A DNA stretch of 64,000 bases from an uncultured Candidatus Rokubacteria bacterium (GCA_963826115.1 CAWGVS010000012.1:320001-384000), one strand, 5' to 3'. Shown: positions 1 to 64,000, numbered from the stretch's first letter. Translations and numbers: made by a program. Notes: generated from the sequence alone by a model not told the origin.

Positions 1-362
1 ATCATCTCCCGGAGGAGCGCTTTCTCGCGGACGACGCCGGCGTAGGCCTGGAACTGCGTGGCGACCGTGCCCTCCTCCTGGAGGGTCGCCAGCAGGGTGT
101 GACCGCCGACCTCCTCGAACACGCCCTCGCGCCTGAGCGCCTCGGCCACGAGGATGACGTCGGGGGACTCGCCTCGCTCGAACAGCTGGATCATGGCCGC
201 GAAGATCTTCCGGTGCGCCTCCTTGTAGAACTCGTCCGGCACGAGAAGCTCGACGGCGCGCGGCAGGAGCGCCGGCTCGAGCAGGATCGCGCCCAGCACC
301 GCCCGCTCCGCCTCGAGGCTCTGAGGCGGGACCTTACCGGGCAGCTCGATCGTCGTGGCCAT
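1..362 (-). CDS. dnaB: Replicative DNA helicase DnaB, N-terminal part (runs off window)
   Basis: Reverse strand from ATG at 362 reads MATTIELPGKVPPQSLEAERAVLGAILLE, the typical DnaB N-terminus; follows rplI. Confidence 0.93.
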   Translation of the reverse strand, partial: MATTIELPGKVPPQSLEAERAVLGAILLEPALLPRAVELLVPDEFYKEAHRKIFAAMIQLFERGESPDVILVAEALRREGVFEEVGGHTLLATLQEEGTVATQFQAYAGVVREKALLREM

Positions 363-386
363 GGTCGGGCGGCGGCGCGGGCGGGA

Positions 387-830
387 CTACTCGGCCGTGA
401 CCGAGACCGTCAGCGTGCCCGTGACGTCGCCGTGGAGACGGACCGGCACCTTGTATTCCCCGATGGCCTTGATGGGCTCGTCGAGCTGCACGCGTCGCTT
501 CTCGACCGTCACCTCGTGCCGCTCGAGGAACTCCACGACGTCCTGCACCGACACCGACCCGTACAGGCGCCCGTCCTCGGAGGCGCGCTCCTTCCGGGCG
601 AGCGTGAGGCCGTCGATGCGCGCCGCGGTGGCCTTCGCCGCCTCCAGCGCCCGGTGCTCCTCCTTCACGCGCTGCCGCTTGAGGTGCTCGACATTCTTGA
701 GGTTGGCCTCGGTTGCCGGCACGGCCAGCTTCCGGGGGAGCAGGAAGTTTCGCGCGTACCCGTTGGCCACCTCGCGGGTCTCGCCGCGGTGCCCGAGCGC
801 GGGCACGTCCGTCATCAGGATCACCTTCAT
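387..830 (-). CDS. rplI: 50S ribosomal protein L9
   Basis: MKVIL..DV..LG..G....V..GYARNFLLP motif. Confidence 0.98.
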   Translation of the reverse strand: MKVILMTDVPALGHRGETREVANGYARNFLLPRKLAVPATEANLKNVEHLKRQRVKEEHRALEAAKATAARIDGLTLARKERASEDGRLYGSVSVQDVVEFLERHEVTVEKRRVQLDEPIKAIGEYKVPVRLHGDVTGTLTVSVTAE

Positions 831-867
831 GGTCGTGGTCTCCTAGGGCCGTCCGACCGGGCCCGTC

Positions 868-1815
868 TCACCCGGAGGCGGCGGTCGGCGCTTGGCGGAT
901 CTTGCGGAAGTCGATCCAGAGGTCCGAGAGCCCGACGCACGACACCGCCACCAGCAGGAGCGGCTGCATCGCGAGCAGCCCGAAGCTCACCACCTGGAGG
1001 AGCCGCGGCAGGCCGATGCGCTGGAAGAAGTGACGGAAGACGGCGAGTCCCTGGATCACGTAGAGCGGCATTAGGACGATGAGCAGGTTGAGGCCGGCCG
1101 CTTCCAGGCGCTCCTCGCGCGACGCGAGGAGCACGCCGGCGCCGATTGCGCCCCAGACGAGGTGGTCGGGAACGGCTTCCTGCGCGAACGGGCGGAACCC
1201 GAACCGGCGGCGGAGGCAGAGCCGGGCGATGGCGTAGTTGGCGACGGCGCCGGCGAAGATCCCGAGCGCCAGCATCCCGGGGGCCGCGACCCGGAGCGTG
1301 GCGACGACGAACCGCGCAGCTTCGTTGGCCCAGCTGGCCTCCTGCCCCGGTGGCCCGAGCCGCGCCGGCCACTGCTCGAGCTCGTGCACCTGTGCGGCGA
1401 CCTGCCGCTCCAGATAGGCGATGGGGCCCATGCCGGCCGGGCTCAAGATCCAGAGCAGCACGAGGACGCCCACGAGGTTGGCGAGCGCGGTCTGGAGCGT
1501 CGTCACGGCCACGGGCAGGCGCCGGACGATCCCGAAGCCGAGGGCGGCGCCGGGGAGCACGTACTTCAGCGCCATCACGAGCATGGCCGGCCAGCCCCGG
1601 AGCGTCCCGATGGCCGCCATCGCGACGGCGCCCGCCAGCGCGGCGGCGACGGGGCCGGTGACCGCGAGGGCCAGCGCCACGGGGACCAGGCCGAGGGTGA
1701 TCGCGACCACACCACCCCACCAGCCCCAGGACGACAGGAGCTCGACGCTCGCGAGCCCGAGGCCGCATCCCGCCCCGAGCAGGACCGCCCGCCGTGCATC
1801 CGGGCTCGCGCCCAC
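868..1815 (-). CDS. DUF2232/YybS-family membrane protein
   Basis: Multi-TM protein ending GLSDLWIDFRK; conserved position between rpsR and rplI. Confidence 0.85.
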   Translation of the reverse strand: MGASPDARRAVLLGAGCGLGLASVELLSSWGWWGGVVAITLGLVPVALALAVTGPVAAALAGAVAMAAIGTLRGWPAMLVMALKYVLPGAALGFGIVRRLPVAVTTLQTALANLVGVLVLLWILSPAGMGPIAYLERQVAAQVHELEQWPARLGPPGQEASWANEAARFVVATLRVAAPGMLALGIFAGAVANYAIARLCLRRRFGFRPFAQEAVPDHLVWGAIGAGVLLASREERLEAAGLNLLIVLMPLYVIQGLAVFRHFFQRIGLPRLLQVVSFGLLAMQPLLLVAVSCVGLSDLWIDFRKIRQAPTAASG

Positions 1816-1824
1816 CTGCGGGTC

Positions 1825-2061
1825 CTACTCGGCGACGTACGGGATGAGCGCGACCGTGCGGAGGCGCTTGAGCGCGGCCGTCAACTGACGCTGGTGCCGC
1901 GCGCAGTTGCCGGAGATGCGGCGCGGGATGATCTTGCCGCGCTCCGTCATGAAGGAGCGGAGGCGTTTGACGTCACGGTAGTCGACGGCCAAGATCTTGT
2001 CGACGCAGAACTTGCACACCTTGCGTCGGCCGAACCGACGCCGCTTCACGGGCTTGACCAA
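1825..2061 (-). CDS. rpsR: 30S ribosomal protein S18 (Zn-binding type)
   Basis: RKVCKFC...DYRD...[19 protein letters not shown]; TTG start with GAGGAGG RBS. Confidence 0.98.
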
Positions 2062-2123
2062 CTGTTCGCCTCCTCGCTCTTCGCCTCACGTCTTCGTGCG
2101 GAGCGCCACGCTCCGCGGCACCC

Positions 2124-2537
2124 TCAGAACGGTACGTCGTCGGCGCCGCCCGCCGCAGCCTCCTCGACCGGCTCCGCGTCCGGGGAGCCGCCGGGGCCAC
2201 CCGCGCGGCCGCGCCCGAGGAACTGCAGCCGCTCGGCCACAACCTCCACGACGTTCCGCTTCTGCCCGTCCTTGGTCTCCCAGTCCCGGGTCTGGAGCCG
2301 CCCCTCGACGAGAACCGGGCTGCCCTTGTCGAGGTACTGGGCCCCGCTCTCCGCCTGCTTGCCCCACACGACGACCGTGAGGAAGCACGTCTCCTCGCGG
2401 CGCTCTCCACCCTGGGTGGTGTAGGACCGGTTCACCGCGAGCCGGATGTCCGACACCGCGGTGCCGCTCGGTGTGTACCGGAGCTCCGGCGCACGGGTGA
2501 GGTTGCCGATCAGGAAGACCTTGTTCATGCTCGCCAT
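2124..2537 (-). CDS. ssb: Single-stranded DNA-binding protein
   Basis: NKVFLIGNLTRAPELRYTPSG; acidic tail DDVPF. Confidence 0.98.
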   Translation of the reverse strand: MASMNKVFLIGNLTRAPELRYTPSGTAVSDIRLAVNRSYTTQGGERREETCFLTVVVWGKQAESGAQYLDKGSPVLVEGRLQTRDWETKDGQKRNVVEVVAERLQFLGRGRAGGPGGSPDAEPVEEAAAGGADDVPF

Positions 2538-2908
2538 CAACCGACCTCGCTCGCCGCCGGGGCCACCGACCCTGCCGGCGCCGCCGCGGCCGCGGCCTCG
2601 ACAGCCGCCAGCCTCCGCCGTCCCTCGACCTGGCGCATCGTCAAGAAGCGGAGCACCGATTCGTTGAGCTTCAGCTGCCGCTCGAATTCGCGGATGGCCG
2701 ACGGCATCGCACGCACCTGGAGGAGCAGGTAGTGCCCCTCCCGCTGCTTGCGCAACTCGAACACCAGCCGGCGGCGGCCCCAGTCCTCGGCGCTCACCAC
2801 CTCGCCGCCCTGGGCGACGAGGGCCTCCTGGATGCGTCCGCTACGCTCGGCGACCTCCTCGTCCGTGAGCCGGGGATCCACGATCAACAACATGTCGTAC
2901 ATGCGCAT
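2537..2908 (-). CDS. rpsF: 30S ribosomal protein S6
   Basis: MRMYDMLLIVDP...WGRRRL..ELRKQREGHY; rpsF-ssb-rpsR order. Confidence 0.96.
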   Translation of the reverse strand: MRMYDMLLIVDPRLTDEEVAERSGRIQEALVAQGGEVVSAEDWGRRRLVFELRKQREGHYLLLQVRAMPSAIREFERQLKLNESVLRFLTMRQVEGRRRLAAVEAAAAAAPAGSVAPAASEVG

Positions 2909-3060
2909 GCCCGATCACCTCCTTCCACGTCTCCGACAGCAACGCCCGGAGCAGGCTCGAAAGCGCTTTAGGATACCAGCGGCCTCGGCGGGGGTGCAAG
3001 CGACCGGCCCCACCCGCGCGCGGGGCCGCGACGGGCCGACGCGAACGCGCCGAACGCGCG

Positions 3061-3134
3061 GGCCCCCGGGGTCGTCCCCCGGGGGCCGGCGGATCGGACG
3101 GAATGAGGTCGGGAGGGCGCGGGCCCTCCCGACC
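3061..3134 (-). terminator. Two GC-rich hairpins downstream of groEL (probable terminator or processing site)
   Basis: ggcccccgggg/ccccgggggcc (3061-3087) and ggtcgggagggc/gccctcccgacc (3107-3134); no U-tract. Confidence 0.5.
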
Positions 3135-3147
3135 GAGAGGTCGAGGT

Positions 3148-4806
<1,659 letters not shown>

Positions 4807-4826
4807 TCAGTGGCCTGGAGCCGGAG

Positions 4827-5132
4827 CTAGTCGAGGATGCCGAGGACGTCCTCTTCCCGCAGGATGAGGTACTCCTCGCCGTCGATCTTGACCTCGCTGC
4901 CCGAGTACTTGCCGAACAGGATGCGGTCGCCCGCCTTGACGTCGAGCGGGAGCTTCTTGCCCTCGTCGTTCACCTTGCCGTTGCCCACGGCGACGACCTT
5001 GCCCTCCTGGGGCTTTTCCTTGGCGGTATCGGGGATGATGATGCTGCCGTGTCTTTCGTCCGTCTCCTCGAGACGCTTGACGAGGATCCGGTCGTGGAGC
5101 GGGCGAAGCTTGACCTTGGTAGCCGACGGCAT
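4827..5132 (-). CDS. groS: Co-chaperonin GroES
   Basis: [12 protein letters not shown]...[14 protein letters not shown]. Confidence 0.99.
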
Positions 5133-5209
5133 GGTCTGTGCCTCCTCCTAAGCGGTGCTGGACCTGGGGTTGTGCAACCGGCGAAGCGCCGGGATGTCAC
5201 CGAGTGCGG

Positions 5210-5236
5210 TTAGCACTCAACTCAAGCGAGTGCTAA
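5210..5236. promoter_or_regulatory. CIRCE element (HrcA operator)
   Basis: Perfect TTAGCACTC-N9-GAGTGCTAA upstream of groES. Confidence 0.97.
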
Positions 5237-5263
5237 TATAGCGGCCGTCCCGTAGCCGGTCAA
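5235..5263 (-). promoter_or_regulatory. Sigma70-type promoter of groESL
   Basis: Minus strand TTGACC-N17-TATATT abutting CIRCE. Confidence 0.75.
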
Positions 5264-5418
5264 GTCCGGGACCCTACCGACCTCAAGCCCGTCCGGATAC
5301 TCGACACATGGCTCAATATTTTCAATGATTTACGTGCATCTCACGCCCGCTGTCGCGGCGCCGACCGACGACCTGGGGGCGGACGGGCGACGGGCCGATC
5401 GGGGTCGGCCCGCGCGCG

Positions 5419-6144
5419 CTACTTCGGCTGGTACACCCAGATCTTCGCGGCGGCGGCGAGCCCGAGCACGACCGTGCGACCGTCTGTCACGGTCGTGATG
5501 GTACCCGCCCACGGCGCGATCTCCTGGACGGTGAGACGGGTATCCGGGCGAACCCCGTTCCGCCAGAGGTGCTCGAGGAGCTTCCGGTCCGCCTCGGCCT
5601 CCTCGGTGATGCGCTCGACCGTGACCGTGTCCCCTTCCCGGGCCTGGTCGAGCGGGAACGGATGGGTGCCCGGCCGCGGCGCCATGCCGGGGATCGGGTT
5701 CCCGTGGGGGCACGTGCTCGGCATCCCGAGGAGCACCGCGAGCCGGTCCTCCACCCGCGGGGACAGCGCGTGCTCGAGCCGGTGCGCCTCCTCGTGGGCG
5801 TCCATCCAGTCGAGCCCGAGGATGTCCGTGAGCCAGCGCTCGAGGAGTCGGTGCCGGCGGGCCATCACCTCGGCCAGCGTGCGCCCCCGCTTCGTGAGGA
5901 CGATGTGCTTCCCGGGCCCGACCCGGAGGTACCCGTCGCGGGCCATTCGCTGGAGGGCCTCGGTGACGGCGGGGGGCGAGACCTTGAGGTGCCGGGCCAG
6001 ACGGGCCCCGATCACCGGGCCGCCGCTGCCCGTCAGGTCGTAGATCCCCTCGAGATAGTCCTCGATGGAGGCCGTGGTCGCCCCGGCCCGGGCGCGGCCG
6101 GCGCCGCCCGTCGACTTGGTTTTTCGGCTTGACACACTCGGCAT
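5419..6144 (-). CDS. DtxR/MntR/IdeR-family metal-dependent repressor with FeoA domain
   Basis: SIEDYLEGIYDL, RRHRLLERWL, EEAHRLEH and CPHGNPIP motifs; start chosen at ATG 6144. Confidence 0.93.
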   Translation of the reverse strand: MPSVSSRKTKSTGGAGRARAGATTASIEDYLEGIYDLTGSGGPVIGARLARHLKVSPPAVTEALQRMARDGYLRVGPGKHIVLTKRGRTLAEVMARRHRLLERWLTDILGLDWMDAHEEAHRLEHALSPRVEDRLAVLLGMPSTCPHGNPIPGMAPRPGTHPFPLDQAREGDTVTVERITEEAEADRKLLEHLWRNGVRPDTRLTVQEIAPWAGTITTVTDGRTVVLGLAAAAKIWVYQPK

Positions 6145-6145
6145 G

Positions 6146-6159
6146 TTAGGTTTCCCTAA
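6146..6159. promoter_or_regulatory. Putative DtxR/SirR-type operator
   Basis: TTAGGtttcCCTAA palindrome resembling TTAGGTTAACCTAA, between the regulator and the iron ABC operon. Confidence 0.7.
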
Positions 6160-6289
6160 TGTCCATCGGCAGAGGGCCTTCGAAATTATAGCCACGAGCC
6201 CCCGCACGGCGCAACCGCGCCTGGCGGCGATCCCGGCGCGACGGGGGCCCGGGGCCGGACACCTCGCGATCAGGCACAAGGAGGAGCGT

Positions 6290-7303
6290 ATGCCTCATCG
6301 ATTCTGGACCCGCATCGCCGGCGCGACGCTGACCGCCGCGCTGACGCTGGCCGTCGGGGCCACGCCGGCCGCCGCGGCGGAGCTGCTCCTGTACTCGTCG
6401 CGCCACTACCCGAAGGAGCCCGCCTTCGAAGCCTTCACGAAGAAGACCGGCGTCACGCTCAAGGTGCTTCACGCCAGCGACGCGGAGCTCTTCGAGCGCC
6501 TCAAGGCCGAGGGTGACCGCACGCCCGCCGACCTCCTGGTCACCGTCGACGCCGGCAACCTGTGGAACGCCGCGCGCGCCGGATACCTCGCGCCCGTCGA
6601 CTCGCCGGAGCTCGACCGGAACATTCCGGCCAACCTGCGTGATCCGCAGGGCCGCTGGTTCGCACTGGCCGTGCGGGCCCGCACCATCATGTACAACACG
6701 ACCCGCGTGACGCCCGAGGAGCTCTCGACGTACGCGGCGCTGGGCGATCCGAAGTGGAAGGGTCGTCTGTGCCTGCGGAACTCGAGCCACATCTACAACC
6801 AGTCGCTCCTCGCCACGATGATCAAGCGGTACGGCGAGCCCCGGACGGAAGAGATCGTCCGCGGCTGGGTCGCCAACCAGCCGACCCTGATCAACGGGGA
6901 CGCCAAGATCCTGGAGGCGATCGCCGCCGGGCAGTGCGACGTCGGCGTCACCAACACGTACTATCTGGGCCGGGCACTGGCCAAGGATCCCGCCATGCCG
7001 GTGCGCCCATTCTGGCCCGACCAGGCAGGCAACGGCGTGCACGTGAACATCTCCGGCGCGGGTGTGATCGCGCACAGCAAGCACCGCGCCGAGGCCATCA
7101 AGTTCCTCGAGTTCCTGTCGACCCCCGAGGCGCAGGCGACCTGGGCCGAGGCGAGCTTCGAGTTCCCCGCCAATCCCCAGGTCCCGCCGGCGCCGCTCCT
7201 GGTCCAGTGGGGCAGCTTCAAGATGGACGACATCAACGTCGCCGCCGCCGGCGAGTTCCAGGCCGCTGCGACCCGGCTCGCGGACCGCGCCGGGTACCGC
7301 TAG
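6290..7303 (+). CDS. Fe3+ ABC transporter substrate-binding protein (FutA/FbpA-like)
   Basis: Signal peptide; YSSRHY, ADLLVTVDAGNL, NTYY, GVHVNISGAGV; AAGGAGG RBS. Confidence 0.93.
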   Translation: MPHRFWTRIAGATLTAALTLAVGATPAAAAELLLYSSRHYPKEPAFEAFTKKTGVTLKVLHASDAELFERLKAEGDRTPADLLVTVDAGNLWNAARAGYLAPVDSPELDRNIPANLRDPQGRWFALAVRARTIMYNTTRVTPEELSTYAALGDPKWKGRLCLRNSSHIYNQSLLATMIKRYGEPRTEEIVRGWVANQPTLINGDAKILEAIAAGQCDVGVTNTYYLGRALAKDPAMPVRPFWPDQAGNGVHVNISGAGVIAHSKHRAEAIKFLEFLSTPEAQATWAEASFEFPANPQVPPAPLLVQWGSFKMDDINVAAAGEFQAAATRLADRAGYR

Positions 7304-7313
7304 CCGGCCACGC

Positions 7314-9008
7314 ATGTCCTGGGCGTCCGGGACCGCGGGGATGGTCGACCCGCGGCTCCGGCGCTCCTGGCCCTGGTCCCTGGCGGCCCTCGGCGTCGCC
7401 GGGCTCGTCGCCGTCCCCATCCTCACCGTCGTCTCGTCGCTCGCGCATCCCGCCTGGGCCATCTGGGCCCACCTCTGGCGGACGCAGCTCCCCGAGCTCC
7501 TGGTCAACACGGTGGCGCTCGTGACCACCGTCGGCCTGGGCGTCCTCGTGCTCGGCACGACGCTCGCCTGGCTCGTGGTGACGTGCGAGTTCCCGGGGCG
7601 GCGCGTGTTCGAGTGGGCGCTGGTCCTGCCCCTCGCGCTACCGGCCTACGTCATCGGCTTCGTGTTCCTCGGGATCTTCGAGTACCCCGGTCCGATCCAG
7701 ACCGCCCTCCGGGGCTGGCTCGGCCCGGGGACGCGCCTCCCTGACCTGCGCGCCGGGTGGGGCGTCGCGCTCGTGATGACGCTCGTCTACTACCCGTACG
7801 TCTACACGCTGGCGCGCGCGGCGCTCGCCGAGCAGGCGCCGGAGTTCCTCGAGAGCGCGCGCGGGCTCGGCCGGTCTCGGACGGCCGTTCTCTTCCGGGT
7901 GACCTTGCCGCTCGCGCGACCCGCGCTCGCCGCCGGCACCGCGCTCGCGTGCATGGAGGCGCTGGCCGACTTCGGCACCGTGGCGACGTTCGGTGTCCGG
8001 ACCCTGACCGAGGCCATCTACCGCGTGTGGCACGGCATGTTCGACCGCGCGGCCGCGACCCAGCTCGCGGCCATCCTGCTCGGGCTGGCCGGCCTGCTCC
8101 TGGCACTCGAGCGTCTGTCCCGCGGGCGCGCTCGGTACACCCACGCGCGCCGCCCGGCGCGGCCCCCGGCGCGCCTCGCCCTCGGGGGCGTCCGCGCGGG
8201 CGCCGCCACGGCCCTGTGTCTCGGCACGCTGACCCTCGCCTTCGGGCTTCCCGTCGGCCAGCTCGCCGTCTGGGCCGTCGAGGCGGCCGGGCAAGGCAAC
8301 GTCCCAGAGGGCTTCGGGCGCGCGCTCGTCCAGAGCCTCGCCCTCGCCGGGAGCGCGGCGCTCGTCGTGACGGCGGTCGCCGCGCTCCTCGCCTACGCGC
8401 TCCGGCGTCAGCCGACGTCACTCGTGGCGGGCGCGGCCCGCCTCGCGGGGCTCGGGTACGCGCTCCCCGGCGCGGTCATCGCGGTGGGCGTGCTCCTCCC
8501 CCTCGCGTGGCTCGACCGAGCGCTCGCGACCGGGCTCGCGTGGCTCACCGGCGCCGAGCCCGGGCTGCTCCTGACCGGCTCGGTGGCCGGGCTCCTCTTT
8601 GCCTACCTCGTCCGCTTCCTGGCCGTCGGCGGTCAGACTGTCGAGGCGAGCCTCGCCCGGATCCCGCGGAGCCTCGACGAGGCCGCCCGCTCGCTTGGGG
8701 CACGCGGGCTCCGCACGCTCCGGGCGATCCACTTCCCGCTCGCGCGCCGTGGGCTCGTGGCGGCGCTGACGCTGGTCTTCGTCGACGTGATGAAGGAGCT
8801 CCCGGCGACGCTGCTCCTCCGGCCGTTCGGCCTCGAGACGCTCGCGGTCGCGGTCTGGCGACGGACGGCGGAGTCGCTCTGGGTGGAGGCGGCGGTGCCC
8901 GCGCTGGCGCTGGTTCTCGCCGGCCTGGGGCCGGTCGTGCTCGCGATGCGGGTCGCGGGCGTCGATCCCCGGGACCCGGACCCGCGAACCGGGATGCCCT
9001 CGTCGTGA
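7314..9008 (+). CDS. Fe3+ ABC transporter permease
   Basis: Two EAA-like loops (ESARGLG, EAARSLG); VDVMKELPATLLLRPF. Confidence 0.93.
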   Translation: MSWASGTAGMVDPRLRRSWPWSLAALGVAGLVAVPILTVVSSLAHPAWAIWAHLWRTQLPELLVNTVALVTTVGLGVLVLGTTLAWLVVTCEFPGRRVFEWALVLPLALPAYVIGFVFLGIFEYPGPIQTALRGWLGPGTRLPDLRAGWGVALVMTLVYYPYVYTLARAALAEQAPEFLESARGLGRSRTAVLFRVTLPLARPALAAGTALACMEALADFGTVATFGVRTLTEAIYRVWHGMFDRAAATQLAAILLGLAGLLLALERLSRGRARYTHARRPARPPARLALGGVRAGAATALCLGTLTLAFGLPVGQLAVWAVEAAGQGNVPEGFGRALVQSLALAGSAALVVTAVAALLAYALRRQPTSLVAGAARLAGLGYALPGAVIAVGVLLPLAWLDRALATGLAWLTGAEPGLLLTGSVAGLLFAYLVRFLAVGGQTVEASLARIPRSLDEAARSLGARGLRTLRAIHFPLARRGLVAALTLVFVDVMKELPATLLLRPFGLETLAVAVWRRTAESLWVEAAVPALALVLAGLGPVVLAMRVAGVDPRDPDPRTGMPSS

Positions 9009-10054
9009 CCCTCCTCCGCCTCGAGGGCGTGACCAAGCGCTTCGGCGCGGACGCGCCGCCCGCCGTGGACGCCCTCTCGCTGACCGCGGCGGCCGGCGAG
9101 GTGCTGGCACTCCTCGGGCCGTCCGGCTGCGGCAAGACCACGACGCTCCGGCTCGTGGCCGGCTTCGAGGCGCCCGACGCGGGGACCATCGAGATCCGGG
9201 GCGAGCGCGTCGCCGGACCCGGCCGCGCCGTGCCGCCGGAGGCGCGGGGCGTGGGGGTGGTGTTCCAGGACTACGCCCTGTTCCCGCACCTCTCCGTCGA
9301 GGCCAACGTGGCCTTCGGTCTCGCCGATCTCGACCGGGCCGGGCGCGCCCGGCGCATCCGCGAGGTGCTGGAGCTCGTCGGCCTGCTCGGGCTCGAACGG
9401 CGATACCCCCACGAGCTGTCGGGCGGCCAGCAGCAGCGGGTCGCGCTCGCGCGCGCCCTCGCGCCGGCGCCGGCCCTCATCCTGCTCGACGAGCCGTTCT
9501 CGAACCTCGACGCCGACCTGCGCGCGGCCATGCGGGAGGAGATCGGCAAGATCCTCCGGGCCGCCGGAACGACGGCCGTCTTCGTCACCCACGACCAGCA
9601 GGAGGCCTTCGCGCTGGCCGACCGCGTCGGGGTCCTCAACGCGGGACGCCTCGAGCAGGTCGCCCCGCCCTACGAGCTCTATCACCGCCCCGGGACGCGC
9701 TTCGTGGCGGAGTTCGTGGGCGCCGCCGATTTCCTGCGTTCGATGGTCACCGAGGAGGGAATCGTCTCCGAGCTGGGGACGCTGGCGCGGCCGGCAGGCC
9801 TCGCGCCGGGGCAGGCCGTCGACATCATGATCCGCCCCGACGACATCGACTTCATCCCGCACCCAGATGGCGACGTCGTCGTGGTGGACCGGCAGTTCCA
9901 CGGCGACGAGCATCTCTACCGGCTCCGGCTCACCTCCGGCGCGCGGGTCCACGCGGTCCAGCCGTCCACGACGCGCTATCCCGTGGGGACGCGGGTCCGC
10001 GTCGTCGCGAACCTGCTCCACGTCGTGGCATTCCCGCTCGCGGACGCGCGGTAG
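9005..10054 (+). CDS. Fe3+ ABC transporter ATP-binding protein
   Basis: GPSGCGKTT, LSGGQQQRVALARAL, LLDEPF; GTG overlaps the permease stop. Confidence 0.93.
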   Translation: MTLLRLEGVTKRFGADAPPAVDALSLTAAAGEVLALLGPSGCGKTTTLRLVAGFEAPDAGTIEIRGERVAGPGRAVPPEARGVGVVFQDYALFPHLSVEANVAFGLADLDRAGRARRIREVLELVGLLGLERRYPHELSGGQQQRVALARALAPAPALILLDEPFSNLDADLRAAMREEIGKILRAAGTTAVFVTHDQQEAFALADRVGVLNAGRLEQVAPPYELYHRPGTRFVAEFVGAADFLRSMVTEEGIVSELGTLARPAGLAPGQAVDIMIRPDDIDFIPHPDGDVVVVDRQFHGDEHLYRLRLTSGARVHAVQPSTTRYPVGTRVRVVANLLHVVAFPLADAR

Positions 10055-10077
10055 GGCCGCCCGCGCAGAGCCGGGGG

Positions 10078-11280
10078 TCAGCGCGGAGCCGGCGCGGTCG
10101 AGCGGCCGGCGGGTGACGTGGCCCGCGCGAGCCGCCGCGTCAGTCGCTCGAGCCGTCGCTCGAGCGCGCCCACGAAGTCGTCGCTCCCGAGCTCCCAGCT
10201 CGCGACCACCGCCAGGGCCGTGCGCGTGAGGTCGAGCGCCGCCTCGTAGTCCCGGGCGTGGTGCTCGTGAAGCTTGGCCAGGTCGACCAGGAGCTGGAGC
10301 GGCGGCCGCTCGGCCCGCGCCACCGTGTCCGCCCAGAGGGTCCGCGCCTCGCCGACGCGGCCCGCGCGCCGCCAGAGCCAGCCGAGACGCCAGGCGACGC
10401 CGGGCTCGAGCGACCCCGGAAGGCCGGCGCGGAGGGCGGCCTCGTAGAAGCGCGCGCTCCGGTCGGGCGCCCGGCGCTCGAGCCAGCGCCCGGCGCCCAT
10501 CCACTCGAGCGGGTCGTGGGGGCCGTCGGGCCCGTCGAGGAGCGACGCCGCGCGGGCGTGGAGACCGGCAAGGGCGACCAGGTCCCAGCGGTTGTGGCGG
10601 AACACGCGCGGGAGCGCCCCGGGATCGCGGGTGCGGAGATAGCGGAAGTAGACCTGCGGGGCGAGCGCCCCGGGGAGATCGTCGCCCCGGTCGAGCCCGA
10701 GCAGCGCGCCCTCCAGCGTCGAGAGCCGGCAGTCCGCGCCGCGCCCGCGCCAGAGCGCCCGTGCCACGGGGTAGAGGTCCTGATGCGGGAGGTCCGCGCC
10801 CCACCACGGCGCCCGGGAGAGCAGATACCGCGTCTCGAGGAGCGGCATGTCGAAGGTGCGCCCGTTGAACGTCACCAGCTCCCGCGCGTCCGCGACGGCC
10901 GCCCGCACCGCGTGGAGGAAGGCCGCCTCCTCACCGAGGTCGCCCAGGAAGTACTGGGTCACGGCGAGCGTGCGCGGGGTAGTCCACGTCGCGAGACCCA
11001 CGAGGAAGACGTACGTCCCCGTGCCGCCCGCGAGGCCGGTCGTCTCGGTGTCGAGGAACACCGTCCCGGGGTCCGGCTCGCCGCGGCACGCGATCCCCGC
11101 CGGCACCCGCACGGTCTCCACGCACCGGAGCGCCGGCCCGTGGGGCGTGGGCACCGACTCGAGCGGGAGCGGATCGGACGGCGCCGGGCGCTCGGCCGCC
11201 TGGCGCGCCGCCAGCCGCTGGAGGCGAGCGCGGAGCTGGGCCAGCTCGAGATCGCGATCCACCCGCGTGCCCGAACTCAC
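10078..11280 (-). CDS. RNase H-like (DEDD) exonuclease with TPR tail, YprB/MrfB-like
   Basis: FLDTETTGL, VTFNGRTFD, HNRWDL; adjacent to a DUF1998 helicase. Confidence 0.85.
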   Translation of the reverse strand: MSSGTRVDRDLELAQLRARLQRLAARQAAERPAPSDPLPLESVPTPHGPALRCVETVRVPAGIACRGEPDPGTVFLDTETTGLAGGTGTYVFLVGLATWTTPRTLAVTQYFLGDLGEEAAFLHAVRAAVADARELVTFNGRTFDMPLLETRYLLSRAPWWGADLPHQDLYPVARALWRGRGADCRLSTLEGALLGLDRGDDLPGALAPQVYFRYLRTRDPGALPRVFRHNRWDLVALAGLHARAASLLDGPDGPHDPLEWMGAGRWLERRAPDRSARFYEAALRAGLPGSLEPGVAWRLGWLWRRAGRVGEARTLWADTVARAERPPLQLLVDLAKLHEHHARDYEAALDLTRTALAVVASWELGSDDFVGALERRLERLTRRLARATSPAGRSTAPAPR

Positions 11281-11286
11281 CCGCGG

Positions 11287-13704
11287 TCAGCCGATCAGGC
11301 GGTCGACGAGGAGGACGGCCATCGGCTTCGCGCGGCGCCCGACCTCGTTCACCGGTCCGACGCACGACGGGCAGCCAGCGCGGCACGGGCAGGCGCGGAG
11401 CGTCTCGCGCGCGCGGGCGAGAAGGGGCCCGACCAGGTCGAACAGGCGCTCGGTCAGGCCAACCCCGCCCGGCTGGCTGTCATAGAGGTAGATGGTGGGC
11501 TCGAACGCCTCCGCGGCGAGGAGCCGCGCTCGCGTCCGCTCCGTGGTGAGGACCCGCGGGCCCCGGGGCGCGTCGCGACCCGGCTCGGGCGGGGCGGCAT
11601 CCCCGAGCCACGAGCCGAGGTCCCGCACGTCGCACATGAGGAAGAGCGGCGCCAGGTGGTGGAGGAGGTAGGACAGGCCGCGCAGGCCGTCGACGAGCGC
11701 GTCGCGGTCCGGGGAGAGCGCCGCCAGCACGTCGGGGCGCACGGTCAGCCAGAGACCCGCCGTCTGCATCTCCTGCTGCGGCAGCTCCACCTGGCCCGCG
11801 CCCACGTTCTCCATCGTGTCGAACTTGATCTTCTTGAAGCCCACCACCTGCTCGGCCACCAGGAGCTCGCCCTGCTCGGCGCGGCCCGCGGCCGCAGGCC
11901 CGGTGGCGCCGATCTGGAACCGATCGAGCGCCCAGACACCCTTCGCCGTCACCGCGTCCGTGAAGTAGTCGACCTTGACGCGCTTGACGTAGGCGACCTT
12001 CTCCTCGTCCTCCCGGAAGCGCAGCTCCTGCACCTCGAACTGCTGGCCCTCGATGAGGTAGATCGCCTTCGGGTGCACCATCGCGAAGGCGCTCCGCCAG
12101 TCGACCTCCGCGATCACCTCGCGCTTCCGGGTGAGCCGGCGGACGGACTCGACCGACTCGAGCGTCTGGTGGGTCGAGTCGATCACGACGAAGTTGTCGC
12201 TCGCCACACTCCGGAGCGAGAGATGGTCCGCGGGGTAGCTCTCGCTGGTCCAGTGGTAGCGGCCGCCGGTCCGGTGGAGGAGCCCCTCCTCCTCGAGCAG
12301 GTGGAGGTAGCGGCCGACATCCTCGGCGCCGAAGGGCTCGTCCTCGCCGAAGGGCAGCTCGAACGCCGCGCACTTCAGGTGGCTCGCCAGGACGTAGGGA
12401 TTGTCGGGATTGATCAGCCCGTGCTCGGGAGGCGACCCGAAGAAGTAGTCGGGATGGGTGACGATGAACTGGTCGAGGGGCGCCGAGGAGGCCACCAGCA
12501 CCGCCGCCGAGAGGCCCGAGCGCCGGCCCGCCCGGCCCGCCTGCTGCCAGGTCGACGCCACCGTCCCCGGGTACCCGGCCAGCACCGCCACGTCGAGCCG
12601 GCCGATGTCGATGCCGAGCTCGAGGGCGTTCGTCGACACCACGCCCAGGACGTCGCCCGCGCGCAGACCCCGCTCCACCTCGCGCCGCCGGTTCGGGAGG
12701 TACCCGCCGCGGTAGCCGCGGATCACGTCGGTGAACGCGGGCGGGCGCTCCACGGCCGCCTTGAGGTCGGTCAGGACGACCTCCTCCGCGAGCCGGCTCC
12801 CGGTGAAGACGATGGTCGGCACCCGGGCGCGGAGGATCGGCGTCGCGAGCCGGCTTGCCTCCTTGAGGTACGGGCGGCGGATGCCGAGCTCGGCGTTGAC
12901 GACCGGCGGGTTGTAGAAGACGACGACCTTCTCCCCGGCGGGCGCGCCGTTCTCCGCGACCAGGCTCACCGGCGCCCCGATGAGCCGCTCGGCCAGCTCC
13001 TGGGGGTTGGCGATCGTCGCGGACGTGCAGATGAACTGCGGGGCGGCGCCGTAGTGCCGGCAGATCCGCTGGAGCCGGCGGAGCACGTTGGCCAGGTGGC
13101 TCCCGAACACCCCGCGGTAGGTGTGGAGCTCGTCGATGACGACGTAGCGGAGGTTCTGGAACAACCCGATCCACTTCGTGTGGTGCGGCAGGATCCCCGA
13201 GTGGAGCATGTCGGGGTTCGTCAGCACCACGTTGGCCCGGGCCCGGACCGCGCGCCGCGCGTCCTGGGGCGTGTCCCCGTCGTAGGTGTGGATCCGGAGA
13301 GCGGGAAGCGCGCGCGCCAGCTCCTCCAGCTCCGCCAGCTGGTCCTGGGCGAGCGCCTTGGTGGGAAAGAGGTAGAGGGCCCGCGTCGCGGACTCCGTCA
13401 CGAGCGCCTGGAGAACGGGGAGGTTGTAGCAGAGCGTCTTGCCGGACGCGGTGGGCGTCACCACCACGCAGTGGCCGCCCTTCCCGAGAACGTCGAGTGT
13501 CTTCGCCTGGTGGGTGTAGAGGGCCTCGACGCCCCGGGCGCGCAGCGCGACGGCGAGATCGGAGTCGATCGTGTCGGGAATCGGGGCCGTCTCGGCCGGC
13601 CGCGGCGGGAACCGGCGAAGGGCCGTCACGGCCCCGCCCGATTCAGCCACCAGGCGGTCGATCAGGTCGGCGAGGTCGACGCGCGGTTCCCCGGGCCCCG
13701 CCAT
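11287..13704 (-). CDS. DEAD/DEAH helicase with DUF1998 (MrfA/YprA/Hrq1-like)
   Basis: PTASGKT, DELH, QQAGRAGRR; C-terminal C-x-C-x3-C-x2-C. Confidence 0.92.
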   Translation of the reverse strand: MAGPGEPRVDLADLIDRLVAESGGAVTALRRFPPRPAETAPIPDTIDSDLAVALRARGVEALYTHQAKTLDVLGKGGHCVVVTPTASGKTLCYNLPVLQALVTESATRALYLFPTKALAQDQLAELEELARALPALRIHTYDGDTPQDARRAVRARANVVLTNPDMLHSGILPHHTKWIGLFQNLRYVVIDELHTYRGVFGSHLANVLRRLQRICRHYGAAPQFICTSATIANPQELAERLIGAPVSLVAENGAPAGEKVVVFYNPPVVNAELGIRRPYLKEASRLATPILRARVPTIVFTGSRLAEEVVLTDLKAAVERPPAFTDVIRGYRGGYLPNRRREVERGLRAGDVLGVVSTNALELGIDIGRLDVAVLAGYPGTVASTWQQAGRAGRRSGLSAAVLVASSAPLDQFIVTHPDYFFGSPPEHGLINPDNPYVLASHLKCAAFELPFGEDEPFGAEDVGRYLHLLEEEGLLHRTGGRYHWTSESYPADHLSLRSVASDNFVVIDSTHQTLESVESVRRLTRKREVIAEVDWRSAFAMVHPKAIYLIEGQQFEVQELRFREDEEKVAYVKRVKVDYFTDAVTAKGVWALDRFQIGATGPAAAGRAEQGELLVAEQVVGFKKIKFDTMENVGAGQVELPQQEMQTAGLWLTVRPDVLAALSPDRDALVDGLRGLSYLLHHLAPLFLMCDVRDLGSWLGDAAPPEPGRDAPRGPRVLTTERTRARLLAAEAFEPTIYLYDSQPGGVGLTERLFDLVGPLLARARETLRACPCRAGCPSCVGPVNEVGRRAKPMAVLLVDRLIG

Positions 13705-13775
13705 CTCGCGTCATCTTAGGAGTCGCGCGCGAACGTTGTCAACGTTCGGGCGTCGCGGTTGAATAGACGATCGCG

Positions 13776-14411
13776 ATGCGTGCCGACGATCCCGCTCCGC
13801 GCCGCCGCCGCCTGGCCCGCTTCCTGCCGCCGCTCCTCTGGATGGGGCTCATCGCGCTCGGCTCCTCGAGCCTCCTCTCGGGCGGCCGGACCGGTCAGTG
13901 GATGTTGGGGCTCCTGGCACAGCTCGCGCCGTGGGCCAGCCCGGCGCTCCTCGACGCGGCGCACCTCGGGCTCCGGAAGGTCGGCCACCTCGGCGAGTTC
14001 GGCGTCCTCGCGATCCTCTGGCACCGGGCCCTCGCCCCCGCGCCGCGGGCCACGCTGACGGCCTTCCTCCTGACCGCGGCCTACGGCGGCCTCGACGAGC
14101 TCCGGCAGGGCCTCGACCCGAGCCGCGTGCCGGCAGCGACCGACGTCCTGGTCGATGCGATCGGCGCGTGGATCGCCCTCGCCGCGTGGACGGGCGCGGC
14201 CGGGCTCAGGGCGGCGACCCTCCGGGCGGCCGCGTGGGGCGCGGGGGTCCTCGCGGGGCTGGGCGGGCTCGGCGCCGCCCTCGACGTGGCGCTCGGCCGG
14301 CCGGCGGCGGACGTCGCCGTCGCGGCCCTGGGTCTCGCGGCGCTCGCCGTCGGCCTGACGCGGCTCGCGCGCGGCGGGCGGCCGCGCGCTGCGCCTGCCG
14401 GGCGCCCCTAG
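13776..14411 (+). CDS. VanZ-family membrane protein
   Basis: RKVGHLGEFGVL, DELRQ..P.R, DVLVD motifs. Confidence 0.85.
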   Translation: MRADDPAPRRRRLARFLPPLLWMGLIALGSSSLLSGGRTGQWMLGLLAQLAPWASPALLDAAHLGLRKVGHLGEFGVLAILWHRALAPAPRATLTAFLLTAAYGGLDELRQGLDPSRVPAATDVLVDAIGAWIALAAWTGAAGLRAATLRAAAWGAGVLAGLGGLGAALDVALGRPAADVAVAALGLAALAVGLTRLARGGRPRAAPAGRP

Positions 14412-15775
14412 GCGACGCGGTCCAGGCGGACGACGACCTCGATGTGGGGGGTGTGCGGAAACATGTCCACGGGCTGGACCCTGGTCACCCGGTAGCTCGC
14501 CGCGCACAAGATCGCCAGGTCCCGGGCGAGCGTCCCGGGATTGCAGGACACGTAGACGATGCGGCCGGCGGCGAGTGTGGCCAGGCTGCGGAGCGCCTTC
14601 GGGTGGAACCCCGCGCGGGGGGGATCCGCCACCACCACGTCGGCCCGCACGCCGCGCTGGAGGAGATCCGGGAGCACGTGGCGGACCTCGCCGGGCAGGA
14701 ACGTGCAGTTCGTGATCCCGTTCTCCCGCGCGTTCCGCGCCGCGTCGTCGATCGCGGCCGGCACCAGCTCGATCCCGTAGACCTGGCGCGCGTGGCGCGC
14801 CAGGAGGAGGCTGATCGCCCCCGTGCCCGCGTAGAGGTCGAGGACCGTCTCCTGACCGGTGAGCCCGGCGTACTCCGCCACGATCGCGAACAGGCGCTCG
14901 GCCTGGCGGGTGTTCGTCTGGAAGAAGGAGTTGGCCGAGATCGAGAACACGAGGTCGCCGAGCCGCTCCCGGATCGTCTCGGCGCCGGCGATCGGGTGCT
15001 CCTCGACGCCGACCGCGACCGCGGCCTTCTTCGGATTCACGTTGAGGACGATCGAGGTCACGTGCGGGCACCGCTCGCGAAGGCGGTCCGCGAGCGCCCG
15101 CGCGGTCGCCACATCGGGTGAGGCGGTGACCAGGTTGACCATCGCGTCGCCGGTCTGCCGCCCCTCGCGGAGCATGAGGAAGCGCAGCAGCCCCTCCTCG
15201 GTCGCCTGCCGGTAAACGCTCCAGCGCCGCTCGCGCACGAAGGCGCGCACCTCGGCCAGCACGGCGTTCATGCCGTCGGACTGGAGGAGGCAGCGCTCGA
15301 CGTCCAGAATCGCGTCGTAGCGCTCCGCCTCGTGGAGCCCCACCACCGGCTGGCCGTCGACCTCGGCGAACGTGAACTCCATCTTGTTGCGGTAGCCGTA
15401 GACCTCGGGCGCCCCGAGGATGGGGGACACCGCCACGTCGCCGAGGCCGCCGAGCCGCGCGAGGCAATCGACGACCTGGCGCTGCTTGAACTCGAGCTGC
15501 GCCTCGTAGCGGACGTGCTGGAGGCGGCAGCCGCCGCAGCGCCCGAAGTACGGGCACGGGGGGTCGGTGCGGAGGTCGGAGGCGCGGTCGACGCGCTCGA
15601 TTACGCCGCGGGCGAACCGTGGCCGGACCTGGGTCAGCCGGACGTCGACGCGGTCGCCCGGCACCCCGCCGGGGACGAACACGACGTAACCGCCCGCCCG
15701 CGCGACGCCCTCGCCCCCAAACGCCAGGTCCGTCACGTCCACGGTCAGGAGGTCGCCGCGCCGCGCCGTGGCCAT
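14408..15775 (-). CDS. rlmD: 23S rRNA (uracil-1939-C5)-methyltransferase
   Basis: TRAM domain, CPYFGRCGGC, SFFQTN, DPPRAG, YVSCNP, DMFPHTPHIE. Confidence 0.93.
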   Translation of the reverse strand: MATARRGDLLTVDVTDLAFGGEGVARAGGYVVFVPGGVPGDRVDVRLTQVRPRFARGVIERVDRASDLRTDPPCPYFGRCGGCRLQHVRYEAQLEFKQRQVVDCLARLGGLGDVAVSPILGAPEVYGYRNKMEFTFAEVDGQPVVGLHEAERYDAILDVERCLLQSDGMNAVLAEVRAFVRERRWSVYRQATEEGLLRFLMLREGRQTGDAMVNLVTASPDVATARALADRLRERCPHVTSIVLNVNPKKAAVAVGVEEHPIAGAETIRERLGDLVFSISANSFFQTNTRQAERLFAIVAEYAGLTGQETVLDLYAGTGAISLLLARHARQVYGIELVPAAIDDAARNARENGITNCTFLPGEVRHVLPDLLQRGVRADVVVADPPRAGFHPKALRSLATLAAGRIVYVSCNPGTLARDLAILCAASYRVTRVQPVDMFPHTPHIEVVVRLDRVA

Positions 15776-15859
15776 GGTGCCCAGCATGCTACGGCAGGCC
15801 CCCAGTGCCGTCAACGCGCGCGCCCGTATGATACGATTATGGGCCGAGCTTTCGATGGC

Positions 15860-17161
15860 ATGAATGCTCAAGACCCCCCGGCGGTCTCACCGGCTCGCGC
15901 ACGGTACGCGCTGGGAGTGCTGTTCACGATCAACCTCTTCAACTACGTCGACCGGCAGGTCATCTCGGGCGTCCTCCCGCTCGTCCAGCAGGACCTTCGG
16001 CTGTCGGACACCGCCCTCGGGTGGCTCGCCTCCGCCTTCATGATCTTGTACCTGGCGGGGTCGGTCCCGCTCGGCATCCTGGGGGATCGGGTCGCCCGGA
16101 ACCGGCTCATCGCGGTGGGTATCGGGGTCTGGAGCGTGGCGACCTTCCTGTCCGGCCTCGCGCGCTCGTACGGGCAGCTCTTCGCCGCGCGCGCGGTCGT
16201 GGGCATCGGCGAGGCGTCCTACGGTCCCACGGCCAGCGCGATGGTCTCCGACCTCTTCCCGCGCGAGCGCCGCGGCTTCGTCAACGCCCTGTTCAACGCG
16301 GCCATTCCACTAGGCGGCGCGATCGGCGTGATCGCCGGCGGCCTGGTGGGTTCCCGCTACGGCTGGCGCGCCGCCTTCCTCCTAGTCGGCCTGCCGAGCC
16401 TCGCGCTCACCGTCCTGGCCTGGCGCCTCGGCGACCCGATGCGGGGCGCGCAGGACCGGCTGCCCTCCGCGGAAAGCGTGCCGCCCGTCGGGCTCTTCGA
16501 GGGCGTCGTGGGGCTCTTCCGCACGCCGACGTTCGTGATGGTCTGCGCGGTCGGCATGCTGGTCGCGTTCGCGATCGGCGCCTTCAACCACTGGCTCCCG
16601 CTCTACCTCCACCGCGTCAAGCAGTTCTCGGTGACCGAGGCCAGCTTCTGGTTCGGCATCCTGTCGGCGACAGGGGGATTCCTCGGGGTGGTGACCGGCG
16701 GCTACGTCGGCGACATGCTGGCGCGCCGCACCCCGGCGGGGCACCTCATCACGATCGCCGTGGGATTCCTGCTGGCGGCGCCCGCGGGCATCGTGATGAT
16801 GCTCGCCCAGAACCGCGCGATCTTCCTGCCGGCCCTGTTCTTCGCGGTGGCGTTCCTGGTGCTCTACATCGGCAGCGTCAACGCCGTGATCCACAACGTC
16901 GTGCACCCGACGCTGCGCGCGACGGCCGTCGCGATCTTCGTGTTCGTCATCAACCTTGGCGGGACGGCCCTGTCGCCCGCCATCGTCGGGCTCATCTCGG
17001 ACCGGCGCCAGTCGCTCCAGGCCGCCATGCTGATGCTGCCGGTCCTCGTGTTCTTCGCCGGCCTGATCGCGCTGGCCGCCGCGAGCGTCGTCGGCGCGGA
17101 CATGCGCCGGCTCGCGAACGGGCTCCGGCTCAATCCCGAGGGCGACGTGCCCCGTGGCTGA
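15860..17161 (+). CDS. MFS transporter (spinster-like)
   Basis: NLFNYVDRQ, GILGDRVARN, VGIGEAS; about 12 TM segments. Confidence 0.9.
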   Translation: MNAQDPPAVSPARARYALGVLFTINLFNYVDRQVISGVLPLVQQDLRLSDTALGWLASAFMILYLAGSVPLGILGDRVARNRLIAVGIGVWSVATFLSGLARSYGQLFAARAVVGIGEASYGPTASAMVSDLFPRERRGFVNALFNAAIPLGGAIGVIAGGLVGSRYGWRAAFLLVGLPSLALTVLAWRLGDPMRGAQDRLPSAESVPPVGLFEGVVGLFRTPTFVMVCAVGMLVAFAIGAFNHWLPLYLHRVKQFSVTEASFWFGILSATGGFLGVVTGGYVGDMLARRTPAGHLITIAVGFLLAAPAGIVMMLAQNRAIFLPALFFAVAFLVLYIGSVNAVIHNVVHPTLRATAVAIFVFVINLGGTALSPAIVGLISDRRQSLQAAMLMLPVLVFFAGLIALAAASVVGADMRRLANGLRLNPEGDVPRG

Positions 17162-17492
17162 GCCGGTGCGGGTCGGCGAGCTGCTGGGAAACCTGCCGGG
17201 GCTCCAGGACTGGCTGGCCGAGGCCCGGCTGATCGCGGCCTGGCCGACGATCGCGGGGCCCGCCGGCGCGCGCTCGCGCGCGGAGGTCGTGGACCAGGGC
17301 ATTCTGCAGGTGGCGGTGGACGGCTCGGGCTGGCTCCACCGGCTCACGCTGGAAGAGCCGCGGCTGATCACGCGCTGTCGCGAGATCGCCGCGATCCGAG
17401 GGATTCGCTTCCGGTTGGCTACGCCTCCGGGCGCGGCGGCGCAGGCCGCCCGGCCCCATTCGCCGGAGGTCGAGGGAGAGGTGCGTCCATGA
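17154..17492 (+). CDS. DUF721/DciA-family protein
   Basis: W..IAG...L.V.VD.S.W...L pattern. Confidence 0.75.
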   Translation: MAEPVRVGELLGNLPGLQDWLAEARLIAAWPTIAGPAGARSRAEVVDQGILQVAVDGSGWLHRLTLEEPRLITRCREIAAIRGIRFRLATPPGAAAQAARPHSPEVEGEVRP

Positions 17493-19240
17493 TGGTGGTG
17501 AGACGGCGAGGAGTCCTGGGCGTGCTCGTCACGCTCCTGTTCCTGGGGTGTGCCGCCGGGCCCAACTCCGGGGGCATCGCCCCCGAGTCCGGCACGGCCG
17601 CGGAGCGCAACCGGGCGGCGATGGAGCGACCGGCGGATCCGATCGCCTACCTCCACCTGGTCCGGGCCCACTACTACGCGGAGGCCGCCGAGTGGCCGCA
17701 GGCCGTGGCTGAGCTCCGCCGGGCCATCGACCGCGATCCGCGGTCGGCGACGCTCTGGCACACCCTCGCGCGCTGGCTCGAGCGCCAGGGCGCCCACACC
17801 GAGGCGGTGACGGCGGCCAAGGAGGCCATCGCCCTCGACCCGAAGCGCGCCGGCGTCTACCTCACGCTCGCCGAGGCGTACCATGCGCAGAAGAACGAGG
17901 CCGAGGCGATCGCCACCCTCGAGCAGGCGATCCGGCTGAACCCGAAGGCCGCCGAGCCGTACGAGATCCAGGCGCGCTACGCGGCGGAGCGGAAGGACTA
18001 CGCCAAGGCCTCGCAGGCCCTCGAGCGGCTCCTCCAGGTCCAGCCCCAGCACGCCCGCGCGCACTTCCTGCTGGGCCGGCTCGCGATCGACCGTGAGGCG
18101 TGGGATGACGCCCTCCCCCACCTCCGGCGGGCGGTCGAGATCGATTCCGACCTGGACGCCGCCTGGGCGGCGCTGGCCTTCGTCTACGAGCAGCAGAAGA
18201 AGCCCGAGGACGCGGTGCGCGTCTACCTGGACGCGATCGACGCGAATCCCGACAATCTCGCGCTCCGCGACCGGCTGGGCGAGCTGCAGGTCCGGCTCGG
18301 CAACCTGGCCGGCGCCGGCGAGGCCTTCCAGGGCATGGTCGACCAGTCGCCCGGCGACCCGCGCGCCTGGATGAAGCTGGGCGCGGTCTACTACGAGCAG
18401 AAGCTCTACGACCGCGCGATCGAGGCGTTTCAGCGGGCCCTCGCGCTCGAGCCGGGGAACCTCCGCGCGCGCTTCTACCTCGCCTCCTCCTACCTCGACG
18501 CCGGCCGCGAGGGCGAGGCGCTCGAGGCCCTCAACGAGGTCCTGCGCTCCGACCCGAAGAACGTGGACGCGCGGCTGCAGCTCGGGTTCCTCCACAGCCG
18601 GGCGAAGCGCTACGACGAGGCGGTCCGGGTCCTGACCGAGGCGGCGAACCTCGACCCGCGCCGGCCAGACATCTTCCTCTACCTCGGCATGGCGCACTAT
18701 CGCGCCGGGCGCTACGACCAGGCGGCCCGGGCGTACGAGGAGGGGCTCGCGCTCGACGAGACCCACAAGGACCTCCACTTCCAGATGGGCGTCGTCTACG
18801 AGAAGCAGGGGCGGTTCGACCAGTCCGTGGCGGAGTTCCGGCGCGTCATCGCGCTCGACCCGAAGCACGCCGAGGCCTACAACTACGTCGGCTACATGCT
18901 CGCGGAAAAGGGCATCCGTCTGGACGAGGCGGAGCGCCTGATCCGGAAGGCGCTCGAGCTCGAGCCCGAGAACGGCTACTACATCGACAGCCTGGGCTGG
19001 GCGTACTACCAGCAGGGGCGCTACGTCGAGGCCGTCCGGGAGCTCCGGCGCGCGGTGGAGCTCACGCGCGGCAAGGACGACGCCGTCATCTACGATCACC
19101 TCGGCGAGGCGTACCTGAAGACCGGCGACACTCCGGCGGCGCTCTCGGCCTGGGAGAAGTCGCTCGAGCTCGACCCCGCCAACGACGCCGTCCGCCAGAA
19201 GATCCAGGGGACCCGCCAGACGCAAGAAGGCAAGAAGTAA
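17489..19240 (+). CDS. TPR-repeat lipoprotein
   Basis: Lipobox-like LFLGC; many TPRs; NYVGY..A, YIDSLGWAYY; canonical position upstream of lolB-ispE. Confidence 0.9.
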   Translation: MMVVRRRGVLGVLVTLLFLGCAAGPNSGGIAPESGTAAERNRAAMERPADPIAYLHLVRAHYYAEAAEWPQAVAELRRAIDRDPRSATLWHTLARWLERQGAHTEAVTAAKEAIALDPKRAGVYLTLAEAYHAQKNEAEAIATLEQAIRLNPKAAEPYEIQARYAAERKDYAKASQALERLLQVQPQHARAHFLLGRLAIDREAWDDALPHLRRAVEIDSDLDAAWAALAFVYEQQKKPEDAVRVYLDAIDANPDNLALRDRLGELQVRLGNLAGAGEAFQGMVDQSPGDPRAWMKLGAVYYEQKLYDRAIEAFQRALALEPGNLRARFYLASSYLDAGREGEALEALNEVLRSDPKNVDARLQLGFLHSRAKRYDEAVRVLTEAANLDPRRPDIFLYLGMAHYRAGRYDQAARAYEEGLALDETHKDLHFQMGVVYEKQGRFDQSVAEFRRVIALDPKHAEAYNYVGYMLAEKGIRLDEAERLIRKALELEPENGYYIDSLGWAYYQQGRYVEAVRELRRAVELTRGKDDAVIYDHLGEAYLKTGDTPAALSAWEKSLELDPANDAVRQKIQGTRQTQEGKK

Positions 19241-19241
19241 G

Positions 19242-20024
19242 GTGCGGGCCGGAGGGCGGCGCGGCGCGCGGCGGGCCGCCGCCCTCCTGGCGCTCCCGCT
19301 CCTCCTCGCCGCGTGCGCGACGCCCCGTCCGGCGCCGCCGGCCGCCGCCCCCATCACGGCCAGCCAGGCCGTCGAGCTCGCCCAGCGGTGGGCCGCGGAA
19401 TGGGAAGGCTTCCAGGGTATGCGGGGCGCGATCGACCTCACGGTCAAGAACCGCCGGGAGAGCCAGCGCGTGTCGGCGCTCCTCATGGCGTCGCCCACCG
19501 CGCTCCGCGTCGACGTCATGACGCCGTTCGGGCTGCCCGCGCTGGTCGCGACCGCCGGGCCCGACGACATCACGATCTTCCGCGTGCTGGAGCGGCGCGT
19601 CCAGACCGCCCGGCCTTCGCCGGAGGCCGTCGAGCGATGGCTCGGCGTCCCGGTGGCGCCGGCCACACTCATCCGGCTCCTGGTCGGGAACGTCCCCCCG
19701 CCCGTGGATCCGCGCACGGTCACTGTCGAGGGCGTACCCAGCCCTCACATCGTGTGGACGGAGGGCGGCATCCGGCACCGCGTCTGGGTGACCGGTGAGG
19801 GCCGCCCGGCGCGGCTCCTCCTGGAGGCGCCCGGGGGCGCCGACCGCCTTGCCGCAGAGTACGAGTGGAGCGAGGCGGGCGGCCTCGTCGGCCTGCGCCT
19901 CGATGCCCCGGAGCGCGGAGCCGAGGTCATCGTCCGCTATCTCTCCGCCGAGTACGTCGAAAACCCGCCCGAGTCGTTCCGCCTGGCGCTGCCGTCGGAC
20001 ATTCCAGTCCAGCGGCTCGATTGA
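19242..20024 (+). CDS. LolB-like/DUF4292 lipoprotein
   Basis: Lipobox LLAAC; LRVDVMTPFG; position between TPR gene and ispE. Confidence 0.65.
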   Translation: MRAGGRRGARRAAALLALPLLLAACATPRPAPPAAAPITASQAVELAQRWAAEWEGFQGMRGAIDLTVKNRRESQRVSALLMASPTALRVDVMTPFGLPALVATAGPDDITIFRVLERRVQTARPSPEAVERWLGVPVAPATLIRLLVGNVPPPVDPRTVTVEGVPSPHIVWTEGGIRHRVWVTGEGRPARLLLEAPGGADRLAAEYEWSEAGGLVGLRLDAPERGAEVIVRYLSAEYVENPPESFRLALPSDIPVQRLD

Positions 20025-20049
20025 CAGGAACTCTGCGTCGTGTTAGGGT
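20021..20049 (+). promoter_or_regulatory. Sigma70 promoter upstream of ispE
   Basis: TTGACA-N17-TAGGGT with extended TG; implies the ispE start may lie downstream of 20040. Confidence 0.55.
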
Positions 20050-20975
20050 TTTCGGCGCTCTCCAGCGGGCGGGTGGAGGTCCGGGCGCGAGCCAAGATCA
20101 ACCTGGGGTTGGAGGTGCTCGGGCGGCGGACTGATGGCTATCACGAGCTCCGCTCCGTCATGTGGGCCGTCGAGCTGGCGGATCGGGTCACCCTCGAGAC
20201 CGGTGACCAGGGTATCTCGCTCGAGTGCGAGGCGCCTGACGTTCCCAATACTCCGGACAACCTCGCGTGGCGGGCCGCCGAGCTCGTGCGGCGGGAGACG
20301 GGCACGGTGAGCGGGCTCCGCATTCGGATCGACAAGCGCATCCCGGTAGCGGCCGGCCTGGGTGGCGGGTCGAGTGATGCCGCCGCGGTGCTCGCCGGCT
20401 TCCAGTGCCTTCGGGGCCGGCGGCTCGCCCCTCGGCGGCTCGGGCCTCTGGCGGTGGCGCTGGGGATGGACGTACCCTTCTTTCTGGGACGAAGCCCGGC
20501 ACTGGCGTGCGGACGGGGCGAGGTGCTGCGGCCGGTCCGGACCGGCGGGGACCTGTCCCTGGTGCTGGTCAACCCGGGCTTCCCGCTCGCGACCCGGGAG
20601 GTGTACGGGCGGCTCGAGCCGGGCGACTACGGCGACGGGCAGCGGGTCGCGGCGCTGGCGGCCGCGCTCCGCGGCGGGGCGCGGGCCGTCGCGGCCACCG
20701 TGACGAACGGGCTCGAGCGCGCGGCCGCGCGGCTGTGGCCGGGGCTGGCGGAGGTGAAGGCCTCCCTGCTCGAGGCGGGTTGCCTGGCCGCCCTGATGTC
20801 GGGCAGCGGCCCGACCGTCGTCGGCGTGGCGCCCTCGGGGCGCGCAGCCCTGCGGGTCCGAGACGCGCTGGGGACGCGGCCCTGGCGGCTCTGGGTCACG
20901 CGGACGGTCACGGGCCCGGCCCTGTCGGTTCGGGGCCGGAAGGCCGGGACGACCTGGGGCGTGGCCAAGTGGTAA
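20040..20975 (+). CDS. ispE: 4-diphosphocytidyl-2C-methyl-D-erythritol kinase
   Basis: [31 protein letters not shown]; exact start uncertain. Confidence 0.95.
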
Positions 20976-21029
20976 GGCGCGGGACTTTGGATCCCGTATT
21001 CGGAGGTTCGAATCCTCCCGCCCCAACCA
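20955..21029 (+). tRNA. tRNA-Gln(TTG)
   Basis: TGGGGCG/CGCCCCA acceptor, anticodon loop CTTTGGA, GGTTCGAATCC, CCA end. Confidence 0.97.
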
Positions 21030-21084
21030 TCCGCACGAAGCGCGGACCCGCCAGCGCGGGTCCCGTGAAGGAGTGGCAGGAGCC

Positions 21085-22023
21085 ATGCCATACGAGCTGA
21101 AGCTGTTCACGGGGAACGCGCACCACGCACTCGCGGAGGAGATCGCCGCCTGCCTGGGGGTCCCCCTCGGCCAGGCGGAGGTCACCCGGTTCTCCGACGG
21201 CGAGGTGTTCGTCCAGATCGACGAGAACGTCCGCGGCGCGGACGTCTTCATCGTCCAGCCCACCTGCCCCCCGGTGAACGACTCCCTGATGGAGCTCCTG
21301 GTGATGCTCGACGCCGTGAAGCGGGCCTCGGCGGCGCGGATCACGGCGGTGCTGCCCTACTACGGGTACGCGCGGCAGGACCGGAAGGTGCAGCCCCGGG
21401 TGCCGATCTCGGCCAAGCTCGTGGCCGACCTCATCACCGCGGCGGGCGCCCAGCGCGTCCTCGCCCTCGACCTCCACGCCGGCCAGATCCAGGGCTTCTT
21501 CAACATTCCGGTCGACCATCTCTTCGCGGCCCCCGTCGTGATCGACTACCTCGACCAGCGCGGCCTGTCCGACCCGGTGGTGGTGTCGCCCGACGCCGGC
21601 GGGGTCGAGCGGGCGCGGGCCATCGCGAAACGCCTCCGGGCGGGGCTCGCGATCATCGACAAGCGCCGCGACGGCCCGAACGTCGCCGTGTTCATGCACC
21701 TGATCGGCGACGTCAAGGGCCAGGACGCGATCATCATCGACGACATGATCGACACCGCGGGGACGCTGGTGCAGGCCGCCGACGCGCTCAAGCGCGAGGG
21801 TGCCCGACGCATCCTCGCCTGCGGCGTGCACGCGGTGCTCTCCGGGCCGGCGATGGCCCGGATCGAGGGCGCGCCGCTCGAGGAGGTCGTCGTCACCAAC
21901 TCGATTCCGCTCGGCAAGGACAAGCAGATTCCCAAGATGACGGTTCTCTCGGTCGCGCCCCTCCTGGCGGAGGCGATCCGGCGCATCCACGACGAGGAAT
22001 CGGTCTCCACTCTGTTCGTGTAG
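21085..22023 (+). CDS. prs: Ribose-phosphate pyrophosphokinase
   Basis: [35 protein letters not shown]. Confidence 0.98.
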
Positions 22024-22052
22024 GCGCCGGACGCGCCAAGGAGAGGTCAGCC

Positions 22053-22751
22053 ATGAACATCCGCGAGTTGTCGGTCGAGCCCCGCGACGCCGTCGGGAAG
22101 GGCGCGGTCGGACGCCTCCGCCGGGAGGGCCGGGTCCCCGCCGTCCTCTACGGGGGCGGTAACGCGCCCGTCTCGCTCTCCGTGTCCCCGCTGGACGTGC
22201 AGCGCACGATCCAGGGTCACGGCGGCGGCGGCGTCCTGGTGAACCTGATGCTCCCCGGGAGCACGGAGCCGCGGACCGCGGTGGTGCGCGAGCTCCAGTA
22301 CCATCCCGTCCGCGACACGCTGGTCCACGTCGACTTCCAGGCGGTGCGGATGGACGAGGAGATCACGGTCGAGGTGCCGATCCACGTGGTCGGCGAGGCG
22401 GCGGGCGTCAAGGACCAGAGCGGCGTGCTCGCCCTCCTGCTGCGGACGGTGGAGGTCGCGTGCCTGCCCTCGCTCATTCCTGATCGGATCGACATCGACG
22501 TCTCCGCCCTCCGGATCCACGACGTGGCGACCGTCGCGAACCTGCAGCTGCCGGACGGCGTGCGCGTGACCGCGCCGGCGTCCCAGCCGGTCGTCACCGT
22601 GGCGCCGCCGATGGCTGAGGAGGTCGTGGCGGCCGTGGCCGCGCCGGCGGCGGAGCCCGAGGTCGTCACCGAGCGAAAGCCCAAGGACGAGGACGAGGCC
22701 AAGGGCAAGGACGAGGGCAAGGGCCGGGAGGAGGGCAAGGCCAAGAAGTAG
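22053..22751 (+). CDS. rplY: 50S ribosomal protein L25 (Ctc type)
   Basis: GKGAVGRLRREGRVPAVLYG, HVDF. Confidence 0.96.
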   Translation: MNIRELSVEPRDAVGKGAVGRLRREGRVPAVLYGGGNAPVSLSVSPLDVQRTIQGHGGGGVLVNLMLPGSTEPRTAVVRELQYHPVRDTLVHVDFQAVRMDEEITVEVPIHVVGEAAGVKDQSGVLALLLRTVEVACLPSLIPDRIDIDVSALRIHDVATVANLQLPDGVRVTAPASQPVVTVAPPMAEEVVAAVAAPAAEPEVVTERKPKDEDEAKGKDEGKGREEGKAKK

Positions 22752-22782
22752 GGCCGGGCCGCCGGCGGCGGGACGTGCGCGG

Positions 22783-23349
22783 ATGGCCCCCGCGGGGGGC
22801 GGCGCGGGCTCGACGGCCCGCCTCATCGTGGGCCTCGGGAATCCGGGGTCGGAGTACCGGGACACGCGGCACAACCTCGGGCACCGAGTCGTCGAGGAGC
22901 TGGCGGAGCGCCTCGACGCGCGGTTCCGTCGCCGGGGGCCGGCCCACGTCGCCGAAGCGGAGTGGCGGGAGGCGCCGCTCCACCTCGCGAAGCTCGTGAG
23001 CTTCATGAACGTGAGCGGCCCGCCGGCCGCGCGGCTGCTGCGGCTCCTCGACGTGACGCCGGCGCAGCTGGTGGTCGTGCATGACGACCTGGATCTGCCG
23101 TTCGGCACCGTGCGGACCCGCCTGCGTGGCCGGCATGGGGGCCATCACGGCATGGAGTCGATCCTGAGCACGCTCGGCACCCAGGAGATCCGGCGGGTCA
23201 AGATCGGCGTGGGACGACCCGCCACCCGGGACGAGGTGGTGGACTGGGTGCTGACGGGCTTCTCGGACGAGGAGCAGTCGGCGCTGCCGGAGGTGATCGG
23301 GCGCGCCGCGGATGCGGCGCTGACGCTGGCCGGCGACGCGCGCGCATGA
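22783..23349 (+). CDS. pth: Peptidyl-tRNA hydrolase
   Basis: LIVGLGNPG..Y..TRHN.G, HDDLDL, GGHHG. Confidence 0.96.
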   Translation: MAPAGGGAGSTARLIVGLGNPGSEYRDTRHNLGHRVVEELAERLDARFRRRGPAHVAEAEWREAPLHLAKLVSFMNVSGPPAARLLRLLDVTPAQLVVVHDDLDLPFGTVRTRLRGRHGGHHGMESILSTLGTQEIRRVKIGVGRPATRDEVVDWVLTGFSDEEQSALPEVIGRAADAALTLAGDARA

Positions 23350-23375
23350 CGGGACACGGTGAGAGGGTCCGCGCG

Positions 23376-23404
23376 TGGACACCGCGGGGGCCCCGTGCTA
23401 TAAA
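23376..23404 (+). promoter_or_regulatory. Sigma70 promoter of the rpsU-dnaG-rpoD operon
   Basis: TGGACA-N17-TATAAA with extended TG. Confidence 0.65.
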
Positions 23405-23449
23405 CTATTCGTTTACCCAGCCAACCGGGACGGAAGGGGGGACGCGCAC

Positions 23450-23644
23450 GTGACGAAGGTCATCGTGGAGCCCGACGAGTCCTTCGAGAGCGCGCTCAAG
23501 CGCTTCAAGAAGCAGTGTGAGAAGGCGGGGCTCCTCTCGGAGCTGAAGAAGCGCCAGCACTACGAGAAGCCGAGCGTCAGGCGGAAGCGCAAGGCGCTGG
23601 CAGCTCGTAAGAAGGCCAAGCGACGGGAGCGCTACTCGGACTAA
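23450..23644 (+). CDS. rpsU: 30S ribosomal protein S21
   Basis: [12 protein letters not shown]...HYEKPS. Confidence 0.97.
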
Positions 23645-23665
23645 TCCCGAGGTCGGACGGACCAG

Positions 23666-26075
23666 ATGGAGCGGATCCGTGGCGACCTCTTGGGCTGGCA
23701 CCCCTTCCGTAATCTGCTCGCGCGCTTCGCGGCGACGCCGGCCGGACGGGATCGCGCCCGCGCGATCGCGCCGCACTCCGTCCTCTCGACCGTGCGCCAC
23801 GCCCTCCAGGAGACGACCGAGGCGCGCCGCGCCCTGACGGCGGAAGGTCCGCCGCCGTGGGACGGTGCGGGCGACGCCCGTCCCATCCTGGCCGAGGCGG
23901 CGCCGGCGGGCGCCGTCCTCGACGGCGCGGCGCTCGTGCAGCTCGGCGGGCTCCTCGCCACCGCCGCGCGCCTCCGGGCGTACGGCCAGCGCATCCAGGC
24001 GGTCGCGCCCACGCCTCGGCGGCGTCTGGGCCGCCCTCCCGGCCTTCCCCGATCTCGCGGGGACGATCGACGGAGCCCTCGGCCCCGACGGCCGCCTGAC
24101 CGACCGGGCGAGCCCGCGTCTCCGCGCGCTCCGTCGCCAGATCGCCGCCGCGCGGGCCGATCTCCAGGCTCGCGTCGAGCGCCTCCTCGACCACCCTCAC
24201 GTCCAGCCGGCGCTCCAGGAGCGGTACGTCACGCTCCGCAACGGGCGGTACGTCATCCCCGTGCGGGACGAGGCCCGGCGAGCGGTGCGCGGCATCATCC
24301 ACGATCGCTCCCAGAGCGGCGCCACGGTGTTCGTCGAGCCCGAGGAGACGATCCCGCTCAACAACGAGCTCACGCGGCTCTGTCTCGAGGAGCGGGACGA
24401 GGAGCAGCGCGTGCTTGCCGAGCTGACGGACGCCGTGCGGCGGGTGCTGCCGGCGCTCGGCGAGCTCGTGGAGGGGCTCGGCGCGCTCGACCTCGTCTTC
24501 GCGCGCGCCGCGCTGGCGGAGCGGCTCCACGCCACCGAGCCCGAGGTGTCCGCGGGCGGCGACCTCGAGCTCCACCAGGCGCGCCATCCCCTCCTGGTCG
24601 CCCAGCGGTGGAGCGCCGGAGCCGGCGCCGGCGACGTCGTGCCGATCGACCTCCGCGTGCCCGCCGACCGGCCGGGTCTCGTCCTGAGCGGTCCGAATGC
24701 CGGCGGCAAGACGGTCGCGCTCGAGACGGGCGGGCTGCTGGTCCTGATGGCCCAGGCCGGCTGCCACATCCCGGCCGCGCCGGGCAGCCGCGTCCCGCTC
24801 ACCGACCAGGTGCTAGCGGTGATCGGCGACGAGCAGAGCCTCGCCCAGGACCTCTCGACGTTCTCGTCGTTCGTGCGCCAGGTGCGGGAGATCCTGGAGG
24901 TCGCCGGCCCGGGTTCCCTGGTGCTCCTCGACGAGCTCGGGGCCGGCACCGATCCCGCCGAGGGCGCGGCGCTCGGCGCCGCCCTCCTCGAGGCGCTGCT
25001 CGACCGCGGCGCCCGCGTGATCGTCACGACCCACCTCGAGCCGCTCAAGGTCTTCGCCCAGGTGGAGCCGCGACTCCAGAACGCGACCGTCGCGTTCGAC
25101 GCCGAGCGGCTCGAGCCGACGTTCCGCCTGGAGTACGGGCATCCGGGGCCGAGCCACGCCCTCACGATCGGCGAGCGCCTGGGCCTCCCGTCCGACGTCA
25201 TCGCGCGCGCCCGCATGCACGTCGGCGAGGAGACCCGGCGGCTCGAGACCCTCCTCGCGACGCTCGAGGCGCGGACGCGGGACGCGGCGACGCGCAGCGC
25301 CGAAGCGGCCCGGCGCGAGGCGGCCGCGGCAACCGCGCTGGCGACGGCCGCGGCCTCGGCCGAGCGCGCCCGCGTCGAGGCGGGCGACCTCCGGCGGGTA
25401 GCGGAGCAGGAGGCGCAGGCGCTCCTCGCCGACGCCCGGCGTCGGGTCGGCCAGGAGCTCGACCGCCTGAAGACCGACGAGGCGGGCCGGCGCCGCGCCG
25501 CGCAGGAGGCCTACCGCCAGTTGCGGGCCGCCGAGGCCACGCTCCAGCCGGTGCCGACCGCGTCCGACCAGCCCGCGTTCGCCGGCGAGGTCCAGCTCCG
25601 GGGGCTCGGGCTCCGGGGCCGCATCGTCGCGGAGGCCGACGGCCAGGTCACCGTCCAGGCCGGGCACCTCACCGTGAAGGTCGCGCGCAGCGAGATCGAG
25701 CCCGCCCCCGCCCGGACCGCGCGGTCCGCGCCCGCCGTCTCCGTGCCCGTGCGGGAGGACGTGCCGCGCGAGCTTCACCTCCTCGGGCTCACGTCGGACG
25801 AGGCGCGCGCGGCCGTCGAGAAGTTCCTCGATGACGCCGCGCTCGCCGGACACCGCGAGATCCGCCTGATCCACGGCAAGGGCACCGGCGCCCTCCGGCG
25901 CGCGGTGGAAGGCTGTCTCCGGGGCCATCCCCTGGTCGGAAGCTTCCGCCTCGCCGAGCCGGCGGCCGGCGGCGCCGGCGTGACGGTCGCGGTCCTCGAA
26001 GGCGCCGAGGCGGCCGACGGCCTCGCGCGCCGCCGCGGGCCGGGCACCCTCTCGGGGCGGAGGGCCAGCCGGTGA
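23666..26075 (+). CDS. mutS2: Endonuclease MutS2 with a frameshift near 24010
   Basis: N-terminus in the 23666 frame, remainder ([19 protein letters not shown], Smr IHGKGTG) in the 23865 frame; probably a sequencing indel. Confidence 0.9.
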
Positions 26076-27889
26076 AAGTGCCGCCCGAGATCCTCGACGA
26101 GATCCGGGCGCGCGTGGATCTCGTGGATCTGGTGGGGGCGGTGGTGCCGTTGAAGCGCGCGGGCGAGCGCTGGAAAGGGCTCTGCCCCTTCCACCAGGAG
26201 AAGACGCCCTCCTTCACGGTCCATCCGAAACTCCACCTCTTCCACTGCTTCGGGTGCCACGCCGGCGGCGACGCCTTCGAGTTCCTGCGCCGACACGACC
26301 GTCTCGAGTTCCCCGAAGCCGTGCGCCTCCTGGCGGAGCGGGTGGGCGTGCCCCTGCCCGGCCGCGAGGCGACGCCGGAGGCCAGCGCCCGCGACGGGCT
26401 CCTCCAGCTCATGGAGTGGGCGGCCCGCCGCTTCGAGGCCGGGCTCTGGGACGGGCCGGACGCGGCGCGCGCCCGCCAGTACCTCGAGGGCCGCGGCATC
26501 GGCCGCGAGACGGCGCAGGCGTTCCGGCTCGGCTACGCGCCCGAAGGCTGGGACCATCTCCTCGGCGCCGCGCGCAAGGATGGCCATGCCGTCGAGTCGC
26601 TCCTCGCCGCGGGGCTCGTCATCCCCCGGCAGAACGGGCCAGGGCACTACGACCGCTTCCGGGGCCGCCTCATCTTCCCGATCGCGGACACGCAGGGGCG
26701 CGTCATCGCGTTCGGCGGGCGCGGCCTCGCCGGGGAGGAGCCGAAATACCTGAACTCCCCCGAGACGCCGCTCTACCAGAAGGGGCAGACCCTCTACGCG
26801 CTCCACCGCGCGCGCGAGCGCATGACCGACGGGCGGCGCGCGCTCCTGGTCGAGGGCTACGTCGACTGCTTGATGGCCCACCAGTACGGGTTCGGCGAGG
26901 CGGTGGCGGTCCTCGGCACCGCGCTCACGCCGCCCCAGCTCGGGCTCCTCCGCCGCTACGCCGACGAGGCGATCCTCTTCTTCGACGCCGACCGCGCCGG
27001 CCAGGAAGCGGCGCGGCGCGCCGAGGACCTGCTGGAGCGCTCGGCGGATCCCCAGTGGTGGGCGCTCAGCCGGCGCTCGGACACGCTCACGCGCCGGGGC
27101 CTCCGGCTCCGGGTGGCGACCCTCCCGGCGGGCCACGACCCGGACACCTTCCTGCGCGCGGAAGGGGCCGCGGCGCTCGAAGCCGCCTGCCAGGCGGCGC
27201 GTCCTCTCCTCCTCTACGCCCTCGATCGCGTGTTCGCCGAGGAGGACACCGCGAGCCCCCGCGGCCGCGCGACCGGCAGCGCCCGCGTCGCCCTCATGCT
27301 CTCGAAGGTGCAGGACGGCGACGAGGCGATCGAGCTCGGGCGCGAGGCGGCCCGGCGGCTCGGCGTCGACCCGAGCGACCTCTGGCTCCAGGCCCAGCGC
27401 CTGGCCGAGGCGGTCCGCCCCGCGGCGCCGCCGGCCGCGTCGGCCGCGGCCGCGCCGCCGGAGGTCACCTGGTTCGAGCGGGATCTCTGCCAGCTCGTGC
27501 TCCAGGTCCCGGACGCGCGGGCGGCCCTCGTGCCCCTCATCGATCCCGCCGGCATCGCGCACCCGGCCGCGCGGGCGATCCTGACGGCCCTCCGGGACGA
27601 GCCGGCGCTGTCGCCGGAGACCCTCCTCCCGCGCATTCCCGACGAGGGGGCGCGCGTGCTCGTCGCGCGGTGGCTGGTCGAGGAGCGCGAGTGGCCCGAC
27701 CTCGCCGCCGAGGTCGCCGCGCGGCGCCGCCGGCTCGAGCGCCGGCAGGCCCAGCGCCGGGTCCGCGAGATCTCGCAGACGGTGGCCCAATCCGAGGCCG
27801 CCGGCTCCCCGACGGATTTCACCTCGCTTCACGCCGCCATCGGGCAGGAGACGGCTCGCATCCGGGCCGACGCCGGGAGCGGCCCGTGA
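26072..27889 (+). CDS. dnaG: DNA primase
   Basis: [35 protein letters not shown]. Confidence 0.98.
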
Positions 27890-27930
27890 CACCTGGTTCG
27901 CCCGAACCCCACGACGGAGGACGCACGTCC

Positions 27931-29682
<1,752 letters not shown>

Positions 29683-29801
29683 GCGCCGCCGGGCGGCCGC
29701 CGTCGTTCGATCCATCCCGCGGGGCGGCGCCCGCGCGGGGCGGCCGTGCGCTCACGCCGGTTTGTCGCTCCGTCCGAAATCTGCTAGCATCACGTGCGTT
29801 C

Positions 29802-29877
29802 GGGCCCATAGCTCAATTGGCAGAGCCGCCGGCTCATAACCGGTCTGGTCCTGGTTCGAGTCCGGGTGGGCCCACCA
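29802..29877 (+). tRNA. tRNA with CAT anticodon, probably tRNA-Ile2 (lysidine)
   Basis: GGGCCCA/TGGGCCC acceptor, CTCATAA loop, CCA end; position after rpoD is typical of ileX. Confidence 0.93.
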
Positions 29878-29884
29878 CTTAGCG

Positions 29885-30592
29885 ATGGATCCACACCTTC
29901 AGCGTCTCCAGGAGCTCCAGGTTCTCGACAGCCGGATCGCCGGCCTCGAGCGGAAGCTCGAGGCGATACCCGGCCGCATCCAGACCATCCGCGACGGACT
30001 CCAGCAGGCGAAGGCGGGCGTGGACGGCATCCGGACCCGGCTCGACGGCGCCCGCAAGGACATGCGCTCCAAGGAGAAGGATCTCGAGTACCAGGGGAGC
30101 CAGCGGAAGAAGCTCGAGGCCAAGCTCTACGAGGTCAAGACCAACAAGGAGTACTCCGCCGCCCTGTCCGAGATCGAGGGATCCAAGGTCGAGAAGAACC
30201 GCATCGAGGAGGAGATCCTGGGTCTGATGGAGCTCCAGGAGCGCCTCGGCCGCGAGGTCGTCGAGGGCGACGCGCGGCTTCGCCCCCATGAGGCGGAGGC
30301 CCGGGTCCAGGAGGCGGCCGCCACCGAGGAGATGCGGGCCCTCGAGGTCGACCTCGAGGGCGCCCGGAGCGAGCGGAAGACCGCGGCCCGCGACGTGCCG
30401 CGGGACGTGCTCGCACAGTACGGCCGGCTCCTCAAGGTGCGCGGCGGGCTGGCGGTGGCGCTGGTCGGGAGCAACGGGATCTGCTCCGGCTGCCGGGTCA
30501 CCCTCACGCCCCAGCGCTTCAACGAGGTCCGGCAGTCCAGCCAGATCTTCGTCTGCGAGAACTGCGGCCGCTTCCTCTACTACCAGCCGTAG
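29885..30592 (+). CDS. C4-type zinc-ribbon coiled-coil protein (DUF164/CT398-like)
   Basis: Long coiled coil, CSGC...CENCGRFLY. Confidence 0.9.
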   Translation: MDPHLQRLQELQVLDSRIAGLERKLEAIPGRIQTIRDGLQQAKAGVDGIRTRLDGARKDMRSKEKDLEYQGSQRKKLEAKLYEVKTNKEYSAALSEIEGSKVEKNRIEEEILGLMELQERLGREVVEGDARLRPHEAEARVQEAAATEEMRALEVDLEGARSERKTAARDVPRDVLAQYGRLLKVRGGLAVALVGSNGICSGCRVTLTPQRFNEVRQSSQIFVCENCGRFLYYQP

Positions 30593-30641
30593 CCCGCATC
30601 CCCACGCCCGGCCGCCGCCGACCGGCGAATCCGTGAGGGCC

Positions 30642-32258
30642 GTGGCCGAGACCCTCGGACCCTTCGACTACGTCGTGGTGGGCGCCGGCAGCGCCGGCTG
30701 CGTGCTCGCGAACCGGCTCTCGGCCGACCCCGCGACCCGCGTGCTCCTTCTCGAGGCCGGGGGCCGGGACAACTACTTCTGGATCTGGATCCCGGTCGGC
30801 TATCTCTTCACGATCAACAACCCCCGGACCGACTGGTGCTTCAAGACCGAGTCCGAGCCCGGCCTCAACGGGCGGTCGCTCAACTACGCGCGCGGAAGGG
30901 TCCTGGGCGGCTGCTCCTCCATCAACGCGATGATCTACATGCGGGGGCAACAGAGCGACTACGACCACTGGGCCACGCTCGGCAACCGCGGCTGGTCGTG
31001 GAAGGAGGTCCTCCCCCACTTCATCCGCGTGGAGGACTACGCGCACGGCGCCGACGAGCTCCACGGCGCCGGCGGCGAGCTCCGGGTCGAGGAGCGGCGC
31101 GTCAGCTGGGAGATCCTCGACGCCTGGCGCGAGGCGGCGGCCGAGTGCGGGATCCCGAAGATCGCCGAGTTCAACCGCGGCGACAACTTCGGCAACGCCT
31201 ACTTCCAGGTCAACCAACGCCGCGGCGTCCGCGTCAACATGGTCCGCGCGTTCCTGCGGCCGGTCCGGCACCGGCCGAACCTGACCGTGCTCACCGACGT
31301 CCACGCGAACCGGGTGACGCTCGAGGGGCCGGGCGGCCTCCGCGCGACCGGCGTCGAGATCCGACGTGCGGACGGCTCGACGGCCGTGGCCCTCGCTCGC
31401 CGCGAGGTCGTCCTCGCCGCGGGGGCGATCGGCTCGCCCCAGCTGCTCCAGCTCTCCGGCATCGGCCCCGGCGAGCTCCTCCAGGCCCACGGCATCCCGG
31501 TGGCCCACGCGCTCCCGGGGGTCGGCGAGAACCTCCACGACCACCTCCAGGTCCGGATGATGTACAAGGTCCGGAACGTCCGGACGCTGAACGAGCGCGC
31601 CAACAGCCTCCTCGGCAAGGGGCTCATGGGCCTCGAGTACTTCCTGTTCCGGACGGGGCCGCTCACGATGCCGCCGTCGCAGCTCGGCGCCTTCGCGAAG
31701 AGCGACCCGGCGCAGCCGAGCGCGAACATCGAGTGGCACGTCCAGCCGCTCAGCCTCGACAAGTTCGGGGAGCCGCTCCATCCCTTCCCGGCGATCACCC
31801 CGTCGGTCTGCAACCTCCGCCCGACGAGCCGGGGCTCCGTGCGAATCGCGAGCCCGGATCCCCGGGCGCACCCCGCCATCCGCGTGAACTACCTCGCCAC
31901 GCCCGAGGACCGGCGCGTCGCCGTCGACGGCATGCGCTTCACCCGGCGGATCATGGCGGCCCGCGCCCTCGCGCGCTACGCGCCGGAGGAATGGAAGCCC
32001 GGCCCCGCCGTCCAGTCCGACGCCGAGCTCCTCCACGCCGCGGGAGACCTCGGCACGACGATCTTCCACCCCGTCGGGACGTGCCGGATGGGGGCGGACC
32101 CGCTCGCGGTCGTGGACGACCGGCTGCGGGTCCACGGCGTCGGCGGGCTCCGCGTCGTCGATGCCTCGGTCATGCCGCGCATCACCTCGGGCAACACCAA
32201 CGCGCCGACCGTGATGATCGCCGAGAAGGGCGCGCAGCTGATCCTGGCGGGCGCCTAG
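30642..32258 (+). CDS. GMC-family oxidoreductase (choline dehydrogenase-like)
   Basis: [38 protein letters not shown]. Confidence 0.93.
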
Positions 32259-32322
32259 GCCACCCGCCCCCGGGCGGGCGCGCGCAGTACAATACGGACG
32301 CGACCCGCTCTTTGACAGACTG

Positions 32323-32723
<401 letters not shown>

Positions 32724-32901
32724 TTTTCTTGTAACGACTCACAGTTACGATGCACCACCTTACAGCGGCGATCGTGAGGGACAGAACGCCCCCGCACGAA
32801 AGCGCGTACCATCAAGAACGCGTGGGGTGCCGACCAGGACCCGCCCTTTTGCATACGGATCGCCCGGCCTCGGCGCTGGCAGGGACGGGCGAGGTGACCC
32901 A

Positions 32902-33891
32902 GTGATTGACCGCCGCGCCGTGGTTGCAGGCCTTGCCCTAGGGACCCTGATGGCGCCCGGCGCTGCCCGTACCCAGCCCGCGCGCAAGATCTACCGCATC
33001 GGGATCCTCGGCAATTTCGAGGTGTCTGACGCGGCCGGGCCCCAGCCACGGAACCCTTCCACCAGCGCGTTCCTGCGCGGCTTGCGTGAGCTCGGTTACG
33101 TGTACGGCGAGCATTTCGTGACCGAGCCTCGCGGGAGCGGGGGCAATCCCTCGCGCTTCGCCGGCCTCGCCGCCGAGTTGGTCCGTCTGCAGGTAGACGT
33201 GATCGTTTCGGGCCCCGCGCTCCCTGCGCTGAAGCAGGCCACCTCGACGATCCCCATCGTCATGGCGGCGGCCGGCGACCCAGTGGGCTCGGGGTATATC
33301 CACAGCCTCGGACATCCGGGCAGGAACTTCACGGGGTTGAGCCTTCAGTCGGTAGAGACGACCGCGAAGCGTCTCGAGGTGGTCAAGCAGCTCGTCCCAG
33401 GTGTCGCGCCCGTGGCGTTCATCTGGGAGCCGAGCAGCTTCTTGTACTGGCAGGCGGCCGAAGCCGCCGCCCAGGGGCGGGGGTGGAAGCTCGTGTCGCT
33501 CGAGATTCGAGACGCTGGCGCGATCGAGGAAGCATTCAAGGCGGCCACTGACGCCCGTGCGGGCACGCTCGTCGTGAGTGGCGCTGGGGTCCTCTTCCCC
33601 CAAGCCCGGCGAGTCGCGGAGCTCGCCGCCAAGCACCAGCTCCCTGCCATGTATGAGCTCCGGGCGTATGTCGAGGCCGGGGGCCTGATCTCCTATGGCC
33701 CCGACATCATCGACATTTGGCGCCGCGCGGCCGGCTATGTAGACAAGATAATAAGGGGCGCCAGGCCTGCCGACCTGCCGGTCGAGCAGCCGACAAAGTT
33801 CGAACTGCTGATAAACCTGAAGGCGGCGAAAGCGCTCGGCCTCACGATCCCGCCCTCGGTGCTGGCGCGGGCGGACGAGGTCATCCAGTAG
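32902..33891 (+). CDS. Orphan ABC transporter substrate-binding protein (ABC_sub_bind type)
   Basis: RR signal-like start, ELVRLQVDVI, TIPIVM, GLISYG, PADLPVEQPTKFEL. Confidence 0.9.
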   Translation: MIDRRAVVAGLALGTLMAPGAARTQPARKIYRIGILGNFEVSDAAGPQPRNPSTSAFLRGLRELGYVYGEHFVTEPRGSGGNPSRFAGLAAELVRLQVDVIVSGPALPALKQATSTIPIVMAAAGDPVGSGYIHSLGHPGRNFTGLSLQSVETTAKRLEVVKQLVPGVAPVAFIWEPSSFLYWQAAEAAAQGRGWKLVSLEIRDAGAIEEAFKAATDARAGTLVVSGAGVLFPQARRVAELAAKHQLPAMYELRAYVEAGGLISYGPDIIDIWRRAAGYVDKIIRGARPADLPVEQPTKFELLINLKAAKALGLTIPPSVLARADEVIQ

Positions 33892-34862
33892 TGGACCGGC
33901 GAGTCTTTCTCGGCACGGTTAGCCTTAGCTTCTTCGTCGCGCCGCTCGTCCCAGACGCGCAGCCGACGGGAAGGAATCCCCGCATCGGCATCCTTCGCCC
34001 TGGCTCGCCGCCCGATCCCCTTCTTGACGCGTTCCGGCAGGGCCTTCGCGAGCTCGGCTACGAAGAGGGGCGCAACATCAGCATCGAATACCGATGGGCG
34101 GAGGGACGGGACGAACGGCTCCCGGGCCTGGCCGCCGACCTTGTTCGCCTCAAGGTGGACGTCATTGTCGCGGGCGCAGGGGCCGTGGAGGCGGCCAAGC
34201 ACGCCACCACCACGATTCCCATCGTCATGCCGGTCTCCGGCGACCCCGTGAGGGCCGGCCTCGTCGCGAGCCTCGCGCGTCCCGGTGGAAACATCACGGG
34301 GTTGACGTCTCTCTCTGGCGAGTTGCCCGGCAAGTGGATGGAACTCCTGAAGGAGATCCTCCCTCGGGTCTCTCTTCTCGCCGTCCTCTGGGATCCCGCG
34401 AGCGATCCGAGCCAAGTGAAAACCTCGGAGATCGCGGCTCGGTCTCTGGGCGTGCGCCTTCACGTGCTGAAGGTGGGTCGCGGAGGCGACTTCGAGCCCG
34501 CGTTGGCCGACGCGAGGAACCATGACGCGGGGGCGCTCATCGTCTTGGGCTCGCCATTCTTCTATGTGCACAGAACCCGCCTCGTCGAACTCGCGGCCAA
34601 GCGGCGGCTGCCGACAATCTATGCTCAGCGGGAGTTCGTCGTGGGTTCCGGCGGCCTCATGTCCTATGGAACCGACTTCCATCATCAGTTCCGGCGGGCC
34701 GCCACCTACGTAGACAAGATCCTGAAGGGCGCCAAGCCCGCGGACCTGCCAGTGGAGCAGCCCACGAAGTTCGAGATGGTGATCAACCTGAAGACCGCGA
34801 AGGCGCTCGGCCTCACGATCCCGCCCTCGGTGCTGGCGCGGGCGGATGAGGTGATCCAATGA
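33891..34862 (+). CDS. Orphan ABC transporter substrate-binding protein, copy 2
   Basis: Same family; SLARPGGNITG, PADLPVEQPTKFEMVINLKTA; GTG overlaps the previous stop. Confidence 0.9.
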   Translation: MDRRVFLGTVSLSFFVAPLVPDAQPTGRNPRIGILRPGSPPDPLLDAFRQGLRELGYEEGRNISIEYRWAEGRDERLPGLAADLVRLKVDVIVAGAGAVEAAKHATTTIPIVMPVSGDPVRAGLVASLARPGGNITGLTSLSGELPGKWMELLKEILPRVSLLAVLWDPASDPSQVKTSEIAARSLGVRLHVLKVGRGGDFEPALADARNHDAGALIVLGSPFFYVHRTRLVELAAKRRLPTIYAQREFVVGSGGLMSYGTDFHHQFRRAATYVDKILKGAKPADLPVEQPTKFEMVINLKTAKALGLTIPPSVLARADEVIQ

Positions 34863-35140
34863 TAGGCCGGCGAGCCTGGCTGGCCGGCTCCCTCGGCCTG
34901 TTCGCTGCGGCACCCCGCGTCCAAGCGCAGACGGGTAACATCTACCGGATCGGGTATCTGACGGTCAACCCGGTGAACGCGCAGAACTCGTCCTCGAACC
35001 CCGGACGATTCCTCCGAGGGCTGCGTGAGCTCGGTTACATTGAGGGTCGCGACATCGTGGTCGAATACCGCAATGCTGGCGGCCGCCCCGAGCAACTCTT
35101 CGACCGGGCGTCGGAGCTCGTTCGGCTCAACGTCGATGCG
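34859..35140 (+). pseudogene. Truncated third ABC substrate-binding protein gene
   Basis: MIGRR...GLRELGYIEGRDIVVEYR...ELVRLNVD, then unrelated sequence. Confidence 0.8.
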
Positions 35141-35333
35141 CTGCCTGGGCCGACGGCTCCGTCCATCGCGCCGCTCATTCTAGCCAGGTCCCGCCCTCCG
35201 GCGCCAGGGCCGCCGAGCCTGATGGCCAGAGGCATGCACAGGCGGAAAGGCCGGCGCTCCGATCCCAGTTTCAGGGCATCCGATGCGAGTCGCCCGGAGA
35301 CCCGGCGACGCTGGCGGACGAGCCTCGGGCGGG

Positions 35334-36088
35334 TCAGCCGTCGCTCCGCTCGGTCTGGAGCCGAGGTCCGCCAGCTCCGCGGGCCGCACGTGAGGACGTG
35401 CGCGTGGTGGAGCAGGCGGTCGAGCAAGGCGGCGACGGCGGCGGTGTCGCCGAGGAGCTTGCCCCAGTCCTCGACGGGACGGTTCGAGGTGAGGAGCGTG
35501 CGACGCGCGTTCGTAGCGGCGCATGATGATCTCGAGGAGGTCCTCGGCGGCGGTCTGGGGCAGCTTCCGCATCCCGAGGTCGTCGATGATGAGCAGCGGC
35601 ACCGTGGTGACGTGGGTCGAGGTAGGCCTTGCGGGTGCCGTCGAGCTGGGCGTCGGCGAGCTCGTCGAGGAGGACGTGGGCCTCGCGGTAGAGGACGCGG
35701 TGGCCCTGCTGGATGACGGCGAGGCCGATCGCCTGGGCGAGGTGGCTCTTGCCGGTGCCGGGGCGGCCGAGGAAGAGCGCGTCCTCGCGCTGGGCGATGA
35801 AGCGGCCGGTGGCGAGCTCGAAGACGAGGGCCCGGTTCATCTTCTTGTTGAAGTCGAAGTCGAAGGTGTCGAGGGTCTTGCCGGCGTCGCGGAAGCCGGC
35901 GTGCTTGAGGCGGCGCTCGAGCAGCCGATCCTGGCGCTGGAGCAGCTCGTCCTGGACGAGGGTGGAGAGGAAGTCGATCGGGGCCAGCTTCTCGGCCTGG
36001 GCCTGGAGGAGCCGGGCTTCGAGCCCGGCGGCCATGCCCGGAGCAGCGGAGCTGGCGCAGGGCGCGCTGCAGTTCGACGAGCGTTCAT
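35334..36088 (-). pseudogene. istB: IS21 helper ATPase IstB (frameshifted)
   Basis: KTLDTFDFDFN, GRPGTGKSHLA, LLIIDDLG, LDRLLHHA spread over several frames. Confidence 0.87.
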
Positions 36089-37686
36089 GAGGGGACCTCC
36101 TGGGTCTTCTGCGCGATCACGGTCGCGGTAGTGGGTGAGCTCGCGGATGAGCGGATCGACCTGGCGCAGCGTGAGCGGCGCCGCGGGGCGGCGCTCGAGG
36201 TAGCGGCGGACGAAGCGGTAGGTGGCGACGCCGCACTCCAGGGCCGCCGCGCAGGCGTCGTCGACGACGGCGGGGCCGTACTTCTTGACGAGGGCGAGGA
36301 CGCCGAGGATCCGTCGGACGCCGGGCTGCGCCGTCGCGGCGGTGGATCGCGTCGCACAGCGCGCCCGACGCCGGGCGCCGGCGCGAGTGGCGCGCGGCGA
36401 GCAGCTGCGACCGTGGTCGGCGGCGTCCGCGGCGGCTGATCCGTCGCTGGGATGGCATAGCGGCCCCGGCCGCTGGCGCACGATGCTCGCGGAGCAGCTG
36501 GCCGGTGCGCGGATCGAGCAGCCGCACCTGGCGGCCGTCCCACTGGACGGCGACCTCGCGGCCGATCCAGCCGGGCGGGGCGGCGTAGTAGGCGCCGTCG
36601 ACTTCGACGCAGCCGTCGAGGTGCACCGTGCGGGTGCCGTACCGGTAGTAGCGGAAGGGCTCGACGGGCAGCGGCAGCAGGTGCGGCCGCTCCTCGGCGA
36701 ACATGGCGGCGACCTGGCGCTTGGTGGTGCCGTGGATGCGCGTGTCGGCCCAGCGGGTCTCCCAGCGATCGAGGTAGCGCCTGGGCCTCCTCCAAGCGTC
36801 TCGAAGCGCAGGCCCTTGAGCGGCGTGGCCTGGGCGTGGCCGACGGCCGACTCGACCTTGCCCTTGCGATCGGGATCGCGGACGCGACACGGCAGGGCGA
36901 CGACGCCGTAGTGCGCGAGCACGTCGCGGTAGAGCGGGTTCAGCGCCGGATCGTAGACGTCCGGCGTGAGCACGCCCTCGCGTGAGGTTGTCGAGGACGA
37001 CGACCCGGACCGCCCCGCCGAGCCGGCGGAACGCTCTCCTCGTGCAGCTCGGCCCAGCGCCGGGCGCTCGACTCGAAGGTCAGCAGCCGGACGCTCTTAC
37101 GGCTGTAGCCCAGGGTGAAGACGAACAGCCGCGTGCGGCGGTACTTCCCGGTGCGTCGGATGCCGCACCATCGGCCCCGTCGCCGTAGTCGACCTGGCCT
37201 TCCTCGCCCGGGCGCGGTCACGATGACGGGATGCGCCTCGGGGGCCGCTGAGCCGCGGAGCTTGCGCGACGAAGCGCCGCACGCTGGCGTACCGCCCGGG
37301 GAAGCCGTGGTCGATCGACGAGGTCCTGCCAGATCGCCATGGCGTTGCGGCCCCGGGCGAGGGCCGGCTCGATCAGCTCCCGGTAGGGCTCGCAGGCGCT
37401 GGCCGTCGGGCGCCCGGCTCGGCGCGGCGGGCGGCCAGGGCGGCAGCGGGTTGCCAGACTGGCCGGACGGGCCGCCGAAGTCGGTGGACACCTGACTGGC
37501 CGGATTTGGCGCCGGCGGCCGGCGCCGGACGCGGCGAGCGCGGACCGGGATCCCGGCCGCCTTCAGGTACGCACTGGCCGTCTCGCGCCGCACGCCCGTC
37601 GCCGCTTCGATGCGGCGGAGCGGCCAGCCGAGCCGGCCCAGCGCCAGGACTTGCTGCTGCTTGTCGTCGCCCAAGATGTTCGCCAT
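36085..37686 (-). pseudogene. istA: IS21 transposase IstA (multiple frameshifts)
   Basis: HTH N-terminus, LFVFTLGYSRK, PDRKGKVE, RIHGTTKRQV in different frames. Confidence 0.87.
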
Positions 37687-37858
37687 GTCGGCGGGGAGAC
37701 CACAGTCCCCTCGCCGCCGTCAACGTCTTGGGGCGCCGCTACCTCACTGGCCGGTTTTCAGGTGTCCACGACTGGCCGGTTTTGGGTGTCCACCGAGGTT
37801 TCTTTGTTTCCGAGGGCTTAGGCGGCAGTTCATAACCCTTGGACGCTCCTATCTCCAC

Positions 37859-39097
37859 TCACGCTCTCGCGGCGATGTGCTCGGCCAGATGGGTGGCGTC
37901 CTCCTCGAGGCCGTATAAGAAGGACGACTTCCGCTTGTACAGCCACTGGAGGCCAAGGAAGGAGAGGCCGGGGATCGCGGTGATACCCCGGCGGTGCGCG
38001 GGCTCGCCTCGTTCGTCGAAGATCGGCAAGTCGATCCACCGGAAGTCGGACCGGAATCCGGTCGCCCAGATGACGGCGCCGATCCCGGCCCCACGGAGAT
38101 CCAGCTCTCGAATCCCCCCTGAGGCAATCGGTGGGGACAGTTCGGGATCGCGCGGCGGCTCCTGGGGTGCATCGATCCCCGTCTTCCGGATGTACTCGTC
38201 GAAGACCTTCAGGAGACCCGTGAGCGCCTCGTCCCCGTTCGCCAGGCTCTCCTCGAGATCTGCCGCCAGGAAGAGTTTCCCGTCCCCGTAGCCCTGCAGG
38301 TGGCCGAGCAGGACGACTCCCTCGCGGGCGTACCGGCGAAGGTCGATGTCGTGGCCCCCGTTCACGCCGGTCCACAGAAGACCAGGCCTCCGCCTGGCCT
38401 CGGGAGACGGCAGACTATCGACGGTCGTCTCCATCACTGCCGGGTATCCCCAGGTCGAACTGTCACGCCCCCGATAGCGGCGCACCATCCGACGGTGGCG
38501 CCCCACGGACAGATACACGCGACGGCCGACCGCCTGGAGATCCTCAACGATCTGACAACCGGAGGTCGCGGATCCCACGACGAGGACGGAGCCGGGCGGG
38601 AGTTGGGCCGGGTTCGTATATCGGTTGGATGCAACCTGGACGACCTCGGGCGGGAATGACGCCGCGAACGGTGGGATGACCGGCTCCTGGAAGGGGCCGG
38701 TCGCGACGACGACGTTCAGGGCCTCGAGCGTGGCGTCGTCGCTTTCGACCACGAGCCGCTCCGTTCCCGGTTTCGCCCGCAGCGCCGTGACGCGCACGCC
38801 GCAGCGGAGCGGCGCCCGGATGGCCGACGCGTAGCCATTAAGGAACCGCACGACCTCGTCGCGCGTGGCGAAGGCGTCTGGATCTCCCGGGAAGGCGTGG
38901 CCCGGCATGGGCGCCGTCCAGTTTGGCGCGAGGAGCGTCAGGGAGTCCCAGCGCTCACTCCGCCAGCGCTCGGCGACGCGTCCGCGCTCCAGCACGACGT
39001 GTTCGCGGCCGAGCTGGCCAAGGTAGTAGCTCAACGCGAGCCCTGCCTGGCCCCCGCCGACTATGACGGTCTCAATGGACTCACGATGCGCGCTCAC
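37859..39097 (-). CDS. Flavin-dependent oxidoreductase (FMO-like)
   Basis: VIVGGGQAGL, RWDSL, VVVATG, VVGSATSG, IWATGF. Confidence 0.88.
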   Translation of the reverse strand: MSAHRESIETVIVGGGQAGLALSYYLGQLGREHVVLERGRVAERWRSERWDSLTLLAPNWTAPMPGHAFPGDPDAFATRDEVVRFLNGYASAIRAPLRCGVRVTALRAKPGTERLVVESDDATLEALNVVVATGPFQEPVIPPFAASFPPEVVQVASNRYTNPAQLPPGSVLVVGSATSGCQIVEDLQAVGRRVYLSVGRHRRMVRRYRGRDSSTWGYPAVMETTVDSLPSPEARRRPGLLWTGVNGGHDIDLRRYAREGVVLLGHLQGYGDGKLFLAADLEESLANGDEALTGLLKVFDEYIRKTGIDAPQEPPRDPELSPPIASGGIRELDLRGAGIGAVIWATGFRSDFRWIDLPIFDERGEPAHRRGITAIPGLSFLGLQWLYKRKSSFLYGLEEDATHLAEHIAARA

Positions 39098-39227
39098 CGG
39101 ATCTTCCGCGTCCGATCCCCCACGATAGAGGTGACTACTCCCAGTGACTCCGCAATCGGAGCACCCCGGCGCCGGTCTGGGCGTCGACGACCTTCGTGTA
39201 GGCCGCCATCGTCCTAGGTCAGCGCCT

Positions 39228-40012
39228 TCAGCCTTCGAGCACGACCTCGTCGCTGATGTGGATGTCGCCCGCGCCTTCCGCGCTAAACCAACGGCCAGCG
39301 TCGGTTTCTCCTGACCAAACGCGTGGGTCAGCGTCGTCAAGATCGACCGGTCACGCTGCCCCGTCTCTGGGTTCGCGTGCGGCGCGAGGCAGCGGCCGAT
39401 GGACGTATGCACACGGAACCGCATCGAGCCAACGCGGACCGTCTTGCCGATCCAGCCTTGCTCCTCAAACGGCTCGAGACCGTCAACCGAAACGTTGGAG
39501 CGAAATCTCAACTCGCTGAGATTTGGATCGTCCAACGCCTTGCCCAACGCCCGCACACTGGCCCGGCCGTGAATCGTGACGTAACCGTCCGGCCGGTCCT
39601 GATAGCGCGGTGTGCGTCCATCGCCGACCAAACGGAGGGGCAGGCGCTCCGGGTGGCCCTTCAGGCCGCTCTCCGGCAAGTCCTTGGCGAAGTTGGCGAC
39701 GGCACCGCAGATCCGCCCACGTCCCGCTGCGTCGAGCCCGTCTTCGATCAACCGCTCACCGTCCAGGCTGATCTCTAGCCGCTGAGTTGCCTCGTCGTAG
39801 CTGAGGCGCAGGCGGGCCAGACCGGGCGTATGCATCAACACCAGCATGCCGTGCTTGCGACTCCAGGCCTCGTCCGGCTCCGGTGTATTGGCGAAGCGAA
39901 ATCCCAGCACCCGGTCACCCGCGATCCGTCCGTCGACGACAGTCAGCGACTCGCGGCGCTCTGGTGTGAAGCCCTTAACGGGGTAGCGGTACAGCGCAGC
40001 GACGGTAGCCAT
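39228..40012 (-). CDS. MOSC-domain protein with a frameshift near 39280
   Basis: LYRYPVKG, GDR, RFRSN, RC; natural end EGAGDIHISDEVVLEG-stop is in another frame. Confidence 0.8.
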
Positions 40013-40256
40013 GCGCCGAGTCTAACCTCAGTCAAGCCGGCACGGGCGCTCCGTCTGAGCGCGCTCCGGTATCGCGTCTGCGGCACCGCCGCGCTTCCAG
40101 ATCACTCGGCCCAAGGGGTAGTCCGTCTACCGGAACTCGAGCAGGGTGCCGATCAGGTTATGGGCGCTCCAGATGGTTCTAGGCTCGACATCTCCCGCCC
40201 GGACGCCCTGCGAGATAAGGCAGATTCGGCGAGTAGTTAGCCGGCTCCGTGACGAT

Positions 40257-40290
40257 ACCCGGCTTACAGGCTCCCTCTGGCGCTTTTCTT
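40257..40290 (+). repeat. att-like direct repeat copy 2 of the rnpB 3' end
   Basis: 34/34 identity to 32697-32730. Confidence 0.9.
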
Positions 40291-40494
40291 TACTGGACGG
40301 ACCGTTACGACGCAGCGGCTTACAGGATCACAAGGGCGTACGAAAGTCCTGCACAAGCGCGTGGTACACGCCGTGGGTTCGCCACGCCCCTAGGCTCCGG
40401 CGGAGCGGTCGACAGCGCCTGGGCCGCAGCCTCCAGCGTGGGAATCGCACGTCGCATCTCCGGTTCTCGCGGGCGCCCGCGGCGCCGCGTGCAT

Positions 40495-41313
40495 CTACGG
40501 GACCGATTTCCGCCCCCAGACCTGGAGGAAGAGCGAGGAGACCACGAGCGTGCCCGGGTCGTCCAGGTGACTCCGCAGCGCGGCGGTCAGGTCGCTCAGC
40601 TCGGATTCGCTCGCGAGCCCGTCCTCGACGATTCGCGCACGCGCGTTCTCGACGAAGTCGAGGACGAGACGGCGCCGGTCGTGACCAGGCGGATAGACGT
40701 GCACCAGCGGCACCACTTCGATTTGCGTGACACCCGCCGCTCGCAACATGCGCGGCGCTCGGAGACCGAGGTTGCGGTCGATGCCCTGCCGCGCCGACGC
40801 CGACGCGAGTATCTCGACCAGCCGGTCCTGCGCCGGGTGGGGCGGATCCACGCGCTGGGTGGAGGCGACGGCCTCGTGCAAGGCCACCACCCCGCCAGGC
40901 CGGGTGAGCCGCGCCATCTCGTCGACGATCTGCTAGGGCTCCGGCACGTTCACGAGCACCAGGCGCGCCGTGGCGAGATCGAAGCTGTCGACCGGAAGAC
41001 CGGTCGCGCGGCCATCGCCGCACCACACCTCGACGTTCGCGAGTCCGTTCGCCGCGAGAAATCGGCGCGCCGAGTCGACCTGCTCCGCGTTGCGCTCGAT
41101 ACCCGTGACTCGGCCGGCCGCCCCGACGCGCTCGGCCAGTAATCCGAGACAGCCCTCGGGCCCGCAGCCGATCTCGACCACACGCCAGCCGGCCGTCACG
41201 CCGATCCGGTCGAACAGCGCCGCCGACTCGGCGGCAAGCTCCCGCGCCTGCCGCTCGAGCCGCTCCTGCTCGGCGCGCCGGTAGCCCAGGAAGTACGGAT
41301 CGGGCTCGCTCAT
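40495..41313 (-). pseudogene. Class I SAM-dependent methyltransferase with in-frame TAG at 40933-40935
   Basis: VVEIGCGPEG, FDLATARLVL; the frame continues after the stop (QIVDEMARLTRPGG). Confidence 0.8.
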
Positions 41314-41485
41314 CGAGCGTGGCCCCGGCTCAGAGCTTCCCCTCGCCCATGAGCTCGGCCGGATCGCGCAGCCCGCCCTTGCCGAGATAGCCGCCCACGC
41401 TCGCGATCGCGCTTCACGCAACCGCAGCGGCGAACTGCTCGAACAGGTCGCCCGGCAACGAGCGCTCGAGGCGCCCGGTGAAAGG

Positions 41486-41734
41486 TTACTGGTAGATGTT
41501 CAACGCCTTGAGGATGACGATCAGCACCACGGCGCCGAGAATGCTGACGACCCAGGCGCCTTTGGAACCCACCGCCACGATCCCAAGCCGTCCCGCCAGC
41601 CAGAAGCCGAGCACGGAGCCGATGATCCCGACGATGATGTTGGCGATGACGCCCATCTGGGCGCCGGTCTTCATGACGAGGCTGGCCAGCCATCCGATCA
41701 CTCCTCCGATAATCAGGGTCACGATGAGGCCCAT
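41486..41734 (-). CDS. GlsB/YeaQ/YmgE stress-response membrane protein
   Basis: IIGGVIGWLAS...NIIVGIIGS..G; GGAGGGAGG RBS. Confidence 0.92.
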   Translation of the reverse strand: MGLIVTLIIGGVIGWLASLVMKTGAQMGVIANIIVGIIGSVLGFWLAGRLGIVAVGSKGAWVVSILGAVVLIVILKALNIYQ

Positions 41735-42691
41735 AGTCCCTCCCTCCGGAGACCGGGTCGTTCGAACGAGGAGTTGACGGTCAATCCTAGCTCAATTCCG
41801 CCCGGTTGCGTGGCCCGCCCGCGCGTCAGCTCGATCAGCGCCGTCACTTCGGCCACCCCGGACATCCACACGCCGTTCGCTTCCGTTCCCGCGCACGACC
41901 TATTCCCGGAACCGTTACCGGCCCGGCGCGAGAGTGAGCGCAACGTGAGAGGCAAGCGGTTCGCCTCTCGCGTGACCAACGCGAGACTTCTCCGGCAGCC
42001 CTTGCGAGAAGCATGCGCCGGTCAGTAGGCCAGGAGGCGCAAGGCCGCGTCACACATGCGGTCCACGGCCTGTCGCCGTGACTCGGACTTTCACGACCGC
42101 GAGCCGCGGGCCGATCAATCGAGCATCCATGGGAGCCGCAGGACGGCGCTGGATCCGTGGCGTAGGCATGGAATCGGTGCGGAAGGCCATCGGGCACGTT
42201 GGCCGCCGAGCTGAGGAGGGCCAGCGCATCTCTCACCCCACGGGATAGCTCCTCCTCGAAGCTCCGGGGCCCGTGCCCCTCACGTCCGATCCCCTCAGCT
42301 CCACTAACCTAGGCAACGGCACAGCCGGACCGACTGCAAGGTCGCCTGCCGTGTTGCCCTTTGATCTGGATCCCCTCCGAGAGGAACCGCCCGAAGGGGC
42401 CAGTCTGCATCTCGCGGGCACGCCTCCCTTTTGTCGACCCCTATCGCCGGGCCGTTGGGCGGGGTAGCGTCGGTGTCATACGGTGGTGGCTCGCGGAGCG
42501 CCACCCGGAACGGGAACCGGGGGCTGGAGGGTGTGTTTCTATTTCCTGGATCCTCCGCGGAGGTCCGTTCGAATGAGACCATCATGGGTACGAGGCCGCC
42601 CAGCGTCTCGGTCGCAACGACCGCCCCGCATGACACACGGCCCGGCGACACGGTCCTGGCAGGTGCGTCGACATTGGGCGTTGCTGGAGGC

Positions 42692-44110
42692 ATGAACGCA
42701 CCGAGGCGGTGGATCTCGGCCCGGGCCGGCCCTCTCACCATGGCCGGGCTCCTCCTCCTGTTCACGATCGCATGCGGTCGCTGGATGATCGTCCTCCACG
42801 AGACAGGGCACGCGGAGACGAACCATGACATCGCGTCGATCAGTCAGGCCGTCTGGAACACGTCCCAGGGCCGGCTCGGCCACGCGACCATCCTCTACGA
42901 GGGCGTCCGGGATCACCTGGAACCCGTACTCCTCGTCTACGCCCTGAACTACACGGTCGGCGGCACGGTCCACACGCTGCTCTACCTCCACGCGCTAGCG
43001 ATTGGCCTCGGCTCACTGCCGTTTTATGCATTCGGCCGCCAGCGCGGCGTCTCCGCAATGGACGCGACGCTCATGGCGACGGGTTACTTGCTCCTGCCCC
43101 CCCTGCATCGACTCATCGAGAAGGACTACTTGCGCACAGACGTGCTGCTCTTCCCGGTACTGGCGCTCCTGGCCTACGCGGTCACCGTGCGGCGCGCCCG
43201 CCTCGCGCTTGCCGCGGCCGCGCTGGCGCTATGTGTGCGGGAGTCTGGGGCGCTGGCGGTCGTAGGTCTCGGACTCCACCGGCTCTGGGTCGAACGGCGC
43301 GTCCCGTCTGGCCTGACGCTGATCGCGGTGGGCGCCCTCTGGATTCCGCTCGTGAACTACGTACTGCTACCGTGGCTTCTCGGTCACCCTACGCTGCACG
43401 CCGTCCAGTTGCGCTCGCCGACCTTGATCGCCGACCAGCTCGCGGCGCTCTGGAGGGAGCGGTGGCCCCTCGGGGTGCTGGCGGCGACCGTCCTGCTACT
43501 GCTCCGACGGCGCTGGGCGGCGCTGCTCGCCCTGGCGCCGCTGCTTGCCCTGCTCTTCTACCGGACGGTCCTCCGCTACTCCGCCACACTGTTCTCGATT
43601 GTGTGGATGAGCATCGTCGACGAGATCGCGCACTGGTCACGCCCGGGGCTGCGGCGAGCCGCACTCATCGCAGCCTCCTGCATCTTCGCGCTCGCCAACG
43701 TGGCCCTCGGCTCGTGGCGCCTCCCCTCGGAGGCAGGAATACGGGATGTCCGTCCGCTGCTTGCTCGGGTACCGCAGGCCGCCAGTGTCTGCGCCGAGTC
43801 GCGCGTGCTCGGCCACCTCTCCTTGCGAGAGCGACTCTACCAGTTCAACCGCGAGCACTACTTTCCGAAGGCGGCTCAGGCCTGCCTGGGCGCCGAGTAC
43901 TTCCTGCTGAATCGGAACGGACGAGACACGTTCTTCGCGCACCGGCTACATGAGGACCGCGCCCAGGCCTTCCGCGACGTGGAAGCTCTCGGTGTCGAAA
44001 CCGTGGCCGAGTCCGGAACCTGGGTGCTCTGGCGTCGTCGCACCCTCGAGGAGCCCCGCGCCTCAGGGGCGCCCCGGGGGACGCGGTTGGGAGGGGGCGC
44101 GGACGACTAG
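42692..44110 (+). CDS. DUF2079-like polytopic membrane protein (putative GT-C glycosyltransferase)
   Basis: D....Q..WNT.QG, DHLEP, RE motif, many TM helices; GGAGG RBS. Confidence 0.7.
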   Translation: MNAPRRWISARAGPLTMAGLLLLFTIACGRWMIVLHETGHAETNHDIASISQAVWNTSQGRLGHATILYEGVRDHLEPVLLVYALNYTVGGTVHTLLYLHALAIGLGSLPFYAFGRQRGVSAMDATLMATGYLLLPPLHRLIEKDYLRTDVLLFPVLALLAYAVTVRRARLALAAAALALCVRESGALAVVGLGLHRLWVERRVPSGLTLIAVGALWIPLVNYVLLPWLLGHPTLHAVQLRSPTLIADQLAALWRERWPLGVLAATVLLLLRRRWAALLALAPLLALLFYRTVLRYSATLFSIVWMSIVDEIAHWSRPGLRRAALIAASCIFALANVALGSWRLPSEAGIRDVRPLLARVPQAASVCAESRVLGHLSLRERLYQFNREHYFPKAAQACLGAEYFLLNRNGRDTFFAHRLHEDRAQAFRDVEALGVETVAESGTWVLWRRRTLEEPRASGAPRGTRLGGGADD

Positions 44111-44394
44111 CTCTCGCGCAGGTCGCGAATTCGCACTCCTGCCTGTTCGGTTGGCTCCCCAACACGCCGCTGGAAGTGCCAGCGAAGGCTGGGCCGCGAC
44201 TTCCCCGCCGAGCTCGAGGACGGTTTGCGGATCGTCGAGAACGCCCCGGTCGGCGTACCCTCGCGTTCGGTCGTCGACCAGGCCCTGACGGAAGACGGTG
44301 CCCGGAGGGAATCGGGCCTTATGAGGGGCCCCGAGGTCGACAAGCCCGTCGACGGACATCCAGGTCCTACACTCTTTTTCGACCGGCCGGCGAT

Positions 44395-44428
44395 ACCCGG
44401 CTTACAGGCTCCCCTGGCGCTCTTCCTT
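44395..44428 (+). repeat. att-like direct repeat copy 3 of the rnpB 3' end (degenerate)
   Basis: ACCCGGCTTACAGGCTCCC-CTGGCGCTCTTCCTT. Confidence 0.85.
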
Positions 44429-44724
44429 CGATGCCGCGTACTTCCACGGCATCGGCTTGCAGCAGCGGCGGGCAATCCCTCGTCCGCGCGCCGGCGTATG
44501 CTGGCGACGGAGGACGCGGCCCATGCGACAGACGAAGATCGTCGTCACGCGCTACGGCGGACCGGAGGTGATCACTGTCGCCGAGCAAGAATGCCCTGCG
44601 CCCATGCCTGGCGAGGTCCGGGTGAAGGTGCTGGCCGCGGGCGTGAGCTTGCCTGACGTACTGGCGCGCGAGGGCGTCCATCCGGAAACCCCGCGCGTGC
44701 CCTATACGCCCGGTTGGGACACTA

Positions 44725-45863
44725 GTGTCCCGTCACCGAAGTAGAGTTAATATAAGCCATGGCATGCTCCAGGAGGATCGCTATGGCCAATCGCGTGCGT
44801 CCCATCCGCGTGACCGAGGCCGACCGGCATGAACTGGAGCGGCTGCAGCGCGCGTCGTCGATGCGGGCGGGCGTCAGCCGTCGCGCCCGCGCGGTGCTCC
44901 TGATGGCGCACGGACTGTCCGGTGTCGAGGTCGCCACCCGGACGGGGTACACGGTGGTCCAGGTGAGCCGGCTGCGCCGGCGCTTCGCGGAGGGTGGGGT
45001 GGCCGGGTTGCACGAGCGGCCGCGGTCGGGGCGGCCCCCCACGCTCACCGCGCGACAGCGCGCCCGCGTCGTCGCCCTCACCCTGCGCGCGCCGGAGCCC
45101 GGGATGACCCACTGGACCACGCGCGACCTGGCCCGACGCACGGGGGTCTCGCACACGACCGTGCATCGGATCTGGAAGGCCCATGCGCTCCAGCCCCATC
45201 GGCTGACCACGTTCAAGTTCACGACCGATCCCCAGGCCGCGGAGAAGATCGAAGACGTCATCGGGCTGTATCTGCACCCGCCGACGAACGCGATCGTGCT
45301 GTGTCTCGATGAGAAGACGCAGATTCAGGCGTTGAGCCGCACGCAGCCGCTGCTCCCCCTGCGGCCGGGGCTGCCGGCCCGGCAGACCCACGACTACCGA
45401 CGCAACGGGTTGACCAGCCTGTATGCGGCGTTGGACGTGGCCAGCGGACGGGTGCTGGGGGAATGCCGGCCCCGCCACACCGGGGCCGACTTCCTGGCCT
45501 TCCTGAAACGGGTCGCCCACCGGTACCGCGGGCGCGAGTTGCATGTCGTGATGGACAATTCCTCGACGCACTCGACCCCGGCGGTGCAGGCGTGGCTCAC
45601 GGCGCATCCCACCGTGCACCTGCCCTTCACGCCCACGGGCGCCTCGTGGCTGAACATGATCGAGGCGTGGTTCGGGATCCTGACCCGGAAGTCGGTCCGC
45701 CGGGGCTCGTTCGACACCGTCCGCGCCCTGATCCAGCACATCGAGCAGTACATCGCGCACTGGAATGATCACCCAACGCCCTTCATCTGGACGAAGACCC
45801 CGGCCGACATCATCGCCAAGGCCGTCCGGCGCGGTCGTTAACATGACTTCGCGGACGGAACAC
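44725..45863 (+). mobile_element. IS630-family insertion sequence
   Basis: Terminal IRs gtgtcccgtcaccgaagt / acttcgcggacggaacac with flanking TA (CTAG context). Confidence 0.92.
44783..45841 (+). CDS. IS630 transposase
   Basis: RSGRPP, HWTTR, LDEKTQIQAL, MDNSSTH, SWLNMIE (DDE). Confidence 0.95.
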   Translation: MANRVRPIRVTEADRHELERLQRASSMRAGVSRRARAVLLMAHGLSGVEVATRTGYTVVQVSRLRRRFAEGGVAGLHERPRSGRPPTLTARQRARVVALTLRAPEPGMTHWTTRDLARRTGVSHTTVHRIWKAHALQPHRLTTFKFTTDPQAAEKIEDVIGLYLHPPTNAIVLCLDEKTQIQALSRTQPLLPLRPGLPARQTHDYRRNGLTSLYAALDVASGRVLGECRPRHTGADFLAFLKRVAHRYRGRELHVVMDNSSTHSTPAVQAWLTAHPTVHLPFTPTGASWLNMIEAWFGILTRKSVRRGSFDTVRALIQHIEQYIAHWNDHPTPFIWTKTPADIIAKAVRRGR

Positions 45864-45939
45864 TAGTCGGCATCGTGGATCAGATCGGCGAAGGCGTCTC
45901 CGGTTTGGAACTCGGCCAGACGGTTGCGGCCATGCCGCG

Positions 45940-46066
45940 CCGCCGCCAATGCCGCCACGGTCACCGAGAGCCCGATCAGCAGCAGCTGCTGACGGCCCGT
46001 GACCCGCCAGACCGCCCGGTAGAGGTCGAACAGAGTGTCGGCCCGGTACCGCTCCTCGGCACTCAC
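45940..46066 (-). pseudogene. N-terminal fragment of an ABC transporter TM protein
   Basis: LYRAVWRVTGRQQLLLIGLSVTVAALAAA, then an abrupt junction into the antisense MDR fragment. Confidence 0.5.
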
Positions 46067-46345
46067 GTCCGGGCGGCGCCGGAATCGCTGGCGTTCACGC
46101 CCGACGGGGATCCAGGCTCGGTGCTCGGTCGTGACGGCGCCAAGGAGTCGGGAGCGTGTTGGCTCTCCATCACGGTGGCCCTGGCCACGCGATAGACCAC
46201 TACAGTCCTTTCATGGGGCAGGGACCGCCTCATAGTGCCACGGCGCGTCGCTGAAGTGCCCCGGCTCGGAGGGTCACCCCACGGAGGCGGGCCCCGCGCG
46301 ACGAGCCCGGGCATAGGTCCCCTGTCGTCTCGGAGGCGGCGCGGC

Positions 46346-47035
46346 TCAGGAGCTCGGCCCAGGCACCCGTCGCTTTCGCCGCTCAAGCGCGGCGTGCGCC
46401 GCGAACAGGTACCCGCGGCTCCGCTCGGCGTCGAGGCCATACGACAGGCTGCCGGGGCGGACGCGGCGGAGCGCCAGCACCTCCTCGATCATCGCGTGGC
46501 GGTGGCCGAGGTCACGGCTCCGGGCCAGCCAGTCCACCATCTCGCCTATCCGGCCCGGCTGGTCCACCACGTCCCCGATCTCGTACGCGGCCGCGTACCG
46601 GAACATGAGTGTCGTCCGCGTCCACAGGCGCCGGACCGGTCCGCCGCGGGCCGGATCGAGCGCCGCCCCGTCGGTGAAGAGCCGCGCGAGCGTGAACACA
46701 CCGGCCAGGCCCGGGTCTTCCGCGAAGCGGGCCAGCTGGCGGGCGGCCTTCGGGGGGAGCCAGAGGTCGTCGGCGTCGAGCATCGCCACGAACGGGGTCC
46801 GGACGCGGCCGAGGCCCGCCGTCGTCGCGGCCCCGGGCCCGGCGTTCGGCTGCCGGATCACGGTGATCGGTCCCGCGACGGCCGCGGCGACGGCCGCGGT
46901 CTCGTCGGTCGACCCGTCGTCGACGACGACGATCACCTCGGGGAGGAGCGTCTGGCGCAGAACGGACTCGATGGCCGGGCCGATCGTGGCCGCCGCGTTG
47001 TACGCCGGGATGACCACGGTGTACGCGCCCGTCAC
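46346..47035 (-). CDS. Glycosyltransferase family 2
   Basis: VVIPAYNA, VVDDGSTD, LDADDLW. Confidence 0.92.
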   Translation of the reverse strand: MTGAYTVVIPAYNAAATIGPAIESVLRQTLLPEVIVVVDDGSTDETAAVAAAVAGPITVIRQPNAGPGAATTAGLGRVRTPFVAMLDADDLWLPPKAARQLARFAEDPGLAGVFTLARLFTDGAALDPARGGPVRRLWTRTTLMFRYAAAYEIGDVVDQPGRIGEMVDWLARSRDLGHRHAMIEEVLALRRVRPGSLSYGLDAERSRGYLFAAHAALERRKRRVPGPSS

Positions 47036-47796
47036 TCGCCGAACTCCTCCAGCATCGCCCCCTTCTGGAGGAAGAGCTCCGCGAAGATGGGCGGCAAGCG
47101 GGCGCGGTTCCGCAGGCGGTAGCGCACGGCCCACTTGAGGCTCGCCAGCATGAACTCGCGCTGCCGCTCCTCGACGTTCAGCGTGACGTTCGCGTCGTGG
47201 CGCCGGTAGTAGGCGGCGACTCCGTCGTCCAGCACGAGCCGGCACTCGTGTTCGATGACCCGGAGCACGAAGTCGCTGTCGCACCCCTGACGGAAGCTCT
47301 CGTCGAACCGCCCGACGCGGTCGATCGCGGCCCGGCGGTACATCGCGGCCTGGAGATACGGGCCTCGGAGGCGCTTGGTCGGGCTCCCCGCGGCCGGGGC
47401 CAGCGTCGCGTCGTCGAGCTCCCTGAACATCTCCACCATCCCGTACAGGACGTCGATCGTCGGGTCGGCCTGCAGCAGGGCGTGCTGCCGCGCGATCCGC
47501 CCCGGATAGGACACGTCGTCCGCGTCGAGGAAGGTCACGCACTCGCAGTCGGCATGCAGGTGGTCGAGCCCGGTGTTGCGCGCGGCCGCGATGCCCTTGC
47601 GGGGATTCCGGAGGAGGCGGACCTCCGGGAAGTCGCGGGCGAAGGCCTCGACGATCGTCCGGGTCCCGTCGATGGACCCGTCGTCCACCACGATCACGTC
47701 GAGGTCGACGGCCTGGCGCTCGCGGACGAGCGAGCGAAGGGCCGCCTCGATGAAGCGCGCCGCGTTGAGCGCCGGCATGATGATGCTAACCGGCAC
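47032..47796 (-). CDS. Glycosyltransferase family 2
   Basis: SIIMPALNA, VVDDGSID, ARNTG, FLDADD, YRRH. Confidence 0.93.
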   Translation of the reverse strand: MPVSIIMPALNAARFIEAALRSLVRERQAVDLDVIVVDDGSIDGTRTIVEAFARDFPEVRLLRNPRKGIAAARNTGLDHLHADCECVTFLDADDVSYPGRIARQHALLQADPTIDVLYGMVEMFRELDDATLAPAAGSPTKRLRGPYLQAAMYRRAAIDRVGRFDESFRQGCDSDFVLRVIEHECRLVLDDGVAAYYRRHDANVTLNVEERQREFMLASLKWAVRYRLRNRARLPPIFAELFLQKGAMLEEFGE

Positions 47797-48877
47797 GGCT
47801 CCCCTCTCGGGCCAGGAAGGCGCCGATCGCGCCGGCGATGTCGGCCGCGTCCTCCGACAGCGTCAGGCGGAACGCGGGGAGGCGCCGCGTGAGGTCGGCC
47901 AGCAGGCGGAAGCCCTCGGCCGTGTCGCCGGGGAGCTGGAACACCCCCGACGGCGCCAGGGCCAGGGCGGCTTCCGAGGCCGTGACCCGCTCCACGGTGG
48001 TGCGGCGGGCGCGGGCGATCTCCGGGATCAGGAGCGCCGTCACCTCCATGCGCTCGACGAGCCCCTTCGGCAGATACCGCATCGCGTCGAGCTCGACCTT
48101 GCCCCGCCAGTTGACCGGGTCCGCGTCGACCGTCGCGATCGGGAGGCCCGCGCGCCGGAGCCCCTCGCGGTCCTGCTTCAGCACGGTGAAGACGGCGTGC
48201 GCCACGACGGGCGGGCCCGGGTCGACCAGCACGTAGTCGTCGCCCACGCTGTCGAGCCCGTTCACGAGTCCGGCGAGCGTCGTGGACGACTTCCCGGATC
48301 CGCTCGGGCCGGCGATCAGGGCGCCCCGTCCCTCCACCCCGAGGGTGGCCGCGTGGGTGAGGCGCAGGCCGGCCCCGGCATAGGCCCAGTGCAGGAAGAG
48401 GCGGAGCGGCGACGCGCACTCCCACGGCGCCAGGCCCAGCTCGGACGACAGCGTCTGCACGCCGATCCCGGTCGCACGGTCGTAGAACTGCCAGGCCGGC
48501 GTGTCGTGATAGTAGAAGCCCCGGAGGTTCCGGACGGCGAGAATCCGCTCGAACTGATGCGAAGAGAACGGCGTCGTCTCGTCCCACGTGGCCGGCGCCG
48601 CCCAGCCGTCCGCCGCCGCGTCCAGCGCGTAGACCTCGAGGCGCGTCGCGCCCGGGTCGTCGCGCTCACGTCTGACGAGCGTGCGCTCGCACAGCGCCGC
48701 GAGCCGAGGACTGGTGAACCAGGCCGTCACGTCGATGCGCGCCACCCGAAGGTCGCGCCGCGTCAGGCTCGCCTTCGGATAGGCGACGGCAGCATCCAGC
48801 CGGTCCCTCGCATAGGCCGGCAGGCCTAGCTCCGACACCGTGAGGGCGGGGGACCCGGACCCACCCTCCACGATCAC
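47786..48877 (-). CDS. HPr-kinase-like P-loop serine kinase
   Basis: HAA, GPSGSGKSST, GDDYV; GTG overlaps the upstream stop. Confidence 0.82.
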   Translation of the reverse strand: MIVEGGSGSPALTVSELGLPAYARDRLDAAVAYPKASLTRRDLRVARIDVTAWFTSPRLAALCERTLVRRERDDPGATRLEVYALDAAADGWAAPATWDETTPFSSHQFERILAVRNLRGFYYHDTPAWQFYDRATGIGVQTLSSELGLAPWECASPLRLFLHWAYAGAGLRLTHAATLGVEGRGALIAGPSGSGKSSTTLAGLVNGLDSVGDDYVLVDPGPPVVAHAVFTVLKQDREGLRRAGLPIATVDADPVNWRGKVELDAMRYLPKGLVERMEVTALLIPEIARARRTTVERVTASEAALALAPSGVFQLPGDTAEGFRLLADLTRRLPAFRLTLSEDAADIAGAIGAFLAREGSRAG

Positions 48878-49716
48878 GGCGTCGGTTGCAGCGTGGGCCA
48901 CCCCGCCTGCTCGTCGACGTCGTGGATGGGATCGCCGTGGATCAGCTCCGCCAGGTCGTCGAACACCTCGATCCCGGGCTCGCCGCCGGTCCAGTCCGCG
49001 GCGATCGGTCCGAGGGGCCCGGCGACGCCGCCGACGCGAGGGCGCACCAGACTGAGCTTGATGAGCCGATCGACGAACGCCGACGACACGTCCGTCAGCT
49101 CGGGACACGCTTCTCCGATGCCGAGCAGGATGGCTCCGGGGGTGTGGCCGGCCAGGAGTGCCGACCAGATCGGCGAGGCGATCCCGTGCAAGCTATAGTA
49201 GTGGCCGTTGTTCAGGTTGAGAATGACCATCTGCCCATCGAAGTCCTCGGCCACGACGTCGGGCGCGTTGATCTCATACCGAGTGGCTCGCTCGACGTCG
49301 GTCAGGACCTCGACTCGGCCGGCGCTGTCCTGAATCAGTGCCGCCAGATCCTCGAAGACCTCGATCTTGGGCTCGCCGCCAGCCCAGTCCGCGGGGACCG
49401 GCCCGGACGACCCGTCGGCGCCGTCGACACGAGGGCGCACCAGCCGGAGCTTGACGACCCGATCGATGAACGCGGCCGACGCGTTCGTCAGCTCGGAGCG
49501 CGCCGTCTCGATGCTGAGCAGGATGGCCCCCGGGGGGTGCCCCGCCAGCAGCGCCGACCAGATCCGCGGGGCGATGCCGTGGAGGCTGTAGTAGTGTCCG
49601 TTGCCCAGGTTGAGAATGACCATCTGCCCATCGAAATCCTCGGCGACCACGTCGGGCGCGTTGATCCCATAACGGGCGGACCGATCTATGCTGCTCACGA
49701 CCATATTGCGGCCCAC
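48874..49716 (-). CDS. Tandem PqqD/RRE-domain protein
   Basis: Two copies of INAPDVVAEDFDGQMVILNL.NGHYYSL.G.A..IW; GGGAGG RBS. Confidence 0.85.
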   Translation of the reverse strand: MGRNMVVSSIDRSARYGINAPDVVAEDFDGQMVILNLGNGHYYSLHGIAPRIWSALLAGHPPGAILLSIETARSELTNASAAFIDRVVKLRLVRPRVDGADGSSGPVPADWAGGEPKIEVFEDLAALIQDSAGRVEVLTDVERATRYEINAPDVVAEDFDGQMVILNLNNGHYYSLHGIASPIWSALLAGHTPGAILLGIGEACPELTDVSSAFVDRLIKLSLVRPRVGGVAGPLGPIAADWTGGEPGIEVFDDLAELIHGDPIHDVDEQAGWPTLQPTP

Positions 49717-49907
49717 GTCCTCCCTCTAAGCCCCGCATTGTATTACACTCCGGCAGCGGCCCCGCATGCGCCGGGGCCGGCCGCAGCGACGCGTCAGCGG
49801 TACAATCGATGCTCGAAGCCGATGTCGTGCGGCCTCCGCGGTCTCAGGTTGGCGCCGGCTCCCAGCGGGGCCGGTTCTCGTTGCGTCACGCCGGTCGGTG
49901 ACCGCCG

Positions 49908-51107
49908 ATGCTGATGACGGAGCTCGGGTTCTCCCCGCCCCGTCCCGACGAGGAAGCGCGAATCGTCGCCCGGGACGCCCGGGGCGAACTCCCGCTCGCC
50001 ATCCAGCAAGATCCCGTCCTCCGGATCCCGGCCGCGGTGCTCAGCGCGGATCCCCTCATCTCGTACTCCGGCAGCCGGATGAGCGCCGCGCGCCTCGGCC
50101 TGGCCGGCGTCGCAGGCCCGGCGCTGCGCGACCGGCCCGCGTGGTTCCTGCTCTCGCCCACGTGGTCGCTCGAGGAGGACGGGGCTGTCGAGATCCTCCG
50201 CGGGCTCGCCGCCCTGCATCGCCGCCAGAGCCCGCAGCACCGGCTGATCTTCGTGTGCAACACGCCCCGGGAGGTCAGCCTCCTGCAGGCCCGCGGCGAG
50301 GCGGCCTTCTTTTTCAACAAGACGGCCCTCACGGTCGAGCGGATCTTCCGGCCCCTCGACGGTGCGCCCCCGGACTTCGAGGCTATCTACAACGCGCGAC
50401 TCCTCCCGTGGAAGCGTCACGAGCTGACGCTCGAGATCCCGCGCTGCGCATTCCTCTACTATCGCGACGAGACCCAACCCAACGCGGTCGGTGACGAAGC
50501 CGCCATCCGGGCCCGGCATGCCGCCGCTCCGGGGCACGTGTTCATCAACGTCACCGGGGAGGATGGCGTGCCGGTTCGACTGTCGCCGGGGGAGGTCAAC
50601 CAGCACCTGAACCGCGCCCGAGTGGGCCTTTGCCTGTCGGAGCGGGAAGGGGCAATGTTCGCCAGCATGGAGTATCTCCTGTCGGGCCTGGCCATCGTCA
50701 CCACCCCGAGCATCGGCGGGCGGGACATCTACTACGATGCGGAGTATTGCTGGACGGTCCCGCCCGACGCCCGGTCGGTGGGCGCGGCCGTTCGGGCGCT
50801 CGTCGACCGGGCGATTCCCCGGGCGCGCGTTCGCGAGCGGACGCTCGGCCAGATCGAGACTCACCGGGCGCGCTTCCTGGGACTGATCAATGCCATCCGC
50901 GAGGAGAGCGGCGCGCCGCCGCTGCGGTCGTCGTGGCCGTTTCGCAAGCCCGTGACGATGCAGTGGCTCCCGCCCGGAGAAGCCGTGGACCGCGCGGTGC
51001 ACGGCGTGGTCGATGCCTTCGAGACCGGGGCCAGGCGCCTCGTTCAGTTGCCCAGGTGGCGCCACGCGCTACGCCGCCTGAAGCGGCGGCTGGAGGGATC
51101 CGCATGA
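49908..51107 (+). CDS. Putative glycosyltransferase (GT-B/GT4-like)
   Basis: YNAR...KRH, LSEREGAMFASMEYLLSGL (E-x7-E motif). Confidence 0.72.
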   Translation: MLMTELGFSPPRPDEEARIVARDARGELPLAIQQDPVLRIPAAVLSADPLISYSGSRMSAARLGLAGVAGPALRDRPAWFLLSPTWSLEEDGAVEILRGLAALHRRQSPQHRLIFVCNTPREVSLLQARGEAAFFFNKTALTVERIFRPLDGAPPDFEAIYNARLLPWKRHELTLEIPRCAFLYYRDETQPNAVGDEAAIRARHAAAPGHVFINVTGEDGVPVRLSPGEVNQHLNRARVGLCLSEREGAMFASMEYLLSGLAIVTTPSIGGRDIYYDAEYCWTVPPDARSVGAAVRALVDRAIPRARVRERTLGQIETHRARFLGLINAIREESGAPPLRSSWPFRKPVTMQWLPPGEAVDRAVHGVVDAFETGARRLVQLPRWRHALRRLKRRLEGSA

Positions 51108-51544
51108 CAGGAGCGAAGTCGAGCCGCCGGCGCGCGTGGGTCCTCCTCGGCGTCGCCCTCCTCGCCACCGCGTGCGGCAGCAGCGGGGGCGGTGCCGGGT
51201 CGTCCGGCGCCCCGGTCATCGACAACCTGCGTGTCACGTACTCCCCCGCGGCCCCGATCGTCGGAGCGCTCGTCCAGGTCGGGCTCCTCGTGGACGTGGT
51301 CGACGCCGACGGGGACTGGGTGGGCGGCCTGTGCCGCTTCGTCACGGGCAACCAGCTGGAGGTGCCGGTCTCCACGTCGGGCCTGCCGGCAAACGCAACC
51401 AGCGGCACCGCCATCTGCGCCTTCGTCGAGACGTTCACGAACGACCAGGTCCGCATCGACCTGGTCCTGGTAGACCGGACGGGCCACGAGTCGAACGTCG
51501 TGAGCGGCGAGGTCGTCCTCCAGGGACGAGGCCCGCGCCGCTAA
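51104..51544 (+). CDS. Hypothetical lipoprotein (beta-rich)
   Basis: ATGA overlap; lipobox LATAC then Gly/Ser linker. Confidence 0.65.
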   Translation: MTGAKSSRRRAWVLLGVALLATACGSSGGGAGSSGAPVIDNLRVTYSPAAPIVGALVQVGLLVDVVDADGDWVGGLCRFVTGNQLEVPVSTSGLPANATSGTAICAFVETFTNDQVRIDLVLVDRTGHESNVVSGEVVLQGRGPRR

Positions 51545-51580
51545 CCGGCGACCGCGCCGGCGCGGCCATCGGGACGGCGC

Positions 51581-51898
51581 CTAGAAGGCCCCCCGCCGGG
51601 TCCGGCTGAACGTCGGCAACAGGACCGCGCTCATCGCCAGGACCGCGAGCGCGGTCGTGACCGCGCCGGTCGCGGTGTCGAAGACGGCCAGCACCGAGTC
51701 GCCGGCCATGTCGATGACGCGACCCTGGTGGGCCTCGACCTGCGCGGTGAACTCGGCCCGCGCCGCGTCGAGGGCGGCGACCGTCGCCCGCTCGTCCGCG
51801 GCCATGAGGCGCGAGTATCCGGCGACGTCCGCCACCAGGATGACCGCCAGCCGCTGCCGGATCCCGGAGTCGCTCAGGGGAGCCGCCGCGGCCCGCAC
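51581..51898 (-). pseudogene. Truncated class III adenylate/guanylate cyclase
   Basis: RLAVILVADVAGYSRLM, GRVIDMAGDSVLAVF; catalytic C-terminal half missing. Confidence 0.75.
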
Positions 51899-51914
51899 GC
51901 GAAGCGGGGGCGCG

Positions 51915-52763
51915 TCACGCGAGCCCCAGGAGCTCGAGCGGGCGCTCGTAGAGGATCTGGTCGATGAGCTCGGGCGGGATCGGCGGCAGCCGCACGCCGT
52001 CCTCCCAGTCGTTGATGGCCTGAAAGGCCCTGGCGGCCTCCCGCGTCGTCGCCACCGGGAAGTCGGAGCCGAACAGGAGCCGGTCGGTCACGCGGTACTC
52101 CATGGCCGTCCGGAGGCCGTTGTAGAGCTGCCACGGCCGATGGAAGCGCGCGGAGAGATCCGCGAAGACGTTCTCGTTCTTGCGCATCAGCATCACCGTC
52201 TCTTGCATCATCGGCTGGCCGAGGTGCGCGACGATCATGCGGAGCCGGGGGAACGCCCGCCCGATCCGGTCGAGGAGCAAGGGGCTCCCCCACTCGAGCG
52301 CGGCGTCCGGGTCGTAGGCCCCACCCATGTGGAACATGACCGGGGCGCGGAACTGGTCGGCCATCTCGTAGAGGCGCCAGGCCGGCGGGCTCCAGGGATC
52401 GAAGCCGTGGTAGACCGGCGAGAGCTTGAGCCCGCGAAGACCGAGCCGCGTGACCGCGCGCTCGAACTCGCGGGCGGCGTCCGCCTCGGTCGGGTCCACC
52501 GTCGCGAACCCCACGGCCCGGCCCGGGTAGCGCCCGACGTACTCCGCGATGAAGTCGTTCGGGATGCTCCGCCCCCAGGCGGTCGGCATCTTGATCACGA
52601 CGAACTTCTCGGCCCCGCCGTCGGCGACGCCGCGGCGGTGGTGCTCCGGGCCGCCCTCGCCGCCCATCACGCCGCGGGCCGCCATCGCCGCGCGCGCCTC
52701 GGGCCGCACGTGCTCGGGCAGGTAGCAGTGGGTGTGCCAGTCGATGAGCTGCCGGGAGGGCAT
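51915..52763 (-). CDS. Amidohydrolase_2-family protein
   Basis: IDWHTH, GLKLSP, FHMG, VAHLG, LFGSDFP. Confidence 0.92.
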   Translation of the reverse strand: MPSRQLIDWHTHCYLPEHVRPEARAAMAARGVMGGEGGPEHHRRGVADGGAEKFVVIKMPTAWGRSIPNDFIAEYVGRYPGRAVGFATVDPTEADAAREFERAVTRLGLRGLKLSPVYHGFDPWSPPAWRLYEMADQFRAPVMFHMGGAYDPDAALEWGSPLLLDRIGRAFPRLRMIVAHLGQPMMQETVMLMRKNENVFADLSARFHRPWQLYNGLRTAMEYRVTDRLLFGSDFPVATTREAARAFQAINDWEDGVRLPPIPPELIDQILYERPLELLGLA

Positions 52764-52786
52764 CGCGCCGCCGGTCCGGAAAGCCC

Positions 52787-53923
52787 TCAGCGCAGGTCGG
52801 CGCGGAACGCCGGCATCACCTTCGTCGCGAAGAGCTCGAGGTTTCTCAGGATCAGCCGCTGCGGGATCCCCGGATGCGCGTACTCCACGAGCAGGGTCTC
52901 GAGCCCACAGACCTCCACCAGCTCCTGGACCCGCGCGGCCACGTGCTCGGGCGAGCCCACCAGGAGGGTGCGCGGCTCGAGGAACGCCCAGTCGAGCTTC
53001 GTCCCGGGGAGGAGCTCCTCGCCCGGATTCGTGAAGACGTCGCGCCCGCGGAAGGGGTCGTTGTAGACAAAGGCCGACAGGATCGGCCCCTCGGCCTCGC
53101 GGCGGGCAGCCTCCATCGTCGGCGCCACGTAGAGGTTGCGCAGCACGGCCTGGCCGGCCGACGGCGACACCGGCCGGCCCTCGGTCCGCGACCGGATCTC
53201 CGCGTAGAGCTCCATGCGCTGCCGGACCCGGCGCGGCGGCGGCTGCCAGTAGCACGCCTGGAGCCCGAGCTCGGCGGCCAGACTCACCGAACGATCGGTC
53301 GAGACGGTCATCCAGAGCGGCGGGTGCGGCCGCTGGTACGGCTTCGGCGTCACGCGGAGCTTCAGGACCCGGTCGCCCTCCTGCCACGTCGGGTCCGGCG
53401 GATAGCTCGGGTGCGCGAACCGCGTGTCCGGCGCGGGGAACGTGTAGTTCGGCCCCTGATGGGCGAAGCGCTCCTCGGTCCAGCACTTCCGCACGATCTC
53501 GATCGTCTCGCGAAAGAGCTCGCGGTTCTCCTGGTCCTTGCGGGGGTCGGCGTGCGGATGGAACTGGGGGCCCTCGTACGGCCAGATGCCGCGGCCGAAG
53601 CCCACGTCTACCCGGCCTCGGGTGAGATTGTCCAGGACGGCGAGCTCCTCGGCCAGCCGGATCGGATGCCACCAGGGCGCGATGTTCGCCATCTGGCCGA
53701 TCCGCATCCGGGTCGTCCGCACCGCCAGGTCCGCCCCGACGAGAAGCGGGCTCGGGAGGTCGCCGAGACCGTACGGGCCGAAGTGGTGCTCGCCCATCCA
53801 CACCGCGTCGAAGCCGAGCGCCTCCGCCAGGACGACCTGCTCGCGCAGGTTGTCGAGGACGTCCGCCGGCGTCTCCGCGCCGCCGCCGCAGTCGTAGAGG
53901 GTCGTGAAGAGGCCGAATCGCAT
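52787..53923 (-). CDS. LLM-class flavin-dependent oxidoreductase
   Basis: AEALGFDAVWMGEHHF, HPIRLAEE, PKPYQRPHPPLW. Confidence 0.93.
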   Translation of the reverse strand: MRFGLFTTLYDCGGGAETPADVLDNLREQVVLAEALGFDAVWMGEHHFGPYGLGDLPSPLLVGADLAVRTTRMRIGQMANIAPWWHPIRLAEELAVLDNLTRGRVDVGFGRGIWPYEGPQFHPHADPRKDQENRELFRETIEIVRKCWTEERFAHQGPNYTFPAPDTRFAHPSYPPDPTWQEGDRVLKLRVTPKPYQRPHPPLWMTVSTDRSVSLAAELGLQACYWQPPPRRVRQRMELYAEIRSRTEGRPVSPSAGQAVLRNLYVAPTMEAARREAEGPILSAFVYNDPFRGRDVFTNPGEELLPGTKLDWAFLEPRTLLVGSPEHVAARVQELVEVCGLETLLVEYAHPGIPQRLILRNLELFATKVMPAFRADLR

Positions 53924-54079
53924 CCGAATCCTCCCGCCAGGACTGGAGATCGCCGCGCGCGTCGCGCCCGCGTCCACCGCGGCGCTCGCGCCGGAGGCCA
54001 CTCTAGCCCCGGCCTCCGGGCGCAGCAAGGGCGCGGCGGGGCGAACGGGAGTCCCGGCCGGCCGGGCCGGTGGGCGCGG

Positions 54080-54760
54080 CTAGTGGTAGCCGCGCTGCCC
54101 CGCGACGGGAGCGCGGCGGGGGCGGAGGGACGGCTTCAGCTTGAGCTGCCAGGCGAGGTCCTGGGCGGCCGCGCCAAGGGTCACCGGCTGGCCGGTCGCC
54201 TCCTCGGCGCCCTCCATCCGCGGATGCCAGACCCGCACGACGTAGCGTCCCGCCGGCAGGCCCTCCAGCCGCGCCCGGCCGTCGGCGCCGGTGCGGGCGA
54301 GATACGGAGTCTCCGCGACGTAGATGTAGCCGAGCATCCAGTCGTGGATGTTGCAGCCGATCGTCACGATGCCGGGCCGATCGAACACGACGGGCTCGGC
54401 GGGCGTGCCCGCGTAGAGCGGCAGCTCGAACCGCTTGGCGGGCGAGAACGAGTACACGTGGTGGCGGACGTCGTCCTTGTTGGGGAAGAAGACGGGGGAG
54501 CCTATCACCACCGGCTTCACGTGCGGCACGAACTCGAGGTTGACCTGGTCCACGATCTCACGCGCCGGCTTGGGCGACGTCGCGGGCCGGCCCTCGGGGA
54601 GCGCGGAGACCACCGCGTCCTCGACCGGCTGGTCCCGAAGGTCCCGCACCACCGCGGTCACGTCGCCAGCCGAGGCCGGACGGGCCGCACCGGCCCAGAC
54701 GCTCGCCCACACGCTGGACAGGACCGCCATCGTCACCAGCACGCACCGCACGCGCCCCAT
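54080..54760 (-). CDS. Cupredoxin-like secreted protein ('methylamine utilization' family)
   Basis: DQ....FVP, FPNKD..HHVYSFS, GCNIHDWM. Confidence 0.82.
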   Translation of the reverse strand: MGRVRCVLVTMAVLSSVWASVWAGAARPASAGDVTAVVRDLRDQPVEDAVVSALPEGRPATSPKPAREIVDQVNLEFVPHVKPVVIGSPVFFPNKDDVRHHVYSFSPAKRFELPLYAGTPAEPVVFDRPGIVTIGCNIHDWMLGYIYVAETPYLARTGADGRARLEGLPAGRYVVRVWHPRMEGAEEATGQPVTLGAAAQDLAWQLKLKPSLRPRRAPVAGQRGYH

Positions 54761-54761
54761 T

Positions 54762-55637
54762 CTAGTAGCTGAAGAGGAGGGTCCCGCGCACGACGTTGTT
54801 GTGGTAGTCGAGCCCGCCCTCGGCCAGGCCGATCTGGTGCTCGTACCCCACGTTGAGCGACCACCGCGCGCCGAGGGCGACGCTCAGTCCCGCGGCCAGG
54901 ATGTGCGTGGTCGCCTCGAGCTTGTACGCGAAGACGTCCGAGCCGAACGCCGGATCCGCCACCACGGCGTCCGACGCCGCGAAGATCTCGGGGTTGCGCT
55001 GGGTGCTCGACGCCACGTCGCCGAAGCGGGCCGCGTAGCCCGCGAAGACCGCAAGGATCGCCGTCGCCTGGAAGTCGGCGCGGATCGACACCGTGTGGGC
55101 TTGCTGATCGAACACGTCAGCCGGCAGGCGCGCCGTGACCGCACGCTCGTGATCGGCGGTGCGGCCGTCGAAGGCGTAGTCGGCGCGGAGGGCCCAGCGC
55201 GCCCCGAAGCGCTTCCCCACCCCCGCCGTCGCGCGGTAGTACCAGCCGGCGCGCACGTCGTCGCGGTACTGGAGCCGGCCTCCGGACGCCGCCACGCGCA
55301 CCCACGGAGCCTCCGCCCCCAGCCCGAGCTTGCTCCGGAACGCGGCGGTCACGCCGAGCGCGACGTGGTCGAGCCCGGAGTACCGCTCGTAGAGGTCGCC
55401 CACGAGGTCCCCCGTGAGCGAGACGACGTGGCGATCGGTCAGGTAGGCCGCGAACCCCGCGGCGGCCGTTGTCGCGAACGCGGCCGCGCCCTTGATGTCG
55501 TGGTCCTTCGACGCGAAGCTCAGGTTGTCCTCGTAGACCACGCCCGTCTCGACGTCGGCAATCCAGGCGGCGCCCGCCGGGTCGGCGAGAACCAGGAGGA
55601 GGACGGAGGCCGCGAGGACACCACCCGCAGTCCGCAT
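54762..55637 (-). CDS. Putative outer-membrane beta-barrel protein
   Basis: Signal peptide, alternating beta strands, aromatic C-terminus (LLFSY). Confidence 0.65.
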   Translation of the reverse strand: MRTAGGVLAASVLLLVLADPAGAAWIADVETGVVYEDNLSFASKDHDIKGAAAFATTAAAGFAAYLTDRHVVSLTGDLVGDLYERYSGLDHVALGVTAAFRSKLGLGAEAPWVRVAASGGRLQYRDDVRAGWYYRATAGVGKRFGARWALRADYAFDGRTADHERAVTARLPADVFDQQAHTVSIRADFQATAILAVFAGYAARFGDVASSTQRNPEIFAASDAVVADPAFGSDVFAYKLEATTHILAAGLSVALGARWSLNVGYEHQIGLAEGGLDYHNNVVRGTLLFSY

Positions 55638-55847
55638 GTGGGTCGCACTTCCGTTATCACGGGGCTGGCGAGGGGGTGAAGGAATATCTGACACTTTCAC
55701 GTTTTCGCGTCGCCGCACGCGGATTCTGTCAGTCCGGCCCCGCGAAGCGGACGCGCCCGCCGGATCCGCCCGGCGGCGCGGGCGGGGAGCGCGTGTGAGA
55801 ACGGGCGTTTGCGAGCCGCGATCCACGGCGGCGCCCCGCGCGCCGCC

Positions 55848-55863
55848 TGGCAAGACTCTTGCT
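55848..55863 (+). promoter_or_regulatory. Putative sigma54 promoter
   Basis: TGGCAAGACTCTTGCT (GG-N10-GC) about 170 bp upstream of the hybrid kinase. Confidence 0.55.
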
Positions 55864-56031
55864 CCTCTCTGGACGGCCGGGGCCTCCGTCCGACCGCCCG
55901 GCCACGAGTCCGCTGGACCGCCAGCCCGTCACGGGAGGATCGCCTGGTGAGTTGCCCGTCCCGGATCACCTCAGCCCGCGGGGCCGCCGGCCCGCGGTCT
56001 CGCCGCATGCCGCGAGGGCGCTGAGGCGGCC

Positions 56032-58644
56032 GTGGCGTTCCGCAGCTTCCAGGCGCGTGTCATCGTGTCGTTCCTCGCCCTCATCACGCTCGTCCAGGTC
56101 GGGGCGTTCGTCGCGGTCAACTCGGCCATCACGCGGAGCGCGCGGGGCTACGTGAAGGCGCAGCTCGCCACGGCCGCCCGGGTGTTCGACCAGGTGATCG
56201 AGGCCCGGAATCGCCGGCTGATCGAGGCGGCGCGCCTCCTGTCGGAGGACTTCGCGTTCAAGCAGGTCCTGGCGGTGAGCGACCGCGCGACCCTCATCTC
56301 GGCGATGGACAACCATCGCCGCCGCATCGGGTCCGACCTCATGATGGTGGTCTCGCTCGAGAACAAGCTCGTCGCCGACACCGCGCGCCACGAGGCGCCG
56401 GGCATCGACTACGCCGCGCTCTTCGGCTTCCCCACGCTCGTGGAGGCCGCCCAGGAGAGCGGCGAGGCGTCGGCCTTCGCCGTCGTCGACGGCCACCTCT
56501 ATCAGCTCGTGGTCGTGCCGCTGCGCGCGCCCGCGCCGATCGCCTGGCTCGGCATGGGCTTTCTGATCGACGAGCGCCTGGCGGCGGAGCTCCAGCGGAC
56601 CACGTCGTCCCACGTCTCGTTCGTGCGGGCCGGCCCCGCCAATGTGTGGACGGCCTTCGCGTCCACCCTGCCCCCGACCGCCCAGCGGTCGCTGGTGGAG
56701 GCCCTCAGCCGGCCGGAGTCCCCGAACGGCGGGTGGATCTTCGGCCCCCGCGGCACCGAGTACGACACGCTCGTGCTGCAGCTCCCGTCGTCCACCCCGA
56801 CCGACATCCGCGTGACGCTCCACCGCTCGCTGGCCGACGCCATGGAGCCGTACCGGACGCTCCAGGCGGCGCTCCTCGCCCTGTTCGGCCTGGCGGCGTG
56901 CGTCTCGGTCGTCGGCGGCGTCTGGGTCGCGCGCGGCGTCAGCCGCCCGGTGCGCGAGCTGGTCGCCGCTGCCCGCGGGATCGAGGCCGGGCAGTACGGC
57001 GCGGTCGTCGAGATGCGCCGGCGCGACGAGCTCGGCGATCTGGCCGCCACCTTCAACCGGATGACCGGCGCCGTCGCCGAGCGCGAGGAGCGGCTCCGCG
57101 AGAGCGAGGAGCGATTTCGCACGATGACCGAGTCGGCGGTCGACGCGGTCGTCACGGCCGACGCCGCCGGGGAGATCGTGTCCTGGAACCGCGGCGCCCG
57201 GGCCGTCTTCGGCTACGGGCCGGCGGAGGTGCTGGGGACGCCGCTCGCGCGCCTCCTGCCCGAGCATCACCGCGAGCGCGACGCGGAGGGCCGCGAGCGG
57301 ATCGCGTCCGCGGATGTGACGCCGGCGCTCGAGCGGCCCGTGGAGCTCCACGGCGTGCGGAAGGACGGCCGGGTCTTCCCCATCGAGCTGTCACTCGCCC
57401 GGTGGGAGACACGGCGGGGAGCCTTCCTCACCGTGATCATCCGCGACGTCACCGAGCGCCGCCAGCTGGAGGAGCAGTTCCGGCAGGCCCAGAAGATGGA
57501 GAGCATCGGGCGGCTGGCGGGGGGCCTGGCGCACGACTTCAACAACCTCTTGACGGTGATCGGCGGCCACGCCGATCTCCTGCACGGGCGCCTCAAGCCG
57601 GACGACCCGCTCCACCGGCGGATCTCCCTGATCCAGGAGGCCGCCGCCCACGCGGCCGACCTCACGAAGCAGCTCCTCGCCTTCAGCCGGAAGCAGGTCC
57701 TCGCGCCGCAGGTCCTGGATCTGAACGGCATCGTCACGGAGCTCGAGCCGATGCTCCGGCGCCTGATCGGCGAGGACATCGACCTCGTCACGGCCCCCGC
57801 GCGCGGGCTGGGCAACGTCAAGGCGGACCCGGCGCAGATCAAGCAGATCCTCTTCAACCTCGTCGTGAACGCCCGGGACGCCATGCCGCAGGGCGGCAAG
57901 CTCACGATCGAGACCGAGAACGTCGAGCTGGACGAGCACTACGCGCGGCTCCACCCCGACGTCGCCGCCGGCACCTACGTCATGCTCGCGGTGACCGACA
58001 CCGGCGTCGGCATGGACCCGGAGACGCGATCCCGCATCTTCGAGCCCTTCTTCACGACGAAGCCAGCCGGCCTCGGCACCGGCCTCGGCCTGGCGACCGT
58101 GTACGGCATCGTGAAGCAGAGCAACGGCGCCATCTCCGTCTACAGCGAGCCGGGGCTGGGCACGGCCTTCAAGGTGTACCTGCCGCGCGTCCTCGAGCCC
58201 GCGGACGCGGTGGTGGCAGCCCCCGTTGCCGGCGTCCGGGGCGGCTCCGAGACCATCCTCCTCGTGGAGGACAACGAGATGGTGCGCACGCTCACGTGCG
58301 AGATCCTGAAGCGCCAGGGCTACACCGTCGTGGAGGCGCAGCACGGGGCGGACGCGCTGGACCTCGCCCGGCGCTACCACGGGCCCATCCATCTCCTGCT
58401 GACGGACGTCGTCATGCCGGAGATGAGCGGCCCCGAGCTCGTGAGCCGGCTCGCGCCGCTCCGGCCCCAGATGAAGATCGTCTACATGTCCGGGTACACG
58501 GCGGACGCCATCGACCACCAGGGGATGCTGGACGAGGGCATCGAGTTCCTCGCGAAGCCCATCGGCCTCGACACCCTGGTGCGGAAGCTCCGCGAGGTCC
58601 TGGACGGGCGGGGGCGCGTGCCCCTCGCGGAAGCCGCGCGCTGA
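56032..58644 (+). CDS. Hybrid sensor histidine kinase (Cache-HAMP-PAS-HisKA-HATPase-REC)
   Basis: RRDELGDL, AHDFNNLL, NARDAM, GTGLGL, LLTDVVMP. Confidence 0.93.
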   Translation: MAFRSFQARVIVSFLALITLVQVGAFVAVNSAITRSARGYVKAQLATAARVFDQVIEARNRRLIEAARLLSEDFAFKQVLAVSDRATLISAMDNHRRRIGSDLMMVVSLENKLVADTARHEAPGIDYAALFGFPTLVEAAQESGEASAFAVVDGHLYQLVVVPLRAPAPIAWLGMGFLIDERLAAELQRTTSSHVSFVRAGPANVWTAFASTLPPTAQRSLVEALSRPESPNGGWIFGPRGTEYDTLVLQLPSSTPTDIRVTLHRSLADAMEPYRTLQAALLALFGLAACVSVVGGVWVARGVSRPVRELVAAARGIEAGQYGAVVEMRRRDELGDLAATFNRMTGAVAEREERLRESEERFRTMTESAVDAVVTADAAGEIVSWNRGARAVFGYGPAEVLGTPLARLLPEHHRERDAEGRERIASADVTPALERPVELHGVRKDGRVFPIELSLARWETRRGAFLTVIIRDVTERRQLEEQFRQAQKMESIGRLAGGLAHDFNNLLTVIGGHADLLHGRLKPDDPLHRRISLIQEAAAHAADLTKQLLAFSRKQVLAPQVLDLNGIVTELEPMLRRLIGEDIDLVTAPARGLGNVKADPAQIKQILFNLVVNARDAMPQGGKLTIETENVELDEHYARLHPDVAAGTYVMLAVTDTGVGMDPETRSRIFEPFFTTKPAGLGTGLGLATVYGIVKQSNGAISVYSEPGLGTAFKVYLPRVLEPADAVVAAPVAGVRGGSETILLVEDNEMVRTLTCEILKRQGYTVVEAQHGADALDLARRYHGPIHLLLTDVVMPEMSGPELVSRLAPLRPQMKIVYMSGYTADAIDHQGMLDEGIEFLAKPIGLDTLVRKLREVLDGRGRVPLAEAAR

Positions 58645-58656
58645 GCCCGGGCCGCC

Positions 58657-59184
58657 CTACCCCGGCCGGTCCACCGGCGCCCGGGACTGGGCCTGGGTCC
58701 ACGGGAACGCGGCGAGCGTCTCGCGGGCGCGATCGCGCATGAAGTCCGCGACGACCTGGATGGGCGGCCAGTCCGGCTGCGCGTTCACCCACGCGGCCGC
58801 CGCCGACAGGTCGGCGCCCAGGAGCGACCGGTAGGTCGGCACGTCCGTCGCCCGCGCCGCGAACACGACGCGGCCGATCCCGAGCTGGGTGATGACGAAG
58901 GCGCAGAGGAGGCACGGCTCGCAGCTCGTGTAGAGCGTGGCGCCGCGGAGCGCCTGCCACGCGCCGAGCCGCCGCCACGCGTCCCGGATCGCGACGATCT
59001 CGCCGTGCGCGGCGGGGTCCCGGTCGGCGCGCACCGTGTTGTGGCCCTCGCCGGCCAGGGCGCCGTCCCGGTCCACGACCACCGCGCCGAACGGGGTCTG
59101 CCCGCCGCGAACGGCGGCCTCGGCCAGCTCGAGCGCCCGCGTCATGAAGGCCGCGTCGCGCGCCGGGTCCGCGCCCGATGCCAT
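58657..59184 (-). CDS. Nucleoside deaminase (TadA/guanine deaminase family)
   Basis: PFGAVVV, HGE, EPCLLC. Confidence 0.9.
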   Translation of the reverse strand: MASGADPARDAAFMTRALELAEAAVRGGQTPFGAVVVDRDGALAGEGHNTVRADRDPAAHGEIVAIRDAWRRLGAWQALRGATLYTSCEPCLLCAFVITQLGIGRVVFAARATDVPTYRSLLGADLSAAAAWVNAQPDWPPIQVVADFMRDRARETLAAFPWTQAQSRAPVDRPG

Positions 59185-59200
59185 CAGGCGCCCGCGCCCC

Positions 59201-59803
59201 TCAGGCGGGCCACTCGCGCTCGGCGCGCCAGGTGACCCCGTCGCGGTAGTCGAGGTACCGCGTGCGGCGGAGCACCGGCGCGCGCCCGGCGCCCATCCCT
59301 CCGGGCAGGACGCCCAGGTGGAGCCGCACGTCCGTGTAGTGGCGGGGCGCCAGCTCGCGCACGGCGTGCGCGTGCCGATCACCGGCCCCCCAGTGCTCGC
59401 GGGCCGCGTCCCCGTCGAGGAGGATGAGGTTCCCCCAGTCCCCGCCGCCGACCTCGATCGAGCTGTAGCTGAGGACGCCCGGATGGGCGGGAAACTCCGC
59501 GATGAGCTCGTCGTCCCGCACGCGGAGCGGGGCGGCATCGACGTCGCGCCGCTTCGCCGCGAAGAAGCCGACCCAGCCGAGGTCGCGGCCGTCGCCGAGC
59601 CGGCCCGGGTCGCAGACGATGGTCCGGTGCGCCCGGCCGTCCGGCTCGTGCGCTTCCACGACGAGCGGCCCCGGCGCGGCCGGACTCCCGGGCCGGCCGG
59701 ACACCCGTCGCACCGCCGCCAGCATCAACCGCACGGCCGCCAGGTCGTGGGCCGTCCGGGCGGGATCGGTGAACCCGCGCCCCGCGGCCGTCTCCGTTGA
59801 CAT
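59201..59803 (-). CDS. Hypothetical protein, possible dimeric alpha/beta-barrel
   Basis: Coding-like ORF; NL.......A..HW.....H..AV pattern; start uncertain (59803 or 59848). Confidence 0.65.
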   Translation of the reverse strand: MSTETAAGRGFTDPARTAHDLAAVRLMLAAVRRVSGRPGSPAAPGPLVVEAHEPDGRAHRTIVCDPGRLGDGRDLGWVGFFAAKRRDVDAAPLRVRDDELIAEFPAHPGVLSYSSIEVGGGDWGNLILLDGDAAREHWGAGDRHAHAVRELAPRHYTDVRLHLGVLPGGMGAGRAPVLRRTRYLDYRDGVTWRAEREWPA

Positions 59804-59904
59804 GAGCCGCTCGCACTCGTTCACGGTCGCCTCCGTTGCGCCGATCATTCCCGCCAGGCATCCGTCGTGTCAACGGGCCCGCCTGCGGGTCGTAGAATGG
59901 GCGC

Positions 59905-60705
59905 GTGCTTCGCGTCGCGTCCTTCCTGGCCGACAACGCCCGGCCGCTCTACGGAGCGATCACCCGCTACCTCGGGGACCGCCTCGCGATGCGGGCCGAG
60001 TTCTCGGCCGGCGTGCTGGCGGACCTGCGCCCCTGGCTGGACGCGAGCGCCATCGACGTCGCATTCCTCTGCGGGTGGCCGTACGCCACGCAGCACGACC
60101 GTCCCGGGGCGCCGATCGAGCTCCTCTGCGCGCCCGTGATGACCGGGCCGCGTTACGGCGCGCGCCCCGTCTACTTCACTGACGTGATCGTTCGCCACAG
60201 CCACGCGGCGCGCACCTTCGCCGACCTTCGCGGCGCGACCTGGGCGTACAACAACACCGGGTCCCACTCCGGCTACAACGTCGTGCGCCACCACCTGCTC
60301 GAGCTCGGCGAGACGCGCGGCTACTTCGGGCGCGTCGTCTCCGGCGGCACGCACCAAGGCTCGATCCAGCTGGTCCTCGACGGCGCGATCGACGCCGCCG
60401 GCGTCGACAGCACGGTGATCGAGACCGAGGTCGCCGCCCGCCCGGAGCTTGCGACGGCGCTCCGCACGATCCTCACGCTCGGGCCGAGCGCCATCCCGCC
60501 CGTCGTGGTCCCGCGGGGCCTCGACCCGGCGCTCAAGGCGCGCCTCCGGGACCTCTTCCTCCGCATGGCGGCCGACCCCGCCGGGCGCGCCGTCCTCGCG
60601 GCACACCGCGTGGCCAGTTTCGTCTCGGTGCGGGACGCGGACTACGATGCGATCCGCGCGATGGCGCGGCGGGCCGAGGCCGCCGGCTTCCTGACCCTCC
60701 GCTGA
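59905..60705 (+). CDS. PhnD/SsuA-family substrate-binding protein
   Basis: CGWPY, Y...VIVR, SHSGY, H..S...V..G..DAA.VDS. Confidence 0.87.
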   Translation: MLRVASFLADNARPLYGAITRYLGDRLAMRAEFSAGVLADLRPWLDASAIDVAFLCGWPYATQHDRPGAPIELLCAPVMTGPRYGARPVYFTDVIVRHSHAARTFADLRGATWAYNNTGSHSGYNVVRHHLLELGETRGYFGRVVSGGTHQGSIQLVLDGAIDAAGVDSTVIETEVAARPELATALRTILTLGPSAIPPVVVPRGLDPALKARLRDLFLRMAADPAGRAVLAAHRVASFVSVRDADYDAIRAMARRAEAAGFLTLR

Positions 60706-60717
60706 CGGCGCCCGCCG

Positions 60718-61959
60718 TCAGCTCAGGAGCTTCGCGTCGTAGGGATACGTGCAGAGGAGCTCGCAGCCCGAGGGCGTCACCACCACCTGGTCCTCCAGCT
60801 TGACACCGAAGGACGCCCCGACCTTGCCCGCGTAGCACTCGAGGTTTAGGACCATGTTCTCCTTCAGCTCGCGGTGCGGCAGGATGCGCCGCGGGCCGCG
60901 GTCGTCGTCCACGTAGGGGATGCCCGGGCCCTCGTCCTCCAGCCCCGCCTGGTGGACCATCCCCGGGTAGCGCATCGCGCGATACGCCTCGGGGAGCCTC
61001 GGCGCCTTCTCGGCGAACTCGGCGAACGTCATGCCCGGGCGGACGAGCTCGACCATCCCGGTCACGCAGTCGTACGCGACCCGGTAGGCCTCCTTCTGGG
61101 CGGGTGACGGATCGTTCCCGCAGAGGAACGTGCGGGAGACGTCGATCACGTACCCCTCGTAGCCGTTCGCGTCGGTGTCCACGCCGACCAGGTCGCCGGG
61201 CTGGACGATCTTGTCGTGGGCCTCGGTGAGCCAGGGATTCGTGTTGGTGCCGGACGCGACGAGCCGCGTGAAGAGGAACTCGCCGTGGCGGCGGAGAAGC
61301 GAGTCGCTCAGCACGGCGAGGAGGTCGAGCTCCCGGATCCCGGGACGGATGGCCGCCTCGAACTCGGCGAGCATCGCGTCCCCGATGCCCCCGTTGAGGG
61401 CCATGAGCTGGACCTCCTCCGGGGTCTTCACCTCCCGCGCGTCGACCGTCGCCGGGCTCGCGTCGACGATCTGGAAGCCCTCGGCCTGGAGCGCGAGGAA
61501 CCCGATCGCGTCCAGGCGGTCGACGGCCAGCCGCTCCCGGTCCAGGCCCATCTCGCGCAGCACCGAGCGCAGCGACTGGGCCCACTCCCGCGCCTTCGCC
61601 GCGGACTCGGTCCCGCCGAACTGCCAGCCGTACGCCATGCGCACGTCCTGGACCAGCTTCTGGGCGACGTGGACCGACCCCTTGTACTCGAAGAGGACGG
61701 GCGCGCCCTCGGCGGGCACCACGCAGTACCGGGCGAACGTCCCCGCCGTCCAGACGCCCATCACGTCGACGCCCGTCGCGTAGCGGATGTTGGCCGTGCC
61801 GTAGAAGAGGCACACGGGCAGGCCGTGCCGCTTCATCTCCGCCTGGAGCCGCGCGAGGCGGCCGCGGCGGAGGGCTCCCATGTCGATCTCGGAGACGTTC
61901 GGCACCCGCAGGTTGCTGATGCGGGGGCGGGCGAGGGCGCGACCACGCTCGGTGATCAT
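60718..61959 (-). CDS. M24-family metallopeptidase, DddP-like
   Basis: NIRYATG, VKTPEE, RLVASG..TNPW..E, DTD, D.SRT, LE, KLEDQ. Confidence 0.85.
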   Translation of the reverse strand: MITERGRALARPRISNLRVPNVSEIDMGALRRGRLARLQAEMKRHGLPVCLFYGTANIRYATGVDVMGVWTAGTFARYCVVPAEGAPVLFEYKGSVHVAQKLVQDVRMAYGWQFGGTESAAKAREWAQSLRSVLREMGLDRERLAVDRLDAIGFLALQAEGFQIVDASPATVDAREVKTPEEVQLMALNGGIGDAMLAEFEAAIRPGIRELDLLAVLSDSLLRRHGEFLFTRLVASGTNTNPWLTEAHDKIVQPGDLVGVDTDANGYEGYVIDVSRTFLCGNDPSPAQKEAYRVAYDCVTGMVELVRPGMTFAEFAEKAPRLPEAYRAMRYPGMVHQAGLEDEGPGIPYVDDDRGPRRILPHRELKENMVLNLECYAGKVGASFGVKLEDQVVVTPSGCELLCTYPYDAKLLS

Positions 61960-62056
61960 GGACGGGGGGTCTCCTTTCGCAGGCGGGCTCGGCCGCCCGG
62001 TCGCTCGGACGCGCCGGAGAGGGCGACGGCAGTATCGGCGAGGCGTCCGACGCCGA

Positions 62057-62530
62057 TCAAGGGCCGGTCACGCGCGCGCGCCGGGGCAGCGATTGCCGGT
62101 CCGTCACCACGGGCTCGGCCCGCAGCGTCTGCGTGAACCCCGCGGCGTCGAACGCGATCTCCCCCGCTCGGGGCCAGTTGAGGGCGATCCGCCATCGACG
62201 CGCGCGACGCGCGCCGGGGGCCGACGGGCCCCGACACTCGATACGGTCGATCGAGGCCTCGTGGAGCAGCACGCCCGTGCTGCCCCAGGCGATCGCGATC
62301 CGCAGGTCCGAGACCGTGTGGAATCGGAGGGTCGCCGGCGCCACGCGAAACTGGACCCGCCCGGGACCGCCCACGTCACAGAGCCACTCGACGATGAAGT
62401 CGATGTCGAGGACCAGGTCGCAGGTCCAGTCCCCCGCGTCCGGATCCGGCGGATGGAGCTCCAGGCCCCAGAGGGCGCAGTCGTGCCAGGTGAGCCGCTC
62501 GAAGTCCGCGTCCGTCCACCTCGCCGTCAC
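62057..62530 (-). CDS. Hypothetical protein
   Basis: WHD...LDIDFIVEW...F.VAPATL.F; GGGAG RBS. Confidence 0.7.
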   Translation of the reverse strand: MTARWTDADFERLTWHDCALWGLELHPPDPDAGDWTCDLVLDIDFIVEWLCDVGGPGRVQFRVAPATLRFHTVSDLRIAIAWGSTGVLLHEASIDRIECRGPSAPGARRARRWRIALNWPRAGEIAFDAAGFTQTLRAEPVVTDRQSLPRRARVTGP

Positions 62531-62560
62531 GGTCGCTCCCGAGAGGCTCCCGTGGCCGTC

Positions 62561-64000
62561 TCAAGGGCGACGCAGCACACGGCCGGCGCGCGCGCCCGTG
62601 TGACGGCCGTCCCGGATCGTCATCTCGCCGGCCACCAGGACGTGCTCGATCCCCGCGGGAAATTGATGGGGCTCGGCGTACGTGGCGACGTCCCGGACCG
62701 TGGCCGGATCGAAGACGACCAGGTCCGCGTCGGCGCCCACCTGCACCCGCCCCTTGGCCCGGAGCCCGAGCTTCTCGGCCGGCCGGTACGCCGCCTTGTG
62801 AACCGCGGCCTCGAGCGAGAGCACGCCGGTCTCGCGCACGTAGTGGCCGAGGATCCGGGGGTAGGTCCCGTAGCAGCGGGGATGCGGCTTCCCCTCGGCG
62901 AGCGGGCCGCGGGGCGTCAGCACGAGCCCGTCCGAGCCGAACATGGCGAGCGGATGCCGCATCACGTGGCGGACGTCGTCCTCGCTCATCACGAAGTGGA
63001 CCATCATCCCCCGCGCGCTCGACTCGTCGAGGAGGGCGAGGAGCGTCTCGACGGGGTCGGTCCGGCGCCGGGCGGCGATGTCGGCGACCGACCCGCCCTC
63101 GTCGGCCTTCCCGGGCCCGTCGGGCATCCAGGACACGATGGTCTGGTCCCATTCCCGCCCCTGCTCGCCGATCTCCCGCACGAGCCGCGCCCGGTCGGCC
63201 GGCGCGCGGAGCCGGCCGAGGAGCGCGGCGAGCCCGCCCTCGTGCGCCCAGTCCGGCACGATCTGGGTCAACGGCGCGCTCCCCGCCGTGTACGGATAGA
63301 CGTCGAAGGTCACGTCCTGGCCGCGCGCCTGCGCCCACTCGGAGAGCTGCGTGGCGTGCTGGATGCGGCCCCAGTAGGGCCGGAACGCCGCCTTGTGGTG
63401 CGAGATCTGGACGGGCGCGCCGGACCGCTCGCCGACCTCGATCGCCTCGGCCACCGCGCGGAGCAACGAGGACCCTTCTCCGCGGATGTGGCTCGCGTAG
63501 AGTCCGCCCGCCTCGGCCGCCACGCGCGCGAGCTCGACGAGCTCCTCGGTGTCGGCGTAGGCGCCCGGCGGATACACGAGTCCCGTGGAGAGCCCGAAGC
63601 AGCCATCGCGCATCGCCCCGCGGACGAGCTCCTGCATCGCCGCGAGCTCGCCCGCCGTGGGCGGCCGCTGGGCGTAGCCCATGACCGACGCGCGCACCGT
63701 GACGTGCCCGATCAGCGGGGCGACGTGGAGACCGAGCCCCCCGGCCCCCAGCCGGTCTGCGAACTCGCCGTAGGACCGCCAGCCCCAGTCGAGGTCGTGG
63801 ACGAAGCTCCCGAAGAAGCCGTGGAGCGACCGCACCGTCTCCGCGTGCGCGTCGGTGAGCGGCGCCGGGCTGAACCCGCAGTTCCCGACGACCTCGGTGG
63901 TCACGCCCTGATGGATCTTGCTGTCCCCGCCCGGACAGAGCAGGAGCGACAGGTCGGAGTGGGTGTGCATGTCGATGAAGCCCGGGCAGACGACCCGGCC
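62561..64000 (-). CDS. N-acyl-D-amino-acid deacylase (5' end outside window)
   Basis: PGFIDMHTHSD, GNCG, HIRGE, PHPRCYGTYPR, ADLVVFDP. Confidence 0.92.
   Translation of the reverse strand, partial: GRVVCPGFIDMHTHSDLSLLLCPGGDSKIHQGVTTEVVGNCGFSPAPLTDAHAETVRSLHGFFGSFVHDLDWGWRSYGEFADRLGAGGLGLHVAPLIGHVTVRASVMGYAQRPPTAGELAAMQELVRGAMRDGCFGLSTGLVYPPGAYADTEELVELARVAAEAGGLYASHIRGEGSSLLRAVAEAIEVGERSGAPVQISHHKAAFRPYWGRIQHATQLSEWAQARGQDVTFDVYPYTAGSAPLTQIVPDWAHEGGLAALLGRLRAPADRARLVREIGEQGREWDQTIVSWMPDGPGKADEGGSVADIAARRRTDPVETLLALLDESSARGMMVHFVMSEDDVRHVMRHPLAMFGSDGLVLTPRGPLAEGKPHPRCYGTYPRILGHYVRETGVLSLEAAVHKAAYRPAEKLGLRAKGRVQVGADADLVVFDPATVRDVATYAEPHQFPAGIEHVLVAGEMTIRDGRHTGARAGRVLRRP

Follow-up and report, generated by a model that had tools for sequence, protein, structure and literature searches.

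The 3′ end of rnpB, which encodes RNase P RNA, is likely to be the attachment site (attB) of phage-like elements, and the locus described here is best read as a fossil of tandem islands stacked at that site, from which the integrases have been lost. The locus lies within a stretch of 64,000 nt from the metagenome-assembled genome of an uncultured Candidatus Rokubacteria bacterium; this whole stretch is referred to below as the window. The features of the locus are listed in Table 1.

Table 1. Features of the rnpB locus (positions counted from the first nucleotide of the window)
Feature	Position	Strand	Basis or remark
rnpB, bacterial type A RNase P RNA	32328..32722	+	Rfam RF00010, 275.9 bits, model 1-367
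Repeat copy 1, 34 nt	32697..32730	+	last 26 nt of rnpB plus T-rich tail CTTTTCTT
Island 1, 7.5 kb	32731..40256	.	separates copy 1 from copy 2
Left end of island 1	32731..32826	+	core-like word CCTTACAGC about 62 nt from core
Two PF04392 solute-binding genes (island 1)	32827-33891 and 33717-34862	+	Pfam/NCBIfam
IS21 IstB fragments (island 1)	35035-36084	-	Pfam/NCBIfam
IS21 IstA C-terminal fragment (island 1)	within 36117-37079	-	Pfam/NCBIfam
MOSC and flavin oxidoreductase fusion (island 1)	37859-40012	-	Pfam/NCBIfam
Repeat copy 2	40257..40290	+	34/34 identical to copy 1
Island 2, 4.1 kb	40291..44394	.	between copies 2 and 3
Core-like word CGGCTTACAGG (island 2)	40316-40326		
140-aa gene, function unassigned (island 2)	40495-40917	-	
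SAM methyltransferase fragment (island 2)	40933-41421	-	
Transgly_assoc gene (island 2)	41486-41734	-	
Possible fourth repeat, almost erased	42077..42100	+	alignment to relatives
DUF2079 membrane protein (island 2)	42431-44110	+	
Repeat copy 3, degenerate	44395..44428	+	edit distance 3 over positions 2-34
Possible third island, no far repeat detected	44429..51100	.	left-end-like flank after copy 3
Alcohol dehydrogenase N-terminal fragment (possible third island)	44457-44744		cut by IS630
IS630 (possible third island)	about 44721-45865; transposase 44759-45841		

The rnpB gene is intact and present in a single copy (genome-wide match to RF00010). A preliminary description of the window had reported that the end of rnpB is repeated exactly at 40257 and degenerately at 44395, and both repeats were recovered: the 34-mer showed 0 mismatches at 40257-40290 (matches in shuffled sequence, 0/100), and its first 19 nt were found again at 44395 (chance expectation, 0.04 matches). 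The three copies lie on the + strand of one contig at spacings of 7560 and 4138 nt, with unique sequence between them. No further copy exists anywhere in the 6.24-Mb genome, and an nhmmer profile built from 18 copies returned the same three copies in the window and no more. Homology to three related genomes (G012, G003 and G013) stops at the position of the possible fourth repeat, 5 nt before their own repeat copy, which weakly suggests a copy that the profile missed.

Copy 1 is an attL-like junction, and copy 2 serves both islands, closing island 1 on its right and bounding island 2 on its left. The flanks are as described previously, with cgat before ACCC at the downstream copies (gacgat at copy 2, ggcgat at copy 3) and cagg in rnpB (cacagg). 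A second core-like word, about 57-62 nt from the core in the left-end flank, is recognisable at every copy including copy 3. Edit distance from the rnpB copy rises with the rank of the copy, both in this genome (0, 3) and in the relatives G013 (1, 2, 4, 3, 5) and G014 (2, 3).

At least two matches to the rnpB-end pattern were found in 22 of 151 sampled genomes of the order, compared with 5 hits in total for a reversed-pattern control. The copies were on one contig and one strand in 11 genomes; the maximum was five strict matches in G013, where six copies in one array make up the largest array seen. All copies sharing a contig are direct and 3′ of rnpB. Within the window's genus, extra copies occur in 9 of 14 other species (listed as G002-G005, G008-G010 and G012-G014). 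Variable cassette number and empty sites had both been anticipated downstream of rnpB in relatives: array content and copy number indeed differ in every species compared, but a clean empty site, in which rnpB is followed directly by conserved flank, was seen in no relative compared, and the downstream flank of G006 had no match among the other relatives' loci compared. Displaced copies in relatives mostly start at CCCGGC directly after a T. The crossover had been placed within ACCCGGC; the common block does lie there, but the copies in relatives indicate that it begins at CCCGGC, one base to the right.

A search for tyrosine recombinases beside rnpB-end repeats had been suggested; in relatives they were found in G035, G115 and G129 and in the metagenome loci L101 and L102. 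The gene encodes a Xer-like tyrosine integrase, convergent with rnpB and about 90 nt past the repeat, and is full-length in G035, G115, L101 and L102. These are dedicated integrases of simple Xer-like architecture (SAM_1 plus catalytic domain), distinct from the housekeeping Xer proteins. In a phylogenetic tree, the integrases of G115/L102, G035/L100 and G013 formed one clade (support 98/97) and that of G129 fell in another (98/97), so that a second integrase lineage is found at rnpB. The distance and orientation of the integrase relative to the repeat are constant in at least five independent contexts and across the two lineages. Left-end and right-end words beside the repeats are also conserved, and have the appearance of att arms. 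G035 also has an excisionase-like gene (HTH_17) and, at a distance of 4.6 kb, a 16-nt repeat; in its integrase, the second catalytic Arg is replaced by His (HRFHH). No far repeat was found within 8 kb for the G129 element.

In the window's genus, only 5′-truncated or frameshifted integrase copies are left. The copy in G013, which lies between rnpB and the repeat that follows, is a 224-aa frame reduced to the catalytic domain, and G002 has a frameshifted copy at rnpB. Short C-terminal integrase fragments follow repeats in G014, G008 and G013.

A predicted viral contig of 19.8 kb, L107, lacks rnpB yet carries 26 nt of its end, with a full-length integrase gene (6664-7620) about 90 nt from the repeat (PF02899 and PF00589; 40-47% identity to clade members). 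Phage-type genes lie to either side: those for an HNH endonuclease and a ParB-like protein on one, that for an exonuclease on the other. The repeat variant matches the order's other family and differs from the one in the window's genus. A repeat and an integrase without the target gene make L107 a candidate attP, although the contig could instead be a junction between tandem prophages. Two further viral contigs (L108 and L109) encode related integrases (39-40% identity), and have neither rnpB nor an rnpB-end word downstream.

The absence of a recognisable recombinase from the islands, as first described, holds for site-specific recombinases, but island 1 does contain broken IS21 genes, the wreck of a transposase. 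No integrase or integrase fragment was detected in the window's islands, and none flanks the array. All ten PF00589 matches in the genome lie outside the intervals between copies, tblastn with the rnpB-linked integrases gave nothing in C12:340000-380000, and no integrase of the rnpB-linked clade was found anywhere in this genome. Given that the window's islands have no integrase, the link to an integrase for this genome runs only through homology of the att flanks. The left end of island 1 has GGGACAGAAC, the counterpart of GTACAGAAC, which in relatives comes after the stop codon of the integrase; in the window, no integrase follows.

Both islands contain several genes, on both strands. GC content at third codon positions (GC3) is low in the cargo: in island 1 it is 0.76-0.82 (1.7th-9th percentile of 2338 long ORFs), and in seven island genes it is 0.76-0.88 (1.7th-23rd percentile), where the genome median is 0.927. 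Island 2 is probably composite: the segments 40257-41377 and 41484-42079 were found again in G013, G012 and G003 at 86-94% identity, and in G013 the second of these forms a separate unit of 0.88 kb with a repeat at either end. Island 1 has no equivalent in G012, though the island-2 module is present there. Beyond copy 3, GGCTTGCAG lies about 57 nt from the core on the 44429 side, as at a left end, and may open a third island. An empty-site joint for the IS630 in this region is present among metagenome contigs, and further genes follow the insertion sequence. We infer the far boundary from the point at which sequence common to relatives restarts, at about 51100-51900.

We propose that the rnpB 3′ end acts as attB for phage-like integrative elements of the order (Candidatus Rokubacteria / Methylomirabilota). 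Each element would carry a duplicate of the rnpB end about 33 bp long (CCCGGCTTACAGGC...CTTTTCTT), with a Xer-like tyrosine integrase gene about 90 nt to the right of this copy and reading towards it. Upon integration, rnpB would be rebuilt with the element's copy and the displaced copy left at the far end. Newcomers would enter at the rnpB-proximal junction, pushing older elements outward. At least two elements have probably inserted here (32731-40256; 40291-44394), and perhaps another beyond 44429; these would later have lost their integrases and been remodelled by deletions and by incoming IS elements, and the remainder would be cargo between att scars, unable to move by its own means. The crossover, the order of arrival and the loss of integrases are reconstructed in this model from the comparisons above. 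Against the model stand the lack of an integrase in the window's own islands, the missing empty site, the frequent absence of an integrase from islands of the other family, the His substitution in the G035 integrase, and the divergence of shared modules between species (86-94% identity, near the backbone values of 78-90%), by which a large share of the array could be an inheritance and not a recent gain. The earlier proposal that at least two related elements (7.5 and 4.1 kb) integrated one after another while rnpB was kept intact is supported by the integrase beside rnpB in relatives and by the repeat and integrase of L107.

An alternative, which we consider unlikely, is that the segments are integrase-less passengers with working att sites, excised, moved or captured in trans by the integrase of a related phage or element. 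Such segments would resemble accreted cis-mobilisable elements and, in the boldest form of this model, a cassette array anchored on rnpB. The identity of copy 2 to copy 1 over all 34 nt is consistent with working sites, as is the left-end flank with its second core-like word, kept by every copy. Furthermore, integrase-less islands are the rule: in the other family, five islands contained in one contig were tested (G110, G061, G076, G038 and G108) and none had a PF00589 match inside (G061 retains only a weak integrase fragment), and the arrays of the genus all lack an integrase apart from the truncated copies. Such frequent absence in the other family could mean more than decay. Modules also occur at different array positions (for example 41484-42079 in G013), and an element of at least 9.7 kb in G004 (98-99% identical) is found behind repeat copies with different left neighbours. 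However, an integrase of the rnpB-linked clade is absent from this genome, where the integrase at C5:1085k is only 34% identical to that of G129. Module identity between species (86-94%) is close to that of the backbone (78-90%), and neither the fold of copy 2 nor the multi-gene, two-strand content of the islands is that of cassettes. The rank-dependent decay of the repeats fits plain decay, as do the truncated integrases at the expected place. Integrase loss is the simpler account than mobilisation in trans, because truncated and frameshifted copies stand at that place in two congeneric species.

Excision was sought in metagenome contigs, with four runs compared with the locus at 90% likeness. 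No joint matched excision or circle formation between copy 1 and copy 2 in these short Logan contigs (shares ≤0.17). The short-sided joints that were detected, 34846->40169 (X9), 45937->40237 backward (X3) and 41827->40258 (X9), possibly belong to other organisms.

A related reading, to which we give slightly less credence, treats the rnpB tail as a cargo-capture site. Most units there (all five tested in the other family, and all in the window's genus) would never require an integrase of their own and would persist as att-flanked passengers, which the rnpB-specific Xer-like integrases of visiting phages could excise, shuffle or take with them. If this were true, the arrays of up to six units would be a functional gene pool served by a recombinase in trans, and not a graveyard.

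It is improbable that the repeats are scars of integrase-free recombination, such as partial rnpB duplication or illegitimate or homologous exchange, with the nearby integrase a coincidence. The integrase-less islands of the window and the missing empty site would suit such an origin, but the constant spacing and orientation of the integrase would not, nor would a viral contig with repeat and integrase but no rnpB, the direct 3′ placement of all copies sharing a contig, or the conserved words resembling att arms. An assembly or binning artefact is the least credible explanation: the genome has an estimated contamination of 5.3%, and the single bases at which it differs from other metagenome contigs are concentrated in the IS21 region, but three copies on one contig are separated by unique sequence and the same architecture recurs in independently assembled genomes.

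The preferred reading, of fossil islands at an rnpB attB site, has close parallels in the tyrosine-integrase islands at tRNA and tmRNA 3′ ends (Islander/TIGER type). In both, a direct repeat of the target's 3′ end bounds the insert, the target RNA gene is rebuilt by the element's copy, and tandem islands carry older scars that are more decayed. Here the target is rnpB and the integrase adjoins the att site in relatives only, the window's islands having none. Islander and TIGER require an integrase by definition (PMC12424338; PMC4383910), and Islander lists 4 tandems of at least three among 3919 islands (PMC4383910). The arrays described here, with six copies in G013, are long by comparison. 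Because island finders target tRNA and tmRNA genes and demand an integrase, arrays of this type would be missed or filed as intergenic. Our full-text literature search gave no paper in which rnpB is named as an attachment site; the supplementary tables of island databases may list it.

CIMEs, and their accretion at the ICESt1/ICESt3 site of Streptococcus thermophilus, are att-flanked segments without recombination genes, found in tandem at one site. The window's segments are likewise stacked, flanked by the att sites of a related element, and without recombination or transfer genes; no helper is present in this genome. IMEX elements use XerC/XerD at dif and have no recombinase of their own. 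The lack of an own recombinase and the Xer-like family are shared with the present array, but the site is the rnpB end and not dif, and in relatives it has dedicated integrases that differ from the housekeeping Xer proteins.

The suggestion of an integron-like array was not supported by comparison with integrons (IntI, attI, attC). A Xer-like recombinase and units separated by a repeated site are common to both, but the array here has no resident integrase and its repeat simply duplicates the rnpB end in direct orientation. Integron cassettes are short and mostly comprise one promoterless gene in one orientation, whereas the two units here measure 7.5 and 4.1 kb and have genes on either strand. 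The copy 2 region folded no better into an attC-like structure than shuffled sequences (z +1.6 and +0.4), and copy 3 showed nothing beyond a local hairpin in its flank (z -1.6 and -2.3). The related integrases scored 72-91 bits on TIGR02249 (IntI), far below the cut-off of 265.

If our interpretation is right, elements would have landed repeatedly at an essential ribozyme gene in a large, uncultured phylum of soil bacteria, adding a class of target. Xer-like integrases of at least two lineages would be involved, together with a candidate phage attP. This would account for the hypervariable region beside rnpB, a gene often used as a phylogenetic marker. A defined set of attP, attB and integrase is a possible recombination tool, and is testable. 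The window itself is of modest biological interest, as old cargo without its own means of moving.

A split integrase of the SSV1 type was considered for G013, in which the integrase frame is open through the neighbouring repeat, but was rejected, as full-length relatives are unsplit and have no core-like sequence at that position. Finally, integrases of the rnpB-linked clade do not always adjoin rnpB (G116, L087, L089 and L099); in L089 and L099, a tRNA gene is found upstream of the integrase in its place.

The repeat at rnpB in the window is real. The preliminary description had noted that the end of the gene and its T-rich tail recur exactly at 40257 and degenerately at 44395, and a shuffle test, the chance expectation and a genome-wide search all upheld this; the flanking sequences of the copies were also as described there. 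The rnpB gene is single in the 6.24 Mb genome. The first 19 nt of the 34-mer are present a third time at 44395 on the + strand, where 0.04 matches would be expected by chance, and this copy 3 differs from the 34-mer by one deletion, one substitution and one insertion. No further copies were found across the 6.24 Mb, the three at this locus all being on the + strand, and a profile made from 18 copies found no fourth in the window. Genes for tRNA-Gln and tRNA-Met lie upstream of rnpB, at 20955–21029 and 29802–29877.

Coordinates of rnpB, the repeat copies, the islands and the insertion sequences in the window
Feature	Position	Strand	Details
rnpB, full-length type A RNase P RNA	32328–32722	+	Rfam, 275.9 bits, model 1–367
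Copy 1, 34-mer (last 26 nt of rnpB + CTTTTCTT)	32697–32730	+	
Copy 2, exact recurrence of the 34-mer	40257–40290	+	0/100 shuffles matched
Island 1	32731–40256		Two PF04392 solute-binding proteins, broken IS21, 717 aa MOSC + flavin oxidoreductase
Broken IS21 in island 1	35035–37079		IstB split over two frames, IstA C-terminal fragment
Island 2	40291–44394		Unknown 140 aa gene, SAM methyltransferase fragment, Transgly_assoc gene, DUF2079 membrane protein
IS630-family element	44721–45865		Transposase 44759–45841; splits alcohol dehydrogenase gene

Island genes were chosen by third-position GC, then scanned against Pfam and NCBIfam. The GC3 of all seven was 0.76–0.88, which places them between the 1.7th and 23rd percentiles of 2338 long coding-like ORFs (median 0.927), and that of two genes left of rnpB was 0.93–0.94. 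Directly after copy 3 is the N-terminal fragment of the alcohol dehydrogenase interrupted by IS630; the empty IS630 site (44720 joined to 45866) was seen in contigs of two metagenome runs. A second copy of this element, 84% identical, lies on contig C10. At several single bases the IS21 region departs from abundant metagenome contigs, and some of its frameshifts could be assembly errors instead of decay. The PF04392 genes (33600–34900) have more than 20 diverged paralogues across the genome (65–88% identity), several of them grouped near integrase fragments on contig C5 (1075000–1080000). That neither cassette carries a recognisable recombinase was borne out for tyrosine recombinases: the genome's 10 PF00589 matches all lie outside the islands, and tblastn with four rnpB-linked integrases found nothing in positions 340000–380000 of C12, the window's contig.

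A match to rnpB was obtained in 25 of 30 relatives, and several species of the window's genus carry extra copies of the last 31–34 nt; any that lie on the same contig as rnpB are also on its strand. There are five across 26 kb in species G013, two in G014 and one each in G012 and G003; a single contig of G010 carries two, and copies occur on other contigs in G002, G004, G008 and G009. Comparison of the regions downstream of rnpB confirmed that copy number varies between relatives. Among 151 genomes sampled from the order, 22 had at least two matches to CCCGGCTTACAGGCNNNCTCTGG (≤2 mismatches allowed), and the reversed pattern gave 5 hits in total; copies shared contig and strand in 11 genomes, at spacings of 0.8–11 kb. 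The sample takes in the unpublished genomes G037, G055 and G083, with one match each, on which no result rests.

By rank, the distances from the rnpB copy were 0 and 3 in the window's genome, 1, 2, 4, 3 and 5 in G013, and 2 and 3 in G014, a rise that is predicted by insertion at the rnpB-proximal junction. To the right of copies, a hairpin-like stretch, a second CGGCTTACAGG-like word at 57–63 nt and GTACAGAAC recur; to the left, ...GACGAT or ...GTCCGTA. The presence of the right-hand signature at all three window copies, copy 3 included, suggests a third unit beyond 44429, and backbone common to relatives returns only at ~51100–51900. In another genome of the order, G058, identical 16 nt follow both repeat copies (L096, 956 and 12039) and the contig ends 180 nt past the second; this pair could stem from a tandem duplication or from a circular form taken up into the assembly.

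Tyrosine recombinases beside rnpB-end repeats, absent from the window, were found in relatives. In another family of the order, a full-length integrase is convergent with rnpB, its stop ~90 nt from the repeat. This holds in G035, which has a 16 nt repeat 4.6 kb off and, enclosed by it, genes for an AraC regulator, a YspA-type product and an excisionase-like HTH_17 protein, in the similarly arranged G115, and in metagenome loci L101 and L102; the integrase of G129, arranged alike, is more divergent. Within the window's genus, the interval from rnpB to the first extra copy in G013 contains a PF00589 match (104.7 bits) on the strand opposite to rnpB. Its 224 aa frame comprises the catalytic domain only, with the Arg, HRFRH and the region of the final Tyr present and the SAM-like N-terminal domain absent; as a caveat, G035 has HRFHH in place of the others' HRFRH. 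The integrase of G002 is frameshifted in the same position, and short pieces of the C-terminal end lie after copies in G014, in G008 and once more in G013. A small serine recombinase (PF00239, 143 bits; G013 L036, 13399–14109) starts 134 nt past the second repeat copy, in the spot of the integrase end in other units. One genus of the other family has a Xer-like integrase directly 5' of rnpB and oriented like it, intact in G040 (L097, 3131–3979 and 4069–4462) and frameshifted in G038 (L094, 17–687).

The rnpB-linked integrases are all simple Xer-like proteins (PF02899 + PF00589), scoring well under the XerC, XerD and IntI cut-offs. In a tree of 19 rows, one clade (support 98/97) united G115/L102, G035/L100 and G013 with G116, L099, L089 and L087, whose integrases lie away from rnpB, with a tRNA gene upstream in L099 and L089. 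A second (support 98/97) contained G129, G040 and a long-branched integrase of the window's genome, 34% identical to that of G129. Tree placement and the non-rnpB neighbours in the first clade indicate that at least two integrase lineages use the rnpB end, with target switches within the first.

The mechanism is known, and the target is unusual. The site classes of TIGER/Islander are tRNA/tmRNA, coding and intergenic, with an integrase obligatory (PMC12424338), and the Islander text, as far as consulted, gives four tandems of three or more in 3919 islands (PMC4383910). The parts of the full-text literature searched did not name rnpB as an attachment site, which island-database supplements may include.

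We conclude that the window array is most likely a set of fossils, a decayed instance of integrase islands at rnpB. We favour this over a working array because truncated integrases occur in the genus exactly where intact ones sit elsewhere, because no first-clade integrase occurs in the window's genome, and because IS21 and IS630 inserted later. In addition, parts of island 2 are probably older than the species, as their identity in G012, G013 and G003 (86–94%) is near that of the backbone (78–90%), and they are rearranged. The segment 41484–42079 stands as a separate 0.88 kb unit between two copies in G013, and its homologue stops 5 nt short of a copy in G012, G003 and G013; in the window, homology ends at the matching point, where the copy seems nearly erased.

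Some findings speak instead for mobilisation in trans by the integrase of another element. Integrase-less islands are the rule: PF00589 matches were absent from all five islands of the other family that were tested on one contig; G058, in addition, was examined by tblastn only. Copy 2 is still perfect, and an element spanning 9.7 kb or more in G004, 98–99% identical, lies behind copies with differing left neighbours. Against the signs of decay we consider this reading unlikely, and its bolder form, with the rnpB tail as a cargo-capture site, slightly more doubtful still. The integron-like array proposed in the preliminary description fails on every feature compared. The G004 element runs from the repeat on three contigs (L043 2537–12194, L042 2683–12317, L041 1–5550; 97–99% identity), in one case preceded by rnpB and in another by a different left flank; the contigs represent strain variants or else copies in tandem. 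Islands of the other family carry ordinary cargo, for example MerB/MerR, a solute-binding protein or IS transposases. In G108, MerB and MerR (L095, 1995–3043) lie beside the rnpB junction of a 10 kb island bounded by rnpB-end repeats.

Finally, the predicted viral IMG/VR contig L107 carries 26 nt of the rnpB end outside any rnpB gene. Its 318 aa integrase, ~90 nt right of the repeat and reading towards it, is 40–47% identical to first-clade members versus 25–31% to others. Further genes lie on either side: to the left, an HNH endonuclease (phrog_826, E 1e-47) and a ParB-like gene; to the right, a PHROG without assigned function and an exonuclease (phrog_298). A free temperate element with a candidate attP would be expected to look like this, although so would the junction of two prophages in tandem. 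The L107 repeat is the variant of the other family, not of the window's genus, and its left flank, ...GACGATTGCAA, resembles the right ends in the window.
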